Translations under genes and position numbers: made by a program
Part shown: one piece after another, positions 1 to 64,000 of the stretch
Position numbering within the stretch: position 1 is the first letter of the stretch
Layout: the number at the start of each line of letters is the position of its first letter
NCBI GenBank assembly: GCA_965232515.1
Contig: CBDDPY010000002.1
Coordinates: 288,001-352,000, forward strand
DNA from: Alphaproteobacteria bacterium
GTDB lineage: Bacteria; Pseudomonadota; Alphaproteobacteria; GCA-2731375
Reading direction: 5' to 3'
Length of the DNA stretch: 64,000 nucleotides
Notes under the pieces: generated by a model
Seen by the model: the letters and a program-made list of their open reading frames with translations, nothing else
What the model was told of the DNA's origin: nothing
Databases searched by the model: none

Positions 1-610
1 ACCGTTGCGCGTCCACGGCGCGCTGACCACGGCCATCGCCTCCATCGCGCTGACGCTCGTGCTGGAGAACTGCGTCCGCTTCGCCTTCGGCAACGAATTG
101 CGTGGCTACGATCTGCCGATCCTGCGCGACTGGCGCTTCGGCGACATCCGCATCGGTCCGCAGCAGGTCGAAAATCTCGGGCTCGCCATCGCCATCATGT
201 TGGCGGTGTTCGCATTCCTGTCGTTCTCGCGCATGGGCAAGGCCATGCGGGCGGTCGCCGATAACCCATTGCTCGCCGACCTCAAGGGCATCAACGCCGA
301 GAAGATCGGCCGCCTGACGGCGTTCTTCGGCATGGGCCTGGTCGGCGTCGGCGGCATGCTGCTGGGGCTCGGCACCTCCATCGATCCGCTGACCGGCTTC
401 CGCTTCATCCTCGCGATCTTCGCGGCCGCCGTGGTCGGCGGTCTCGGCAGCATTCCGGGCGCGGTGATCGGCGCCATGGTCGTCGGCATCGGCGAGGAGC
501 TTTCGCTGATCGTGTTGAGTCCGACCTACAAGAGCGCGGTCGGATTCATCGCCATCGTGCTGGTGCTGACGCTCAGACCGCGCGGCATCCTCGGCGAACG
601 GGCGCACTGA
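1..610 (+). CDS. livH: Branched-chain amino acid ABC transporter permease, LivH-type (5' end outside window)
   Basis: Hydrophobic ORF with 'GKAMRAVADNP..A...GIN', 'VGGLGSIPGAVIG' and 'RPRGILG' motifs; followed by a LivM-type gene. Confidence 0.85.
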   Translation, partial: PLRVHGALTTAIASIALTLVLENCVRFAFGNELRGYDLPILRDWRFGDIRIGPQQVENLGLAIAIMLAVFAFLSFSRMGKAMRAVADNPLLADLKGINAEKIGRLTAFFGMGLVGVGGMLLGLGTSIDPLTGFRFILAIFAAAVVGGLGSIPGAVIGAMVVGIGEELSLIVLSPTYKSAVGFIAIVLVLTLRPRGILGERAH

Positions 611-613
611 GCC

Positions 614-1531
614 ATGGAAAGCTATCTCATTTCCATCGTCACCTTCGCCGGCATCTATGCGCTGCTGACGCTGGGGCTCAATGTCATCTGGGGCATGACC
701 GGGCTGATCAATCTCGGTCTCGCCGGCTTCTTTGCCTTCGGCGCCTACGCCTCGGCGCTCGTCACGACAACGGGCAACATGCCGATCCTGGTCGGCGTGG
801 TCGTCGCCATTCTCGCCACCGCCGCCGCGGGCGTGCTGATGACGTTGGTGACCATGCGGCTGCGCGGCGATTACCTCGCCATCGTCACGCTCGGCTTTTC
901 CGAACTGATCCGTCTCATTGCCTCGAACGAGATCTGGCTGACGAACGGCACCGACGGCATCTCCGGCATCCCCGGCCCCCTACGCGGCGAGCTCAGTCCG
1001 GCCGGCTTCAACATGCTGTTCTGCGTCCTGACGCTGCTCACCGTGGCCTTGGTCTACGTCTTCGTGCAGCGGTTGCGGCACAGCCCCTACGGCCGCATGC
1101 TGCGCGCCATCCGCGACGACGAGCTCGCTACCGCCGTCGCCGGAAAATCAACCCGAGTCATCAAGATCCAGGCCTTCGCCATCGGCGCCGGCGTGCTCGG
1201 ATTGGCCGGCGCGTTTTACGGTCACTACACCAGCTACATCGCGCCCGACATCTTCCGCCCGCTGATCACCATCTACATCTTCCTCGCCCTGACGGCGGGC
1301 GGCACCGGCAACAATCTCGGCGCCGTGGTCGGCGCGTTCCTGGTCATGGCCGTGCTCGAAGGCACGCGGTTTCTGGAAGACCTGGTGCCCGGACTCGCCG
1401 GCGTGCAGTACGCGGCTTTGCGCGAGATCGCCGTCGGCGTGATCCTCATCGTCGTCATGCATGTCCGGCCCACGGGACTCTTCCCCGAACGGCCGCCGGC
1501 CATCGACATCAATCGCAAATCCATCGGTTAG
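614..1531 (+). CDS. livM: Branched-chain amino acid ABC transporter permease, LivM-type
   Basis: 'RLRGDYLAIVTLGF', 'SPYGRMLRAIRDDELA', 'GGTGNNLGAVVG'. Confidence 0.88.
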   Translation: MESYLISIVTFAGIYALLTLGLNVIWGMTGLINLGLAGFFAFGAYASALVTTTGNMPILVGVVVAILATAAAGVLMTLVTMRLRGDYLAIVTLGFSELIRLIASNEIWLTNGTDGISGIPGPLRGELSPAGFNMLFCVLTLLTVALVYVFVQRLRHSPYGRMLRAIRDDELATAVAGKSTRVIKIQAFAIGAGVLGLAGAFYGHYTSYIAPDIFRPLITIYIFLALTAGGTGNNLGAVVGAFLVMAVLEGTRFLEDLVPGLAGVQYAALREIAVGVILIVVMHVRPTGLFPERPPAIDINRKSIG

Positions 1532-1544
1532 GAGTGGCGCAGCC

Positions 1545-2066
1545 ATGAAAAAGGATCGCGATCCCACCACCGTCCTGGCGGCGCTCGGCCGTTGCGCCGC
1601 GGCCATGGCGGCGCCCGGCCAACCCGATCCGCTGTTCCGCAGCCTGGAGACGGAGCTGGGACAGCTCATCGGCCACAAGCTCTTCACCATCATGGTGCTG
1701 GATTACGAGCGCGGCGTGGCCCAGCGCCTCTACACCAGCGCGCCCGAGGCCTATCCGGTGCAGGGCCGCAAGCCGCTTCGCGACCTCACCGACTGGGGCA
1801 AGCACGTCATCGAAGAGAAGCAAGCCTTCATGGGCCTCACCCGCGAGGTCATTCGCCAGACCTTCAGCGATCACGAAACCATCGAGGCGCTGGGCTGCGG
1901 TTCCATCATCAACCTGCCGGTCCGCTACGACGACCGCGTTCTCGGCGCGGTCAACATCCTGCACGAGGAAAACTATTTCACCGACGCCGATATCGAGGTT
2001 GGCGCGCCCTTCGCCCAGCTCGCCGCCACCGCCTGCCGCGACTGGGCCGCCGCGCTTTCGGACTGA
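1545..2066 (+). CDS. Stand-alone GAF-domain protein
   Basis: GGAG RBS then ATG 1545; 'GHKLFT...RLYTS.PEAYPV.GRKP', 'FSDHETIEALGCGSIINLPV....VLGAVNILH'. Confidence 0.75.
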   Translation: MKKDRDPTTVLAALGRCAAAMAAPGQPDPLFRSLETELGQLIGHKLFTIMVLDYERGVAQRLYTSAPEAYPVQGRKPLRDLTDWGKHVIEEKQAFMGLTREVIRQTFSDHETIEALGCGSIINLPVRYDDRVLGAVNILHEENYFTDADIEVGAPFAQLAATACRDWAAALSD

Positions 2067-2140
2067 AGCGGGAGGCATTCGAGTGGCATCGGAGATATGT
2101 GAGGACCACTGCCTCCGTTGCCGCCGAGATCCGATATCGC

Positions 2141-2245
2141 ATGCTTCGAGACGCGGCTTCGCCGCTCCTCAGCATAAGGCAGGGCACCGATATCAAATGC
2201 GACCCTCATCCTGAGGAGCGCCCGTCAGGGCGCGTCTCGAAGGAT
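2141..2245. repeat. REP-like inverted doublet, type A (CTTCGAGACG..hairpin..CTCCTCAGCAT / CCTCATCCTGAGGAG..hairpin..CGTCTCGAAGG)
   Basis: Two inverted ~40-nt units, each with an internal hairpin, between convergent genes; the same family flanks the IS at 22533-22570 and 23746-23815. Confidence 0.8.
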
Positions 2246-2311
2246 CGGCCATCGGTTGCTGAAGCCGACAGGGCCTTACGGCAACGCTGATAAGCCTGAT
2301 CGTATTCCGGA

Positions 2312-3475
2312 CTAGGGAAGGGGCAGTGTGAGGCCGTCGAGGTCGTCGGGCGCTTTGGTCAGGATGCGGTTGCCGTCCTCGGTCGTCATGATCGTGTCCG
2401 AATGCCGGAACCCGCCGACGCCGTCCAGATAGACCCCAGGCTCGATGGTATAGAACATGCCCGGCTCGATCTCCCGGTCGTAGCCCTCGGCCAGGAACGG
2501 CGCCTCATGGCCGGTCACGCCGATGCTGTGGCTCGTGCGATGCAGCAGATTGTCGCCGTAGCCGGCCTTCTCGAACACCGCGTTCACCCGCGCATCGACC
2601 TCGCCCATGTTGGCGCCGGGCCGGGTCAGCTCCAGGGCGAGATACCGCGCTTCCATCATGGTCTCGAACGGCCGCTTCGCAGCCTCCGGCACCGAGCCGA
2701 GGAAAAACGTCCGCTCGATCTCGGCGCCATAGCCGTTGAGCCGGCAATTGATCAGCGACACGTGCGGGCCGCCTTCCTCCATCTCCATGAAGATGTTGGT
2801 GAAGTTGTGCGGATCGTGCGAGACGCTGGGCGGCTGGAACAGAACGAAGATCGAGGTCGCCAGCAGGTTCGCCGTCGGCACGTCCTGCAGCAGCCGGCCG
2901 GACATGCCGCGCGACAACGCACCCGAGGCGTCGGCCGCCATCAGCCCCGGCTTGGCCATGGCCATCAGCTCGGCATGCGTCTCGCTGACCCGCTCGCAGG
3001 CATAGACGATGCGCCCGATCTCGTACGGGGTCTTGACCATGCGTGCATCGTCGACCACGTCGGTCTGCCGTCTGTCGCCGGGCGTCGCCTCGTAGACCTG
3101 CAGCGGGCAGATCGACTCGACCCCCACCGCGCCGCCGCCGCCGAACAGCGGCGAAAAGCTGTCGATCCAGGTTTCACCGGCGGGAGCCGGGAATTCCCGA
3201 TAGGGCACGATGTCCAGCTCGCCGACGCGCCGGCTCAGCACGTGCGGCACCTCCAGCTTCGGTACCACGAAACGCGGCGTGCCCGTGCGCGGCAGCACCA
3301 GAATGAACGGGCGCTCGTGCACATAGTTGGCGAAGTTGGTGAGATAAAAGACGTTGTCGGGGCAGGTCGCCACATAGTAGTCGAGGCCCTGCTGCTTCAT
3401 CATCGCCCGCACCCGGTCGCGGCGGGTCTCGATTTCGTCGGCAGTCGGCGGCGTGAAGATAGGCTCCAGTGACAT
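2312..3475 (-). CDS. Xaa-Pro peptidase family (M24) protein
   Basis: N-terminal creatinase-like domain; 'HRTSHSIGVTGHEAP', 'TIEPGVY', 'GFRHSDT'; start 3475 chosen from GAGGGA spacing. Confidence 0.85.
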   Translation of the reverse strand: MSLEPIFTPPTADEIETRRDRVRAMMKQQGLDYYVATCPDNVFYLTNFANYVHERPFILVLPRTGTPRFVVPKLEVPHVLSRRVGELDIVPYREFPAPAGETWIDSFSPLFGGGGAVGVESICPLQVYEATPGDRRQTDVVDDARMVKTPYEIGRIVYACERVSETHAELMAMAKPGLMAADASGALSRGMSGRLLQDVPTANLLATSIFVLFQPPSVSHDPHNFTNIFMEMEEGGPHVSLINCRLNGYGAEIERTFFLGSVPEAAKRPFETMMEARYLALELTRPGANMGEVDARVNAVFEKAGYGDNLLHRTSHSIGVTGHEAPFLAEGYDREIEPGMFYTIEPGVYLDGVGGFRHSDTIMTTEDGNRILTKAPDDLDGLTLPLP

Positions 3476-3540
3476 GTCCATTCCCTCGTGCGGTCCCGGG
3501 AGAAACGCGTGTCGGTTTCCCGATCAAATCCATTTCATGC

Positions 3541-3564
3541 TACAAACCAACCGGCCGGTTTGTA
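3541..3564. promoter_or_regulatory. Palindromic operator, probably for the adjacent TetR
   Basis: TACAAACC-aaccggcc-GGTTTGTA, perfect 8-bp arms, between the divergent peptidase and tetR genes. Confidence 0.65.
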
Positions 3565-3596
3565 AATAGAGCCTGCGAAGTATACGGGACGGATCG

Positions 3597-4214
3597 ATGC
3601 AGCAAGCCAAGAAACGACGGACGCAGGAGGAGCGGACGGCGGAGACCAAGGCCAAGATCCTCAACGCGACGCTCGACGTGATGGAGGAGGACGGCATCGC
3701 CGACGCCTCGACGGCGGCCATCGCCCGGCGCGCCGGCGTATCGCGGGGCGCGCTCAGCCACCACTACGCGTCCAAGTTCGACCTCATCGTGGCCGCCGTC
3801 GAGTTCCTGCTGAACCGCGCCATCGGCAACATCGAAAAGCTATCCGAGCAGGTGAATGCGGGCGAGGCGACGATCGAGGACGTCCTCGACCGGCTCTGGG
3901 AATACGACAACCGCCGCCTGTTCATCATCTCGCTCGACTACCTGTCGGCGGCGCGCACCGACGAGAAGCTCTACCGGGCGCTGCTGCCGCTCGGGCGCGC
4001 CTATCAGCAGCACCTGGACAAGATCTGGTCAGAGCTGTCCCGGAACGCCGGCATCGCGCCGGACAAGGCTGCCGTCGTGCTGGACATGATGCTGTGCCTG
4101 CTGCGCGGCATGTGCCTGCACACCGTGCTGCGGGACGACGACGACTATTTCAACAACATCCTGGCCATGTGGCGGGAATCCCTGCCGCACGTCCTCGGCC
4201 GCAAGCCCGTTTAA
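3597..4214 (+). CDS. TetR/AcrR family transcriptional regulator
   Basis: N-terminal HTH 'TAAIARRAGVSRGALSHHYASKFDL'. Confidence 0.9.
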   Translation: MQQAKKRRTQEERTAETKAKILNATLDVMEEDGIADASTAAIARRAGVSRGALSHHYASKFDLIVAAVEFLLNRAIGNIEKLSEQVNAGEATIEDVLDRLWEYDNRRLFIISLDYLSAARTDEKLYRALLPLGRAYQQHLDKIWSELSRNAGIAPDKAAVVLDMMLCLLRGMCLHTVLRDDDDYFNNILAMWRESLPHVLGRKPV

Positions 4215-4223
4215 CCCGACGCG

Positions 4224-5273
4224 TTATCGGGCGGTAACGTCGCTCCAGAGCGCATCCGCGCCCCGGCCGGCGACAGCGCGGCCCAGCCGTTCGGCCCAGT
4301 GCTTCTCCGAACCGAACTCGCTGCGCCACGACCACAGACGACGGGTCAGGTAATGCAGATGGTGCTCGTAGGTGAAGCCGATGGCGCCGTGCACCTGATG
4401 CGCGATGCGGGCGCCGATGCCGGCGGCCTCGCCGGTGCGGATCTTCGCGGCCGCGATCTCGAATTCGGCCGTGCCGCGGTCGGCGGCATGGAACGCGGCC
4501 TCGGCGGCGGCGGCCGCGGCCGCGCTTTCGCCGGCCAGCTCCGCGAGCTGCTGCTGGATCGCCTGGAACTTGCCGATCGGCCGGCCGAACTGCACCCGGT
4601 CGTTGGCATAGGCCACGGAGTCCGCCAGCAGCCGGGCGAGCGCGCCCGCCATCTGCGCCGACCGCACCATGGCGCCCAGATGCCAGATCGTCTCGGCCGT
4701 GATGCTGTCGCCGGCTGGCGCCGCCTCCGCGACGGGCGTCGCGTCGAAATTGAGATCGCTGCGCGTCTCCCGCGCCATGTTCTCGCCGTCTTCGACGGCG
4801 GCGCTGCCGCCTTCGATCCGCACGACCCGCAAGCCGTCGTCGGCGTGCGCCAGCGCCACGATATGCCGGGCCTGGCTGCCCCAGGGCACCCGCCGCGCTG
4901 CGCCATCCAAGGTGCCATCCTTCGTCAGCGACAGGCGTTCGTCCGGCCGCACCGGCGCCAACGTCATGGCGCCCTGCGGCACCTCCATGGCGGACCGGGA
5001 CAGCAGCCAGCCGGCGACGATGGTCTCGGCCAGCGGCACCGGCGCGGCGTGCCGGCCGGCAGCGTGCAGCACCTCGAAGGCGTCGCCCCAAACGGCGCCG
5101 ACGCCGCCCTGGTCTTCCGGCACCAGCGGCTGGGTCAGGCCGGCGTCCGTCAGGCCGTGCCACAGATCCTGCGGCCAGTCGCCACCCTCGGCGGTCTCGA
5201 GCGTCGGCCGCTCGACCAGATCTGTCAGCAGCCGGTCGACCGTGTCGGCCAGAATGTTGCGCAGCTCGCTCAT
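4224..5273 (-). CDS. Acyl-CoA dehydrogenase, short beta-type subunit
   Basis: 'RVQFGRPIGKFQAIQQQLA', 'HQVHGAIGFTYEH'; ATGA overlap with upstream ACAD. Confidence 0.88.
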   Translation of the reverse strand: MSELRNILADTVDRLLTDLVERPTLETAEGGDWPQDLWHGLTDAGLTQPLVPEDQGGVGAVWGDAFEVLHAAGRHAAPVPLAETIVAGWLLSRSAMEVPQGAMTLAPVRPDERLSLTKDGTLDGAARRVPWGSQARHIVALAHADDGLRVVRIEGGSAAVEDGENMARETRSDLNFDATPVAEAAPAGDSITAETIWHLGAMVRSAQMAGALARLLADSVAYANDRVQFGRPIGKFQAIQQQLAELAGESAAAAAAAEAAFHAADRGTAEFEIAAAKIRTGEAAGIGARIAHQVHGAIGFTYEHHLHYLTRRLWSWRSEFGSEKHWAERLGRAVAGRGADALWSDVTAR

Positions 5274-6421
5274 CTCAGGCCCAGCCCCCGCGCGATGATG
5301 CCCCGCAAGATCTCCCGCGTGCCGCCGCGCAGCGAAAACGACGGCGTCACCTGGGTCAGATAGGCCTGTACCTGGCTGAAATCGCCGTCATCGTCCATCG
5401 ATGGCTCGACGTCCGACAGCTCGTGCACGATCTGCGGGATCGACTGCTCGAACGTGTTGCCCAAGTCCTTGACCACCGAGGCTTCGAGCGCGGGATCGTC
5501 CCCGGCTTGCAGCTTGCCCGCGACCGACAGCGACATCTGCCGCAACGTCGAGAGGCGCGCGACCAGCCGGCCGATGGCGATGGCGTTGTTCTCGCCGGGG
5601 TCCTGGCTCGCCTCCCGGATCAGCTCGACGATGAGCTGATAGCTGCTGAGATACCGCTCCGGGCCCGAGCGCTCGAAGGCGAGCTCCGAGACTACCTGCT
5701 TCCAGCCGTCGCCGGCATTGCCGACCAGCATGTCGTCCGGCACGAACGCGTCTTCGAACACCACCTCGTTGAAGTGCTCCTCGCCGGCGAGGTTGCGGAT
5801 CGGCCGCACCGTCAGGCCTTCCGTATTCTTCAGGTCGACCAGGAACTGCGACATGCCGGCATGCCGCTCCTCGGCCTTGGGATCTGACCGGAAGAGCGCG
5901 ATCAGGTAGTGCGCCTGATGCGCATTGCTGGTCCAGACCTTGGTGCCGTTCACCACCCAGCCGCCGTCGACCTTGTCGGCGCGCGTGCGGATCGAGGCCA
6001 GGTCCGAGCCCGAGTCCGGCTCGCTCATGCCGATGCCGAAATAGCTCTCGCCGCGAATGATCGGCGGCAGCAGCCGTTGGCGCTGCTCCTCGGTGCCGTA
6101 GCGCAGCAGCAGCGGCCCGCTCTGCCGGTCCGCCACCCAGTGCGCGCCCACCGGCGCGCCCGCCGCCAGCAGCTCTTCCAGCACCACGTAGCGTTCGAAG
6201 AAGCTGCGCCCGCCGCCGCCGTATTCGGTCGGCCAGGTCAGGCCGATCCAGCCGCGCGCGCCCAGCTTGCGGCTGAAATCCGGATCGAAGCCGCTCCAGC
6301 TCTCGGCCCGCTTCACGGCCGGATAGTCCGGCAGCGTCTCGGCCAGAAAATCGCGGACCTCCTGCCGCAAGGCCTCCGCCTCCGGCGGCAGTTCGCAGGG
6401 TTCGAACCGAAACGACTGCAT
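5270..6421 (-). CDS. Acyl-CoA dehydrogenase, alpha-type subunit
   Basis: 'GMSEPDSGSDLAS', 'VNGTKVWTS', 'FNEVVFED', 'SLRGGTREI'. Confidence 0.9.
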   Translation of the reverse strand: MQSFRFEPCELPPEAEALRQEVRDFLAETLPDYPAVKRAESWSGFDPDFSRKLGARGWIGLTWPTEYGGGGRSFFERYVVLEELLAAGAPVGAHWVADRQSGPLLLRYGTEEQRQRLLPPIIRGESYFGIGMSEPDSGSDLASIRTRADKVDGGWVVNGTKVWTSNAHQAHYLIALFRSDPKAEERHAGMSQFLVDLKNTEGLTVRPIRNLAGEEHFNEVVFEDAFVPDDMLVGNAGDGWKQVVSELAFERSGPERYLSSYQLIVELIREASQDPGENNAIAIGRLVARLSTLRQMSLSVAGKLQAGDDPALEASVVKDLGNTFEQSIPQIVHELSDVEPSMDDDGDFSQVQAYLTQVTPSFSLRGGTREILRGIIARGLGLR

Positions 6422-6539
6422 CTAAAACGCTCCTGATCGTACGGGTGGGCAAGGAACAACCTAGCAGCCGTGGACCCCGCGTCAAATGTCGGTATGGTCG
6501 AGATTGTCGCAGGTGAGTGATGTTGAGGGATTTGTGCAA

Positions 6540-7472
6540 ATGCGTATCGCGATCATGGGGGCCGGCGCCATCGGCGGGTATTTCGGGGCGCTGCTGGCGG
6601 CGGTCGGGCAGGAGGTCGTCTTCATCGCCCGCGGGCCGCATCTGGCGGCGATGCGGGCGAATGGCCTGACGGTGCTGAGCGAACGCGGCGACGTCACGGT
6701 CGATCCCGTCTGGGCGATCGACGATCCATCTGAGGTCGGCCCGGTCGACTGGGTCGTGGTCACGGTGAAGAACTTCGACCTGATCGACGCCGCCGAACGC
6801 ATGGCGCCCATGGTCGGCCCGGACACCGCCATCGTCAGTTTCCAGAACGGCGTCGAGAGCGCCGAGATCCTGGCCGGCCGCTTCGGTCGGGACCGTGTGC
6901 TCGACGGCATCACCTACCTGCCGGCCGTCGTCGCCGAGCCCGGCGTCATCCGCCACACCGGCCCGGTCAACCGCTTCGTCTTCGGCGAGCTCGACGGCGC
7001 CGAGACCGCACGGGCCATCGCTTTGCGCGACGCTGGCGAGGCGGCCGGCATCGACATGGCGCTGCGTGCCGACATTGAGGTCGAGGTCTGGCGCAAGTTC
7101 CTGGTGCAGTCGACCTTCGCCGCGCTTTGCTGCCTCGGCCGCTACGCGCTCGGCACCATGTTGTCGCGGCCGGCGGTGCGGGCGGTCTACCGCCAGGGCA
7201 TGGACGAGGTCTTCGCCGTCGCCCGGGCCAAAGGCGTGGCGTTGCCGGACGACGAGGTCGAGAAGGCGCTGCATTTCGCCGAGACCGTCGCCGATCCGGC
7301 GACCTCGTCCTCCATGCTGACGGACCTCGAGCGCGGCAACCGCATCGAGATCGAGTCGCTCTCCGGCGCCGTCGTTCGGCTCGGCCGGGAGTTCGGGGTG
7401 CCGACGCCCTTCCACGACATGGCGCTGGCGGTGCTCAGCCCATATGCCGACAGCGATGGACGGCCCGGCTAG
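6540..7472 (+). CDS. Ketopantoate reductase (PanE/ApbA) family oxidoreductase
   Basis: 'MRIAIMGAGAIGGYFG' Rossmann motif, 'FQNGV', 'WRKF', 'SSMLTDLERGNRIEIE'. Confidence 0.88.
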   Translation: MRIAIMGAGAIGGYFGALLAAVGQEVVFIARGPHLAAMRANGLTVLSERGDVTVDPVWAIDDPSEVGPVDWVVVTVKNFDLIDAAERMAPMVGPDTAIVSFQNGVESAEILAGRFGRDRVLDGITYLPAVVAEPGVIRHTGPVNRFVFGELDGAETARAIALRDAGEAAGIDMALRADIEVEVWRKFLVQSTFAALCCLGRYALGTMLSRPAVRAVYRQGMDEVFAVARAKGVALPDDEVEKALHFAETVADPATSSSMLTDLERGNRIEIESLSGAVVRLGREFGVPTPFHDMALAVLSPYADSDGRPG

Positions 7473-7521
7473 ACCTGCCGCATAATTCAGCAACAACGAA
7501 TAAGCCTCGGAGGCGCAAAAG

Positions 7522-8388
7522 ATGCTGTCTGTGCAACCCTTACCCGGTCCGTTCGGCGCGGAGATCTCCGGCATCGATCTGTCGCAGCCGCTGGAAGACG
7601 AGACGATGCGCGAAATCCTGGAGGTCTTCCATCGGCATCAGATCATCGTCATGCGCGATCAGAAGCTGGCCTTCGAGGACTTCGATGCGTTTACCAAGAA
7701 TTTCGGCGACCAGCGGCCGCATTTCCTCGATCACTTGCGCATGCGGGGCCACCCCGCGATCCTGATGCTCTCGAACGTGTTCGAGGGCGAGCGTCCGACC
7801 GGCGTCTACGAGGGTGCGGCCTTCTGGCACACCGATGTCGCCTACGAGGATCCGCCGAACAGCTCGACCATCGTCTATGCGCTGGAGACGCCCGACGGCG
7901 GCTGCCCGACCGAATTCGCCGACTGCTTCACCGCCTACGACGACCTGTCGCAGAAGACCAAGGACGTCATTGACGGCATGACGGCCGTGCACCATTACGG
8001 CAACCGCTGGGACATGGATGAGGACTCGCCGACGTCGGCCGAGCGCCTGACGCCGGAGCAGAAGGCGCGTGTGGCGAACGTCCATATGCCGGTGGTGCGC
8101 CGGCACCACGTCACCGGCCGCAAGGCGCTCTACGGCGTCGCCGGCAGCTCTTTCGGCATCGTCGGCATGCCCGACGACGAGGCCATCGATCTATTGGACG
8201 AGCTGGCCCGGCACGCCACGCAGGAGAAGTACCGCAACCAGTGGGACTATGCCGTCGGCGACATCGCCGCCTGGGACACGTTCTCGACGCTGCACAAGGC
8301 CCAGGTCCAGGCGCCGGCCAGGGGCGACACCGACCGCCGCATCCTCTGGCGCGTCAGCGTCACCGGCAAGCCCCCGCTCTGCCGGTAG
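7522..8388 (+). CDS. TauD/TfdA family Fe(II)/2-oxoglutarate dioxygenase
   Basis: 'GAEISGIDLS', 'WHTD', distal His in 'STLHKA'. Confidence 0.88.
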   Translation: MLSVQPLPGPFGAEISGIDLSQPLEDETMREILEVFHRHQIIVMRDQKLAFEDFDAFTKNFGDQRPHFLDHLRMRGHPAILMLSNVFEGERPTGVYEGAAFWHTDVAYEDPPNSSTIVYALETPDGGCPTEFADCFTAYDDLSQKTKDVIDGMTAVHHYGNRWDMDEDSPTSAERLTPEQKARVANVHMPVVRRHHVTGRKALYGVAGSSFGIVGMPDDEAIDLLDELARHATQEKYRNQWDYAVGDIAAWDTFSTLHKAQVQAPARGDTDRRILWRVSVTGKPPLCR

Positions 8389-8405
8389 CAGTAAGAACTC
8401 TGTTG

Positions 8406-8472
8406 GTCATCCTGGCGCAGGCCAGGATCCACTTTGGCCTTCGTCTTGGATGCCGGCCTTCGCCAGCATGAC
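8406..8472. repeat. REP-like inverted doublet, type B (GTCATCCTGGCGCAGGCCAGGATCCA..TGGATGCCGGCCTTCGCCAGCATGAC)
   Basis: GTCAT...ATGAC termini with two internal hairpins, between convergent genes. Confidence 0.75.
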
Positions 8473-8484
8473 AAACCAGCGAAG

Positions 8485-9272
8485 CTACATCCTGTAACTC
8501 GTATCCTCGCGATCCATGCGGCGGACGAGGGCGGCGAACTCGCGGGCGCCCGGGCTGCTGTTGAACTCGCCGCCGAACCTGATCAGTTCGGCCGTATGCT
8601 CCGGCACGCCCTCGGGCGGCATGTGCAGTTTCGCCGCGCCGCCGGCCATGGCGGCAACCTGCATGCGGCAGGCCTGCTCCATGTAGTACATGGCGATGAA
8701 GGCTTCCGGCACCGTGCGCCCGGCCGTCAGCAGGCCGTGGTTGCGCAGGATCATTACCGGTTTGTCGCCGATATCCGCGATCAGCCGCTGCTGCTCGTCG
8801 AAGTCCAGCGCCGGCCCCTCGTATTCGTGATAGGCCACCTGACCATGGAAGATCATAGCGGTCTGCGTCAGCGGCAGCAGCCCGTCCTCCTGGGCCGAGA
8901 CGGCGCAGCCCGCGACCGTATGCGTGTGCAGCACGCAGCCGATATGCGGCAGGTCGCGGTGGACGCAGCTATGGATCACGAACCCCGCCGGATTGATGCC
9001 GTAGTCGCTGTCGCCGATGATCTTGCCGTCGAGATCGACCTTCACCAGGTTCGACGCCGTCACCTCGTCATAGAGCAGCCCGAAGGGATTGATCAAAAAT
9101 GATGCTCCGGCCCCGGCACGCGGGCCGAGATATGGGTATAGATCAGATCGTCCATGCCCAGGCGCTGGATCAGCCGATAGCAGGCCGCGAGTTCGACCCG
9201 TGCGTCCCATTCCTCGTCGCTGACATCCGACCGCCGGCCGCGGCTTTCGGTGTCGATCGCCGATACGCTCAT
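8485..9272 (-). pseudogene. Class II aldolase/adducin family gene with a 1-nt frameshift at A5 run 9095-9099 (or a sequencing error)
   Basis: From ATG 9272 (GGGGAG RBS) it reads MSVSAIDTE...RVELAACYRL...DLIYTHISARVPGPEHHF then TGA; 'LINPFGLLYDEVTAS', 'IHSCVH', 'HTHT', 'LRNHG' continue in another frame; span is 788 nt. Confidence 0.8.
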
Positions 9273-9343
9273 GCTGCGTCTCTCCCCGTCGATGCTATGC
9301 TCTAGCCTCGTCGTCAGTGAACCACGCTTTGGAGAGAAACACC

Positions 9344-10216
9344 ATGTCAGCCGATGCGAAAGCCGTGCTCGCCGCCAGCCTGAAGAACCGTGACTTCGTC
9401 TGCGCGCCGGGCGTGTTCGACCTGATTTCGGCCCGCATGGCCGACCGCTTCAAATTCAAGGCGATTTATCTCACCGGCTACGGTGTCGCGGCCTCGCATC
9501 TCGGCATGCCGGACGCCGGCTACGCCACCTATGCCGACATGCTGGGCCGGGTGCGGCAGATCTGCGAACGCACCACGACGCCGCTGATCGCCGATGCCGA
9601 CACCGGCTTCGGCGGCGCGCTCAACGTGCAGCAGGCCGTGCGCGGCTATGAGTCGGTCGGCGCCGCCGGTATCCAGATCGAGGACCAGGAGTTCCCCAAG
9701 AAATGCGGCCACACGCTCGGCCGCCGGGTGATCCCGGTCGAGGACATGGTGACCAAGATCCGCGTCGCCGCCGACGCCAAGCAGAGCGCCGACTTCCAGA
9801 TCGTCGCCCGCACGGATGCCCGCACCAGCCTCGGCCTCGACGAGGCCCTGCGCCGGGCCGAAGCCTTCGCCAAGGCCGGCGCCGACGTGCTGTTCGTCGA
9901 GTCGCCCGAGAGCGAGGAGGAGATGGAGCGGATCTGCCGCAGTTTCGATCTTCCCTGCCTTGCCAACATGGTCGAGGGCGGCCGCACGCCGGTGCTGTCG
10001 GCCGCGCGCCTGGCCGAGATCGGCTACGCCATCGCCATTTTCCCCGCCGCCGGCTTCCTCGCCGTGGCGCAGGCGCTGCACGAGACCTACACCTACCTCG
10101 ACGCTCACGGCTCGAGCGCCGGCAGCGATCAGCCCCGCTATCCCTTCGCCGAGATGAACGAGCTCATGGGCTTCCCCGAGGTCTGGGCCTTCGACGAGAA
10201 GTACGGCGACAAGTAG
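9344..10216 (+). CDS. Isocitrate lyase/PEP mutase superfamily lyase (methylisocitrate or dimethylmalate lyase-like)
   Basis: 'DADTGFG', 'IEDQEFPKKCGH', 'ARTDAR', 'LFVES'. Confidence 0.88.
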   Translation: MSADAKAVLAASLKNRDFVCAPGVFDLISARMADRFKFKAIYLTGYGVAASHLGMPDAGYATYADMLGRVRQICERTTTPLIADADTGFGGALNVQQAVRGYESVGAAGIQIEDQEFPKKCGHTLGRRVIPVEDMVTKIRVAADAKQSADFQIVARTDARTSLGLDEALRRAEAFAKAGADVLFVESPESEEEMERICRSFDLPCLANMVEGGRTPVLSAARLAEIGYAIAIFPAAGFLAVAQALHETYTYLDAHGSSAGSDQPRYPFAEMNELMGFPEVWAFDEKYGDK

Positions 10217-10243
10217 GGGTCCCACGACCCGGACCGACGCGGG

Positions 10244-11761
10244 ATGTCCAGCGTCAGCACTGACCTGGACCTCGACGCGCCGTCGGCGTCGCAGCGCTGG
10301 GCCATCCTGATTTCGGTGGTGCTGGCGGTCACGCTCTACGGCATGACCATCCTGATCGTGACCGTGCTGCTGCCGCAGATGCAGGGCTCGCTGTCGGCGA
10401 CGCGCGACCAGATCGCCTGGGTCATGACCTTCAACATCCTGGCGACCGCCGTGGTCACGCCGATGACCGGCTGGCTCGCCGCCCGCTTCGGCCGGCGCAA
10501 CGTCATGCTGGGCGGCGTCGGCGGTTTCGCCGTCGCGACCATCGCCTGTGGTCTCGCCGACAATCTGGTGCCGCTGGTGCTCTACCGCATCGTCCAGGGG
10601 GCCTGCGGCGCGCCGCTGGTGCCGCTGGGCCAGGCCATCATCCTCGACAGCTTTCCGAAGCGCCAGCACGGCATGGCGACCTCGATCTTCGGCATGGGCG
10701 TGGTCATCGGTCCCGCCATCGGCCCGACGCTCGGCGGCTATCTGGCCGAGGAATACAACTGGCGCTGGGCCTTCTTCATGATCGTGCCGTTCGCCACGGC
10801 GGCGCTGCTGGGCCTGTTCGTGTTCCTGAGCGAGAAGGGGCGGCAGGCCGACGTCCGCCTCGACTGGACCGGTTTCCTGGCGCTCTCGACCGCCATCGTC
10901 TGCCTGCAGCTCATGCTCGACCGCGGCCAGCGGCAGGACTGGTTCGAAAGCCCGGAGATCATCATCGAGGCGAGCGTCGCCGTCGTCGCCTTCTACATCT
11001 TCGTCGTGCACAGCCTGACGGCGAAGAAACCGTTCCTGAATCCAAAGCTGCTGCTCGACCGCAACTACACGATCGGCCTGATCATCGTCACGGTCTACGG
11101 CATGCTCAACTTCACGCCGATGGTGCTGCTGCCGCCCATGCTGCAGAATCTGATGGGCTTCCCGGATTCGATCATCGGCACCGTCGTCGCCGCGCGCGGC
11201 GCCGGCGCCGTGATCGGCTTCTTCATGGCCATGTATATCGGCAAGCTCGACCCGCGCATCGGCATGGCCGGCGGCTTCGCCTTCCAGGGCGTCTCGGGCC
11301 TGATGATGGCCGGCTTCGACTTCAACACCACGTTCGCCGATGTGGCGCTCGTCAGCGGCATGCAGGGAATCGCCGTCGGCGTCGTCTGGGTGCCGCTCAC
11401 GGTGGCGACCTTCGCGACCCTGTCACCGCAGTACTTGGCCGAGGGGTCGTCCGTCTATCACCTGCTGCGCAATCTCGGCAGCTCGATCTTCATTTCCGGC
11501 TCGGTGACGCTCGCCATCGTCACCACGCGCATGAACTATGCCGGCCTCACCGAGTACATCTCGCCCTACAACGAAAACCTGGCCTACGCCACGATCACCG
11601 GCGGCTGGAACATCGACAGCGTCGCTGGCCTCGCCGGTCTCAGCGGCGAGATCGGCCGCCAGGCGGCGATGATCGGCTACCTGAACGCTCACTGGGCCTA
11701 CACCCTCACCTGTTTCCTGGTCGTGCCGCTGGTGCTGCTGGTGCGCGTGAAGCGCCGTTAA
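10244..11761 (+). CDS. DHA2 (EmrB/QacA) family MFS efflux permease
   Basis: About 14 TM segments; 'GWLAARFGRR', 'GPAIGPTLGGYL', 'LDRGQRQDWFES'. Confidence 0.88.
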   Translation: MSSVSTDLDLDAPSASQRWAILISVVLAVTLYGMTILIVTVLLPQMQGSLSATRDQIAWVMTFNILATAVVTPMTGWLAARFGRRNVMLGGVGGFAVATIACGLADNLVPLVLYRIVQGACGAPLVPLGQAIILDSFPKRQHGMATSIFGMGVVIGPAIGPTLGGYLAEEYNWRWAFFMIVPFATAALLGLFVFLSEKGRQADVRLDWTGFLALSTAIVCLQLMLDRGQRQDWFESPEIIIEASVAVVAFYIFVVHSLTAKKPFLNPKLLLDRNYTIGLIIVTVYGMLNFTPMVLLPPMLQNLMGFPDSIIGTVVAARGAGAVIGFFMAMYIGKLDPRIGMAGGFAFQGVSGLMMAGFDFNTTFADVALVSGMQGIAVGVVWVPLTVATFATLSPQYLAEGSSVYHLLRNLGSSIFISGSVTLAIVTTRMNYAGLTEYISPYNENLAYATITGGWNIDSVAGLAGLSGEIGRQAAMIGYLNAHWAYTLTCFLVVPLVLLVRVKRR

Positions 11762-11816
11762 GTCGGTCCAACCACCCGGCAAACGCGACGTCCGAAGACC
11801 GCGTCGGTCGCCCTGA

Positions 11817-11832
11817 GTTAACAGATTATTAA
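11817..11832 (-). promoter_or_regulatory. Perfect CtrA-type box TTAA-N7-TTAAC
   Basis: Plus strand GTTAACAGATTATTAA equals minus strand TTAA-TAATCTG-TTAAC; intergenic, about 200 bp upstream of the hybrid kinase. Confidence 0.6.
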
Positions 11833-12034
11833 ATCCGCATTGTTTATGACCGGGGCCAGTCTTGGCACCGGGGTCGCGCCAGTTCGACATCCATTCAGGA
11901 TGAAGGCCCCGAAGCGTGCGAGAGTCCGGGATAACAGCGTTCTTCTTCCGATCTGAGCCTGTCGCTGCGCTCGGTTTCGGTCTGCCGGTTTCGCATCATC
12001 GGCGCATTCACGGGTCCGTTGGAAAGGTGCGCCC

Positions 12035-14296
12035 GTGAGCGATAGCAGATCGGTAGTCGGCACCGCGCGTCGCGATGCCGTGATCAGCGGCGTCCTCGTC
12101 CTGGCAGCCTTCGCCCTGGCATCTGGCTTTGACTTCCACGAGCGTTGGGACGCCTTCACGGCCGCCCATGAGGCGTGGGAGATTGACGAAATTCCGCTGG
12201 CCTTTGCGCTCACGACGTTTGCTTTCGCCGTCTTTGCATTCCGGCGTTGGCGCGAGGCGCGGCATCAGGGGGCGCGAAGTGTTGCCCTGAATGCCCGTCT
12301 GCGTGTTGAAATTGCTGCGCGTGAGGAAAGCGAGCACCGCTTTCAGGATTTTGCCGAGGCGGGGTCCGATTGGTTCTGGGAGATGGATGCCGAACTTCGG
12401 TTTTCATGGTTTTCGGCGAATATCGAGCAGGCACTGGGAGTCGAGGCGGCGAAGCTCGTTGGCCGCTCGCGCCATGAGCTGAAGGACGCTGGAAATCCGC
12501 CCGAGCAGTGGCGCGCGCATCTGGACACCTTGGCCCGCCGCCAGCCGTTTCGCGATTTCACCTATCAGGTGGCGAACGCCGAATTCGGTCAGGTTTGGGT
12601 GCAGATTAGCGGCGTGCCGGTCTTCGATACGGATGGCGTATTCACCGGATACCGCGGCGTCGGCCGTAATTTGACCGATCTCAAGCAGGCCGAGGCGGCG
12701 CTGCGGCAGCGTGAGGCCGAAGCGACAACCTCCCGTCGGCTGCTGGTCGATGCGATAAACGCCATGACGGATGGTTTCGCCATGTACGACGCCAATGACC
12801 GCTTGGTGCTGTGCAACCAGAAATACAAGGAAATGTACGCCGAGAGCGCCGCCGCGATGATCCCGGGGGCGCGGTTCGAGAGCATCCTGCGCTACGGACT
12901 CGAGCGCGGACAATACGCCGACGCCATCGGCCGCGAAGAGGCATGGCTGGCCGAACGCATGCGCGTGCACCGGACCGGCCGGCAGTCGATCGAGCAGCAG
13001 TTGGCGAACGGCCGCTGGCTGCTGATCAACGAGCGCCGGACCGAGGACGGTGGCTACGTCGGTGTGCGGACCGATCTGACCGAGCTGAAGAAGCGGGACG
13101 AACAGCTCGGCCGCATGCAGCGGCTCGATGCCATCGGCAAGATGACCGGTGGTATCGCGCACGATTTCAACAATCTGTTGGCAATCGTTATCGGCAACTT
13201 CCAGCTCTTACAGCGCGAGCCGGGACAGAGCGACGCGGCCAAGCGTTTCCTGCAAGACGGCTTGGATGCGGCGCTGCGCGGTGCCGAATTGACCCAGCGC
13301 ATGCTGGCGTTCGGCCGGCGTCAGCTCCTGCAGCCAAAGGCCGTCGATATCAACGTCCTGGTCTCCGGCATTGACGCGCTGATGCGGCGAACGATCGGTC
13401 CGATGATCGCGGTCGAAACGCGTCTGGCGGCCGACTTGCCGACCGTGCTGATCGATCCAGGCCAGTTCGAGAACGCCTTGCTCAACCTCGCCCTCAATGC
13501 CCGCGATGCCATGCCGCGGGGCGGCAGGCTGATGATCGAAACTGCGGATGTCGAGCTCACCAAGTCGGATCTCGTCGGGGCCGACGATGTCGATCCCGGC
13601 GCCTACGTCATGCTCGCTGTCACGGATACCGGCAGCGGCATGCCGTCAGCGGTAATCGAGCACGTGTTCGAGCCGTTCTTTACGACCAAGGAAACGGGCA
13701 AGGGGACCGGTCTCGGACTGAGCATGGTCTATGGCTTCGTGAGGCAGTCCCAAGGCCATATCAGCATCGACAGCGAGGTTGGGCGAGGCACGACGGTGCG
13801 GCTCTACTGCCCGCACAACCACACACTGAACGCATCCATTTCCGACCGGCTTGATACCGCGTCCGGCCCGAATGTCGAAGGCGGCAGTGAAACCGTTCTC
13901 GTTGTCGATGACGAGGAGGCGGTTCGCCGCACGGCGCTTAACATGCTGAAGCAACTGGGCTATGCGACCGTAGAGGCCAGCAACGGACAGGAAGCGCTGA
14001 CGCTTCTGCAGGCCCGTCCCGATATCGATCTGCTGCTGACCGACGTGATCATGCCCGGCGGTATGAGCGGCATCGACTTGGCGCAGGCCGCCAAGCGGCG
14101 TGACTTGGCCGTTCTTCTGACGTCGGGTTACAGCGATGAAAGTTTCTCGTATGGCGACGTGGCGATTTCTGACGTGGCTTGGCTGCCCAAACCGTTCCTG
14201 ACACCGCAGCTCGCTCAAAAAGTTCGGCAGGCGCTCGACCGGCGGCCGGATCGTGCCGGGCCGTTTAGTGAGAATGGAGTTGGCGATGCCGGGTAA
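12035..14296 (+). CDS. Hybrid sensor histidine kinase (2 TM, two PAS, HisKA, HATPase, REC)
   Basis: 'SDWFWEMD' PAS, 'GGIAHDFNNLL', 'NLALNARDAMP', 'FEPFFTTK..GKGTGLGL', REC 'LLLTDVIMPGG'. Confidence 0.92.
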   Translation: MSDSRSVVGTARRDAVISGVLVLAAFALASGFDFHERWDAFTAAHEAWEIDEIPLAFALTTFAFAVFAFRRWREARHQGARSVALNARLRVEIAAREESEHRFQDFAEAGSDWFWEMDAELRFSWFSANIEQALGVEAAKLVGRSRHELKDAGNPPEQWRAHLDTLARRQPFRDFTYQVANAEFGQVWVQISGVPVFDTDGVFTGYRGVGRNLTDLKQAEAALRQREAEATTSRRLLVDAINAMTDGFAMYDANDRLVLCNQKYKEMYAESAAAMIPGARFESILRYGLERGQYADAIGREEAWLAERMRVHRTGRQSIEQQLANGRWLLINERRTEDGGYVGVRTDLTELKKRDEQLGRMQRLDAIGKMTGGIAHDFNNLLAIVIGNFQLLQREPGQSDAAKRFLQDGLDAALRGAELTQRMLAFGRRQLLQPKAVDINVLVSGIDALMRRTIGPMIAVETRLAADLPTVLIDPGQFENALLNLALNARDAMPRGGRLMIETADVELTKSDLVGADDVDPGAYVMLAVTDTGSGMPSAVIEHVFEPFFTTKETGKGTGLGLSMVYGFVRQSQGHISIDSEVGRGTTVRLYCPHNHTLNASISDRLDTASGPNVEGGSETVLVVDDEEAVRRTALNMLKQLGYATVEASNGQEALTLLQARPDIDLLLTDVIMPGGMSGIDLAQAAKRRDLAVLLTSGYSDESFSYGDVAISDVAWLPKPFLTPQLAQKVRQALDRRPDRAGPFSENGVGDAG

Positions 14297-14657
14297 GTTG
14301 CTGTTGGTCGACGACGAGGCCGGCATACGCAATTTCTTCACCAACGTGGCCGGACGCCTGGGATTCGAGGTGACGGCCGTGGAATCCGTGGACCAGTTCC
14401 TCGCCAGCTATCGTGCGCAGAAGCCGTCGCTCATGGTCATGGATTTGATGATGCCCTCCAAAGACGGCGTCGAGCTGATGGGCGTGCTGGCCGACGACGG
14501 CTGCGACGTGCCGATCTATCTGATCAGCGGCAGCGACGCCAAGCTACTCGACCGCGCGCGACGGCTCGGCAAGGCGCGCGGGCTCGATATTCGCGACGTC
14601 CTGACCAAGCCAATCATGTTGGAAGATCTCGAGGCCGCGTTCGACAATCTGATCTAG
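14286..14657 (+). CDS. Single-domain response regulator (REC)
   Basis: 'LLVDDE', 'MDLMMP..DG', 'LISG', 'LTKP'; overlaps the kinase stop by 11 nt. Confidence 0.88.
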   Translation: MPGKLLLVDDEAGIRNFFTNVAGRLGFEVTAVESVDQFLASYRAQKPSLMVMDLMMPSKDGVELMGVLADDGCDVPIYLISGSDAKLLDRARRLGKARGLDIRDVLTKPIMLEDLEAAFDNLI

Positions 14658-14664
14658 CAGGCCG

Positions 14665-15378
14665 CTACTCGCAGCGGCGCAGTTCCTGCGTGTTGCTTAC
14701 GGTCTGCCAGGCCAGTCGGTCCGGACCGCGTCGGATCAGCTTGTCGCCGGTGGTCGGGTAGATCAACTCGTTCTCGCTTGAACCCGGGCTGAAGACTTCC
14801 TTCAGCTTGGCACAGGACGCGTCCGAGCTGCCGGAGCAAGCCGACATGCCGAGCTCGCGCATCGACACGGCCTCGAACTTGTAGGTCGTGCTGTCGCCAC
14901 AGCTTTCCCGCCAGTTGCCTTGGAAGAACGTCAAATCGACCGTGCCCTCGGCGTTGTCGTCCTGATACTCCGTCAGGATCGTGCAGGCGCTATCCGCCGG
15001 CACGGCCTCGTCGCAGTCGGCCAGCGCGCGCTGTCGCGCCATCTCCTGCGTCTCCGCACCGCAGACGCCGGCAAAGGTGCCGGCCTGATTGGTGGCGATG
15101 GCGCCGAATCCGCCCTCCGCGCAGGAGACGATCGGGACGCAGTTCTCGCCACCGAATTCTCGGCACAGCGCTTCGACGCCGGCATCGGCTTCCGGCACCG
15201 TGCCCTCGACCTTGTAGGCATAGACGCCTTTGTCGGGGTCGAGCGCGATCGCGGATGCGCCCTCTACCCGGCTGGTCTGGGCAAAGCAGATGGCGAAGGT
15301 GGCCAGCGCCGCGCCGGCGAGCCAAAGCGTGCGCGCCGGCAACGGCCGTGCGATTGCGGAATTTCTGATCATTGCCAT
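14665..15378 (-). CDS. Secreted Cys-rich protein with DUF4189-like repeats
   Basis: N-terminal signal; two 'AIA...A...C......C' modules ('SAIALD...ALCREFGGENC', 'GAIATN...ARQRALADC.....SAC') plus a C-terminal 'FFQGNWRESC' domain. Confidence 0.6.
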   Translation of the reverse strand: MAMIRNSAIARPLPARTLWLAGAALATFAICFAQTSRVEGASAIALDPDKGVYAYKVEGTVPEADAGVEALCREFGGENCVPIVSCAEGGFGAIATNQAGTFAGVCGAETQEMARQRALADCDEAVPADSACTILTEYQDDNAEGTVDLTFFQGNWRESCGDSTTYKFEAVSMRELGMSACSGSSDASCAKLKEVFSPGSSENELIYPTTGDKLIRRGPDRLAWQTVSNTQELRRCE

Positions 15379-15448
15379 GTTCCCAACGTCATCCCGCCCC
15401 GCGGTTCGGGGGCTGCTGAATCGGTGTCTTGGCCGGACGTGTCCCGGA

Positions 15449-15652
15449 CTATTCCTTGTTCCAGGGACAATTGGCTCGGCTGGCTTCGGCAGTGTCGTAT
15501 TTCTGCTCGGAATTCGAATAAGTCACGAAGACCACCGACCCGTCCGGCGCGCAGACCGGATCGAGCACGCCGCCCGCCGTCTGCGTGCCACGCTCGCCGG
15601 CGCACGCGGCCAGCATCAGCGCCGTGATGCCAGCAAGAAGCCATTTCACCAT
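15449..15652 (-). CDS. Small lipoprotein (67 aa)
   Basis: MVKWLLAGITALMLAA-C lipobox; GAGG RBS; two further Cys. Confidence 0.7.
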   Translation of the reverse strand: MVKWLLAGITALMLAACAGERGTQTAGGVLDPVCAPDGSVVFVTYSNSEQKYDTAEASRANCPWNKE

Positions 15653-15774
15653 CTGCATCCTCGCGCGGCTACGGTTACGACTGCTTGATTGTCCGACCAG
15701 AATATAGGCCCGTGCGCGGTGAGCGCCAACGCCCGGTCGTCCGATGCCCAACAAAAATCACAGCCGGAAACAGC

Positions 15775-16962
15775 TTAGTGGCCAATGATTTGCGCCTCGC
15801 GCAAAGCGGCGATTTCGGGCGCCGACATGCCGGCCTCGGCCAGCACGTCATCGGTGTGCGCGCCAAGTTGCGGCGCGCCGTGACGGATCGACGTCGGTGT
15901 CTCGCTGAACCGCGCGGCCGCTCTCGCCTGGCGCAGCCGGCCGGCCTCGGGATGGTCGGTTTCGACCACGACGTCGCTGGCCAGGATCTGCGGGTGTTCG
16001 AGCAGCTCGTTCCGCGTCATCACGGGCGCGCAGGGCACGCCGGCCGCTTCAAGCCGCGTCAGCCATTCCGCCGTTGTCCGCGTCTGCAAAACTTCCTGCG
16101 TCAGCGACAGGCGGTCGTCGATGTTGCGGTCGCGCAGTTCAGGCGTTTTGAAGCGTTCGTCGTCCAGCCATTCAGGCCGCGCAAGCGCCTGGCACAGGCC
16201 GGCCCATTCGCGATCCGACATCACCGCGACGCTCATATGGCCGTCGCTGGTCTCGTAGATCAGGTCGATGAAGCTCGCGGCGCGCTGCTGGCTGACGGTC
16301 TTGCCGACGAAGGTCTGGCCGCCCATGTCCGACGACCACAGGAATGCCAGCACGGCATCCAGCATCGACAGCCGCACGTGCTGGCCCTGGCCGGTCCGTT
16401 CGCGCGCCAGCAACGCCGCCGTGATCGCCTGCGCCGCCGTCACCGCCGTCAGCTTGTCCGGCAGGATCGTACGGATCAGCCGCGGCCGCTGCTGGTCCGA
16501 GCCGCCTTGCACCGACGCCAGACCCGACACGGCCTGGATAATCGGATCGTAGGTCGGCTTGCCGGCATAGGGACCGGCTTCGCCGAAACCGCTGATCGAG
16601 ACATAGACGATATCGGGCGCCACGGCCCGGATCGCGTCCTCGCCGATGCCCATGCGGTCGACCACGCCCGGCCGGAAGTTCTGGATGAAGACATCGGCGC
16701 TGGCCGCCAGGCGCTTTAATACCTCACGGCCGCGTTCGTCTTTCAAATCAATCGTAACCGAGCGTTTGTTACGGTTATTGTTGAGGAAACTCGCCGGCAG
16801 GCCGCCGCTGCGGTTGCCGCCGGCGCGGACATGGTCGCCACGGCCGGGAATCTCGACCTTGATCACGTCGGCGCCCTGGTCGCCCAGCATCATGGTGGCG
16901 AACGGACCTGAGATCATGCTGGTCAGATCGATAATGCGATAACCGTCTAGCGGACCCGGCAT
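15775..16962 (-). CDS. CaiB/BaiF family III CoA-transferase
   Basis: 'PLDGYRIIDL....SGPFA..MLGDQGADVIKVE', 'NRNKRSV', 'QNFRPG'. Confidence 0.92.
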   Translation of the reverse strand: MPGPLDGYRIIDLTSMISGPFATMMLGDQGADVIKVEIPGRGDHVRAGGNRSGGLPASFLNNNRNKRSVTIDLKDERGREVLKRLAASADVFIQNFRPGVVDRMGIGEDAIRAVAPDIVYVSISGFGEAGPYAGKPTYDPIIQAVSGLASVQGGSDQQRPRLIRTILPDKLTAVTAAQAITAALLARERTGQGQHVRLSMLDAVLAFLWSSDMGGQTFVGKTVSQQRAASFIDLIYETSDGHMSVAVMSDREWAGLCQALARPEWLDDERFKTPELRDRNIDDRLSLTQEVLQTRTTAEWLTRLEAAGVPCAPVMTRNELLEHPQILASDVVVETDHPEAGRLRQARAAARFSETPTSIRHGAPQLGAHTDDVLAEAGMSAPEIAALREAQIIGH

Positions 16963-17183
16963 CGGCTCCCTCCCTGGCAAACGACAAAGCCGCCGGTCTC
17001 CGGCGGCATTTCCTAATACTTGGTCGAACCCGCCGCGGGACGCAAGACCGTTCGATTTCGTTCGCAACGGCGGCGGGCGCAACGGGTTCGCAAATGCGCG
17101 TTGCTCCGCTTCGCGGCCGAGACTAGGCTCGATCCAACGACCGAGCCCAAAGCCTCGGCGAACCGGATTAGGGAGAGCTGAGA

Positions 17184-18788
17184 ATGACCTCAATGCACTC
17201 GTCGCGCCGCAGGGCGCTTACCGCCGCGGTCGCGCTGGCCGCCGCTATTTCCGCCGGTTTTCCGGCCATGGCCGAGATGGTCTATCACCGCGGCAACACG
17301 GCCGATCCGGAAACTTTGGATCAGCACAAGACCTCGACGATCTACGAATCGAACATCCTGCGCGATCTCTACGAGGGTCTGGTGATCTACGACGCCAAGG
17401 CCAATGTCGTCCCCGGCGTCGCCGAAAGCTGGGACGTCAGCGACGACGGCACCGTCTATACCTTCCGTCTTCGGGGCGATGCCAAATGGTCGAACGGGGA
17501 TCCGGTGACCGCGGGCGATTTCGTCTACTCCTTCCGCCGCATCCTGACGCCCGAGACCGGCGCGAAGTACGCCAACGTCCTCTATCCCATCGCCAACGCC
17601 GAGAAGGTGAACGGCGGCAAGCTGCCGCCAGAGGAGATCGGCGTCACGGCGCGCGACGACCGCACGCTGGAGATCCGGCTGGAATCGGCGACGCCCTATT
17701 TCCTGCATCTGATGACCCACCAGACCGGCTATCCGGTGCATCCGCCCAGTGTCGAGCAGCATGGGCCCGAATTCGTGCGTCCGGAAAACATCGTCAGCAA
17801 CGGCGCCTATATGCTGGTCGAGACCTTGCCGAACGCGCATGTGAAGGTGGTCAAGAACCCGAACTTCCACGCCGCCGACAGCGTCAAGATCGACACCGTC
17901 TACTTCTATCCGACCGAAGACCGGTCGGCCGCGCTGCGCCGGTTCCAGGCCGGCGAGCTGCATTCCAACAACGACGCGCCGGTCGAGCAGGCGGCCTGGA
18001 TGCGGGAGAATCTGGGCGGTCAGTTCCGCGTCGCGCCCTATCTCGGCAACTACTACTACGCCGTGAAGACCGACAAGGCGCCGTTCGACGACGTTCGCGT
18101 ACGCCAGGCGCTGTCCATGGCCATCGACCGCGAGTTCATCGCCGAGGAGATCTGGGGCGGCACCATGGTCGCTGGCTACAGCTTCGTGCCGCCCGGCATC
18201 GGCAATTACGACGAGCCGGCCTTCGCCGACTACAAGACGACATCGATGATCGACCGCGAGGACGCGGCTATCGCGCTTCTGAAGGAGGCGGGCTTCGGGC
18301 CGGACAAGCCGCTGAAAGTGGAGATCCGCTACAACACGTCGGAAAACCACAAGAACACGGCGCTCGCCATCGCCGACATGTGGCAGCCGCTCGGCGTCGA
18401 GGTCTCGCTGCTGAACTCGGACACCGCGACCCACTACGCGGTGCTGCGCGACAAGGGCGATTTCGATGTCGCGCGGGCCGGCTGGATCGGCGACTACAGC
18501 GATCCGCAGAACTTCCTGTTCATGGTCGAGAGCGACAATTCCGGCTTCAACTACGCGAACTACGACAATCCGGAATACGACGCGCTGATGGACCGGGCCG
18601 CGGCCGAGATCGATCTGAAGAAACGCGCCGCGATCCTGAAGCAGGCGGAAGCGATCTTCATGCGCGACCTGCCGTTTATCCCGCTCATGTATTACGGCTC
18701 GATCAGCCTGGTCTCCGACAAGCTCGTCGGCTGGGAAGACAACATTCAGAACGTGCACGCCAGCCGCTGGATGTCGATCAAGGAATAG
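17184..18788 (+). CDS. oppA: Oligopeptide ABC transporter substrate-binding protein
   Basis: Signal peptide; 'DPETLD', 'WSNGDPVTAGDFVYS', 'RAGWIGDYSDP'. Confidence 0.9.
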   Translation: MTSMHSSRRRALTAAVALAAAISAGFPAMAEMVYHRGNTADPETLDQHKTSTIYESNILRDLYEGLVIYDAKANVVPGVAESWDVSDDGTVYTFRLRGDAKWSNGDPVTAGDFVYSFRRILTPETGAKYANVLYPIANAEKVNGGKLPPEEIGVTARDDRTLEIRLESATPYFLHLMTHQTGYPVHPPSVEQHGPEFVRPENIVSNGAYMLVETLPNAHVKVVKNPNFHAADSVKIDTVYFYPTEDRSAALRRFQAGELHSNNDAPVEQAAWMRENLGGQFRVAPYLGNYYYAVKTDKAPFDDVRVRQALSMAIDREFIAEEIWGGTMVAGYSFVPPGIGNYDEPAFADYKTTSMIDREDAAIALLKEAGFGPDKPLKVEIRYNTSENHKNTALAIADMWQPLGVEVSLLNSDTATHYAVLRDKGDFDVARAGWIGDYSDPQNFLFMVESDNSGFNYANYDNPEYDALMDRAAAEIDLKKRAAILKQAEAIFMRDLPFIPLMYYGSISLVSDKLVGWEDNIQNVHASRWMSIKE

Positions 18789-18827
18789 TCGCGGCGGGCG
18801 AGGGGTGACGGCCCGGGCCGCCGCGTC

Positions 18828-19754
18828 GTGCTGAGCTATGCCGTGCGCCGGCTGCTCGGCGCGATCCCGACCCTGTTCCTGATCGTCACGGTCGCGTTCT
18901 TTCTCATCCGCGTCGCGCCCGGCGGTCCGTTCGATCTGGAACGGCCGCTCGAGGCGCAGGTGATGGCGAACCTGCTCAAGGTCTATCACCTGGACAAGCC
19001 GCTCTGGCAGCAATACCTGCTCTACGTCCAGAACCTGTTGCAGGGCAATCTCGGTCCCAGCTTCATCTACCGCGACTTCTCCGTCGCCGAGCTGTTTGCG
19101 CGGGGCCTGCCGGTGTCAATCCAGCTCGGCGGGGCCGCTTTGCTGCTGGCGTTGTGCCTCGGCACGGCGCTCGGCACCGTCGCCGCCCTGCGCCAGAACC
19201 GGCCGACGGACTATTCGGTCATGGCCGTCGCCATGATCGGCATTACCATCCCGAACTTCGTCATGGCGCCGGTGCTGACGCTGGTCTTCGCGCTCTATCT
19301 CGATTTGCTACCGGCCGGCGGCTGGGGCGGCGGCGCCATGCTGAACAAACTGTTGCCGGTATTCACCCTCGCGCTGCCGCAGATCGCGGTCATCGCGCGG
19401 CTCACCCGCGGCAGCATGATCGAGGCATTGCGGTCGAACCATGTCCGCACGGCCCGCGCCAACGGCCTGCCGGCGCATGTCGTGGTGGTCGGGCATGCCT
19501 TGCGCGGCGCGCTCCTGCCGGTCGTCTCCTATCTCGGACCGGCCGCCGCCGCGCTGCTCACCGGCTCCGTCGTCATCGAGACGATCTTCGGCATCCCCGG
19601 CATCGGCCGCTACTTCGTGCAGGGCGCCTTGAACCGCGACTACACGCTGGTCATGGGCACGGTGGTGGTCATCGCCTGCTTCGTCGTGCTGTTCAATCTG
19701 CTGGTCGATCTGGCCTATGCCGTGCTCGACCCGCGCGTGCGCTTCCGGGACTGA
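18828..19754 (+). CDS. oppB: Oligopeptide ABC transporter permease
   Basis: 'APGGPFD', 'GNLGPSF', 'VRTARANGL', 'NRDYTLVMG'. Confidence 0.9.
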   Translation: MLSYAVRRLLGAIPTLFLIVTVAFFLIRVAPGGPFDLERPLEAQVMANLLKVYHLDKPLWQQYLLYVQNLLQGNLGPSFIYRDFSVAELFARGLPVSIQLGGAALLLALCLGTALGTVAALRQNRPTDYSVMAVAMIGITIPNFVMAPVLTLVFALYLDLLPAGGWGGGAMLNKLLPVFTLALPQIAVIARLTRGSMIEALRSNHVRTARANGLPAHVVVVGHALRGALLPVVSYLGPAAAALLTGSVVIETIFGIPGIGRYFVQGALNRDYTLVMGTVVVIACFVVLFNLLVDLAYAVLDPRVRFRD

Positions 19755-19759
19755 CGGAC

Positions 19760-20875
19760 ATGGCCGTCACCCTCGACATGCCGTCCGCCGGCCGCTCGCT
19801 CTGGGGCGATGCCTGGCTGCGATTGCGGGCGAACCGGGCGGCGATGACCAGTATCGTCCTGCTGGCGCTGATGACGGTTGTCTGCATCGTCGGTCCCTGG
19901 CTGTCGCCGCACGGCCACGACCAGGTTTACCGCGACTACGTCAAGGTGCCGGCGAGCCTCGAAGCTTATCCGCGCGCCGATGCGGTCCGGCCGGCCGTCG
20001 AACGCGCCCTGCGCCGGGCGCGGGCTGACATCGAGGCTATCGGGATCGGCGACGACAACGTCACCGTCACGCTGACTGCCCGCCGCGCCATCGACGAGCG
20101 AATTACCCGCTATCTCGACCGCGCCAACCTGTTCGATAACGCCCAGGTCGTCGAGCGCGGCGACGACGGCCTGCGCATGGTGCTGAGCGCCGACATCGAT
20201 CGCAAGCGCTTCCTCTTCGGTACCGACGCCAACGGCCGCGATCTGTTTACGCGGACGCTGATCGCCGGCCGCATCTCTCTGATGATCGGCCTGCTCGCGA
20301 CCGGTGTCGCGCTCGTCATCGGCGTCAGCTACGGCGCGGTCTCCGGCTATCTCGGCGGCCGGGTCGACGCGGCCATGATGCGTCTGGTCGATGTGCTTTA
20401 CGCGCTGCCGTTCATGTTCTTCGTGATCCTGCTGGTGGTGTTCTTCGGCCGCAGCATTGTCTTGATGTTCATTGCCGTCGGCGCCATCGAATGGCTCGAC
20501 ATGGCCCGCATCGTCCGCGGCCAGACCCTGTCGATCAAGCGTCAGGAATATGTCCAGGCCGCGCAGGCGCTCGGCGTCGACACGTTCGGCATGCTGAAGC
20601 GCCATGTCGTGCCAAACACGCTCGGACCCGTCGTTGTCTTCATGACGCTCATGGTGCCGAAGGTGATCCTGCTCGAGAGCTTCCTCAGCTTCCTCGGCCT
20701 CGGCGTCCAGGAACCGATGACCAGTTGGGGCGTGCTGATTGCCGAGGGCGCGCGCAACATCCAGGGCGCCGCCTGGCTGTTGATCTTCCCCTCGGCTTTC
20801 CTTGCCGTCACGCTGTTCTGCCTCAACTTCATCGGCGACGGCCTGCGCGACGCGCTCGACCCGAAGGATCGCTGA
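19760..20875 (+). CDS. oppC: Oligopeptide ABC transporter permease with a periplasmic insertion
   Basis: 'LFGTDANGRDL', 'ARIVRGQTLS', 'NFIGDGLRDALDPKDR'. Confidence 0.9.
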   Translation: MAVTLDMPSAGRSLWGDAWLRLRANRAAMTSIVLLALMTVVCIVGPWLSPHGHDQVYRDYVKVPASLEAYPRADAVRPAVERALRRARADIEAIGIGDDNVTVTLTARRAIDERITRYLDRANLFDNAQVVERGDDGLRMVLSADIDRKRFLFGTDANGRDLFTRTLIAGRISLMIGLLATGVALVIGVSYGAVSGYLGGRVDAAMMRLVDVLYALPFMFFVILLVVFFGRSIVLMFIAVGAIEWLDMARIVRGQTLSIKRQEYVQAAQALGVDTFGMLKRHVVPNTLGPVVVFMTLMVPKVILLESFLSFLGLGVQEPMTSWGVLIAEGARNIQGAAWLLIFPSAFLAVTLFCLNFIGDGLRDALDPKDR

Positions 20876-20882
20876 GCGCGGC

Positions 20883-22511
20883 ATGCCCGACGAATCCCCG
20901 GTCCTTGAGATTTCTGATCTGCATGTCCGCTTCGACACGCCGGACGGCGAGGTGCATGCCGTGCGCGGCGTTGACATCCGTGTCGAGCCGGGCGAGACCG
21001 TGGCCGTGGTCGGCGAGTCCGGCTCCGGCAAGAGCCAGATCATGATGGCGGTGATGGGCCTGCTGGCGGCGAACGGCCGCGCCGAGGGCAGGGTGCGCTA
21101 CCGCGACACCGAACTGCTCGGCCTGCCGCCGCGCGCGCTCAACCGTTATCGCGGCGACAAGATCTCGATGATCTTCCAGGAGCCGATGACCTCGCTCGAC
21201 CCGCTCTACCGCATCGAGCGCCAGATCGCCGAGCCGTTGATGCACCACCGGGGCCTGTCGCGCACCGAGGCGCGGCCGCGCGTGCTGGAGCTGCTTGAGC
21301 TTGTCGGCATCCCCGACGCGGAACATCGCCTGCGCGCCTATCCGCACGAGCTTTCCGGCGGCCAGCGTCAGCGGGTGATGATCGCCATGGCGCTCGCCAA
21401 CGAACCCGACATCCTGATCGCCGACGAGCCGACGACGGCGCTCGACGTCACCATCCAGGCGCAAATCCTGGAATTGCTGGCCGACCTGCAGCGCCGCTTC
21501 GGCATGGCCATCGTCTTCATCACCCACGACCTCGGCATCGTCCGCCGCTTCGCTGCGCGCGTCTACGTGATGCACCAGGGCAGGGTGGTCGAGGAGGGCC
21601 GCACCAGGCAAATCTTCGACCGGCCGCGCGAGGCCTATACGCGGATGCTGCTCGCCGCCGAGCCCGAGGGCACCAAGCCGCCGGTGCCGGTGAGCGCGCC
21701 GGCGTTGCTCGAAGGCGAGGACTTGCGCGTCACCTTTCGCATCGGCCACGGCCTGTTCGGCCGCCGCCAACGGCAGCTCAAGGCCGTCGACGGTGTCAGC
21801 TTGCGCCTGCGGCGCGGCCAGACCATCGGCGTGGTCGGCGAGTCCGGCTCCGGCAAATCGACGCTGGGCCGGGCCCTGCTGCGGTTGGTCGACAGCCAGG
21901 GCGCGATCAGTTTCGATGCCCAGGACATCCAGGGCCGGGATCGCCGGCATATGCGTCCGCTCCGGCGCGAATTGCAACTGGTGTTCCAGGACCCCTACGG
22001 CTCGCTCAGCCCGCGCCTGACGGTCGGCCAGATCGTCACCGAGGGTCTGCTGGTGCACGCCCCCGAACTCGACGCCGCCGAACGCGACCGCCGCGCCTGT
22101 GCGGCGCTGGAGGAAGTCCAGCTCGATCCCGCCATGCGCAACCGCTACCCCCACGAATTCTCCGGCGGCCAGCGTCAGCGTATCGCCATCGCCCGCGCGC
22201 TCATCCTGAAACCCAAGGTGATCGTGCTGGACGAGCCGACCTCGGCCCTCGACCGCTCGGTGCAGAAACAGATCGTCAACCTGCTGCGCGACCTGCAGGC
22301 GGCGCACGGCCTGTCCTACATCTTCATCAGCCACGACCTCGCCGTGGTCCGGGCCATGGCCGACGAGGTCATCGTCATGAAGGACGGCCGTGTCGTCGAG
22401 CACGGCACCGCCGACGCCGTCTTCGCCGCCCCCCGCGCCGCCTACACGCAAGCCTTGCTCGCCGCCGCCTTCGACCTCACCACCACCGACCGCAGCGCCG
22501 CCGCGACGTGA
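20883..22511 (+). CDS. Fused double-NBD oligopeptide ABC ATPase (OppD/F-type)
   Basis: Two 'GESGSGKS' Walker A motifs, two 'SGGQRQR' signatures, two 'DEPT' Walker B motifs. Confidence 0.92.
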
Positions 22512-22532
22512 GGCGGTCCCTCACGCGTCGTC

Positions 22533-22570
22533 ATGCTTCGAGACGGGTCCTTCGGACCCTCCTCAGGATG
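22533..22570. repeat. Type A REP unit, left part of the doublet interrupted by the IS
   Basis: ATGCTTCGAGACGGGTCCTTCGGACCCTCCTCAGGATG matches the unit at 2141-2179. Confidence 0.75.
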
Positions 22571-23745
22571 GAGACCTTTGCACGGTTTTGGGAAGCGTGA
22601 TTCACTGACGGTATAGGGGCTGTCGGTGAGGGTTTGAGATGTCTCGCAAGCGTGTTGGTCAGCTGGGGTTTGAGGACGCGGTTGTCGAGGCGCGGCTTGG
22701 CGCTCGGTTCGATCGGCTGTCGAAGATCAATGATCTTGTGGACTGGCGGCCGTTTGAGGCGCTGCTGGAGGGGCTTTATCCGTCGCGTCGGGGCGAGCCG
22801 TCTTATCCGGCGCTGATCATGTTCAAGGTGCTGCTGTTGCAGCGCTGGTACAATCTGTCGGATCCGATGATGGAGGAGGCGTTGGCGGACCGGATCTCGT
22901 TCCGTCGGTTTGTCGGTCTGAGCCTGAGCGATCCGGTTCCCGATCACTCGACGATCCACCGTTTCCGGGACCGTCTACGCGGGGCGGCGCGTCTTGAGGC
23001 GCTGATGGGGGAGTTGTCGCGTCAGCTCGAAGCGCACCAGGTCGTGCTCAAACAAGGCACGTTGATTGATGCCAGCCTGGTGAGCAGCGCGGCGCGGCGG
23101 CCTCGGATCAAGGAAGGCCGGACCAGCCGGACCGATCCGGATGCGCGCTTTGGCACCAACAACGAGCGCCGGCGCTATAGCTTTGGCTACAAGCTGCATG
23201 TGGCCGTGGATCAGGGCTCGGCGCTGATCCGCGGCCTGTTTCTGACGCCGGTCAATCGCCAGGAGATCGACTTTGCCGCCGATTTGGTTCAGGGCGACGA
23301 GCAGGCCGTCTATGCCGACCGTGGTTATGACGCCCGGCGCCTGCGCGATCATCTGGCGGCGCTCGGCATCGCCGACGGGGTCATGCGCCATGCCCGTAAA
23401 GGCAGGCCGCTCAACGCCGAAGAGACCGCCCGGAACCACCGGCTGGTGGCCCGGCGCCGACCGGTCGAGAAGATCTTCGGCACCCTCAAACGAAGCTACC
23501 GCCTCAGCCGCCTGCCGCATTTCAGCCAAGCACGCAACGAAGTCACCGTCACGCTCGCCTGTTTCGCCTACAACCTGCGACGCCTCGCCGTCCTCTGCGC
23601 AACTTGAGGCCGCTCGATATCGACCTCATCGACAGCAAACAGGCCTCAAGCCGGTCAGCGGCTCGAAAACAGGCGCGATCGCCGCTAACAACCCAGCGCC
23701 AAGCTCGAACATAGCGACAAACAACACCTACCGTGCAAAGGTCTC
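22571..23745 (+). mobile_element. Complete IS5-family insertion sequence, 1175 bp
   Basis: Perfect 16-bp terminal IRs GAGACCTTTGCACGGT (22571-22586) and ACCGTGCAAAGGTCTC (23730-23745); flanks CAGGATG and CAGCATG. Confidence 0.92.
22639..23607 (+). CDS. IS5 family DDE transposase
   Basis: 'LLQRWYNLSDP', 'PDHSTI', 'TLIDAS', 'FGYKLHV', 'VYADRGY', 'RRPVEKIFGTLKR'. Confidence 0.93.
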   Translation: MSRKRVGQLGFEDAVVEARLGARFDRLSKINDLVDWRPFEALLEGLYPSRRGEPSYPALIMFKVLLLQRWYNLSDPMMEEALADRISFRRFVGLSLSDPVPDHSTIHRFRDRLRGAARLEALMGELSRQLEAHQVVLKQGTLIDASLVSSAARRPRIKEGRTSRTDPDARFGTNNERRRYSFGYKLHVAVDQGSALIRGLFLTPVNRQEIDFAADLVQGDEQAVYADRGYDARRLRDHLAALGIADGVMRHARKGRPLNAEETARNHRLVARRRPVEKIFGTLKRSYRLSRLPHFSQARNEVTVTLACFAYNLRRLAVLCAT

Positions 23746-23815
23746 CAGCATGAGGCTAGAGAGCACATTGTACGGCCTCACCCTGAGGAGAAGCCGAAGG
23801 CTTCGTCTCGAAGGG
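23746..23815. repeat. Type A REP remainder plus second inverted unit
   Basis: CAGCATGAGG...CCTCACCCTGAGGAGAAGCCGAAGGCTTCGTCTCGAAGGG. Confidence 0.75.
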
Positions 23816-23826
23816 TGGAAACGGTG

Positions 23827-25449
23827 TCAGGTCCGCCGGTCCTCCCGGATCATGTCGGCGGCTTTTTCGGCGATCATGATCACCGGCGCGTTGGTGTTGC
23901 CCGAGGTAATGGTCGGCATCACCGAGGCGTCGACCACGCGCAGGCCGTCGAGGCCGTGCACCTTGAGCCGCGCGTCGACCACGGCCATGTCGTCGTCGCC
24001 CATCCTGGCCGTGCCGACGGGATGGAAGATCGTTGTCCCGACGTCGCCGGCGGCTTTCGCAAGTTCCTCGTCGCTGCTGTATTCGATGCCGGGCTTGAAC
24101 TCCTCGGGCCGGAAGCGCGCCATCGCCGGCGCGGCGCAGATCGACCGCGTCAGCTTGATGGCATCCGCAGCCACCTGCCGGTCCGCCGGTGCCGAAAGAT
24201 AATTCGGCCGGATCGCCGGCGGCGCCAACGAGTCCGGGCTCTTGATCCGGATCGAGCCGCGGCTCTCGGGGCGTAGATTGCAGACCGAGGCCGTGAAAGC
24301 GGGGAAGGGGTGCAGTGGCTCGCCGAACTTCTCCAGGCTCAGCGGCTGCACGTGATATTCCAGGTTCGGCGTCTCGCGCGACGCGTCCGATTTGGCGAAG
24401 GCGCCGAGCTGGCTCGGCGCCATGGTCAGCGGCCCGCGCTTGAACAGGAAGTATTCCAGCCCCATGCCGACCTTGCCGATCAGGCTGTTCGCGCGCTCGT
24501 TCAGCGTTTGCGTGTTCTGGACCTTGTAGGCGAGACGGATCTGCAGATGGTCCTGCAGGTTCTCGCCGACGCCTTTCAGGGCGTGCACCACCGGGATGCC
24601 GAATTCCTGCAGCAGCTCGCCCGGCCCGACGCCCGAGAGCTGCAGTAGTTGCGGCGAGCCGACCGCGCCGCTCGCCAGGATCACCTCGCGCCGGGCGGTC
24701 ACATGCTTGTCGGCGCCCTTCTGCGCAATTTCGACGCCGCTCGCGCGCCGGCCGTCGAACGTGATCCGCTTCGCCTGCGCATGCGTCATCACGGTGAGAT
24801 TGCCGCGGTCGCGCACCGGCTTCAGGAACGCCGTCGCCGTGCTCCAGCGCACACCGCTCTTCTGGTTCACCTGGAAATAGCCGCAGCCCTCGTTGTTGCC
24901 GCGGTTGAAATCGTCCGTGTTGGGGATGCCGACCTCGGCCGCCGCGGCGCGAAAGGCGTCCAGGATCTCCCAGCTCAGCCGCATCTCCTCGACCCGCCAC
25001 TCGCCGCCCGCGCCGTGCAGGTCGTCGGCGCCGTGGCTGTAGTCTTCCGAGCGCCTGAAGTAGGGCAGCACGTCGTCCCAGCCCCAGCCGGCATTGCCGA
25101 GCTGCCGCCACTGGTCGTAGTCGCGGGCCTGGCCGCGCATGTAGATCATGCCGTTGATCGACGAGCAGCCGCCCAGCACCCGGCCGCGCGGATAAGCGAG
25201 CGCCCGGCCGTTCAGACCGTCCTCTGCCTCGGTCTGGAAGCACCAGTCCGTCCGCGGGTTGTTCATGGTGTAGAGGTAGCCGATCGGCACGTGGATCCAG
25301 AAATAGTTGTCCTTGCCGCCGGCCTCCAGCAGCAGGACGCTGACATCCGGATCGGCCGACAGCCGGTTCGCCAGCACGCAACCGGCCGACCCGGCGCCCA
25401 CGATTATGTAATCGAAGGCGCCGAGCGTGTTGTCCGCTTCGGCCGCCAC
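23827..25449 (-). CDS. GMC family oxidoreductase (choline dehydrogenase-like)
   Basis: 'DYIIVGAGSAGCVLA', 'GGCSSINGMIY', 'GENLQDH', 'HPVGTARMG', 'GNTNAP'. Confidence 0.92.
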   Translation of the reverse strand: MAAEADNTLGAFDYIIVGAGSAGCVLANRLSADPDVSVLLLEAGGKDNYFWIHVPIGYLYTMNNPRTDWCFQTEAEDGLNGRALAYPRGRVLGGCSSINGMIYMRGQARDYDQWRQLGNAGWGWDDVLPYFRRSEDYSHGADDLHGAGGEWRVEEMRLSWEILDAFRAAAAEVGIPNTDDFNRGNNEGCGYFQVNQKSGVRWSTATAFLKPVRDRGNLTVMTHAQAKRITFDGRRASGVEIAQKGADKHVTARREVILASGAVGSPQLLQLSGVGPGELLQEFGIPVVHALKGVGENLQDHLQIRLAYKVQNTQTLNERANSLIGKVGMGLEYFLFKRGPLTMAPSQLGAFAKSDASRETPNLEYHVQPLSLEKFGEPLHPFPAFTASVCNLRPESRGSIRIKSPDSLAPPAIRPNYLSAPADRQVAADAIKLTRSICAAPAMARFRPEEFKPGIEYSSDEELAKAAGDVGTTIFHPVGTARMGDDDMAVVDARLKVHGLDGLRVVDASVMPTITSGNTNAPVIMIAEKAADMIREDRRT

Positions 25450-25455
25450 GTGCGT

Positions 25456-26277
25456 CTAGAAGCTCGCCAGCGTGGCGTTGCGCAGGTCGGTCACCAGCAT
25501 GCAGGCCGGCGTGTGCGAGATGGCGATCGGCGGCTTGGCCTGCTCGACCGCCACTTGCGGCGTGATGCCGCAGGCCCAGAACAGCGGCAGCTCGTCGTCG
25601 CGGACGTCGACCTTGCCGCACTGCCAGGGGTCGTTCACGTCGATACCGATCTGTTCGGGCTTGCCGATATGCACCGGCGCGCCGTGCACGTTCGGAAAGC
25701 GGCTGGTGATCTGGATCGCGCGGATCGCGTCGGCGGGTTTGAACGGCCGCATCGACACCACCATCTTGCCGCTGAAACGGCCGGCCGGCTTGCAATCGAT
25801 GCCGCTCCGATAGACGGGCACGGTCTCGCCGCTGTCGATATGCCTGAGCGGCAGGCCGGCATCCAGCAATGCGCCCTCGAACGACAGCGAGCAACCCATG
25901 GCGAAGGCGACCATGTCGTCCTGCCAGAGGTGACGGATGTCGGGCACGTCTTCGACGTACTCGCCGTCGCGGAACACGCGATAGCTCGGCACGTCGGTGC
26001 GGATGTCGAGATCGGCGGCGAGATCCGGCAGGCGCGGATCGCCGGGCTCGCTCATGGCCAGCAGCGGGCAGGGCTTGGGGTTGCGCTGACAGAAGCGGGC
26101 GAACTCGTCGGCATAGTCCTTCGGCAGGATCGCCACGTTGGCATGCACATAGCCCAGCGCAACGCCGCCGGTATGCTCGGTAAAGTCGCCGGCGCGGATC
26201 ACCTGCCGCATGGCGACGGGATCGTCCAGGTCCCAACTGGCGTCGTCCCGGCGCGCCTCCATCAAGGCCATGGCCAT
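25456..26277 (-). CDS. D-glutamate cyclase-like / DUF1445 (UPF0317) putative hydro-lyase
   Basis: '[12 protein letters not shown]', 'DIRTDVPSY', 'HGAPVHIG', 'FWACGITPQ'. Confidence 0.85.
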
Positions 26278-26280
26278 CGT

Positions 26281-27822
26281 TCAACCCTCCTTGTCGTTAT
26301 GTCGCTCAAGTCTACTGCCGCCGTCGGTCGGCAACAACGTTTCGCGGTAGTGCCGCTCGATGTGCTGGCGCAGCGCCTGCATGCGCGCGACGTCGCCGCG
26401 GTCGCGCGGGCCGCGGGCGGCGCGTGCCGCATCCGCCGCCTCGGCGGCGATCGCCGGCTTGTCGAGAGCCGTCAGCGCGCCGTCGCAATAGAGAATCCGG
26501 CCGTCGACCATGGTCAGCTTGACGTCGTCGCCGCGGGCGCGTGCCAGCAGCGCGTCGATCAGCGGCATGTCCGGATCGAGATAGGGCTGCCGCGTGCGAT
26601 CCAGGGACAGCGCCACCAGATCGGCCCGTGCGCCGGGTTCAATGCGGCCGACATCGGGCGCGGTCTGCGCCGCCTTCGCGCCGTTCACGGTCAGCATCCG
26701 CAACTTGTCGGCCGGGGTCGGCGCCGCCGGTCCATGCCAGTCCGGCACACGGGCCAATTCGGCCGCCAGTCGCAGCTCGCCCAGCAGATCCTCGTCGTCG
26801 GCGAGCCCGCCATTGTCCGTACCGATGGCGACGGGCACGCCGGCTTGCAGCAGCTTCGCCAGCGGCGCGGCGCCATTGTGCAGACGCAGGTTGCTGCCCG
26901 GGTTGCGCACCACGACCGCGCCGTGGTGGGCGATGGTCTCGATATCGCGGTCGTCCAGATACACGCCGTGCGCCAGGGCCGTCCGCGGCGTCAAGGCGCC
27001 GAGCCCGGCCATGTGCGCGAAGGCGCCGTCGGGATAGAGCGCCGCCAGTGTTGCTTGCTGCGCCGGCGACTCGGCCGCGTGAATGTGCAGGCCCAGTCCC
27101 TTGGCGTCGGCGTCGCGGGCGAGCGTCGCCAGCATTTCGTCCGACACCCATTGCAGGCCGGCCGGCCCGTAGCAGAGCCGGATGCGCGGATGATCGCCGA
27201 AGTCCGCCAGCAGCCGGTCCATCAGCGCTGTCGTCGCCGTGCCGTCGCCGGCATATGGCTGTCCCGTCGGCACCGCGACCCAGCCGCGCAGGTCGGCCGG
27301 TAGGCTCGCCAGGAATGCGTCCTCGTGCGGCGGATAGACAACGAAACCCCGGTCCATGGCGCCGACGCAGAAGGTGACGCGCAGGCCCGACTCGTCGTAG
27401 GCCCGCAGCGCCGCCCGCGCTTCCGCCTCGTAATCGCCGCTGCCGTAGCTGTAGTTGGCGTGCACCGTGCTGGTGACGCCGTTCTCGATCATGCAGGCCG
27501 CGGCCAGCTTGGTGACGGGGTAGGGGGCGAGGCTGCCGCGCGCCCGCCGGCTGTTGATCCAGAGCTCCAGAAAATCGTCGGCATAGCCGAGCTGGATCTG
27601 GCTGATGCCGCGCCCGTGCTGATGCGCGTTCACCAGGCCCGGCATCACCAGGCAGCCGTCCAGCTCTTCGGTCCGGGCGTCGGGCCAGCGCTGCCGCAAA
27701 ACGTCCGCACGATCGATGGCGGCGATGCGACTGCCGACAACGGCGATCGATGCGCCGTTTTGCAAGCTATCCGGATCGGCGGTGGGCAGCAGATATTCCG
27801 GCTGCAGAATGATCGTGGTCAT
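26281..27822 (-). CDS. Metal-dependent amidohydrolase (AtzA/SsnA-like deaminase family)
   Basis: 'PGLVNAHQH', 'HIHAAES', 'AHGVYL', 'NPGSNLRL', 'IGTD'. Confidence 0.85.
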   Translation of the reverse strand: MTTIILQPEYLLPTADPDSLQNGASIAVVGSRIAAIDRADVLRQRWPDARTEELDGCLVMPGLVNAHQHGRGISQIQLGYADDFLELWINSRRARGSLAPYPVTKLAAACMIENGVTSTVHANYSYGSGDYEAEARAALRAYDESGLRVTFCVGAMDRGFVVYPPHEDAFLASLPADLRGWVAVPTGQPYAGDGTATTALMDRLLADFGDHPRIRLCYGPAGLQWVSDEMLATLARDADAKGLGLHIHAAESPAQQATLAALYPDGAFAHMAGLGALTPRTALAHGVYLDDRDIETIAHHGAVVVRNPGSNLRLHNGAAPLAKLLQAGVPVAIGTDNGGLADDEDLLGELRLAAELARVPDWHGPAAPTPADKLRMLTVNGAKAAQTAPDVGRIEPGARADLVALSLDRTRQPYLDPDMPLIDALLARARGDDVKLTMVDGRILYCDGALTALDKPAIAAEAADAARAARGPRDRGDVARMQALRQHIERHYRETLLPTDGGSRLERHNDKEG

Positions 27823-27898
27823 GTCGTCCCTTTTTCGACCGGAGGTCGATTATGGCATCCTAGACGACCATGATTGCAGCGCGGAGGCCGAAGGCGAA

Positions 27899-28690
27899 AT
27901 GTATGAGACCTACGAGACCCTGTTGACCGAACGCCGGGGCAAGATCCTGACCGTCACCATGAACCGGCCGGAGGTGAAGAACGCGGCGAACGACGTGATG
28001 CACGCCGAGCTCGCGCGCATCTTCTACGAGATCGCCGCCGATCCCGACTGCGACGTGGTCGTGCTGACCGGCGCGGGCGACGCTTTCTGCGCCGGCGGCG
28101 ACATCAACGGCATGGCCCGCAAGATCGAGGACCACACGCTCTGGGTCCAGACCGTGGTCGAGGCGCGCGACATCTTCTACGGCATGCTCGACCTCGACAA
28201 GCCGGTGATCGCCCGGCTGAACGGCGCGGCCTCGGGGCTCGGCGCCACGCTCGCCGTCTATTGCGACATCATCATCGCCGCCGAAAGCGCCAAGATCGGG
28301 GACCCGCACGTCAAGGTCGGTCTGGTCGCCGGCGACGGCGGCGCGCTGATGTGGCCGATGCTGGTCGGCTACGCGAAGGCGAAGGAGCTGTTGTTCCTGG
28401 GCGATCATGTCGACGCGCGGGAGGCCGAGCGCATCGGTCTGATCAACTACGCGGTGCCGGACGACCAACTCGACGAAAAGGTCTACGCCATGGCCGACCG
28501 TCTCGCCGCCGGCGCTACCCAGGCGATCGGCTGGACCAAGCGCGCCATCAACCACAGTCTGCGGCAGTTGGCCCAGGGCACCATGGAAGTCGGCCTCGGC
28601 CTGGAAACGCTCTCCCACCTCAGCCACGACCACGCCGAAGCGGTCAACGCCTTTCGGGAAAAGCGCCGCCCGGCTTTCACCGGGCGGTAG
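27899..28690 (+). CDS. Enoyl-CoA hydratase/isomerase family protein
   Basis: 'NRPEVKNA', 'FCAGGDI', 'DPHVKVGLVAGDGG'. Confidence 0.9.
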   Translation: MYETYETLLTERRGKILTVTMNRPEVKNAANDVMHAELARIFYEIAADPDCDVVVLTGAGDAFCAGGDINGMARKIEDHTLWVQTVVEARDIFYGMLDLDKPVIARLNGAASGLGATLAVYCDIIIAAESAKIGDPHVKVGLVAGDGGALMWPMLVGYAKAKELLFLGDHVDAREAERIGLINYAVPDDQLDEKVYAMADRLAAGATQAIGWTKRAINHSLRQLAQGTMEVGLGLETLSHLSHDHAEAVNAFREKRRPAFTGR

Positions 28691-28729
28691 GGGGCTAATG
28701 CGACGACGCTCCCGAAAAGGTCTCTCATG

Positions 28730-28815
28730 TCGTCATGCCCGGACTTGATCCGGGCATCCAGGGGCGTGTGATCGGACGCTGACCTGGATCACCGGGCCAA
28801 GCCCGGTGATGACGA
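28730..28815. repeat. REP-like inverted doublet, type C (GTCATGCCCGGACTTGATCCGGGCATCCA..TGGATCACCGGGCCAAGCCCGGTGATGAC)
   Basis: TCGTCAT...ATGACGA termini with two internal hairpins, between convergent genes. Confidence 0.78.
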
Positions 28816-28839
28816 ATTGGCTGCAAACGTTGGCCTGCC

Positions 28840-29271
28840 CTAGCTCTGCGTCACCTTGATGCGCCGGGCCTTGCCGTCGTCGCTGGCCGTCTTCGGCACG
28901 CGGACCGACAGCACGCCGTTCTTATACTGCGCGTCGATCCGGTGCGCGTCGCCGTCCGGCGGCACCCGGAACGAGCGCTGGAAGGCGCCATAGGCGCGCT
29001 CGGAGAAGAAATACGTCCGACCGCTTTCTTCCCGCTCGAAGCGCTTTTCGCCCTTCACCGTGATCGTGTTGCCGTTCACCGAGACGTCGATGTCATCCGG
29101 CTCGACGCCCGGTACCTCGACGTTGATTTCGTAGAAGTCGTTCGTGGTCGCGGCTTCCGACTGCGGCGCGAAGTAGCCGGCGATGCGGTTGCCGACCTGG
29201 CGCAGCGGGTCGTACAGGTTATGCAGCCAGTTGGTCTCGTGACCGCCAACGGTGTGCGTTTTCTCTACCAT
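28840..29271 (-). CDS. Hsp20/alpha-crystallin small heat shock protein
   Basis: 'EVPGV..DDIDV', 'ER.YGAFQRSF', 'AQYKNGVLSV', C-terminal 'IKV'. Confidence 0.9.
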   Translation of the reverse strand: MVEKTHTVGGHETNWLHNLYDPLRQVGNRIAGYFAPQSEAATTNDFYEINVEVPGVEPDDIDVSVNGNTITVKGEKRFEREESGRTYFFSERAYGAFQRSFRVPPDGDAHRIDAQYKNGVLSVRVPKTASDDGKARRIKVTQS

Positions 29272-29327
29272 GCCAGCGCCTCCAACTAGTGACACCGGCA
29301 CTAAAGCGCGTTCGGCCTGGCGATTTC

Positions 29328-29341
29328 CTGATCTGGATCAA
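29328..29341 (-). promoter_or_regulatory. Fnr/FixK-like box upstream of hsp20
   Basis: Minus strand TTGAT-CCAG-ATCAG, one mismatch to TTGAT-N4-ATCAA, 57 nt upstream of the ATG. Confidence 0.5.
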
Positions 29342-29371
29342 ATTCGGTGTTTGACCCGCAAGCGGCACGGT

Positions 29372-29992
29372 TCAGGTGATCGGCAACATGACATTCTGCT
29401 GGAACGCCTCGCGCTGGGTCAAGCGTTCGTACCAGGCCCGGACGCTTGGCAAGTCGGGCCGGTCGATATCGAGTCCGTACCAGCGGTAGACCATGGCGCC
29501 GACCGGGAAATCGCCCATGGTCAGGGCCGAGCCGGCGATGTAGTCGGGGCCGGCAAGGTGCCGATCCAGGCGCTCGAACAGATGCCCGACCTCCTCTGCC
29601 GCGGCGGTGATCGCGTCCATGTCCCGCTCTTCCTCCGGCGTCCGCACCAGGCCCCAGAACACGGTCGTCATCGGCGCCAGCAGAATGGTCTGCTGCCAGT
29701 CCATCCATTGATCGGCAAGGCCGCGGGCGCGCACATCTTCCGGGTACAGCGCGCCGGGACTGTGTTTGGCGCAGAGATAGCGAACGATGGCGTTCGACTC
29801 GTACATCATGAAGCCCTGGTCGTCGATCACCGGCACCCGGCCCTGCGGGTTCATCGCCAGATACCACTCTTCGTTGACCTTGCCGAAGGCGCCGCCGGCA
29901 TCGATGCGCTCGTGCTCCAGCTCCAACTCACCGATACACCACATGACTTTCTGCACGTTCGCGGAATTAGCGCGACCCCAGATGCGCAGCAT
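29372..29992 (-). CDS. Glutathione S-transferase
   Basis: 'WGRANSANVQKV', 'NPQGRVP', 'ESNAIVRYL', 'WMDWQ'. Confidence 0.9.
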   Translation of the reverse strand: MLRIWGRANSANVQKVMWCIGELELEHERIDAGGAFGKVNEEWYLAMNPQGRVPVIDDQGFMMYESNAIVRYLCAKHSPGALYPEDVRARGLADQWMDWQQTILLAPMTTVFWGLVRTPEEERDMDAITAAAEEVGHLFERLDRHLAGPDYIAGSALTMGDFPVGAMVYRWYGLDIDRPDLPSVRAWYERLTQREAFQQNVMLPIT

Positions 29993-30139
29993 GACGTTCC
30001 CTCCTGATGCCGGTTTCAGCCGAAGATTGTGCCCGGTCCGTGAATACCCGGCGCGGGGCTGAATAGCAACGACGGCGATTGCCCGCAAGACGTAGTTCGT
30101 TCACACTCGCCAAGCTCTCGCCAATGCACTTGTAGAACC

Positions 30140-30613
30140 ATGACATATACGAAGAATTTTCCGGTTTCCTGGGACCAGTTACACCGTGACGCGCGTGCGC
30201 TCGCCTGGCGTCTGATCGAGCGCGGGCCATGGGAAGGCGTCGTCGCGGTGACGCGCGGCGGCCTGGTGCCGGCGGCGATCGTCGCGCGCGAGTTGAATAT
30301 CCGTCTGATCGAGACGGTCTGCATCGTCACCCGTCGCGGCCAGGACGTGGGCGAGCCGGTGATCCTAAAGTCGCTCTCGGGCGACGGCGAGGGCTGGCTG
30401 ATCGTCGACGATCTCGTCGACACCGGCACGACGGCACGAATCGTCCGCGAGATGCACCCGAAAGCGCATTTCGCCACGGTCTATGCCAAGCCGGAAGGGC
30501 GTCCGTCGGTCGACACCTTCATCACCGAGGTCAGCCAGGACACCTGGATCCTGTTCCCCTGGGACGCCGAGCTGCAATTCACCGAGCCGGTGGTCGACCG
30601 CAAGCAGGGCTGA
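30140..30613 (+). CDS. gpt: Xanthine-guanine phosphoribosyltransferase
   Basis: 'VSWDQLHRD', 'TRGGLVP', PRPP loop '[11 protein letters not shown]', '[11 protein letters not shown]'. Confidence 0.93.
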
Positions 30614-31812
30614 CCGACCTGACCACATCGCAGGGATCGAATCGCCAAGCCGCCGCCGGCGATCTCGGCGTCGCCACGCGGCTCGCTTTCTACTACGGCG
30701 GCATGTTCGCCTTCGTTGGCATTTACATGCCGTTCTGGCCGGTCTGGCTCACCGCGCACGGCCTGAGCGCGCCCGAGATCGGCGCCGTGCTGTCGGCGGC
30801 GCTCTGGATCAAGGTGGTGGCCAATCCGACGATCGCGCGCCTCGCCGACCGCAGCGGCGAGCGCAAGCGGCCGATGCTGCTGCTGGCCGTGCTGGCGCTT
30901 GCCGGCTTCGCGCTGTTTCCCCTCGTCGACGGCTTCTGGCCGATCCTGCTGCTCTCGGTCTTCGCCAGCATCAGCTATTCCGCCATTATGCCGCTCGGCG
31001 AGACCGTGGCCCTGTCGGCGAGCTACGAGCGGCGTCTCGACTACGGCCGCGTCCGGCTCTGGGGCTCGCTCGCGTTTATCGCCGCATCCATCCTGGGCGG
31101 CCGGCTGCTGGGCATCGGCGGTCCCGATATCGTGCTCTGGCTGATCATCGGCTGTCTCGGCTGGCTGCTGTTGTCCTGCGCACTGTTGCCCGACACCCGA
31201 CAGGCGCGCGGGCGTGGGCGCGGGGGCGATGTGTTGCGGCTCGCCCGCAATCCCGTCTTCCTGGCCTTTCTCGCGGCCGGCAGCCTGATTCAGGCCAGCC
31301 ACGCCGTGATCTACGGCTTCGGCACCCTGCACTGGCAGGCGGCCGGCATCTCCGACGATGTCATCGGCTGGCTCTGGGCCGAGGGTGTGGTGGCCGAGAT
31401 CGCGTTGTTCGCGATCAGCGGCGCCGTCGTCGCGCGGCTTGGCGTCGCCCGCCTGTTGTTGCTTGCGGGTCTCGCCGGATTGCTGCGTTGGACCCTGACC
31501 GCAGTCAGCACCGATCTCGGCGTCCTGATCGCCGTGCAGGCGCTGCACGGCTTCACCTTCGGCGCGGCGCACCTCGCCGCCATGCATTTCATCACCCGCG
31601 CGGCGCCGCCGGAGATGGCCGCCACGGCGCAGACGCTCTATTCGGCGGTGGCCGCCGGCATCGCCATGGGCGCGGCGGCCGGCGCGTCCGGCCTGCTTTA
31701 CCAGGCCTTCGGCGGCGGCGCCTTCCTTGTCATGGCGGCGCTTGCCGGCATCGGCAGCCTGTTCGCGCTCGTCGTCATGCGCGGCTGGGATGGCGGCCGC
31801 CTGACCGCGTGA
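30610..31812 (+). CDS. MFS transporter, HcaT/MFS_1_like (start uncertain)
   Basis: 'YMPFWPVWL', '[10 protein letters not shown]', 'WAEGVVAEI', 'LHGFTFGA.H'; first in-frame ATG (30703) lies inside predicted TM1. Confidence 0.8.
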
Positions 31813-31853
31813 TAGGCTTGGGCAACGTTTGAACAGATTGTGGGAGTAGCGCC

Positions 31854-32621
31854 ATGGCCATCGTCGAAACCGAAGCGCTTGCCGAAGGCGTCGCCGGGTT
31901 GGCCCTGAACCGGCCCGAGAAGCGTAATGCCCTCGACCTGGAGATCCGCACGGAGTTGATGAGCGGCCTTGAGGGGCTTCTGGCCGACGACGCCGTGCGC
32001 GCCATCGTCATCAAGGGCAATGGCGGTCATTTCTGCGCCGGCGGCGACATCACCACGATGACCGATCTCGACCCGGTCGCGGCGCGGGCGCGCATGAAGA
32101 GCGGCCATCGCTTGGTGCGCATGCTCTACGAGGCGGAGAAACCCATCGTTGCCGCCGTCGAGGGCTTCGCCGTCGGCGCCGGGGCGGGGCTGGCGATGTC
32201 GGCCGACTCGATCGTCATGGGCGAGGGCGCCACCATGGGCTTCCCGTTCTTCCGTCTCGGCCTGGTGCCCGACTGGGCCATCCTCTACTACCTGCCGCGC
32301 CGCGTCGGCGTCGGCCGGGCAAAGCAGATCCTGCTCGAGGCGGCCATGGTCAAGGCGCCGCAGGCGGTCGAACTCGGCATGGCCGACCACATGGTCGCCG
32401 ACGACAGCGTCGTCGCGCACGCCGTCGGCCTCGCCGAAACCTATGCCCGCCAGCCGCGCCACGCCTTCGCCATCGTCAAACGCCAGCTCCACCTCTACCC
32501 CACCGGTTTCGACGAAGCGCTCGAAATGGAGGCCATGGCCCAGTCGCTCGGCTTCAGTACCGCGGACTTCGAGGAAGGCCGAAGCGCGTTCCTGGAGAAG
32601 CGGAAGCCAGAGTTCGGCTGA
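31854..32621 (+). CDS. Enoyl-CoA hydratase/isomerase family protein
   Basis: 'LNRPEKRNAL', 'FCAGGDI', 'GLVPD', 'AFLEKRKPEF'. Confidence 0.9.
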   Translation: MAIVETEALAEGVAGLALNRPEKRNALDLEIRTELMSGLEGLLADDAVRAIVIKGNGGHFCAGGDITTMTDLDPVAARARMKSGHRLVRMLYEAEKPIVAAVEGFAVGAGAGLAMSADSIVMGEGATMGFPFFRLGLVPDWAILYYLPRRVGVGRAKQILLEAAMVKAPQAVELGMADHMVADDSVVAHAVGLAETYARQPRHAFAIVKRQLHLYPTGFDEALEMEAMAQSLGFSTADFEEGRSAFLEKRKPEFG

Positions 32622-32630
32622 GCAAAGGCT

Positions 32631-32707
32631 GCCCTCATCCTCCCACGCGACTGCCGTCGCGCGGATCCCTCCCTCTCCCGCAAGCGGGAGAGGGTTGGGG
32701 TGAGGGC
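32631..32707. repeat. REP-like element, type D (CCCTCTCCCGCAAGCGGGAGAGGG hairpin inside GCCCTCA...TGAGGGC)
   Basis: Perfect hairpin with inverted outer arms, between convergent genes; may also act as a terminator. Confidence 0.72.
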
Positions 32708-32714
32708 TGGTTTG

Positions 32715-34169
32715 TTAGTCGTATCCCGGCGGCGCCACGAACCCGCCAATCTCTTGCGCCAGCAGGCGGCTGAACTCGATTGCCGTGCGGTCGTGCAGAT
32801 GCGGTGCGATGGCCTGTGCGCCAACCGGCAAGCCGGACGCCGTCAAACCGGCGGGGCTGACGGTCGACGGCAGGTAGACCACGCCGCTGATGCCGGCCCA
32901 GAACAGCTGGTCCGTCGTCGGCACCGGATGGCCGTTGACGTCAATCGTCCGGTCGTGCCGCTCGCCTTCCTGGTCGTGCGGCCAGGCGGCCGACGCCGCC
33001 GCCGGGCAGAGCAGGATGTCCCAGTCCTCGAAGAACCCGGCCCAGCTTATCCGCATCTGCGTCCGCTCGTTGTGGAGCGGCAGCCAGTCCCTGTGCCGCA
33101 GCGTGTTGCCGCGCGACATGCGGGCGAGATAGGACGTGTCGTCGGCGCTGGTTTCCTCGGCGATCTGCAGCGACCGTGCGTAGACCTCCGGCGACATCCG
33201 GCCGGAGGTCGCGGCCCGCAGCAACAGCACGTAAACTTCATGCGCCCGCCGCGTATCGATGTCGGGGTGCGCGGTATCGCTCACCGTGGCGCCTGCCTTG
33301 GCGAGCGCGTCGGCGACGGCCTGCAGCCGGTCGGCATATTCGCCGTCGACCTCGGAATTCGGATCGCTCAGCTTCACCGCGACCCGGAAGTCCTTCAGCG
33401 TCGTCCGCTTCGGCGCCGGCAGCTCCAGCCGCCAACCATCCGCCTCCAGCGGGTCCGGGCCGGCCATGGCGTCGAGCGCCAGGCCCAAGTCCTCGGCGCT
33501 GCGGGCAAGCGGCCCGATTGCAGAGATATCGGCCGACGTCACGACGCCCGGCAGGGCGTGGCCGCGCGTCGGCAGGATGCCGTAGGTCGGCTTCAGGCCG
33601 AAGACGCCGCAATAATGTGCCGGGTTGCGGATCGAGGCGCCGATATCGCTGCCCGAGTCGATACCGGTCAGGCCGGCCGCCAAGGCGGCCGCCGAGCCGC
33701 CGGACGAGCCGCCCGGTGTCAGTTCGGTATTCCAGGGGTTGTTGGTGGTGCCGTAGATGGCGTTGAAACTCTGCCAGTCGGCGAGGTTGAGCGGCACGTT
33801 GGTCTTCCCGAACAGCACCACGCCCGCGGCCAGCATCCGGTCCACCGACAGGGCGTTCTTCGCCGCGATATTGTCCTTCATCTCCGGGATGCCCCAGGTC
33901 GTCGGCGACCCGGCGACGTCGTAGGATTCCTTGATCGTCATCGGCACGCCGTGCAGCGGACCCCAGATCTCGCCCTTGGCGAGCGCCGCGTCGGCCGCCC
34001 GCGCCCGCGTCCGCGCGTTGTCGACATCCATCCAGATGATGGCGTTCAGCGCCGGGTTATACTGCTCGACCCGACTCAGGTAATGGTCGAGCAGTTCCAG
34101 ACAGCCGATCTCGCGATCCCGGATCATGGCCGCGAGCTCGCTGGCCGATTTGTAGTGAATGGCGCTCAT
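32715..34169 (-). CDS. Amidase (amidase-signature family)
   Basis: 'LHGVPMTIKES', 'GKTNVP', 'PGGSSGGSAAA', 'GSDIGASIRNPA'. Confidence 0.92.
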   Translation of the reverse strand: MSAIHYKSASELAAMIRDREIGCLELLDHYLSRVEQYNPALNAIIWMDVDNARTRARAADAALAKGEIWGPLHGVPMTIKESYDVAGSPTTWGIPEMKDNIAAKNALSVDRMLAAGVVLFGKTNVPLNLADWQSFNAIYGTTNNPWNTELTPGGSSGGSAAALAAGLTGIDSGSDIGASIRNPAHYCGVFGLKPTYGILPTRGHALPGVVTSADISAIGPLARSAEDLGLALDAMAGPDPLEADGWRLELPAPKRTTLKDFRVAVKLSDPNSEVDGEYADRLQAVADALAKAGATVSDTAHPDIDTRRAHEVYVLLLRAATSGRMSPEVYARSLQIAEETSADDTSYLARMSRGNTLRHRDWLPLHNERTQMRISWAGFFEDWDILLCPAAASAAWPHDQEGERHDRTIDVNGHPVPTTDQLFWAGISGVVYLPSTVSPAGLTASGLPVGAQAIAPHLHDRTAIEFSRLLAQEIGGFVAPPGYD

Positions 34170-34253
34170 GAAGATTCTTCCTTTCGCTGATCAGCGACGA
34201 TGTTCCCGTGCCGCCGCGCCGAAGGCAAGCGCGCAAGCCATGATCGACCACGC

Positions 34254-35483
34254 ATGAAGGCCGAAACGCAGGCCATGGACGGCGCGGCGACGCATCCGTT
34301 TCGCTGGGCGATGCTGGCCGGCGTCTGGCTGATCTATCTCTGTTTCGGGCTGACCATCGCCGCCATGGCGCCAATGGTCGGCACCGTGACGCAGGAACTG
34401 GGCATCAGCAACTCCGCCATGGGCAGCGTGCTCGGCGCCTGGCCGCTGGTCTATATCTTCTCGGCCATTCCCTGCGGCGCGCTGCTGGACCGCATCGGGC
34501 CGCGCTGGGGACTGCTGCTGGCCGCCGTGATCATGGCCGCGTCCGGCGGCCTGCGCGGGCTCGCCGACGGCCATCTCGATCTATTCCTGGCGACCGCGCT
34601 GTTCGGTCTCGGCGGTCCGTTGATCTCGGTCGGCGCGCCCAAGGTGATTGCGCTCTGGTTCGAGGGCAAGGAGCGGGGGCTGGCCATGGGCATTTACATT
34701 ACCGGTCCGGCGCTCGGCGGCATCGCCGCGCTGTCGCTCACCAACAGCGTGGCCATGCCGGCATTCGGCGGCGACTGGCGGCTGGTGCTGGTGGTCTATG
34801 CCGCCGTGGTGCTGATCAGCGCCGCGGTCTGGCTCGGCATCAGCGCGCATCCGGCCGCCCGCGCCGTCGAGCGCGATCTCGCGGCCGCGCCCAGGCGTTC
34901 GCAATTCGCCGTCTTCGCCGACCTGATTGGTCTGCGCAGCGTGCAGATCATGCTGGTGATGGCGGTCGGCATCTTCTTCTTCAACCACTCGATCAGCAAC
35001 TGGCTGCCCGAGATGTTGCGCAGCGGCGGCATGGATGCGCGCAGCGCCGGCTATTGGGCGTCGGTGTCGGTCGCGGCCGCGATTGTCGGCTCGCTGCTGA
35101 TCCCCCGGCTCGCGGTGCCGTCGCGCCGCCTGATCATCATGTTCCTGCTGGTGCTGAGCGCCGGTGTGGCGACCTTGCTGATCCCACAGCCGCCGGGCGC
35201 CCTGCTGGCCACCGGATTGATCCTGCAGGGCATCACCCGCGGCTCGATGATGACCATCGCCATCCTGATCCTGGTCGAGACGCCCGAGGTTGGCGCCCGC
35301 AATGCCGGTTCGGCCGGCGGGCTGTTCTTTTCGGCCGCCGAGATCGGTGGCGTGCTCGGCCCGCTGACCGTCGGCTATCTTTCCGACGTGACGGGCGGCT
35401 TTGGCGCGGCCCTGCATCTGCTGACCGGCATCTGCGCGGCGCTGATGCTGCTCCTCGCCCTGCTGCGACGGCAGCACGGCTAG
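34254..35483 (+). CDS. MFS transporter (CynX/NimT-like)
   Basis: About 12 TM segments; 'GALLDRIGPR', 'WFEGKERGLAMG', 'NWLPEML'. Confidence 0.8.
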   Translation: MKAETQAMDGAATHPFRWAMLAGVWLIYLCFGLTIAAMAPMVGTVTQELGISNSAMGSVLGAWPLVYIFSAIPCGALLDRIGPRWGLLLAAVIMAASGGLRGLADGHLDLFLATALFGLGGPLISVGAPKVIALWFEGKERGLAMGIYITGPALGGIAALSLTNSVAMPAFGGDWRLVLVVYAAVVLISAAVWLGISAHPAARAVERDLAAAPRRSQFAVFADLIGLRSVQIMLVMAVGIFFFNHSISNWLPEMLRSGGMDARSAGYWASVSVAAAIVGSLLIPRLAVPSRRLIIMFLLVLSAGVATLLIPQPPGALLATGLILQGITRGSMMTIAILILVETPEVGARNAGSAGGLFFSAAEIGGVLGPLTVGYLSDVTGGFGAALHLLTGICAALMLLLALLRRQHG

Positions 35484-35487
35484 ATCG

Positions 35488-38400
35488 CTACAGGTTGACG
35501 ACTTCGACGAACACGGGCCGCCGGCGGCTGTCCCGCCCGCGGCTGTCGGTCAGATGCTCCTCGTATTCGGCGATCAACAGGCGGTAGCGGTTCTTCGTCG
35601 CCGGCCGATCCGGCAGCGTGATGCTGCCCTGCCAGATGCTCGGCGGCCGGATCACGTCGAAGATCACCGGATCGCGCAGCACCGCCTTGAAATCGCCCTT
35701 CGCGACCAGCCGCTCGCCGTCGACCTTGGCGCGTTTGATGGCCGTCGCGGTGGGTTTGCGCCGGCCTGTCTCGGTCACCAGCGAGAGTGTGCCCCGGTCC
35801 CGCGTTGGCCGGATATCGGCGACCTTCTGCCAGCCGAGATCGGTACCGATCGTCTCGTTCATTTTCTCCAGCGTCACCTCGATGACGGTCTGGCGCGCCA
35901 CGGTGCTGTTTTCGCGCGAACCTGTGGACTGGCTGTAGCGGTGGCCGAAGACGCCGATCTTGCGCACCAGCGGATTTCGCCGGTCAGGGGTGACGACGAC
36001 GGACCGGTCCGGCGTCAACTGCATGAACTCGGCCAGCACGATCTGCGACAGGTTCATCCGGTAGACCGAAACCGGGTGATAGCGCGCCAGCGCCAGCCGG
36101 ACGAAGGGGTAATAGACCGTGCCGGGCCGGATCACGATGTCGCAGAAATAGAGATCCCGGTCCGCGTCGTAGCCGACCTCGTGCGGCACCACGTCGAGGT
36201 GCAGATTGCCCTGAGCGGCGTCGGGATGCGGCAACTGCGACGTTGGGAAGGGACCCGGCCGCAATTCCAGCTCTTCCGGCGGCATGAAATCGGGCCGGTA
36301 GGGGCCGAGATCGTCGCGGTCCGCGACGCGCAGCGGGAACCGGTTCGGCCGAGGCGCCGCCGTCTTGATCGTCGCCCCGCCCCAGATCGGATCGGTGCCC
36401 CATTGCGTGACGAAGGGCTTGTACGCGCCGTCGATCGCCGTCGTCGAGGCGTTTTCCGGCGGCAGCACGACGCCCAGCATCTCGCCCCAGCCGGATGTGT
36501 ACCAGGGCCGGTCGAGATAGACGCGCAGACCGCCGCCGCCGCGCCAGCTCGTGCGGCCGCCGCGGCCAATCTTGTCGCGGCTCCAGCCGAAGGTCGGCAC
36601 CACGTAAAGCACTTCCGGCGCCGGTGGCTGCGCGGCGTTCGCGGCCCAGACGGTCTGTTCGTCCGAGACCACCTTGATCGCCGCGTTGTCGGGCACCGCC
36701 TTGATGGCTTCCGGCATGTATTCCCGGAACCGGGTCGTGGCCTCGGCGTGATAGGTGATCCGCCGGTAGCGCGTGTCGCCGAACTCGTGTCGTCCCTGCA
36801 CCGACAGGATACCGCTCTCGGCCTCGGTGCGGCGGATCCGGCGCTCGAACGCATGCCCGGCCATGGCCAGGTTTCGCGGCGAGCCGGCGGCGGGCCGGTC
36901 CTGCGGCTCGTTCCACTGCCCCAGCAGGTCCAGCTTCAGCGTGCTCTTGGCATGGATCGGCGTGCGGAAGGTGGGCCGCGCCCAGGTCGCGTTGGCCTGC
37001 CGCGACACCGTCAGAAGGCTGACATCGGGCGTGACCAGCGGCTTCTGCACGGCATGCACCAGTGTCAGCGTGCGCCACGGCGTGAACATCCAGTGCTGGC
37101 CGCGCTCGATGCGCGCGCGCAACGTATCCACCTGATCCGGCGTCAACCCGGCGGTAGCCCATTCCCACAGGCCCATCTGTTCCAGCGCGCCGGCCGGCAG
37201 CAGGCAGCTCAGCCGCAGCTTCGCCACCTCCGCCTTCGGCAGCGGCACGTTCAGCGTGCGCGTGCCGGCGTCGTAGCCCGCTGTCGCCCCGTCCTGCTCG
37301 AAGATATGGATCTTGAAGGGCAGGGCGTCCGGCCAGGGCGAGGCGGCATCGACGAACAGCGCCGGGATCAGGTCGTTCGGGTCCTGGCCTGGCAGATCAA
37401 AGATTCGCGCCACGGCGGCCTCGGCGAACGGATCGGCCAGATACGGCAGGCCGCTCGTTTCCGGCAGCACGGCATAGGTCACCGGCACCAACGGCGATGC
37501 CGGCGTCGGGCCTGGCGTCATGAAGTCGACCGCTTCCAGCACGCCGTCGCGCGTCGACAGCAGTTGGAAGCTCGCCGGATCGAGCTTGCCGCCGGTATCC
37601 AGCATGCTGTGTTGAATAATCTGCGACTGCTTGATGTTGTTCGGCAGGGCCAACCGATCGGCCTGTTCGGCCGCCGGAATGCTGTTGTCGGCCTCGGTCG
37701 CGTTATAGCTGCGGATCGCGACGATGGACATGGACTCGCCCGGCCCCGGCTCCGTCACCGGCGGTCCGTCCTTGATCAGCGCCAGCGCCGGCGCTTCCAC
37801 CGGTTCGAACCGCAGATAGCGCTCGGGATTGCTGGCGGTGTTGGGGGTGCCGATCTCGTCCTCGGTGAAGGGCAGGGAATTGCCGGCCAGATCGACGATG
37901 CGCGCCCGCAGCCGATAGTCCCGGCCGAACCTGAGCGACGGCAGAGAACCGGGATGCGCCTCGAAATTCGCTTCCAGGCCGATGCCGTCCGGCGCCTGGT
38001 TGTCCAGGCTCTTCGGCTGGTCCTCGGGATCGATGGTCAGGCCCGGCATCGGCGCCGACAGGCTCCAGCCGCTCCAGGTGAAGACGCCCTCGTGCAGCTT
38101 GACGATGTCGTCGTTGACGCCGTCCTCGGGCGTGGTGGTGGCGCCCAGACGGACCATGCCCTCTTCGTCCGACGTCTGCAGCAGATCGCTGGTGCGGGTC
38201 AGGCGATAGGCGCCGTCGCGCCGGCACAGGGACTGCCACTGCCCGGTCGTCTTGTCGTGAATGTCGATGCGGAAGCCGCGGATCAGGTCCTCGGCATAGA
38301 CCAGCACATCCTGGTTGCTGTTGGCCTGGTTCTGGAAATCGGCGGCGTTCTGGATCGCCGTTTCCAGCGCGCCGCCGCGGCCCTCCTCGGCCAGTGTCAG

Positions 38401-39582
38401 GCCCGATGTGCGGAGGCTCGGCGCGCCGTCACGGCGAACCTGGTCCTTCTCCTCCTCGGTCGTATTGTCCGACAGCGGCAGGGTGCGCAACGACGCGCCG
38501 AAGCCCAGAGACTTCATCACCATGCCGTCGACATCGACCTGCAACAGCCGGAAGTTGTCGTCGGCCAGCCGCAGCATGCGGCCTTCAATGGGCGTGCTGG
38601 CATTGCGCGGCCGCGGTTCGAAACCGTCCGGCGTCAGGCGCGTGCGCGTGAACGGCAGGATATCCGGATCGGCGACGACGCCGGCGCCCGTGTCGCTCGC
38701 CGGCGCCCAATCGACCTTGACCGACAGCCAATGCTCCGTCGGGCCGGCTGGCAGGGCGCGGCGCGGCACCGTCAGGTCGACCACCAGGCCCAGCAGCCGC
38801 AGCAGCACCGGATACTGGTTCATGGCCGAGACGATCTGGTGGAAGTCGATCAGGTCCTTGAAGTCTTCCGGCTTCGGCATGGCGACCTGCTTGAAGGTCG
38901 ACCATTTTGCGTCTTCCCGCGGGTCGTCCGGACCCTTGTTCTGATAGCTGCTCTGCGCCGGCAGCGACAACGGGGTGTGATAGGCCGAGAACTTCGTCAG
39001 CGGTTCGAACAAGGGTCGGATCGAGGCGAAATTGGACCCCGGGAAGTCCTCCTTGTCGCGCAGGGAGTCGAAATAGCGAAACCCGAACGGCCGTTGCTGT
39101 TTGTGCTCGGTCTGGCCGCGGAAATTGGTGAAGTCCCTGATTTCGCCCAGCAATTGGTTCAGATCGCGTGTCGGCGGCAGCTCGTCATCGGCGGTCTGCA
39201 ACAGGTTGACGTAGAGGTCCTGAAAGGCGTCGTGCAGCTTTGCCAACGGATAGGACACGACCTTGGCGTCCGTCAGGTCCTCGAAATCGTAGGGCCGCAC
39301 GAAGGTCTCGGGCGCGAAGATCGCCCGCCAGACCGTCGGGTCCGGCGCGCTGATTCGGCTGGCCTCGACCGTATCGGCGCCGAAACTGACCTGGAAAGAC
39401 GTGTTCGCCAGCGTTGCCGGCCAGTCCACGAAGTCCGGAAACTGTGCCAGCTCGAACGCGCCGGCCGCCTGGGTCAGCCGCAGGCGCGGCGAGACCAGCA
39501 CGGAGAGCTGCAGCAATTCACCGCCGTCCGACACGCCGTTCGGCAGGCAGGTCCACAGCACTTGTTGGTTCTTGTTTGCCAT
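35488..39582 (-). CDS. Very large uncharacterised protein (1364 aa), Pro/beta-rich with Ig/FnIII-like segments
   Basis: Long ORF with natural protein composition and GC-ending codons; GAGGGGGG RBS formed with the upstream stop; no recognisable catalytic motif or signal peptide. Confidence 0.85.
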   Translation of the reverse strand: MANKNQQVLWTCLPNGVSDGGELLQLSVLVSPRLRLTQAAGAFELAQFPDFVDWPATLANTSFQVSFGADTVEASRISAPDPTVWRAIFAPETFVRPYDFEDLTDAKVVSYPLAKLHDAFQDLYVNLLQTADDELPPTRDLNQLLGEIRDFTNFRGQTEHKQQRPFGFRYFDSLRDKEDFPGSNFASIRPLFEPLTKFSAYHTPLSLPAQSSYQNKGPDDPREDAKWSTFKQVAMPKPEDFKDLIDFHQIVSAMNQYPVLLRLLGLVVDLTVPRRALPAGPTEHWLSVKVDWAPASDTGAGVVADPDILPFTRTRLTPDGFEPRPRNASTPIEGRMLRLADDNFRLLQVDVDGMVMKSLGFGASLRTLPLSDNTTEEEKDQVRRDGAPSLRTSGLTLAEEGRGGALETAIQNAADFQNQANSNQDVLVYAEDLIRGFRIDIHDKTTGQWQSLCRRDGAYRLTRTSDLLQTSDEEGMVRLGATTTPEDGVNDDIVKLHEGVFTWSGWSLSAPMPGLTIDPEDQPKSLDNQAPDGIGLEANFEAHPGSLPSLRFGRDYRLRARIVDLAGNSLPFTEDEIGTPNTASNPERYLRFEPVEAPALALIKDGPPVTEPGPGESMSIVAIRSYNATEADNSIPAAEQADRLALPNNIKQSQIIQHSMLDTGGKLDPASFQLLSTRDGVLEAVDFMTPGPTPASPLVPVTYAVLPETSGLPYLADPFAEAAVARIFDLPGQDPNDLIPALFVDAASPWPDALPFKIHIFEQDGATAGYDAGTRTLNVPLPKAEVAKLRLSCLLPAGALEQMGLWEWATAGLTPDQVDTLRARIERGQHWMFTPWRTLTLVHAVQKPLVTPDVSLLTVSRQANATWARPTFRTPIHAKSTLKLDLLGQWNEPQDRPAAGSPRNLAMAGHAFERRIRRTEAESGILSVQGRHEFGDTRYRRITYHAEATTRFREYMPEAIKAVPDNAAIKVVSDEQTVWAANAAQPPAPEVLYVVPTFGWSRDKIGRGGRTSWRGGGGLRVYLDRPWYTSGWGEMLGVVLPPENASTTAIDGAYKPFVTQWGTDPIWGGATIKTAAPRPNRFPLRVADRDDLGPYRPDFMPPEELELRPGPFPTSQLPHPDAAQGNLHLDVVPHEVGYDADRDLYFCDIVIRPGTVYYPFVRLALARYHPVSVYRMNLSQIVLAEFMQLTPDRSVVVTPDRRNPLVRKIGVFGHRYSQSTGSRENSTVARQTVIEVTLEKMNETIGTDLGWQKVADIRPTRDRGTLSLVTETGRRKPTATAIKRAKVDGERLVAKGDFKAVLRDPVIFDVIRPPSIWQGSITLPDRPATKNRYRLLIAEYEEHLTDSRGRDSRRRPVFVEVVNL

Positions 39583-39592
39583 GCCGCCCCCC

Positions 39593-42500
39593 TCAGGCGA
39601 ACGCCGCGCAGTAACGCTGCCAGGTGGCGGCGTCCGGAATGAGCTCGATGAAGCGCGGATCGGCGTTCGAGCCGGCGAACTTGCGTTCGACCTTGACCGT
39701 GACCGAGGTGCTGAAGAACAGGATCTCGATCTCGACCTTCAGCGAGGCCTGGCCGCGCAGTTCCGATTTCTGGTTCGCCTTGTGATAGCTGAGCGACAGG
39801 TGGAAGGTCAGCGACACCGAGATCAGGCCCAGCACCGACAGCTCGCCGCCCATCTCGACGAAGCCCTCGAACAGCACGGATTCATCCGGGCCCTGCACCT
39901 GCCAGCGGAAATAGAAGCCGGCCTTCACATAGACGCCGCCCGACGCGACGCCGAGATTGATCGAGATCGAGGCGCCGAACTCGAACTGGGCTTCGACAAG
40001 CTCGACGCCTTCGGATGAGATGCCGAGCCCGAAGAAGCCGCCGCCGCCGAACAGCGAGACCGTCAGGTTGAAGGTGTTGTGCCGTTCGCCGAAGTTGAAC
40101 CGGACGACCGCCTTCTGGCCGGTGAACGGCAGCTCGAACCCGGCGCCCAGCGAGATGTTCTGCAACGCCGCGATGCCGACCGCCACGTCTGGCAGGCTCA
40201 GCGCGTAGCTCGCCTTCAGCCCGGTCGGCGAGATCGCCAGGTCGGGCGGATCGGAGAAGCCGTTGCTGGGGATGAACTTGCGCAGCTCGTTCACGAACTC
40301 CAACGGCCCGCCGAACGTGACCGCGTCGACGGGATCGAGATTGACGTCGACGTCGGGCTTCTTGCCGGCCTCGACCGAGAACACCAGTTCCCGGAACCAG
40401 ATGTGCACGAAGCCGAACAGGTTGATCTTAAAGTTCGTCAGCTTGGCGTCGGTGAAGCTCTGTGGCGCGCCCGGCGTGCCTGTGGGATCGATGGGCGTCA
40501 CCACTTTCGAGGTCAGGTCCAGCACGCTGGTGCCGCCGGCATTGGCGACGAACAGCGGCTTGCCGCCGTCGCCCAGATCGTCGCGGTACCAGCGGTAGCG
40601 CGCTTCGATCTTGTCCGGCAGCTCGAAGGTCTTGAGCTGCGGCACACTGCTGTCGCCGGTGGCGAACGAAATCAGCGAGAACAGATCTCCCAGGCTGACC
40701 CCGCCCAGGATGGTGACGTCCTTCAGCGCCGCCAGCGGGTCGAAGTCGCCGCCCGCGAAGGTGCCGACATCGCCGGCCACCGTGCCGAAGCTGCGCGACA
40801 GGCCGGAGATATCCATGTTCGGCGCGATGAAGCCGCCGACCTTGTCGCTCGTGTTGCCGGCGCCGAATGTCAGGGGCAGGGCGTTCGACAGCTCCAGGAA
40901 GATTTGGCCGGGATTGCTCGGCCCGAATTCGTCGTTCAGATAGCCCTGGAAGAACTTGACGGCGACGGTCTGGCCCTGGCCCAGCAGCCGGTCGAGCGAG
41001 CCGACATTGACGTCGGCTTCGTCGAACGCGGGATAGAATTGCGGCCGGTTGCTCGGCACCGAACCCGCCGGCTTCGCGCCCAGGAACGAGACGGCCTGCG
41101 TCGCGAAGGTGGTGTCGCCCTCGCTGTCGCCGGCGACCTCCTGGCTGGCGTAGCGGACGGTGGCGCCGCCCAAATCGGCCTTGCGCAGATCGGCCTTGGC
41201 GGCAAACGCGTCGGCCACGTCGTCGACGCCGGCCGGGATCTTGTTGACGATCTCCGACATGAAGATCAGCGGCATGGCGAAGGCGATCCGGTTGCCCGCC
41301 TTGTCCGTCGCCAACAGGTCGAACTTGAAGAAGTCGCCGCTGACCCGCGGCCAGAACGCCATGCGGCGTTTGATGCCGTTGTAACTGAGGTGCGGTTCCA
41401 GGCCGCTGGCGCCGACGCCGGGTTGCGCCAGGTTCGGCGTGACCTTGGTCAGCACCTCGACTTTCTCGAAGGGGAAATCGAGCGCGCCGTAAGCCTGCTT
41501 CGGGCCGGGATAGGTTTTCACCGGCTCGCGCACGACGATGAAGTAGCGCTGCCGCAGATAGGCCGCCCGGCCGGCGTTCTGCGGCATGTTTTGGAACTTG
41601 CGCTCGGTCACCTTGACCAGCGAGGCGGCGTGGCCGAAGGGATAGAGGAACCCGGCATAGATCACACGGACGTAGTAGTCGCGGGCCATGGCCGCCCGGT
41701 GCGTCCAAGATTCCAGATCGACCGCTTCCGGCCGGATGTTCCAATTGCCCTCGCTGTCGAGCCAGCCGCCGAGCGTGCTCAGCATCAGGCGTTTGGCCTG
41801 CGTCGGCTTCGGCGTGTACGCCGTGTTGCCGCCGGTCGGATTCGCCAGGTCCTGGCCCCAGTCGGCCGTCAACTGCACCAGCATCTTGCGGTCGAGTTGG
41901 GTCAGCGACATGCGGAACGGCACCTGCCCGTCGCTGGGATTGGGGTTCGGATAGTCGGGCGACCAGATTGCCCGCAGCATCGGCCGCGCCGGCCCGTCCT
42001 CGATCACCTCGCCGTCGTCCTTGCGGCCGAGCCGCGTGTGCCACAGCTCGGTGCGGTTCGCGTGCGCGACCGGCAGGTCGCTGTGCGTAAAGCCCGCCGG
42101 CTGGATCGGCGATTGGATCAGGCGATAGGGCAACTCGATCGCGGTGACGTGCTTCGGCGGCTCGTGCGGTGTCAGGATCAGCGGCAGCAGCGGCACGACG
42201 GACAGGTCGATGGCGTCGACCTCGAAACGGCCCGCCGTGACCTCGGTTGCCACGCGGCTGGCCACCTCAAGCTCGAGCAGCGACCGCGCACGGCTTTTAT
42301 CGGTATCGTCGAGACCACCCGGCAGGCCACGCAGGCCGGCAGACAGCTCCCGTTCGACAAGCGTGTTGATCGTCTTCGCATCGATGGCGCCCCGACCGGC
42401 CGAGAGTTGCTTCACGACGGCGTCGGCAACCCGGCCGCCGGCGCGGGTCATCAGTGTGCCGAGCTCCGCCGCGTCCGACGTCGTCAGGTCGCTGCGGATC

Positions 42501-43114
42501 TTTTCGAATGCCGGTTGCAGGAATGTCGACGATGCGACGCTCAGCAGGCTCTCGATCCGGAATCGTCGGCCGCTGTCGTCGGAGAAACCGGGCGGCAATG
42601 GTGCGGCCGTCCAGTCCAGGCTCAGCGGCCAGGTGCGGCAGGCGGCCAGCAGCGCGTCCAGCGTATAGGGGACCTCGCTCACCTGCATCGGCATAACGAC
42701 GACCAGCCGGCTGCGGCCGGCCATGCGCGTCTTCGCCAGCGCCGGTGGCGTCGGCAGGTTCTCCGACGGCTCGTCCGGCAGATCCGTATTGCCGACTTCA
42801 GGCGCTTCTTCCAGGAAGGCTTCGTCGGCAATGGCCTGCGGCGGAAACTCGACAATCAGCCGGGATGGACGCGACGGGTTCTTGCGCACCAGCTTCGGCG
42901 GGCCCGACGTGTCCAGGTCCATATTGTTGAAGATGAAGTCCAGCACCAGCAGGTCGTCGGCGCGGACGATGCGCTTGCGAAACTCCTGCGGGGTGACGAA
43001 GACGTCGCTGAAATCGAACAGCGTACTGCGGTCGAGGATCGGTGTGATGCGGCGGGCCGAAATCGTACGACCACCGCGCCGCATGGAAACGACCACACGC
43101 CTGGAATCCGCCAT
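39593..43114 (-). CDS. Very large uncharacterised protein (1173 aa) with a C-terminal amphipathic beta-strand region (DUF6603-like by recollection)
   Basis: AGGGGGG RBS; C-terminal alternating hydrophobic, Gly-rich strands ending 'WQRYCAAFA'; no signal peptide. Confidence 0.85.
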   Translation of the reverse strand: MADSRRVVVSMRRGGRTISARRITPILDRSTLFDFSDVFVTPQEFRKRIVRADDLLVLDFIFNNMDLDTSGPPKLVRKNPSRPSRLIVEFPPQAIADEAFLEEAPEVGNTDLPDEPSENLPTPPALAKTRMAGRSRLVVVMPMQVSEVPYTLDALLAACRTWPLSLDWTAAPLPPGFSDDSGRRFRIESLLSVASSTFLQPAFEKIRSDLTTSDAAELGTLMTRAGGRVADAVVKQLSAGRGAIDAKTINTLVERELSAGLRGLPGGLDDTDKSRARSLLELEVASRVATEVTAGRFEVDAIDLSVVPLLPLILTPHEPPKHVTAIELPYRLIQSPIQPAGFTHSDLPVAHANRTELWHTRLGRKDDGEVIEDGPARPMLRAIWSPDYPNPNPSDGQVPFRMSLTQLDRKMLVQLTADWGQDLANPTGGNTAYTPKPTQAKRLMLSTLGGWLDSEGNWNIRPEAVDLESWTHRAAMARDYYVRVIYAGFLYPFGHAASLVKVTERKFQNMPQNAGRAAYLRQRYFIVVREPVKTYPGPKQAYGALDFPFEKVEVLTKVTPNLAQPGVGASGLEPHLSYNGIKRRMAFWPRVSGDFFKFDLLATDKAGNRIAFAMPLIFMSEIVNKIPAGVDDVADAFAAKADLRKADLGGATVRYASQEVAGDSEGDTTFATQAVSFLGAKPAGSVPSNRPQFYPAFDEADVNVGSLDRLLGQGQTVAVKFFQGYLNDEFGPSNPGQIFLELSNALPLTFGAGNTSDKVGGFIAPNMDISGLSRSFGTVAGDVGTFAGGDFDPLAALKDVTILGGVSLGDLFSLISFATGDSSVPQLKTFELPDKIEARYRWYRDDLGDGGKPLFVANAGGTSVLDLTSKVVTPIDPTGTPGAPQSFTDAKLTNFKINLFGFVHIWFRELVFSVEAGKKPDVDVNLDPVDAVTFGGPLEFVNELRKFIPSNGFSDPPDLAISPTGLKASYALSLPDVAVGIAALQNISLGAGFELPFTGQKAVVRFNFGERHNTFNLTVSLFGGGGFFGLGISSEGVELVEAQFEFGASISINLGVASGGVYVKAGFYFRWQVQGPDESVLFEGFVEMGGELSVLGLISVSLTFHLSLSYHKANQKSELRGQASLKVEIEILFFSTSVTVKVERKFAGSNADPRFIELIPDAATWQRYCAAFA

Positions 43115-43263
43115 TACGCGCCCCCCTGTTGTTGTCGTTGGTCGTTCGGCAGGACCTAGACGAGGGAAAAAATCCCACCAAACGACACTAAAAGCCTAGC
43201 GCGGGGTGCGTTTCAGGGCCGAGGGACCATTCTGTGACCGCCATCAAGGGCGGCCGGCGGTGG

Positions 43264-44265
43264 TCAGCCCGTGCGGATAAATTTCTGGAAGGCGTGGCAG
43301 GTCAGCGGCGCGAAATGATCGATCGCACCCGATGCCTTTACCACTTCGCCGACATAAAGATCGCCGCGCGAGTCCGCCCAGATACCGTGCGGCGCGATGA
43401 AGTTGCCCGGCAGCACCGGGTTGTAGCCGCCGAACCGCGTCTGGATGTTGCCGTCCAGATCGCAGATCGTCACGCGCGCGATCGGCTCGTGTCCGATCGG
43501 CGGGCAATGCATCATGCAGAAGTGCGGCCGGTCCGTCGGCACCGGCGTCGACCAGCCCAGCTCGGCGATATAGAGGTTCTCCTGCTCGTCGATGAACAGG
43601 TCGTCTGGCCGGCTGACCCAGTCCCAGGTCGTGATCAGCGCGCCGTCGGCCGAGAAGATCTGGATGCGTGAATTCTCGCGGTCGGCCACGAAGACCCGGT
43701 TCGACCGGTCGACGGCGATGGCGTGCGGCAGGTTGAACTCGCCCGGACCGCTGCCCGGCTGGCCCCAGGACGCCAGCAACTGCCCGTCGGCTGAAAACCG
43801 GTGCACGCGCGCGTTGCCGTAGCCGTCGGCGATGAACATCTCGCCGTTGGCGCCGGTCGCGACGTTCGTCACCATGTTGAACGGGCCCGACGAATACTGC
43901 ACCGGCGAGACGCCTTCCTTGAAACCGGTGTTGGCGGGCTCGTTCGGCTCGCCCAGCGTCATCAGCAATTCGCCGTCGGTGGTGAACTTGCGCACCGTGT
44001 GGTCGAAATTGTCGGCGCAATAGATGTTGTCGTCGCGGTCGATGAAGATGCCGTGCGCGTTGGTGAAAATGTCCTCGCCCCAGGCATTGAGGAACTGGCC
44101 TTCCTTGTCGAATACGATGACCGGATGGTCGCCGCGGTTGAACACATAGACCCGGTCCTGCGAGTCGACCGCGACGCCGGCCACTTCCACGAACGACCAG
44201 CCCTCGGGCAGCTGCTCCCAGCCCTCCAGTACCTCGTATTCCAGCCTGTGCTCGCCCCACGCCAT
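43264..44265 (-). CDS. NHL-repeat beta-propeller, peptidyl-alpha-hydroxyglycine alpha-amidating lyase (PAL)-like
   Basis: NHL repeats 'GVAVDSQDRVYV', 'HGIFID', 'ADGYGNARV', 'FNLPHAIAVD', 'VADRENSRIQIF'. Confidence 0.85.
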   Translation of the reverse strand: MAWGEHRLEYEVLEGWEQLPEGWSFVEVAGVAVDSQDRVYVFNRGDHPVIVFDKEGQFLNAWGEDIFTNAHGIFIDRDDNIYCADNFDHTVRKFTTDGELLMTLGEPNEPANTGFKEGVSPVQYSSGPFNMVTNVATGANGEMFIADGYGNARVHRFSADGQLLASWGQPGSGPGEFNLPHAIAVDRSNRVFVADRENSRIQIFSADGALITTWDWVSRPDDLFIDEQENLYIAELGWSTPVPTDRPHFCMMHCPPIGHEPIARVTICDLDGNIQTRFGGYNPVLPGNFIAPHGIWADSRGDLYVGEVVKASGAIDHFAPLTCHAFQKFIRTG

Positions 44266-44300
44266 GGTTCGTCCCTCCCGTTCGGTCGCGGTTATTGTTG

Positions 44301-45188
44301 TTACGCCACCTGCACCTCGGTCACGCCGGCGTCCACGTCCGACACCGTGGTGCGATGCATCACGCGGCGGTGTTGTGAATTCCAGGGCTTGCCGCGGTGC
44401 ATGACGCTGCGGTTGTCCCAGATCACCAGGTCGCCGGCGCGCCATTTGTGGCTGTAGACGAAGCGGTCCTGCACGCACCATTCGTTGATCCGCCGCAGCA
44501 ACGCCCGGCTCTTGTCGATGTCCCAACCCAGGATGTGCGAAGCGTGGCTGCCGACATAGAAGCTCCTGCGGCCCGTCACCGGATGCGTGCGGATCAGCTT
44601 CTGCCGCACCGGCGGCATGGCGCGCTTCTCGTCGTCGCTAAAAATGTCGCCGACGATCAGGCTGCGGGAATAGACGATCGAATGCTCGCAGATGCAGTTG
44701 TCCAGATCCGCCTTGGCGATGCCGTCGGTCTCGTCGGGCCAGGCGTCATAGGCGGCGCGCGCGTCGGCGAACTCGGTCTCGCCGCCCTCGGGCGGCACCT
44801 CGCGGCCCGACAGGATCGAATACATCGCCGGCACCGGCTTGAACGAGCTGTCGATATGCCAGAGCTGGTTGCCCTTCATGTAGGTCGCGTGCGCGTCGTC
44901 GGCGGCCAGCAGCTTGTCGCCGTCGCCCACGTTCGAAAGGCGCGTTACCTGGCCGTGCACGCCGCCATACTGGTCGCGCGGCAGCGGCACCTCCAGCGGC
45001 CCGAAGCGCTCGGTGAAGTCGACCTGCTGCTGGTCGCTCAGGCGCTGGTCGCGGAACAGCAGCACGGCGTGCTCCGCCGCGGCCCGCGCGATCGCATCGA
45101 ATGTGGCGTCGTTGAGCGGCCGGCTCAGATCGATGCCGCCGATCTCGGCGGCGAAGACGGGTGTCAGTCTGGTTTGCTCGATCGTCAT
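44301..45188 (-). CDS. TauD/TfdA family Fe(II)/2-oxoglutarate dioxygenase (TfdA-like)
   Basis: 'GNQLWHIDSSF', 'GGETEFADARAAYD', 'WDNRSVMHRG', 'RVMHRTT'. Confidence 0.9.
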   Translation of the reverse strand: MTIEQTRLTPVFAAEIGGIDLSRPLNDATFDAIARAAAEHAVLLFRDQRLSDQQQVDFTERFGPLEVPLPRDQYGGVHGQVTRLSNVGDGDKLLAADDAHATYMKGNQLWHIDSSFKPVPAMYSILSGREVPPEGGETEFADARAAYDAWPDETDGIAKADLDNCICEHSIVYSRSLIVGDIFSDDEKRAMPPVRQKLIRTHPVTGRRSFYVGSHASHILGWDIDKSRALLRRINEWCVQDRFVYSHKWRAGDLVIWDNRSVMHRGKPWNSQHRRVMHRTTVSDVDAGVTEVQVA

Positions 45189-45313
45189 TTGCTTTCTTTG
45201 TCCGGTTATCGGCGCCCCGGGGTAAGGCCACGGTCTCGGCAATAAGGATAACCATTCACGCACGGCCGTTATAGTGTCGGCGGACGCTTCGAATTTGTGA
45301 GGTTGAATTCCGG

Positions 45314-45835
45314 ATGTTCGGCGTCGTCAACCTGCTCGACCGCATGATCCGGGGCTTCGGACTTTTCGTGGCCTGGGGGCTGCTGCCGCCGCTCATCCTG
45401 ATGCGCGCCTACGATATCGTGGCCAAGCAGTTTTTTGCCGTACCGTCGGCGCTGTTCCAGGTGTTGGAGTGGAACGCCTTCTTTCTGCTGGCGCTACTGA
45501 CGATCGGCTTCACCTACCTGCAGGATGGTCATGTCCGGATCGACGTCGTGCGCGACCGCCTATCGGCCCGCGCCAAGGCCTGGATCGAGATCGTCGGCTT
45601 CCTGTTCGCCTGCCTGCCGTTCTGTCTCGTGCTGATCTTCTATGGCGGGCAGTTCGCGATGATTTCCTATGGCGATCAGGAACCCTGGTTGTTCCCTGGC
45701 GTCGGCCTTTGGCTGAAGAAGGCGATGTTGCCGTTCGGCGGACTGCTGCTGCTCACCGCGGGCACCCTGACCACAGCGCGCAACGCGCTCTTTCTTTACG
45801 GGCGCGCCCCATCGCCCGCGCCCAACGGCGACTAG
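45314..45835 (+). CDS. dctQ: TRAP transporter small permease
   Basis: 4 TM; 'LEW', 'GHVRIDV'. Confidence 0.85.
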   Translation: MFGVVNLLDRMIRGFGLFVAWGLLPPLILMRAYDIVAKQFFAVPSALFQVLEWNAFFLLALLTIGFTYLQDGHVRIDVVRDRLSARAKAWIEIVGFLFACLPFCLVLIFYGGQFAMISYGDQEPWLFPGVGLWLKKAMLPFGGLLLLTAGTLTTARNALFLYGRAPSPAPNGD

Positions 45836-45853
45836 CACGGCGTCGGGCCGATC

Positions 45854-47227
45854 ATGATTTCGACATTCGTCGCCGAAAATCTCGCGCTGCTGATGCTGTT
45901 GGCCTTCGCCGTGCTGTTGTTCAGCGGCTATCCGGTCGCGCTGATTCTGGCCGGCGTCGGCCTCGCCTTCGCCTTCATCGGCTATCTCGTCGATTTGTTT
46001 CCGCTGGTCGCGTTCTACAATGTCCCGTTGCGGGTCTATGGCAGTATCAACAACAGTTTCATCTATCCCGCCGTGCCGATGCTGCTGTTCATGGGCGTGG
46101 CGCTGGAGAAGTCGGGCGTCGCCCGTGACATGCTGTTATGTCTGCGCCTGCTGCTCGGCCGGACACCGGGCAGCCTTGCCATCGGCGTCACGCTGCTGGG
46201 CATCCTGTTGGCGCCGGCGGCCGGGCTGATCGGCGCTTCGGTCGCGACACTGGCCCTGGTGGCGCTGCCGACCATGCTGGAGCACGGCTATCGGCCGACT
46301 GTCGCCACCGGTTCGGTGGCCGCCGCCGGCACGCTCGGCATCGTCCTGCCACCGGGGCTGATGCTGTTCTTCCTGGCCGAGCTGATGCGCGTTTCGGTGG
46401 GGCAGATGTTCCTCTCCACCATCGTCCCCGGCCTGATGCTGGCGCTGCTGTATATCGGCTACTACCTCATCCGCGGCCGGGCCGATCCCGGCATGTCGGC
46501 GCGCCGCGCCGATGCCACGATCGCCGCGGACGGCAACCTTCCGTTCTATATCCTGCGCAGCCTGGCCCTGCCGGCGCTGTTGATCGGTCTGGTGTTGGGC
46601 TCGATCATCGCCGGCTGGGCGACGCCGCCGCAATCGGCGGCCGTCGGCGCTGTCGGCAGCGTCGTGCTGATGGCGCTGAACCGGCGGTTCGAGCTTCGGT
46701 TGCTGCACGAGGTGGTGGTCAGCACGACGGTGATGACATCCATGGTGTTCTTCGTGGTCATCGCGGCGACGATCTTTTCCTACCCGTTTCGCTTCTTCGG
46801 AGGTGACGACCTGATCGGCGATTTTCTACAGGCGCTCGGCTTCGGTGACTGGGGCGTTCTTGTCGTCATTCTGCTGACGATCTTCCTGCTTGGGTTCTTC
46901 ATCGACTGGATCGAGATCACCATCATCACACTGCCCATATTTTATCCGGTGCTGGCCGGTCTCGATTTTTCCGCTCATGTCGGCGGCGCCGGGCCGGCCT
47001 TCGTTTGGATGGCTGTGCTGATCGCACTTGTCCTGCAGACCTCGTTCCTGACGCCGCCCTTCGGTTTCGCTCTGTTCTTCCTGAAGGGCGCGGCGCCGCC
47101 GTCGGTCCGGCTGACCGAAATCTATCTGGGCGTCGTGCCGATCGTGCTGCTGCAGTTGTCCGGCATCGCGCTCGTCATGACGCTGCCACTATTGGCAACC
47201 GCCCTGCCTCAGGCGCTGCTTCCGTAG
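45854..47227 (+). CDS. dctM: TRAP transporter large permease
   Basis: 'GYPVA', 'LEKSG', 'GTLGIVLPP', 'LQTSFLTPPFG'. Confidence 0.88.
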   Translation: MISTFVAENLALLMLLAFAVLLFSGYPVALILAGVGLAFAFIGYLVDLFPLVAFYNVPLRVYGSINNSFIYPAVPMLLFMGVALEKSGVARDMLLCLRLLLGRTPGSLAIGVTLLGILLAPAAGLIGASVATLALVALPTMLEHGYRPTVATGSVAAAGTLGIVLPPGLMLFFLAELMRVSVGQMFLSTIVPGLMLALLYIGYYLIRGRADPGMSARRADATIAADGNLPFYILRSLALPALLIGLVLGSIIAGWATPPQSAAVGAVGSVVLMALNRRFELRLLHEVVVSTTVMTSMVFFVVIAATIFSYPFRFFGGDDLIGDFLQALGFGDWGVLVVILLTIFLLGFFIDWIEITIITLPIFYPVLAGLDFSAHVGGAGPAFVWMAVLIALVLQTSFLTPPFGFALFFLKGAAPPSVRLTEIYLGVVPIVLLQLSGIALVMTLPLLATALPQALLP

Positions 47228-47239
47228 ACGGGTCGGCGC

Positions 47240-47860
47240 TTAGGGGCCGCGTTCGACGATGTCGTAGATCCAGGGCCGCGCCGCGCGGTCGCGAGCCTGG
47301 AAGGTACGGATCTCCTCCATCCGGCGGCGCGTGACGTCGATCTCGTCCAGGCCCTCCAGCAACGCCTCGCGCTGGGCCGGCGGCACCTCGAACGCGATCG
47401 CCTCGCGATTGGGCGGTCTGATCGTGCCGGCGGCGAGATCGATGGTCGTCGGGCCGGCCGCCGAGGCGGCGGCCAGCGCCTCGACCGTCTTCTCGTCCAG
47501 CACGATCGGCAGCACGCCGTTCTTGAAGCAATTGTTGTAGAAGATGTCGCCGAAGCTGGGCGCGATGACGACACGGATGCCCATGCCCTGCAGGGCCCAG
47601 ACCGCGGTTTCGCGCGAGCTGCCGCAGCCGAAGTTGCGCCCGGCGATCAGGATCGGCGCGCCGCGATAGGCCGGTTGGTGCAGCGGAAAGTCCGGGTTCT
47701 CGCTGCCGTCGGCGCGAAACCTCAGCGGCTCCAACGCGAACTGGCCCAGTGCGTCGCGCTCGTTGTCCAGCATGCGCTGCATCGGAATGATGGTGTCGGT
47801 ATCGACGTTTTGTCGCAGCAGTGGCGCGGCCGGGCCGATGACTGTGGTGAACTTTTCCAT
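47240..47860 (-). CDS. leuD: 3-isopropylmalate dehydratase small subunit-like (divergent paralog)
   Basis: 'NVDTDTIIP', 'NFGCGSSRE', 'SFGDIFYNNCFKNG'. Confidence 0.85.
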   Translation of the reverse strand: MEKFTTVIGPAAPLLRQNVDTDTIIPMQRMLDNERDALGQFALEPLRFRADGSENPDFPLHQPAYRGAPILIAGRNFGCGSSRETAVWALQGMGIRVVIAPSFGDIFYNNCFKNGVLPIVLDEKTVEALAAASAAGPTTIDLAAGTIRPPNREAIAFEVPPAQREALLEGLDEIDVTRRRMEEIRTFQARDRAARPWIYDIVERGP

Positions 47861-47863
47861 GGC

Positions 47864-49264
47864 TCAGGCCCCCAGCTTGCGCACATCGGCGATATGGCCG
47901 CTGACGGCGGCGGCCGCCGCCATCGCCGGGCTGGCGAGATGCGTACGGCTGCCAGGCCCCTGCCGACCGACGAAGTTGCGGTTCGAGGTCGAGATACAGC
48001 GCGCGCCCGGCGCCACCCGGTCGCCGTTCGCCGCCACGCACATGGAGCAGCCCGGCGCCCGCCATTCGAAGCCGCTGTCCAGGAAGACCTTGTCCAACCC
48101 CTCGGCCTCGGCGGCGCGCTTCACTGCCTCGCTGCCCGGCACCACCCAGGCCTCGACGTGCTCGGCGACCTTGCGGCCCTTGGCAACGCGGGCGGCGTCG
48201 CGCAAATCGCTGATCCGGCTGTTCGTGCAGGAGCCGATGAAGACCCGGTCGACCTTGACGCCCTCGATCGGTGTCCCGGGCGTCAGATCCATATAGTCGA
48301 GGGCGGCTTCGATCGCCGGCCGCCGGTCCGGCGCCGCCGTCGCGGGATCGGGGATGCGTCCGTCGACCGGCAGCACGTCCTGCGGGCTGTTGCCCCAGGT
48401 GATCTGCGGCCTGACGGCGGCGGCGTCGATCGTCACTTCCCGGTCGAACACGGCATCGTCGTCGCTCGGCAGTTTGCGCCAGTCGGCCACGGCCCGGTCC
48501 CACAGGGCGCCCGTCGGCGCGAAACGCCGGCCCGCCAGGTATTCGAACGTGCTGTCATCAGGCGCCATCATGCCGATCTTGGCGCCGAACTCGATCGACA
48601 GGTTGCAGATCGTCAGGCGGCCTTCGATCGGCATCTGCCGGATGGCCGAGCCGGCATATTCGATGGCGTAGCCGACGCCGGCCGCGGCGCCGATCTCGCC
48701 GATCAGATACAGCACCAGGTCCTTGGCCGAGACGTGATCGTCGAGGCGGCCATCGAGCGTGATGCGCATGCGTTTCGGCCGCCGTTGCAGGATGGTCTGC
48801 GTCGCCAGGACGTGCGCCACCTCGCTCGAGCCGATGCCCCAGGACAGCGCGCCCAGACCGCCATGCGTACAGGTATGGCTGTCGCCGCAGAGCAGCAGGA
48901 CGCCGGGCAGCGTGATGCCCATCTCCGGACCGATCACATGCACGATGCCCTGGCCATCCTGTTCCAGGTCGAACAGCCGGATGCCGCAGGCCGCGCAGCT
49001 TTCGCGCAGCCCGTTGACGAGTTTCTTGCCGGCATAGTCTTCCAGGCCGGCGCGGCCGGGCTCGGTCGAAACCGCGTGATCCGGCGTCGCGAAACAGAGC
49101 TCGGGGTTGGCGACCTTGAGATTGCGCTGTCGCAGGTCCAGCAGGCCGCGGCCGCCGCTCAGGTCATGCAGCAGGTGTCGGTCGACATGCAGCAGATACT
49201 GGTCGTCGCCCAGATCGGCGATCACATGGGCATCCCAAACCTTATCGAACAACGACCGACCCAT
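47864..49264 (-). CDS. leuC: 3-isopropylmalate dehydratase large subunit-like (divergent paralog)
   Basis: 'QGIVHVIGPE', 'CGDSHTCTHG', 'FIGSCTNSR', 'GCSMC', 'STSNRNF'. Confidence 0.87.
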   Translation of the reverse strand: MGRSLFDKVWDAHVIADLGDDQYLLHVDRHLLHDLSGGRGLLDLRQRNLKVANPELCFATPDHAVSTEPGRAGLEDYAGKKLVNGLRESCAACGIRLFDLEQDGQGIVHVIGPEMGITLPGVLLLCGDSHTCTHGGLGALSWGIGSSEVAHVLATQTILQRRPKRMRITLDGRLDDHVSAKDLVLYLIGEIGAAAGVGYAIEYAGSAIRQMPIEGRLTICNLSIEFGAKIGMMAPDDSTFEYLAGRRFAPTGALWDRAVADWRKLPSDDDAVFDREVTIDAAAVRPQITWGNSPQDVLPVDGRIPDPATAAPDRRPAIEAALDYMDLTPGTPIEGVKVDRVFIGSCTNSRISDLRDAARVAKGRKVAEHVEAWVVPGSEAVKRAAEAEGLDKVFLDSGFEWRAPGCSMCVAANGDRVAPGARCISTSNRNFVGRQGPGSRTHLASPAMAAAAAVSGHIADVRKLGA

Positions 49265-49409
49265 CGTCCGGCATCTCCTCGCAATCCTTGATTTGCCGAA
49301 GCTTAGCACGCCGTTTGCGTATTTCTACGCAAGGGGAAGTCCGGATTCCGGCGCCGATGGCGCTTGCTTAAGTAGTTGGGCAACAAAGACCCAATCGGAG
49401 GCGCGGGCA

Positions 49410-49595
49410 ATGGAACTGCAGGAAATCCAGATTGCGACACCGGGCGGCGAGACGCTTTTCGCCGATCGCCAGGGTGAACTGCGCAAGCGGCGCCGCAAGC
49501 TTCGGCACGAGATGCTGGCGCTGAACAATGCGCTCGCCCGCGTGCAGAACGATTTGGCCCGCGTCGAGAACGAGTTGGGCGCGTATCCGCGTTAA
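49410..49595 (+). CDS. Small coiled-coil protein (61 aa)
   Basis: GGAG RBS; heptad-like 'LRKRRRKLRHEMLALNNALARVQNDLARVENEL'. Confidence 0.55.
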   Translation: MELQEIQIATPGGETLFADRQGELRKRRRKLRHEMLALNNALARVQNDLARVENELGAYPR

Positions 49596-49695
49596 CCAAT
49601 GGGACGCGACTGTGACCAAACCCGGTCACAGCGTGATTTCTGGTCAATTCGACTGTGCCGCCGTCAGGCTTGAACAACGTCAAGAACAACGAACC

Positions 49696-50280
49696 ATGAA
49701 ACTGCTTCGTCGCATCGGGGTCATCGCAGCGCTGCTTTTCGCCAGCAGCGCACTGGCCGATTCCCATCCGCACGACGCGGCTGGCTTCGTTTCGTCGTTC
49801 GGCAGCAAGGCGGAGACCATCCTCAAGGCGGCCGAGCTGTCCGATGGCGAGCGTGACGCCCGCCTGCGTCTGCTGCTCACCGACTCCATCGATTTGCAAC
49901 GCCTCAGCCGTTTCGCGCTCGGCCGGTTCTGGGATCGCGCCACGCCCAACCAGAAAGCCGACTACCAGGCGTTGTTCTCGAACTTCGTCGTCAGCACCTA
50001 TGTCGACCTGCTGGCCTCCCAGGACGCCCAGAAGTTCGACGTGCTGGGCATGCGGCCACAGCCCGGGGCCGATGCGCTGGTGAAAACGCGCATCGAACGG
50101 CCGTCGGGCGAGGTGATCGACGCCGATTGGCATATCGGCCGCAACGGCGCCGGCTACCGGGTCTACGACATCACCACCGATGGCATCAGCATGGCCGAGA
50201 CCTACCGCTCGGCCGTCAGCTCCGTTGTCGCCGTTGGCGGCATGCCATCGCTGCTGGCCGTGCTGCGCGCACGGCAGTAG
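49696..50280 (+). CDS. MlaC/Ttg2D family periplasmic phospholipid-binding protein
   Basis: Signal peptide ending ALA; 'IDLQRLSRFALGRFWDRATPNQ..Y..LF', 'YRVYDI..DGISM..TYRS'. Confidence 0.85.
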   Translation: MKLLRRIGVIAALLFASSALADSHPHDAAGFVSSFGSKAETILKAAELSDGERDARLRLLLTDSIDLQRLSRFALGRFWDRATPNQKADYQALFSNFVVSTYVDLLASQDAQKFDVLGMRPQPGADALVKTRIERPSGEVIDADWHIGRNGAGYRVYDITTDGISMAETYRSAVSSVVAVGGMPSLLAVLRARQ

Positions 50281-50471
50281 CGCTTTAACGCCGATCTCAA
50301 CGACAAGAATCAAGAGGGCATCAGCGGCGTACGACGGCAGTTTCCGGCGGGAGTGATCCTCTCTGCATTCCCGCCGGGGCTGTCTTTTGCAGTCTGTCCA
50401 ACAATTCCGACAACAATTGCGGCTAGACTGGGCCGATGGTGGGTCGCCGATCGCGCAAGGGGAGGCATGTC

Positions 50472-51653
50472 ATGCGGCGCCGGTTTCACGTTACGATCGT
50501 TTCCACCTGCCTGGTGGGGTTTCTGGCGCCGGCGTCACTGTCGGCGCAAGGCAACCTGGGCGATCTTCTGCAAAAGCAATTGAAAGGCGCGCCGGGCGAC
50601 GCGGATGACGGCGCCAAGGGCGGCTTCGACCTGCAGGCGCTGCAGTCGCAGATCCAGCAGCTTCAACGGCAATTGACGGCGAGCGAAGGCGAAGTTGGCA
50701 GGCTCAATGGCGATGTTTCGAGCCTGACGGGCGCGCTCGATCGGTCGAAGGCCGAAAACCAATCGCTGACCGGCTTGCTCGGCCAGAAGGACGGCGAGCT
50801 GTCGGCGAGCCTCGGCCGCATCGGCGACCTGTCCAAGGCGCTCGACGCCAGCGAGTCCGAGAACGTCTCGTTGATCGATCAAATCGGCCTGAAGGACAAC
50901 GAGCTGTCCGCCAGCCTCGGCCGCATTGCCGACCTGCGCGATCAGCTGACGACGGCCTCCGCGGCGCTGGCGGCGAGCGAAGCTGAAAACGGCGGTTTGC
51001 TGGCGCGGTTGACGGCGGCGCAGGATGCGTTGGCCAGCCGGGAAGGCGAGATGTCGGGCCTGTCCGCCCAGATCGCGCAATTGACGGACAGCGTTGCCGG
51101 CAGCGAAACCAAGATCGGCGGATTGCTCGCCGATCTCGAGAGCATGCGGTCGCAGCTCGCCAGCCGCGCGGCCGATGTTGTCCGGCTGACGGACAGCCTG
51201 CGGTCGAGCGAGCAATCCGGCCTGCGGTTGAGCGAGAAGCTCGCCGCCGCCACGGCCGCGCTCGGCGAGCGTGACCGGGCATTGGCGGATGCCGGTGGCG
51301 AGAAGGCGGTTCTGATCCGCCAGCTGGCGGCGGCCGACACTGTTGTGCAGACCTGGGAAGCCAAGCTGACGGATGCGGACGCTGCCCTGGAAGAGCGCGA
51401 CCGCACCATCGTCGAACGGACCTCGCAGCTGGCGGCGGCCGAAACGGCGCTGTCCCAATCGGAGGCCGAGCTGGCCGCCGCGTTGACCGATCTGGAACGA
51501 ACGCAGACCGAGCGTCAGGACCTTTCGGACCTGAACGGCCGGCAGGCGGCACGGGTCGAAACGCTGACGCTGCAGCGAAACTTCGGGTTCGGCCTCTTTG
51601 TGCTCAGCTTGATCGGCATGTTCTTCTTCTGGCGCCGCGGCAGGTCGGTCTGA
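50472..51653 (+). CDS. Exported coiled-coil protein with a C-terminal membrane anchor
   Basis: GGAGG RBS; signal peptide; long heptad region with a 35-aa tandem repeat; ends 'FGFGLFVLSLIGMFFFWRRGRSV'. Confidence 0.75.
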   Translation: MRRRFHVTIVSTCLVGFLAPASLSAQGNLGDLLQKQLKGAPGDADDGAKGGFDLQALQSQIQQLQRQLTASEGEVGRLNGDVSSLTGALDRSKAENQSLTGLLGQKDGELSASLGRIGDLSKALDASESENVSLIDQIGLKDNELSASLGRIADLRDQLTTASAALAASEAENGGLLARLTAAQDALASREGEMSGLSAQIAQLTDSVAGSETKIGGLLADLESMRSQLASRAADVVRLTDSLRSSEQSGLRLSEKLAAATAALGERDRALADAGGEKAVLIRQLAAADTVVQTWEAKLTDADAALEERDRTIVERTSQLAAAETALSQSEAELAAALTDLERTQTERQDLSDLNGRQAARVETLTLQRNFGFGLFVLSLIGMFFFWRRGRSV

Positions 51654-51744
51654 AGGCGCGATTGACGGAAAGCTCGCGACCGTTCACGAAAGGCAGGCTA
51701 CACTGGCCTCACGACGTCGGACATCCGCCAATCGGGAGGTCCCC

Positions 51745-53070
51745 GTGATGCAACGGCTGCTCAGATCCCTCTCGTCCATCTGCGTTGTCGCGCTGGTCGT
51801 GCCGCTTCTCGCCTGTGCCCAGGACGGCGTTGGCGAGGCCTGGCAAACCAGGACCAAGCCCGTCGAAGACCCCGTCAAAACGGCCATGCAGCGGCAGTTG
51901 CGAGACCTGCAGCATCGGTTGCAAGAGAGCCGCGTCGAGACCGCGAAAGCCCGACGGGACGCCAAGACTCTGGCCACGTCGCTCAGAGCCTCCAACATCG
52001 ACAACGAAACCCTGCGCGAAACCCTGCGCGCGGCGAAAGCCGATCTCAAGGCCGAGCGGGCGCGCAATGCGGCGCTGGCGGCGCGCATCGACGGCGAGAC
52101 GGCCGCCGATGACACGGCCGCGCGGCGCCATGCCGCCCTGTCGTCCCGCCTTGAAAAGGCAACTGTCGAGATCGAGGGCTTGACCGGTGAAATCGCTGAG
52201 CTGCGGACGACGATCAAGGACGGCGAAACGCGGATCGACAATCAGCAGGCGCGGCTGGTCGAGACGCGGGCTCAGCTCGACCAGCGGACGGCCGATGTGG
52301 ACGCCCTTCGCGCGGCGCTGAACGACAGCCGGGAGGAGGCCGACGGGCTGCTGCAGGCCCGTTGGGCCGACGCCAATACGATCGCCGAGCTACGGGCAAA
52401 GCTGTTGGCGGCGGACAAGGACCTGGCCGCGCGGAAGACCGAGATCGAACGTCAGGCCGCGGTTCTGGAGGAACGTCGGGCCACGCTGTCGGCCGATCGC
52501 GCCGAAATCGCCGAGCTGTCGTCGCGCATCGAGCCGCTGGAGGCCAAGATCGTACGGTTGGCCGACGCCGTCACCGCCAGCGAGCAGACCAACGCCCGGC
52601 TCTCGGCCGCCCTGGCGACGGCGAACGACCGGCTGGCGGAGAAATCGGCCGAGGTGGATCGGCTCAACGCCGCGGTCGCCGACTTGAGGACGAGCCGGCA
52701 GGACAGCGCCGACAAGGCGCAGCGCCTGGCGCGCGAGACGGGCGCGTTGACCGCCGCATTGAATTCCAGGGACGCCGATTTCGTCAGCCTGAATGACGAG
52801 GTGGCGATGCTGTCGCAGGAACTGGCGGCGGCCGCCGGCGCGAAGCTGCAGGTCGAAGATCGCCTGCAAACGATGAATGCGGAGATCGCGCGTCTGCGTG
52901 CCGCGCTCGCGGACCGCGAGGCCGCGCTCGATGCGCGCGATGGCCAACTCGTGCTGCTGAATGACGAGGTCGCCGCGCTGTCGCGGGAGTTGGCGCGGGC
53001 GACGTTGGAGATCGAGCGCCTGCGCGCGCTCGAGACGCAGGCCGCCATTGCGGGGCGCGCGGATGGTTAG
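51745..53070 (+). CDS. Exported long coiled-coil protein
   Basis: GGGAGG RBS; signal 'ICVVALVVPLLACA'; about 400 aa of A/L/E/R heptads. Confidence 0.75.
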   Translation: MMQRLLRSLSSICVVALVVPLLACAQDGVGEAWQTRTKPVEDPVKTAMQRQLRDLQHRLQESRVETAKARRDAKTLATSLRASNIDNETLRETLRAAKADLKAERARNAALAARIDGETAADDTAARRHAALSSRLEKATVEIEGLTGEIAELRTTIKDGETRIDNQQARLVETRAQLDQRTADVDALRAALNDSREEADGLLQARWADANTIAELRAKLLAADKDLAARKTEIERQAAVLEERRATLSADRAEIAELSSRIEPLEAKIVRLADAVTASEQTNARLSAALATANDRLAEKSAEVDRLNAAVADLRTSRQDSADKAQRLARETGALTAALNSRDADFVSLNDEVAMLSQELAAAAGAKLQVEDRLQTMNAEIARLRAALADREAALDARDGQLVLLNDEVAALSRELARATLEIERLRALETQAAIAGRADG

Positions 53071-53137
53071 ATTGGACCGCCATTCCCGGCGGATCGGGGC
53101 GGGCGGTCGCGGTTGAGTATGGTTGAAGGGAGCGGAC

Positions 53138-54178
53138 ATGAAACTCGGTCTTTTTCTCGGCTATTCCGGCGCGCATATGGATCTGCCGGTGGCGCGCGTC
53201 CAGCGGGCCGAGGAGCTTGGCTACGACTCGGTCTGGACGGCCGAGGCCTATGGCTCTGATGCGATCACGCCGCTCGCCTATCTCGCTGCCAAGACCGAGC
53301 GTATCCGCCTTTGCACCGCGATCATGCAGCTCGCCGCCCGCACGCCGGCGAATGCGGCCATGTCGGCTGCCACCATCGACGCCATGGCCGGCGGCGGCCG
53401 CTTCATCGCCGGCATCGGCGTCTCCGGCCCGCAGATCGTCGAGGGCTGGTACGGCCAGCCCTGGGGCAAGCCCTATTGGCGCATCAAGGACTATGTCGCC
53501 ATCATGCGCAAGATCTGGGCGCGCGAGACGCCCGTCACCCATGACGGCCGCGAGATCTCGCTGCCTTATGCGGGCGAGGGCGCGCTCGGCGTCGGCAAGC
53601 CGTTGAAGTCGATCCTGCACATGAACCCGGACATTCCGATCTTCCTCGGCACCGGCAATGAAGCGACCGTGCGCCTGACCGGGGAGATCGCCGACGGCTG
53701 GCTGCCGCTCGGTTTTGTGCCCGGCACGCTGCCGGAATACCTGCCCTGGCTCGAGGAAGGCTTCAAACGGGCCGGCAATGGCAAGTCGCTCGCCGACTTC
53801 GAGATCTTCCCCAACGCCCATGTCGAGGTGAACGACGATGTCGGCGCGGCGTTGAAGAGGTTGAAGCCTGAGACCGCGCTCTACGTCGGCGGCATGGGCC
53901 ATCGCGACAAGAACTTCCACAAGGACATGCTGATCCGGCGCGGCTACGGCGATGCCGCCGAGCGCATCCAGGAGCTCTATCTCGCCGGCCGCAAGGACGA
54001 GGCCGCCGACGCCGTGCCCGACGAATGGGTCGACACCAAGTCGCTGGTCGGCCCGCCGGCCCGCATCATCGAGCGCTTCCGCGCCTGGGCCGATTCCGGC
54101 ATCACCGGCTTCGGCGTCCGCACCCAGCAGGACGAAGCCGTCGAGGTCATGGCCAAGGCGGTGCGGCTGAACAGCTAG
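53138..54178 (+). CDS. LLM-class (luciferase-like), probably F420-dependent oxidoreductase
   Basis: 'AEELGYDSVWTAEAYGSDA', 'GVSGPQIVEGWYG', 'YVGGMG...NFH'. Confidence 0.88.
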   Translation: MKLGLFLGYSGAHMDLPVARVQRAEELGYDSVWTAEAYGSDAITPLAYLAAKTERIRLCTAIMQLAARTPANAAMSAATIDAMAGGGRFIAGIGVSGPQIVEGWYGQPWGKPYWRIKDYVAIMRKIWARETPVTHDGREISLPYAGEGALGVGKPLKSILHMNPDIPIFLGTGNEATVRLTGEIADGWLPLGFVPGTLPEYLPWLEEGFKRAGNGKSLADFEIFPNAHVEVNDDVGAALKRLKPETALYVGGMGHRDKNFHKDMLIRRGYGDAAERIQELYLAGRKDEAADAVPDEWVDTKSLVGPPARIIERFRAWADSGITGFGVRTQQDEAVEVMAKAVRLNS

Positions 54179-54203
54179 GGCTGTCGGCGGTCATACCGCG
54201 CGA

Positions 54204-54950
54204 TCACGCCTGCGCGCGTCGCCGCTGACGGGCGCGGCGGGCGAGGATGTTCAGGCCTTCGACCAGGGCCGAGAAAGCCATGGCGAAATAGATGTAGCCC
54301 TTGGGCACATGCACCCCGAAGCCCTCGGCGATCAGCATGGTGCCGATCAGCAACAGGAAACTGAGGGCCAGCATCACCACGGTCGGATTGGCGTTGACGA
54401 ACCTGCCCAGCGGATCAGCCGCCAGCAGCATCGCGGCGACAGCGGCAATCACGGCGATTACCATGATCGGCACATGCGGCGTCATGCCGACCGCGGTGAT
54501 GATGCTGTCGATCGAGAACACCAGATCGAGCGCCAGGATCTGCGCCACGATAGCGCCAAAGCTGACGGCGGCGGCACCCGGCGCGAACACGGTCGGGCCG
54601 GGATCGGGATCGACGCTGTGATGGATCTCCTTGGTCGCCTTCCAGACCAGGAACAGGCCGCCGGCGATCAAGATCAGATCGCGCCATGACAGGCCGAGAT
54701 CGAAGATGAAGAACACCGGCTGGGTCAGCTGGATGATGAAAGCCACCGTGGTCAACAGACCGAGCCGCAAGACCAACGCGCCGCCGATGCCGACGCGCCG
54801 CGCCCGCGAACGCTGCGCCTCGGGCAGCTTGTTGGTCAGGATCGAGATGAAGATCAAATTGTCGATCCCCAGCACGATCTCCATCACCACCAGTGTCGCG
54901 AGCGCGACCCAGGCGGCGGGATCGGTCACAAGTATCGCAAGGCTTTCCAC
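54204..54950 (-). CDS. TerC family membrane protein
   Basis: 'EIVLGIDN', '[14 protein letters not shown]', '[11 protein letters not shown]'. Confidence 0.92.
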
Positions 54951-55162
54951 GGTCGATGCCCTCCTGAACCTTCATCGTTGTTGATCGGCGTCCCGATCCG
55001 CGGTCGGGTGCGCGAACGGCATAGTTGTACATCGCCGACGATACCGGCCGATGACTGTTTTGACCCTATGCTCGACCCGCGTTACGACAATCCACTTACG
55101 TCAAGCCGTGACGGCTTGGATGTAACGTCCGCCGCTTGGGCTGGTCGCCATGGGAGTTGTCG

Positions 55163-56137
55163 ATGCCAAAGCAGGAAGGGTTGATCTACGCCTATCGTCT
55201 GGACGGGCAGGGGGGTGGGCAGCCGCTCGACTGGCACGCGTTGCAAGTTACCGACGCGATGCGGGGCGTGCTGTGGGTGCATCTGTATCGCGACGATGAC
55301 GCGGCGCAGCGCTGGCTCACAGAAGCAAGCGGCGTCGACGCGCTGGTCTCTGACGCGCTGCTGGCCGAGGAGACGCGGCCGCGCTGCACCAATCTCGATC
55401 AGGGCGTTCTGCTGAACCTGCGCGGCGTCAACCTGAACCCCGATGCCGATCCCGAGGACATGGTCTCGATCCGCCTATGGATCGAGGCCGACTGCATCAT
55501 CAGCGTGCGCATGCGCCGGCTGCTGGCGGTCGAGGATATGCACGAGGCGATCGCTGCCGGCCGGGGTCCGAAAAACGTCGGCGACTTCGTCGTCGATCTC
55601 GCTGACAAGCTGATCGAACGCATGGAGCCGGTGATCGGCGAACTCGACGACGACGTCGACCGGCTCGAGGACAACGTGGTGACCTCTGCCAGCCAGGATC
55701 TGCGCGGGCAACTGGCCAGCCTGCGGCGACGGGCCATCCTGCTGCGCCGTTACATCGCGCCGCAGCGCGAGGCGTTGTCGCGTCTGATTGCGGAGAATGT
55801 GGACTGGCTCGACCAGTGGCAGCGCGGCCGGCTGCGCGAGGTTGCCGATCGCGTCACCCGCTACGTCGAGGACCTGGATGCGGCGCGCGAGCGGGCGGCC
55901 GTGATCCACGACGAACTGACCGGCCGGCTCGCCGAGCAGATGAACCGGACCATGTACGTACTGTCCGTCGTGGCCGCGATCTTCCTGCCGCTCGGCTTGG
56001 TGACCGGCCTGCTCGGCATCAATGTCGGCGGCATTCCCGGCGTCGACAGCCCCTGGGCTTTCGCCGCCGTCACCGCCGGCCTGGTCTTGTTCGGCCTGAT
56101 CGAGCTCTGGCTATTCCGCCGCTTGAAGTGGCTTTAG
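55163..56137 (+). CDS. zntB: Zinc transporter ZntB (CorA family)
   Basis: 'AEETRPR', 'LRGVNLNP.ADPEDMVSIR', 'RRYIAPQREA', 'GLLGINVGGIPG' (GIN motif). Confidence 0.88.
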   Translation: MPKQEGLIYAYRLDGQGGGQPLDWHALQVTDAMRGVLWVHLYRDDDAAQRWLTEASGVDALVSDALLAEETRPRCTNLDQGVLLNLRGVNLNPDADPEDMVSIRLWIEADCIISVRMRRLLAVEDMHEAIAAGRGPKNVGDFVVDLADKLIERMEPVIGELDDDVDRLEDNVVTSASQDLRGQLASLRRRAILLRRYIAPQREALSRLIAENVDWLDQWQRGRLREVADRVTRYVEDLDAARERAAVIHDELTGRLAEQMNRTMYVLSVVAAIFLPLGLVTGLLGINVGGIPGVDSPWAFAAVTAGLVLFGLIELWLFRRLKWL

Positions 56138-56146
56138 CCGGTCCGG

Positions 56147-57259
56147 TCAGCAGACGCCGGCCGCGATCAGGCGGTCGATGCGCTCGAGGATGGCCGGGCC
56201 GTTCAGTACCAGGCGGATCAGATCGGCCTGCCGGCCCACGCCGGTCTTGGCAAAGATCGCCCGCAGGTGGCTGCGAACGGTTTCCCGCGATACGCCGAGT
56301 GACCGCGCGCAGACGTCCAGCGTGTCGCCGGCGACCAGCCGGTCCAGCACCCGCGCTTCGGCTTCGGTCAGGCCATAGAGCGCCTGCAGCGCCGGGATCG
56401 ACAGTGCTGGCGTGGCGTCGGCCGGCGCCAGCATCACGGCGGCGACCGGCGCCGGATCCTCGCCCCATGCGCTTGGCGGCGCCATCAGCTCGGCGCGGAT
56501 CTGCAGGCAGGCATCGCCTGTCCGTTCCAGCATCGACAGATAGCTTCGCGTGCCGGTGGTTCGCCAGTGATCGAACGCGGCGGCGGCAATGCGCCTGGTC
56601 AACGTGGTGCCCATCGCGTTGATCGGGCCGACGATCTTCCGCGCGGCCCGGTTGCAGGCCAGAACGGCGCCGGATTCGGCCGCGATCAGCAGGCCTTGCG
56701 GCATCAGATCCAGTACCCACTCGATCCGCGCCAGCCGGCCATCCTCGGCCTTCGTGGCCGCCGCCAGACGGAACGCGCGCGACAGATGCGGCATCAGCCG
56801 TTCGTAGCAGCGGATCTCGTCGTCGACGAACGGTCCGGCGTGATGCGGGCGGAACAGCCGCAGGCCGAATATGCGTGCGCCGTCGTCATGCAGGAAGGCG
56901 CCGAGCGCATGCTCCGTGCCCAGCTTGGTATAGAGCTCACGGTAGGCACGGCTGTTCCGATAGGCATCGTAGTCGTCGATCATGGTATCGGTGCGCAGCG
57001 TGCCGACCGGGTGGCGCAGCAGGTCGTTCAGCCGCAGGTCGTCCTCCCGCAGGTCTTCGACGTAGAGGCGGCGGTAGTCCTGGGCCAAACCGTTTTCGTC
57101 GGAAAACCGCAGTTCGCCGGTCCGCTGATCGTTGATCACCAGCACGCCGCTCTCGGCGCCGCATTGCCGGCAGATATCGGCCACCACAGACGCCCAGCTA
57201 TCGCTGCCGAGCCCAGCGTCGTAGATCCTGTCGATCACCGTTTCCAGGGCTTGCCCCAT
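56147..57259 (-). CDS. Sensor-domain plus LuxR-type HTH transcriptional regulator
   Basis: C-terminal 'YGLTEAEARV...GVSRETVRSHLRAIFAKTGVGRQADL'; divergent from the TRAP operon. Confidence 0.85.
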   Translation of the reverse strand: MGQALETVIDRIYDAGLGSDSWASVVADICRQCGAESGVLVINDQRTGELRFSDENGLAQDYRRLYVEDLREDDLRLNDLLRHPVGTLRTDTMIDDYDAYRNSRAYRELYTKLGTEHALGAFLHDDGARIFGLRLFRPHHAGPFVDDEIRCYERLMPHLSRAFRLAAATKAEDGRLARIEWVLDLMPQGLLIAAESGAVLACNRAARKIVGPINAMGTTLTRRIAAAAFDHWRTTGTRSYLSMLERTGDACLQIRAELMAPPSAWGEDPAPVAAVMLAPADATPALSIPALQALYGLTEAEARVLDRLVAGDTLDVCARSLGVSRETVRSHLRAIFAKTGVGRQADLIRLVLNGPAILERIDRLIAAGVC

Positions 57260-57483
57260 TGTCCCAAGACCTTTCCCGTGCCCCTTGTCGACCGCCGGTC
57301 CGGCAGGATTGCGAATAGTGCGTCGCATTTGTGGTCGGCGCAAGTAATACTACAGCAAAAATTTGTGAAATACCCTCCGGCCGGGTGATGCGGGCGGCCC
57401 GGACCGGTTGCTATCGTGGCGCGCGGTCTGCCGGCATGGCGGTCGCGGGGTGCCGAATAGAAAACGCTCAGGGGAGATATGGG

Positions 57484-58530
57484 ATGCCGAAGCGATTGAT
57501 TTCCATGCGCCTGCCGCACGTGCTGGCCGGCCTGTTCGCGCTGATCGCCTGGCTCGGCCTGGCGGCCGGACCGGCCGCGGCCGAAGCACAGTTCAAGTGG
57601 CGCATGCAGACGCTGTGGGCGGCCGGTTCGATCAATATGAAAGTGTTCGAGGACTTCTGCCGCACGGTGTCGGAAATGAGCGGCGGCCGGCTGGAGATCG
57701 AGCCCTTGCCGAACGGCACGGTCGTCGGGCCGCTGGAGCTGTTCGATACCGTCGCCCAGGGCATTCTCGACGGCCAGAACGGCGGCGGCGGCTACGCGGC
57801 CAGCAAGGACGTGGCGTTTGTCATGCTGGGCGACCTGGCCGGCGCCTACGAGCGGCCGGATCAGATGCAGGCCTGGTACGAGTACGGCGGCGGCAAGGAA
57901 TTGGCGCGCGAGCTCTACGCGAAATACAACACCTATCACGTCGGCCTGGTCTGGCACGGCATGGAGTCGATCCCGTCCAAGGTCGCCGTCGCCGGCACCG
58001 CCGACTTCAAGGGCGTCAAGATGCGCGCGCCCACCGGCGCCGTCAGCAAGATCCTGGAACGCTTCGGTGCCGCGCCCGTCAACCTGCCGGGCAGCGAGGT
58101 CTATACGTCGCTCGAGCGCGGTGTCATCGATGCGACCGACTGGGGCACGCTGTCGATGAATGTCGACCTCGGGTTCCAGAAAATCGCGAAGTACCAGATC
58201 TATCCCGGATTTCATTCCATGCCGGCGACCGACATCGTCGTCAACATGGATCGCTGGAACGAGCTGCCGGACGACTTGAAATCGGTCCTGACGGTCGCGA
58301 CCCGAGACTTCGGCCGGGATATGTACCAGCGGCTGATGATCGAGGACGCCAAAATCGCCGCCGCGGCCGAGTCGCAGGGTATCGTCCTTGTCAACTGGGA
58401 AGACGGCGAGCGGCGGCGGTTCCGCGAGGTCGCGGCCGAAGTCTGGCAGGATCTTGCGAAGGACTCCGACATGGCGCGGAAGATCGTCGACAGCCAAACG
58501 TCGTTCCTGCGGCAGATCGGATTGCTGTAA
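57484..58530 (+). CDS. dctP: TRAP transporter substrate-binding protein
   Basis: Signal peptide; 'WRMQT', 'MSGGRLEIE', 'GVKMRAP', 'EVYTSLERGVIDA'. Confidence 0.9.
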   Translation: MPKRLISMRLPHVLAGLFALIAWLGLAAGPAAAEAQFKWRMQTLWAAGSINMKVFEDFCRTVSEMSGGRLEIEPLPNGTVVGPLELFDTVAQGILDGQNGGGGYAASKDVAFVMLGDLAGAYERPDQMQAWYEYGGGKELARELYAKYNTYHVGLVWHGMESIPSKVAVAGTADFKGVKMRAPTGAVSKILERFGAAPVNLPGSEVYTSLERGVIDATDWGTLSMNVDLGFQKIAKYQIYPGFHSMPATDIVVNMDRWNELPDDLKSVLTVATRDFGRDMYQRLMIEDAKIAAAAESQGIVLVNWEDGERRRFREVAAEVWQDLAKDSDMARKIVDSQTSFLRQIGLL

Positions 58531-58600
58531 GGACGTCGCGCCTACTGCCGCGGTCCCGGCCTTGTGCGGGGACCGCGGCGCGCGGGATGATACGCGCGGG

Positions 58601-59080
58601 ATGTCGCAAAAAGATCCCATGAGCCGGCTATCGGCCGCCGTCGGCGCCTGGCTGAGCCCGTTGTTTCTGCTCTGCGTGGCGATCAGCGTCTACGAGGTCG
58701 CGATGCGCTACCTCTTCAACGCGCCGACCGTCTGGGTGCACGAGACGACCGTCTTGTTGAGTGCGGTCGCCTTCATTGTCAGCGGCCTCTACGCCCTCGA
58801 GCGGCGCGAGCACATCCGCATCACCGTGCTCTCGGACCGTCTGCCGGCCTGGATGCGGCCGCTTCTGCGGATCTTGAACCTGTCGTTGGCGGTCGTCTTT
58901 CTCGGCGCCGTCGCCTGGGGCGGGTTCAATCTGGGCTGGCAGGCGTTGAGCAACTGGCAGACGACGCAGTCGGCGTTCAACTCGCCGACACCGGCGATCC
59001 TGAAGCCGCTTCTGGTCGTAACCGCGGCGCTGATGATCGTGCAGGTGGTCGTGCAGTTCCTTCGCGGTCGCGACGGCTAG
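58601..59080 (+). CDS. dctQ: TRAP transporter small permease
   Basis: 'YEVAMRYLFNAPTVWVHE', 'HIRIT'. Confidence 0.88.
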   Translation: MSQKDPMSRLSAAVGAWLSPLFLLCVAISVYEVAMRYLFNAPTVWVHETTVLLSAVAFIVSGLYALERREHIRITVLSDRLPAWMRPLLRILNLSLAVVFLGAVAWGGFNLGWQALSNWQTTQSAFNSPTPAILKPLLVVTAALMIVQVVVQFLRGRDG

Positions 59081-59088
59081 ACGCCGGC

Positions 59089-60387
59089 ATGGAAATTGCC
59101 GAGATCACGGCCCTGATGGGCGCCGCCATCGTCGTCCTGATGATGCTCGGCATGCCGCTGGTCTTCGTTACCGGCGCGGTCGCCGTGGTGACCTTGCTGC
59201 TCAGCTTCGGTCCGAACGGCCTGCCGCTGATCTCCAGCCGGATCTACGCGCTGGTCAACAACTACGTGCTTGTCGCGGTGCCGATGTTCATCCTGATGGC
59301 GTCGATCCTGGAACGCGCCGGCATTGCCCGCGATCTCTATGACGCCATGCATGTCTGGGCCGGGCGGGTGCGCGGCGGCGTCGCCCTGCAAACCATGGTC
59401 GCCGCCGTGCTGATGGCGTCCATGACCGGCATCGTCGGTGGCGAGGTGGTGCTGCTGGGGCTGGTCGCGCTGCCGCAGATGCTGCGTCTCGGCTATGACC
59501 GCAAGCTGGCGATCGGGACGATCTGCGCCGGCGGTGCGATGGGCACGATGATCCCGCCCTCGCTGGTGCTGATCGTCTATGGGCTGACCGCCAGTGTGTC
59601 GATCGGCGATCTGTTCCTGGCCGCGATCGGCCCCGGCCTGATGCTGGCGGGGCTCTATCTCGGCTATATCGCCCTGCGCTGCCGCCTCGATCCGACGCTC
59701 GGTCCGGTCGCCGCCGAGCTCGACGGCATGCCGCTGCGCGAAAAGCTCGGACAGCTTCGCAAGCTGGTGCTGCCCATGGCCGTCGCCGCCGCCGTGCTGG
59801 GCAGCATCTATGCCGGCGTCGCCTCGGTCAGCGAGGCCGCCGCCGTTGGCGTCGCCGGCGCCATGCTGTCCGCCTGGGCGCGCGGGCGTTTGAACCTCGA
59901 CATGCTGTGGCAGGCCTCGCTGCAGACCATGCGGACCTGCGGCATGATCCTCTGGCTCACCTTCGGCGCGGCGGCGCTGATCGGCGTTTACGGCCTGATC
60001 GGCGGCACCCGGTTCGTTTCCGATTTGATGACGAACCTGCCGATTTCGCCGCTGGGCGTGATCGCCGTGATGATGCTGATCGTCTTCGTGCTCGGCACGG
60101 TGATGGACTGGATCGGCATCTGCCTGCTGACCATGCCGATCTTCGTGCCGATCATCACGCAGCTCGGCTTCGACCCGATCTGGTTCGGTGTTCTGTTCAG
60201 CCTTAACGTCCAGGCCGCCTACCTCAGTCCACCGTTCGGACCGGCGGCCTTTTTCCTGAAGGGTGTCGCGCCGCCAGACGTGACGCTGCAGGAGATCTTC
60301 GCCGCGCTGTTGCCATTCATCGGACTGCAGCTCATCGCGCTCGGGCTGCTGCTGTTCTTTCCGCAGATCGCGCTGTGGCTCGTCTAG
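59089..60387 (+). CDS. dctM: TRAP transporter large permease
   Basis: 'AVPMFILM', 'GTMIPPS', 'LSPPFGPAAFFLKGVAP'. Confidence 0.9.
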   Translation: MEIAEITALMGAAIVVLMMLGMPLVFVTGAVAVVTLLLSFGPNGLPLISSRIYALVNNYVLVAVPMFILMASILERAGIARDLYDAMHVWAGRVRGGVALQTMVAAVLMASMTGIVGGEVVLLGLVALPQMLRLGYDRKLAIGTICAGGAMGTMIPPSLVLIVYGLTASVSIGDLFLAAIGPGLMLAGLYLGYIALRCRLDPTLGPVAAELDGMPLREKLGQLRKLVLPMAVAAAVLGSIYAGVASVSEAAAVGVAGAMLSAWARGRLNLDMLWQASLQTMRTCGMILWLTFGAAALIGVYGLIGGTRFVSDLMTNLPISPLGVIAVMMLIVFVLGTVMDWIGICLLTMPIFVPIITQLGFDPIWFGVLFSLNVQAAYLSPPFGPAAFFLKGVAPPDVTLQEIFAALLPFIGLQLIALGLLLFFPQIALWLV

Positions 60388-60434
60388 TGGACGGGTCACG
60401 GCCGCTGCGCCCCGCTTAACGCAAGGGAGTCGTC

Positions 60435-61265
60435 ATGAGACTTAACGAAGCTCAGGTCGCCGAATACCAGGAGAAGGGCTACGTCCTGGTTCCCGGCCTG
60501 CTGTCGCCGGAGGAACTGAAAGTGCTGGACGTGGCGGTCGGCGATCTCGCCCGCCATGACGGCCCGGAGGTCGCCCGCGAGCGCGACGGCACGCCGCACG
60601 TCGTCTACGGCGTGCATCTGCTGGACGACAGGCTGAAGACGCTGTCCCGGCATCCCCGGCTGGTCGGGCCGGCCGAGCAATTGCTGGGCGACAAGATATT
60701 CGTGCATCAGTCGCGCATGAACGCCAAGCAGATGGGCGGCGCGATTGTCGATTGGCATCAGGACTTCGGCACCTACCACCGGGTCGACGGTCTGCCGGAG
60801 CCGAAGGGCTTGATGATCTCGATTTTTCTGGACGAGGTCACCGCCTGCAATGCGCCGCTGATGCTGGTGCCCGGCACCCAGCATGCCGGCATCGTGCAGG
60901 AAGCGCGTGTAAACGAGGCGGCCGAGGACCATGCCCAGGCGGCCCAGTACCGCTACGACATTCCGCTCGATACGCTGGACCGATTGGTCAAGGCCCACGG
61001 CCTGGAGGCGATCACCGGTCCGGCTGGATCGATCCTGTTCATGAACATGAACGTGGTGCACGGCTCGACCGTCAACATCACGCCGCTGCGCCGCGTGATC
61101 GTCTATTTCAACGTCAGCACGGTCGACAACAGGGGCGAGACCTTCGCCCGGCCGCCTTATCTGGCGGCGCGCGATTTTGCGCCGATTGAACCGTTGGACG
61201 AGGGCTGCCTGACCCGGTTCACCACGGCCGTGGACAAGCCTGTCGAGGAGCGACGCGATGCGTGA
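60435..61265 (+). CDS. PhyH/EctD-like Fe(II)/2-oxoglutarate hydroxylase
   Basis: 'HQSRMNAK', 'WHQDFGTYH..DGLP', 'VPGTQ', 'VVHGS', 'RRV'. Confidence 0.85.
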   Translation: MRLNEAQVAEYQEKGYVLVPGLLSPEELKVLDVAVGDLARHDGPEVARERDGTPHVVYGVHLLDDRLKTLSRHPRLVGPAEQLLGDKIFVHQSRMNAKQMGGAIVDWHQDFGTYHRVDGLPEPKGLMISIFLDEVTACNAPLMLVPGTQHAGIVQEARVNEAAEDHAQAAQYRYDIPLDTLDRLVKAHGLEAITGPAGSILFMNMNVVHGSTVNITPLRRVIVYFNVSTVDNRGETFARPPYLAARDFAPIEPLDEGCLTRFTTAVDKPVEERRDA

Positions 61266-62031
61266 CAATCCGGTCAAAGCAACCCTGGCCGCTGGCGGTC
61301 GCACCTTCGGTACCATGGTCTTCGAGTTCACCAGCGCCGGACTGCCGGCGATCCTGACCGCCGCCGGCGCCGACTACGTGCTCTACGACATGGAGCACAG
61401 CGGCATCTCCATGGCCGAGATGAAGCTGCAGCTGGCGCATGCCCGCGGGCTTGGGCTCGTGCCGATCGTCCGGCCGCCGGCCAAGACCTACGACGCTGTC
61501 GCGCGGCTGCTCGACCTCGGCGCCATGGGGTTGATGCTGCCGATGGTCGAGTCGCGGGCCGAGGCCGAAGAGATCGTCGCCTGGACCCGCTATCCGACCG
61601 AGGGCGTGCGCGGGGCCATGTTCGGCGGCGCGCACGACGACTATGCCGGCGGCGATATCGCCGAGAAGATACGTATCGCGCATGAGCGCACGCTGGTGTT
61701 GGCGATGATCGAGACCGCCAAGGGCGTCGAGAATGTCGACGAGATCGTCGGCGTGCCCGGCATCGACGCGGCGCATCTCGGCCAGTTCGATCTGTCGCTC
61801 TCCCTCGGCATTCCAGGTCAGACCGGCCACGCGCGGATCGAGGCCGCGATCGACCAACTGCTGCAGGCCTGCGAACGGCACGGCAAGACGCCCGCCTGCA
61901 TGGCGCCGACCGTGGAGATCGGCCGCGACTGGCTGCAGCGCGGCTTTCGAATGGTGTCCTACTCTTACGATATCGGCCTGCTGACCGATCGCCTGCAGGA
62001 AGGATTAACGGCCCTGCGCGCCGTCGACTAG
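61258..62031 (+). CDS. HpcH/HpaI aldolase family protein
   Basis: 'DMEHS', 'LDLGAMGLMLPMV', 'MIET..GVENVDEI', 'G.FDLS.SLG'; overlaps the hydroxylase stop. Confidence 0.9.
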   Translation: MRDNPVKATLAAGGRTFGTMVFEFTSAGLPAILTAAGADYVLYDMEHSGISMAEMKLQLAHARGLGLVPIVRPPAKTYDAVARLLDLGAMGLMLPMVESRAEAEEIVAWTRYPTEGVRGAMFGGAHDDYAGGDIAEKIRIAHERTLVLAMIETAKGVENVDEIVGVPGIDAAHLGQFDLSLSLGIPGQTGHARIEAAIDQLLQACERHGKTPACMAPTVEIGRDWLQRGFRMVSYSYDIGLLTDRLQEGLTALRAVD

Positions 62032-62258
62032 CCGACCCGGTCGCGGCCGATGCCGGTGCGGCGACAGACGATCTTCAGGTATTCGTCGTCGCGCAGCGAC
62101 CGGCCCAATGCCGTGCCGGCGAAATAGGCCTGGGACTGCATGCCGCAGGCGATCTCGTTGCTGGCGTCCGGGCCGCTGATGACGTCGATGGCGTTGTTGA
62201 ACTGACAATCGCGCGGCGCGATGCCGGCGGCGCAGACAAGCAGCATGACCTTGAACAT
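62028..62258 (-). CDS. Small Cys-rich hypothetical protein (76 aa)
   Basis: AAGGA RBS; 'MFKVMLLVC......DC...NA.DVI.GP......CGM..QAY.A..........YLKIVC'. Confidence 0.65.
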   Translation of the reverse strand: MFKVMLLVCAAGIAPRDCQFNNAIDVISGPDASNEIACGMQSQAYFAGTALGRSLRDDEYLKIVCRRTGIGRDRVG

Positions 62259-62337
62259 TCGGGGTCCTTCGTGGTCGTCGCCGGTGTGCACCCGTCCATG
62301 CGTGCGGCCCGACAGTGGACGGCGACGCTAGGCAGCG

Positions 62338-62357
62338 ATGGTAAACGAGAGGTTAAC
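62338..62357. promoter_or_regulatory. CtrA-like box
   Basis: Minus strand GTTAA-N7-TTTACCAT, one mismatch to TTAA-N7-TTAA; about 80 nt upstream of the small gene. Confidence 0.5.
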
Positions 62358-62401
62358 GTCCCGCCCAGCGCCGTTCTGTGATCGGCCTCACTTGGAAAAT
62401 C

Positions 62402-62908
62402 CTAGCGTTTCTCGGCCGTGTCGTCGCGCAGCAGGCGGTTGCGCAACAGATACGACACGCCGCGCCGCCACGATTCGTCGGTATTGCCGCGGATGTCGAC
62501 GCTCATGGCGCGCTGGCGTTCGCCGGTCTCGGCATCGCGGACATAGAGGTTGATGTTGAGGATCAGGTTGCTGACCTTCTGCACCGTACCGGTGATCGCC
62601 AGCGCCGCGCCGAGCTCGCGCGCGATGTCGGCCTCGCAGCCGTTGCAGCCATAGAGATAGCCGGCTTCCTCGACGGCGGCCGCGGCCGGAAGCATGTCGA
62701 CCAGGTCGTAGCGCGCCGAGGCCGCGATCCGCTCGCGCAGCTGTTCGCTGATCGCCCGCAAGCGGCGTTGTTCGTCGGCGCGGTCACCCTCCAGGCTGGT
62801 GTCGATCAGCTCGAAGTCGAACACGGCGACGCGTACCGGCGGTTCCGCGACCGCCGGCATGGCCATCGCGATCGATACCCCGGCGATCACGCTTCGGGGA
62901 ATGCGCAT
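62402..62908 (-). CDS. DUF3280/DUF2380-like secreted protein of quinoprotein dehydrogenase clusters
   Basis: 'VAVFDFELIDTSLEG', 'CNGCE', 'GTVQKVSNLILNIN', 'SVDIRGNTDESW.RG'. Confidence 0.8.
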   Translation of the reverse strand: MRIPRSVIAGVSIAMAMPAVAEPPVRVAVFDFELIDTSLEGDRADEQRRLRAISEQLRERIAASARYDLVDMLPAAAAVEEAGYLYGCNGCEADIARELGAALAITGTVQKVSNLILNINLYVRDAETGERQRAMSVDIRGNTDESWRRGVSYLLRNRLLRDDTAEKR

Positions 62909-62915
62909 TTGCCCG

Positions 62916-63737
62916 CTACTGGCTGATCGGGTCGCCGTTGTCGTCCAGCAGGGGCACGCCGTAATCCAGTAGCACCGCGTTGATCTCCGGCCGTATCTTG
63001 GCGATCAGACCGTCGATTTCCGCCTTCCATTCCGGCTCGCGGTAGCGCACGCCCATGGAAATCTGAAACGCCATCGGCATGTCGTCCGGGATCTGCGCAA
63101 TGGGCGTCACCCGCAGTTGCGGGTCCTTCTGCTTCGCGTAGTAGCCGGCGATCGGTCCCCAGAGGACGCCGATGTCGATCTCGCCGGCGGCGACGTCCTC
63201 GACCATGCGCTGGCCCGGCTGTTCGTGCCGGGTGTCGACGACCAGCGGGTAGGGGCGGGCATTGGCCATCAGGCCGTACCGCGCCAGCAGGTCGCCGGGC
63301 GGCGTGCCGGCGACGACGCCGATCTTCAATCCCTTCAGGCGCGGATCGTCCAGGCGGCGGATCTCCTCGCCGGCGCCCGGTCGTGCCACCAGCGTGTAGG
63401 TCGACCGGTAATAAGGCGTGGTGTTCTTCAGCAATTCGTGCGGCGCCGCGATGCCGATCACCAGATCGCATTTTCCCGCGCGCAGCGTGTTGCGGATGAA
63501 GCCCATGGCCTGCGGGAACCAGGTATAGCGCACCGGCACGCCGAGCTTGGCCGCCATCAGTTCGGCGATCCGGTTCTCGAAACCCGCGCCGTCCCGGTTC
63601 GAGAACGGCAGGTTGTTCGGATCGGCGCAGACCCGAAGTGCCGTCCGGTCGACGGCGTCCGCGCGTGCCGCCGGCGGCGTCAGCGCGGCGACGGCCAGTG
63701 TCAGCGCCCAGACCGTTATCGTTCTCAGGCCGATCAT
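62916..63737 (-). CDS. MoxJ/XoxJ-family periplasmic binding protein (quinoprotein dehydrogenase-associated)
   Basis: 'LRVCADPNNLPFSN..G.GFEN', 'TPYYRSTY', 'WGPIAGY', 'DYGVPL'. Confidence 0.88.
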   Translation of the reverse strand: MIGLRTITVWALTLAVAALTPPAARADAVDRTALRVCADPNNLPFSNRDGAGFENRIAELMAAKLGVPVRYTWFPQAMGFIRNTLRAGKCDLVIGIAAPHELLKNTTPYYRSTYTLVARPGAGEEIRRLDDPRLKGLKIGVVAGTPPGDLLARYGLMANARPYPLVVDTRHEQPGQRMVEDVAAGEIDIGVLWGPIAGYYAKQKDPQLRVTPIAQIPDDMPMAFQISMGVRYREPEWKAEIDGLIAKIRPEINAVLLDYGVPLLDDNGDPISQ

Positions 63738-63754
63738 CCACGTGCTCCTTTGCG

Positions 63755-64000
63755 CTAGCTCATGCAGGCGTCGTCGCGTTCCTTAGCTTCAACGGGCTTC
63801 GCCTGTTTTTTCGGCCGGCCACGACCCAGTGCGCCGTCGGCGCGCGCTTTCAGATAGGCGAAGATGTCGTCGACAAAGCACATCACGTTCAGATTGTCGG
63901 CGAAGGCCGGCATCTTGCTCTGCTGCGCGGCGCCGACTTTCTCGCGGCCGTTGACGACGACGTCGAGATAGTCGTCGTAGGCCATGGACTTCATCGAATC
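63755..64000 (-). CDS. c-type cytochrome linked to PQQ alcohol/methanol dehydrogenases (3' part only)
   Basis: C-terminus 'VVVNGR...MPAF.DNLNVMCFVDDIFAYLKARADG...RGRP' directly upstream of the MoxJ-like gene; the CxxCH motif would lie outside the window. Confidence 0.7.
   Translation of the reverse strand, partial: DSMKSMAYDDYLDVVVNGREKVGAAQQSKMPAFADNLNVMCFVDDIFAYLKARADGALGRGRPKKQAKPVEAKERDDACMS

Follow-up and report, generated by a model that had tools for sequence, protein, structure and literature searches.

Analysis of the 64,000-nucleotide stretch of DNA studied here (the window) showed that a 1173-aa protein (protein A) ends in a domain, residues about 880–1173 (39596..40477, minus strand), which is predicted from AlphaFold models to be an open, edge-exposed antiparallel meander with a curvature like that of a 16–22-strand barrel wall, making up roughly half a barrel. 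Domain searches, alignment and modelling identified this region as the defining domain of a large superfamily of proteins that lack annotation, while protein A and the 1364-aa product of the adjacent gene (protein B) together make up a self-contained, horizontally mobile two-gene unit in which B is translationally linked. Our tentative preference is to read the domain as a shielded hydrophobic half-barrel that would engage a membrane as a membrane-inserting, pore-forming or anchoring module, and not as a BAM-assembled OMP.

Gene A (39593..43114, minus strand; no family assignment), defined by its open reading frame and translation, was accepted as real because its codon-position GC (0.64/0.45/0.89) is similar to that of the neighbouring genes and 1073 homologues of its product were found. 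A run of six G, 7–12 nt upstream of the start ATG (43121..43126, minus strand, as read from the sequence), is likely its ribosome-binding site. RNA-seq contigs from two runs of one study, representing a relative 90–99% identical, covered 24 and 12 of 30 bins, with DNA carry-over as a possible source of this coverage; two poly-A raw-read runs, which carry no weight here, gave 0 reads. That the protein carries no export signal, as the original prediction held, was borne out: the N-terminus (MADSRRVVVSMRRGGR...) has neither a hydrophobic core nor a Sec signal peptide, a hydrophobic helix that might anchor it in the membrane is absent, and no alternative start is available to supply a signal peptide, the first start codon after the preceding stop being already in use in an open frame of 1200 codons. 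Nor does protein A resemble a Tat substrate, in which an S/T-R-R-x-hydrophobic motif precedes an uncharged hydrophobic stretch and AxA: its SRRVVVSM leads into RRGGR and lacks such a stretch. Among 121 homologues of A, seven reach the 19-residue hydrophobicity threshold (1.9), and the six windows listed for them fall either within the C-terminal strand LSVLGLISVSLTF... or around residue 298; when only residues 1–70 are considered, the hydrophobic threshold is reached by two of the 121, each of them Tat-type.

Gene B (35488..39582, minus strand) encodes the obligate partner, likewise without family assignment, and was defined by its translation and 1031 homologues. The 10-nt A–B junction (39583..39592, minus strand), read directly from the sequence, runs from TGA through GGGGGGCGGC to ATG, and this G-rich spacer resembles a ribosome-binding site. 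The two genes are adjacent, tightly spaced and on the same strand in 78 of 80 loci, and the pair spans no fewer than 12 phyla, its hosts including Bacillus, Streptomyces, cyanobacteria and Caulobacterales, with each protein conserved at about 40–45% identity. No homology between A and B was detectable, and protein B lacks an amphipathic beta region comparable to that of A. The pair has no third conserved gene (the biggest cluster of flanking genes occurs at 7 of 80 loci), and an upstream NHL-repeat ORF, considered as a third component, was set aside as it has a relative near the pair in just 2 of the 80. The flanks were heterogeneous (140 ORFs of 35 loci, from 164 ORFs in 41 eligible loci) and offered no functional clue; neighbours of the PIN, SIR2, DUF559 and integrase kinds were only scattered and PADLOC was silent on both A and B, and a defence-island reading of these loci is not supported. 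The strictly linked partner gene and the unannotated state of the whole family, which we consider the most telling context, are both points beyond the original prediction.

The span 39593–40450 corresponds to residues 889–1173 of protein A plus the stop codon. For this span a C-terminal run of amphipathic strands had been predicted, capped by a short helix, and all seven quoted strings were present in the translation: NFKINLFGFVHIWFRELVF (894–912), QNISLGAGFELPF (985–997), FNLTVSLFGGGGFFGLGI (1015–1032), FEFGASISINLGVASGGVYVKAGFYF (1044–1069), GFVEMGGELSVLGLISVSLTFHLSLSY (1084–1110), GQASLKVEIEILFFSTSVTVKVERKF (1121–1146) and WQRYCAAFA (1165–1173). The long amphipathic strands form a meander at residues 1015–1147 (39674..40072, minus strand), delimited by DSSP on the models, face hydrophobicity, shuffles and superposition, with strands assigned by DSSP on the models at 1015–1019, 1022–1033, 1036–1053, 1057–1072, 1079–1094, 1098–1113, 1116–1131 and 1134–1147 (all minus strand). 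The period-2 hydrophobic moment over this region was 1.37 against 0.73 ± 0.11 in shuffles (z 6.1; equalled by 0 of 2000), and the family-averaged moments peaked at residues 961–1140 (1.0–1.5, against a protein A mean of 0.72). In the family average, one face of the seven long strands had Kyte-Doolittle values of +2.0 to +2.8 and the other −0.9 to −2.0, the hydrophobic face being unbroken over 13–15 consecutive strand positions, while the polar face carries invariant charged residues. The GGGGF motif at residues 1023–1027 (40034..40048, minus strand) was invariant in 121/121 and 80/80 aligned sequences and served as one of the two peptide queries by which 372 genome loci were recovered. Beside the sheet lie two conserved helices: residues 936–947 (40274..40309, minus strand; the GGPLEFVN...IP region, helical by DSSP), where G935, G936, L938, F940, N942 and P949 are invariant in the alignment, and the terminal helix containing WQRYCAAFA (residues 1162–1173; 39596..39631, minus strand), assigned by DSSP at 1162–1172 as had been anticipated, in which W1165 and Y1168 are invariant and conservation reaches 90% or more at C1169, A1171, F1172 and A1173.

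When the domain alone was searched, 3439 representative proteins were matched, and it lay at the C-terminal end in each of the 150 listed host proteins (316–1731 aa) and again in P0270 (2952 aa), the one giant relative chosen for alignment. The seven other giants are 2302–3187 aa long.

Conservation of the sheet bears directly on the main competing explanation, namely that the sheet is purely structural, a layer of a soluble core whose hydrophobic face is always packed on the beta-rich domains of A or on B, so that its barrel likeness would reflect generic meander geometry. Conservation is higher on the hydrophobic face than on the polar face (the top residue has a mean frequency of 0.68 and 0.58, respectively), and the hydrophobic face includes invariant Gly and Ala residues (G1024, G1026, A1057, G1059, G1090, G1121, A1123), a combination that suits tight packing against protein better than contact with lipid. 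At one end of the sheet three turns (LGV, LGL, LF) are hydrophobic too, as they would be where the sheet meets another domain. Mean column identity across the domain was 54% (80 sequences, many phyla), a very high cross-phylum conservation that also favours a structural role; membrane barrels are usually far less conserved than this. Further in line with a packed sheet, the full-length AlphaFold model of protein A is compact (pLDDT 82.7, pTM 0.72), no transmembrane helix or signal is present in protein A, the Bacillus copy or protein B, and the strict A–B pairing suggests a stable complex. However, the domain modelled alone keeps its open sheet and does so with higher confidence than within the full model (pLDDT 85.5, against blocks of about 75–87), and on geometric grounds the accessory strands and helices, with 110 residues, could not cover seven 16-residue strands. 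Ending very different hosts, of 1000–3200 aa, would also be odd for a core-packing element. We consider a structural, buried sheet possible and nearly as likely as the membrane-engaging half-barrel.

Two independent AlphaFold runs, one on the full-length protein and one on the domain alone, converged on one open antiparallel meander, in which DSSP assigned strands of 12–18 residues, turns of 2–6 residues at both ends and the terminal helix. In residues 104–295 of the domain model there are 14 DSSP strand segments, seven of them 12–18 residues long, and the sheet is accompanied by a four-strand subdomain as well as the conserved helices. VIA-align was used to search 48,161 chains with the full and with the domain model, together with a re-check on Foldseek's 996 best chains, and in each of these three structure searches all 50 of the top 50 rows were membrane beta-barrels, with no soluble folds among them, which tells against the structural sheet; VIA-align's own caution that a middling Z can reflect a common arrangement speaks in its favour. 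The 22-strand barrel 5t3r_D matched with a Z of 12.2 and an rmsd of 2.5 Å over 178 residues, about half of its wall, and 8ypu_C, also of 22 strands, superposed at 2.5 Å over 178 residues. CymA (4d5b_A) had the highest Z (13.4), but with an rmsd of 6.4 Å over 190 residues, while 16–18-strand porins fitted at 3.6–4.4 Å and 12–14-strand barrels poorly, at 6–8.5 Å. VIA-align aligned at most about 196 of the 319 residues of the domain model at low rmsd. Foldseek gave no indication of a closed single-chain barrel in the predicted monomer (whole-domain TM ≤0.33, rmsd ≥16 Å), and with the full A model it found nothing above TM 0.33 in the PDB and the viral BFVD. Taken together, the fit to large barrels and the whole-domain TM of at most 0.33 describe the model as an open sheet with barrel-wall curvature. 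Neither outcome that the original prediction had named as telling against it was seen: the models show no closed soluble sandwich, with Foldseek TM at most 0.33 and only barrel walls matched by VIA-align, and there is no alternative start to supply a signal peptide. Predicted as a complex, two copies of the domain gave a score of 0.00, a value obtained with the partner's own fold uncertain and with no controls, which speaks neither for nor against self-association.

The same searches weigh on the possibility that the sheet is a groove for a hydrophobic ligand or lipid, in which the concave side, closed by the two helices, would hold acyl chains or cargo in the manner of LolA/LolB half-barrels or AsmA/TamB/VPS13 grooves. 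In its favour are an unbroken hydrophobic face and an open sheet; the conserved amphipathic helices 936–947 and 1162–1172 could serve as lids, and the invariant small residues could make room for a ligand. Nevertheless, AsmA, TamB, LolA, LptA and VPS13-like chains were absent from the best 50 matches of each structure search, although such chains may rank below these, and the 2.5 Å fit to barrel walls suggests a curvature across the strands, unlike a taco in which each strand is bent. In contrast to AsmA/TamB/YhdP/VPS13 proteins, the A family has no family HMM match (Pfam AsmA or DUF490) and no N-terminal membrane anchor, and no lipid-metabolism genes recur in its neighbourhood. A groove is quite improbable in our assessment. 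Of the suggestion that the region is a groove or pore domain, the barrel or pore geometry was retained, whereas the groove fits less well with only barrel walls among the best 50; the proposed likeness to tacos (AsmA/TamB/VPS13) and to pore-former stems found no backing, neither appearing among the best 50 structure matches.

With the walls of large OMP barrels (the SusC/TonB-dependent transporters 5t3r_D and 8ypu_C, CymA 4d5b_A and porins), the A domain shares a next-neighbour antiparallel meander of long tilted strands and a strict hydrophobic/polar alternation. It differs from them in being open, with short turns at both ends, a 26-residue tail and no Sec signal, and in being highly conserved, present in monoderms too and without sequence similarity to these barrels. 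An ordinary OMP barrel or autotransporter translocator, that is, a BAM-inserted domain with the N-terminal 880 residues as passenger, could be argued from the retrieval of outer-membrane barrels only, including AIDA-I, BrkA, EspP, Hbp and NalP at Z 10–11.7, and from the C-terminal position of the domain in each host whose match position was seen. However, protein A lacks both a Sec signal and an alternative start, and such signals as exist, in one clade, are Tat-type. OMPs carry their beta-signal in a final strand that closes the chain with an aromatic residue, while in protein A the last strand (1134–1147) stops at 1147 and is followed by 26 residues (1148–1173) with a helix, the chain ending in ...CAAFA. 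The 12-strand autotransporter barrels fit poorly (rmsd 7.5–8.5 Å), the model leaves the sheet open, and Pfam yielded neither an autotransporter nor an OMP family. Bacillus megaplasmids carry the A–B pair, and the domain also occurs in Actinomycetota and on plasmids of Streptomyces, all of them bacteria without an outer membrane. The ordinary OMP reading is highly improbable and close to refuted, in agreement with the earlier expectation that a conventional OMP was unlikely, to which the 26-residue tail and the homologous pairs in Bacillus and Streptomyces now add weight.

Type V autotransporters and two-partner secretion systems offer a further parallel, as they have a C-terminal beta domain of about 280–300 residues after a long variable N-terminal part, as in A, and FhaC, CdiB and autotransporter barrels were among the structure matches to A (Z 10–12.9). 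Unlike type V systems, A lacks a Sec signal, a closed barrel of 12 or 16 strands and any POTRA or autotransporter match in Pfam, and unlike in two-partner secretion the partner, B, lacks an amphipathic beta region. Beta pore formers (the aerolysin and haemolysin families and gasdermins) are soluble, have no transmembrane helices and possess amphipathic hairpins able to line a barrel, and the bacterial gasdermins, which have no signal peptide, act from the cytoplasm. Subunits of aerolysin, haemolysin and gasdermin give 1–2 hairpins each to a many-subunit barrel, whereas the A domain would be a preformed sheet with 14 DSSP strand segments in the model and has no Pfam match; pore-former folds were absent from the best 50 of each structure search.

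Searches for relatives of A and B at the level of families were uniformly sparse. Pfam, NCBIfam, PADLOC and PHROGs returned 0 matches for A and for B (for A, 0 Pfam families at E ≤1), and no Pfam family scored above threshold in 27 A homologues, 30 longer or shorter relatives, 8 giants and 34 B homologues, with the sole exception of a Peptidase_S8 fusion (P0217). PDB sequence profiles gave nothing meaningful for A, the domain or B: profile A1 had 0 matches at E ≤1, profile A2 one chance-level match (E 1.3), and B a single match (E 0.58). The ESM Atlas returned unnamed clusters and, as leads only, DUF6603 for the domain (0.82) and a PG_binding_1 cluster for B (0.76); the latter was dropped, with 0 of 34 B homologues matching in Pfam. 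In hhalign, the domain aligned with the second half of DUF6603 (PF20248) at a probability of 78.5% (E 1.7e-5, 203 columns, 12 sequences), a value that depends on the alignment used (38% with 4 sequences, 48.8% with full proteins). Both share similar glycine-rich hairpin motifs, and DUF6603 hosts, at about 1100–1650 aa, are comparable in size and lie beside Pfam-less giant ORFs, DUF6603 being the core of uncharacterised giant-protein cassettes, but DUF6603 proteins continue for 125–250 or more residues after the domain. The DUF6603 HMM had no match in A, its 27 homologues, its own genome or 5 A-carrying genomes, the A and B HMMs found nothing in six DUF6603 loci, and hhalign probabilities between B and the DUF6603 neighbours were all below 1%. 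On sequence grounds a remote kinship between the A domain and DUF6603 is possible. No paper on DUF6603 was found in the searched library, and nothing relevant on half-barrel, amphipathic, signal-less proteins appeared among the papers listed there. The A–B pair matches no described family.

Our searches further revealed an uneven distribution. The A–B pair was absent from all 60 relatives that were searched (0/60), domain matches occurred on 16 plasmid records (7 of them Bacillus and 2 Streptomyces), a Bacillus tropicus plasmid carries an annotated A–B pair, Bacillus megaplasmids have A–B pairs, and 4 Actinomycetota loci were found, so that the domain is not confined to outer-membrane bacteria. 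Phyla were intermixed on the family tree, and this, together with the absence from the 60 relatives and the plasmid records, indicates an accessory, mobile distribution. A phage origin was also considered and rejected, as 50,697 phage records contained no match. Tat-type signals (xRxTRR, a hydrophobic stretch and AxA) were present at 10 of 68 genome loci, all within a 25-row alphaproteobacterial clade, and in 5 of 121 metagenome homologues of A, while most family members, including the window protein and the Bacillus copy, have no signal of any kind. At least those Tat-bearing orthologues would act outside the cytoplasm. The expectation of a cytoplasmic or non-classically exported protein has to be qualified in view of this orthologue clade. 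Tat exports folded proteins, hence the sheet must be shielded in the soluble state, and this need for a folded, soluble form in one clade is also what a purely structural sheet would predict.

For the membrane-engaging half-barrel, the following course may be envisaged. A soluble A or A–B particle would keep the hydrophobic face shielded until a trigger, or export, allowed the half-barrel to engage the lipid bilayer, where its free edge strands could complete a barrel with a second copy or a partner, or else anchor the complex; membrane contact, oligomer and the role of B are all inferred here. A more specific form, which we regard as unlikely, is that A and B constitute a self-contained two-protein membrane-perforating system, in which A would be a cytoplasmic giant without a signal and two or more of its preformed half-barrels would merge along their edges to give a barrel of great width after a trigger sensed or relayed by B. 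The perforated membrane could be that of the own cell (regulated death, anti-phage abortive infection) or, in the Tat clade, that of the envelope or a target cell. If true, a perforating A–B pair would represent a route of beta-barrel insertion without BAM and without the many-subunit hairpin mechanism.

Without a family match or literature found, A (1173 aa) and B (1364 aa) constitute a sizeable piece of functional dark matter, in which no part other than the C-terminal domain has a shape that can be recognised: half a barrel wall on a protein without a Sec signal. The Tat-bearing clade, which occurs in culturable Caulobacter and Asticcacaulis strains, provides a direct experimental handle on the question that the family poses, namely whether a preformed half-barrel enters a membrane without BAM or barrel-wall geometry has been reused as a soluble scaffold. 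Either outcome would be new for beta-sheet architecture.

Gene A is a 1173-aa open reading frame on the reverse strand of the window (39593–43114), and its codon-position GC (0.64/0.45/0.89) is that expected of genuine genes in a window of 66% GC. The original prediction concerned a C-terminal run of amphipathic β-strands (39593–40450, reverse strand; residues 889–1173 plus the stop codon) in a protein lacking an export signal, and every peptide that it quoted was found in the translation. The ORF opens at the first start codon past an in-frame stop, with a six-G run 7–12 nt 5' of the ATG, and since the open frame comprises only 1200 codons, an alternative start adding a signal peptide is impossible. 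Two forward-strand ORFs antisense to the partner gene B and to A (35554–39642, 1362 aa, and 40079–43159, 1026 aa, respectively) were rejected as genes by our codon-position GC filter (GC3 > 0.8 and > GC2); mirror ORFs of this kind are typical of high-GC DNA.

The period-2 hydrophobic moment of A residues 1015–1147, the long-strand meander, was 1.37 against 0.73 ± 0.11 for shuffled sequences (z 6.1; 0/2000 as high), and the amphipathic pattern there exceeds chance. The family-averaged moment was maximal at residues 961–1140 (121 homologues), while the same analysis found no region of comparable amphipathic β moment in B. AlphaFold2 models of whole A (121 sequences; pLDDT 82.7, pTM 0.72) and of residues 855–1173 (80 sequences; pLDDT 85.5, pTM 0.67) agree in secondary structure: four strands at residues 864–926, a conserved helix at 936–947, several short strands at 960–1019, seven strands of 12–18 residues with 2–6-residue turns at 1022–1147, and a terminal helix at 1162–1172. 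The seven long strands have average Kyte-Doolittle values of +2.0 to +2.8 on one face and −0.9 to −2.0 on the other. That the domain (residues about 880–1173) serves as a ligand groove we consider improbable, and the lipid-transfer taco, an alternative in the original prediction, is not favoured by the data.

VIA-align searches of both models against a set of 48,161 representative chains gave membrane β-barrels in all of the best 50 rows, for whole A as for the domain model, and the best 50 rows from a re-examination of Foldseek's 996 best chains were again membrane β-barrels. The highest Z (13.4) was obtained with CymA (4d5b_A; rmsd 6.4 Å, 190 residues, domain model), and the closest geometric match of the domain model was with large barrels: 2.5 Å over 178 residues for both the SusC-type barrel 5t3r_D (Z 12.2) and 8ypu_C, about 3–4 Å for TonB-dependent receptors and 3.6–4.4 Å for 16–18-strand porins, compared with 6–8.5 Å for 12–14-strand barrels. 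Extending the barrel alignments into the domain's first 95 residues gave rmsd values of 9–17 Å. Because the best fits fell on large barrels and the Foldseek whole-domain TM was ≤ 0.33, the domain is modelled as an open, half-barrel-like sheet, in which DSSP assigns 14 strand segments (domain-model residues 104–295), with a small accessory subdomain, the sheet having the predicted curvature of half of a 16–22-strand barrel wall. The AlphaFold2 models thus show an open sheet rather than a closed soluble β-sandwich; on the same TM values the predicted monomer is not a closed barrel either, and we regard a conventional membrane barrel as very improbable.

Conservation of the domain is unusually high (mean column identity 54% in 80 sequences from many phyla). 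In an alignment of 147 more divergent representatives, conservation was higher on the hydrophobic face than on the polar face (0.68 vs 0.58), with invariant small residues on the former (G1024, G1026, A1057, G1059, G1090, G1121, A1123) and invariant E1041, E1045, G1066 and Y1068 on the latter; the sheet turns are hydrophobic at one end (LGV, LGL, LF) and polar at the opposite end. The conservation, small residues and hydrophobic turns speak for tight protein packing in at least one state, and are the strongest point against reading the hydrophobic face as a simple lipid-facing surface. They also favour a permanently buried structural sheet, a reading that we hold to be a real if doubtful possibility.

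Homologues of A numbered 1073 (E ≤ 0.001), nearly all full length, 41–49% identical and all without a name; searches with A, 27 homologues and the A and domain profiles gave no match in Pfam, NCBIfam, PADLOC, PHROGs or PDB sequences. The domain alone retrieved 3439 representative proteins (1438 at E ≤ 1e-30) and was C-terminal in 150/150 of the matches listed, in host proteins of 316–1731 aa. It was also matched in eight proteins of 2300–3200 aa, and in P0270, the single one of these very large proteins that was aligned, its position is C-terminal. One relative (P0217, 1720 aa) carries an N-terminal subtilase, Peptidase_S8 (residues 231–523, 128.8 bits), and was the sole protein of 30 scanned domain relatives with an above-threshold Pfam match.

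B (35488–39582, reverse strand) is a 1364-aa ORF beginning ten nucleotides past the A stop, the junction reading A TGA, then GGGGGGCGGC, then B ATG. B is as unannotated as A: it had no relative in the PDB, and none of 34 B homologues matched Pfam. No homology between B and A was detected. B homologues (n=1031) match those of A in count, and B lies downstream of A on the same strand in 78/80 genome loci, the remaining two stopping at a contig edge. There is no third conserved gene, the largest flank cluster covering 7/80 loci and the flanking ORFs being heterogeneous (140 ORFs, 35 loci). In the window, the 3' end of B is convergent with an MFS transporter gene, and directly upstream of A lies an NHL/β-propeller-repeat ORF (43264–44526, reverse strand; Pfam NHL E 3.4e-18), with a gap of about 150 nt, containing a T-run, between the two; with a relative near the pair in only 2/80 loci, it is probably unrelated to the A-B cassette. 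For a 405-aa ORF (50436–51653, forward strand), Pfam gave numerous coiled-coil-type matches that were weak and below threshold (Lebercilin, DUF7491, Spectrin, others); its product is probably a coiled-coil protein. Two RNA-seq libraries of a single study (X5 and X15) yielded short contigs that were 90–99% identical to window positions 35000–44600 and span much of A, B and the NHL ORF, which does not in itself prove transcription; a close relative with the cassette is present in these samples.

Scanning 185,579 species genomes by pattern gave 372 loci, and the 80 retained for locus comparison and tree represent 12 phylum-level groups, with record titles including Alpha-, Beta-, Gamma- and 'Delta'-proteobacteria, Acidobacteriota, Gemmatimonadota, Actinomycetota, Cyanobacteria, Verrucomicrobiota, Planctomycetota and Nitrospirota, among others. 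On the domain FastTree, phylum labels require 20 changes where 11 would be the minimum, and several well-supported clades contain mixed phyla; this mixing is suggestive only, the bins possibly being contaminated. The pair is single-copy in its own genome (7.39 Mb), and a search of 60 relatives (1 of the same genus, 31 of the same family and 28 of the same class) found it in none. Sixteen plasmid records carry the domain (7 Bacillus cereus-group, 2 Streptomyces, 2 Cupriavidus, 2 Rhizobium, others), and it was found on no phage records. The Bacillus tropicus 404-kb megaplasmid pBEMB20-1 carries the pair (6637–14282; 1093 aa + 1434 aa, both annotated 'hypothetical protein') amid genes for two HNH endonucleases, an NTP pyrophosphohydrolase, one protein with a helicase domain and one with an HD domain; the C-terminal domain of A is also matched on six more Bacillus plasmid records. 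Because the family is present in monoderm bacteria, a dedicated outer-membrane role is ruled out; the data exclude an ordinary outer-membrane protein, which the original prediction had already taken to fit less well.

The ESM Atlas lead for the domain was DUF6603 (PF20248), at a sub-threshold score. The Pfam model matched neither A, its homologues, its own genome nor five A-carrying genomes, the A and B HMMs had no matches in six DUF6603 loci, and B resembled none of the DUF6603 neighbour proteins. Profile-profile probability was 38% with 4 sequences, 78.5% with 12 DUF6603 domain sequences (E 1.7e-5, 203 columns) and 48.8% with full proteins; a remote shared origin of the two β-meanders is possible but unproven. 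The DUF6603 proteins (L094–L099, 1106–1560 aa) stand in operon-like rows with Pfam-less ORFs of 830–1759 aa, and in L094 a Trypsin_2/NAL1_N protease gene adjoins the DUF6603 gene. The fold type is already known; of the family, the A-B pair and their context, the libraries and literature searched held no description.

The absence of an export signal was confirmed in the window protein, where SRRVVVSM is similar to the start of a Tat motif and the hydrophobic core is absent; the Bacillus copy has no signal, nor has the conserved N-terminus of B. A textbook Tat signal (xRxTRR, then an uncharged hydrophobic stretch, then AxA) was present in 5/121 metagenome homologues and in 10 of the 68 genome loci whose upstream frame is complete (L015, L019, L023, L024, L027, L029, L032, L047, L048, L053), all ten inside a 25-row alphaproteobacterial clade (Asticcacaulis, Caulobacter, Marinicaulis, Parvularculaceae). 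That most family members lack any signal is a further point for the buried sheet. The exclusive barrel-wall geometry, full-length hydrophobic face and short turns, as well as the C-terminal position on every placeable host, the existence of a Tat clade and the family's accessory distribution, favour a shielded half-barrel that would engage a membrane or complete a barrel, which is our tentative first choice; this reading and the buried sheet lie close to one another, and the remaining probability belongs to explanations outside the four considered. Within the Tat-bearing clade A is probably exported in a folded state, and across the family this giant protein appears to be an exported one in certain lineages but to stay in the cytoplasm in the rest.
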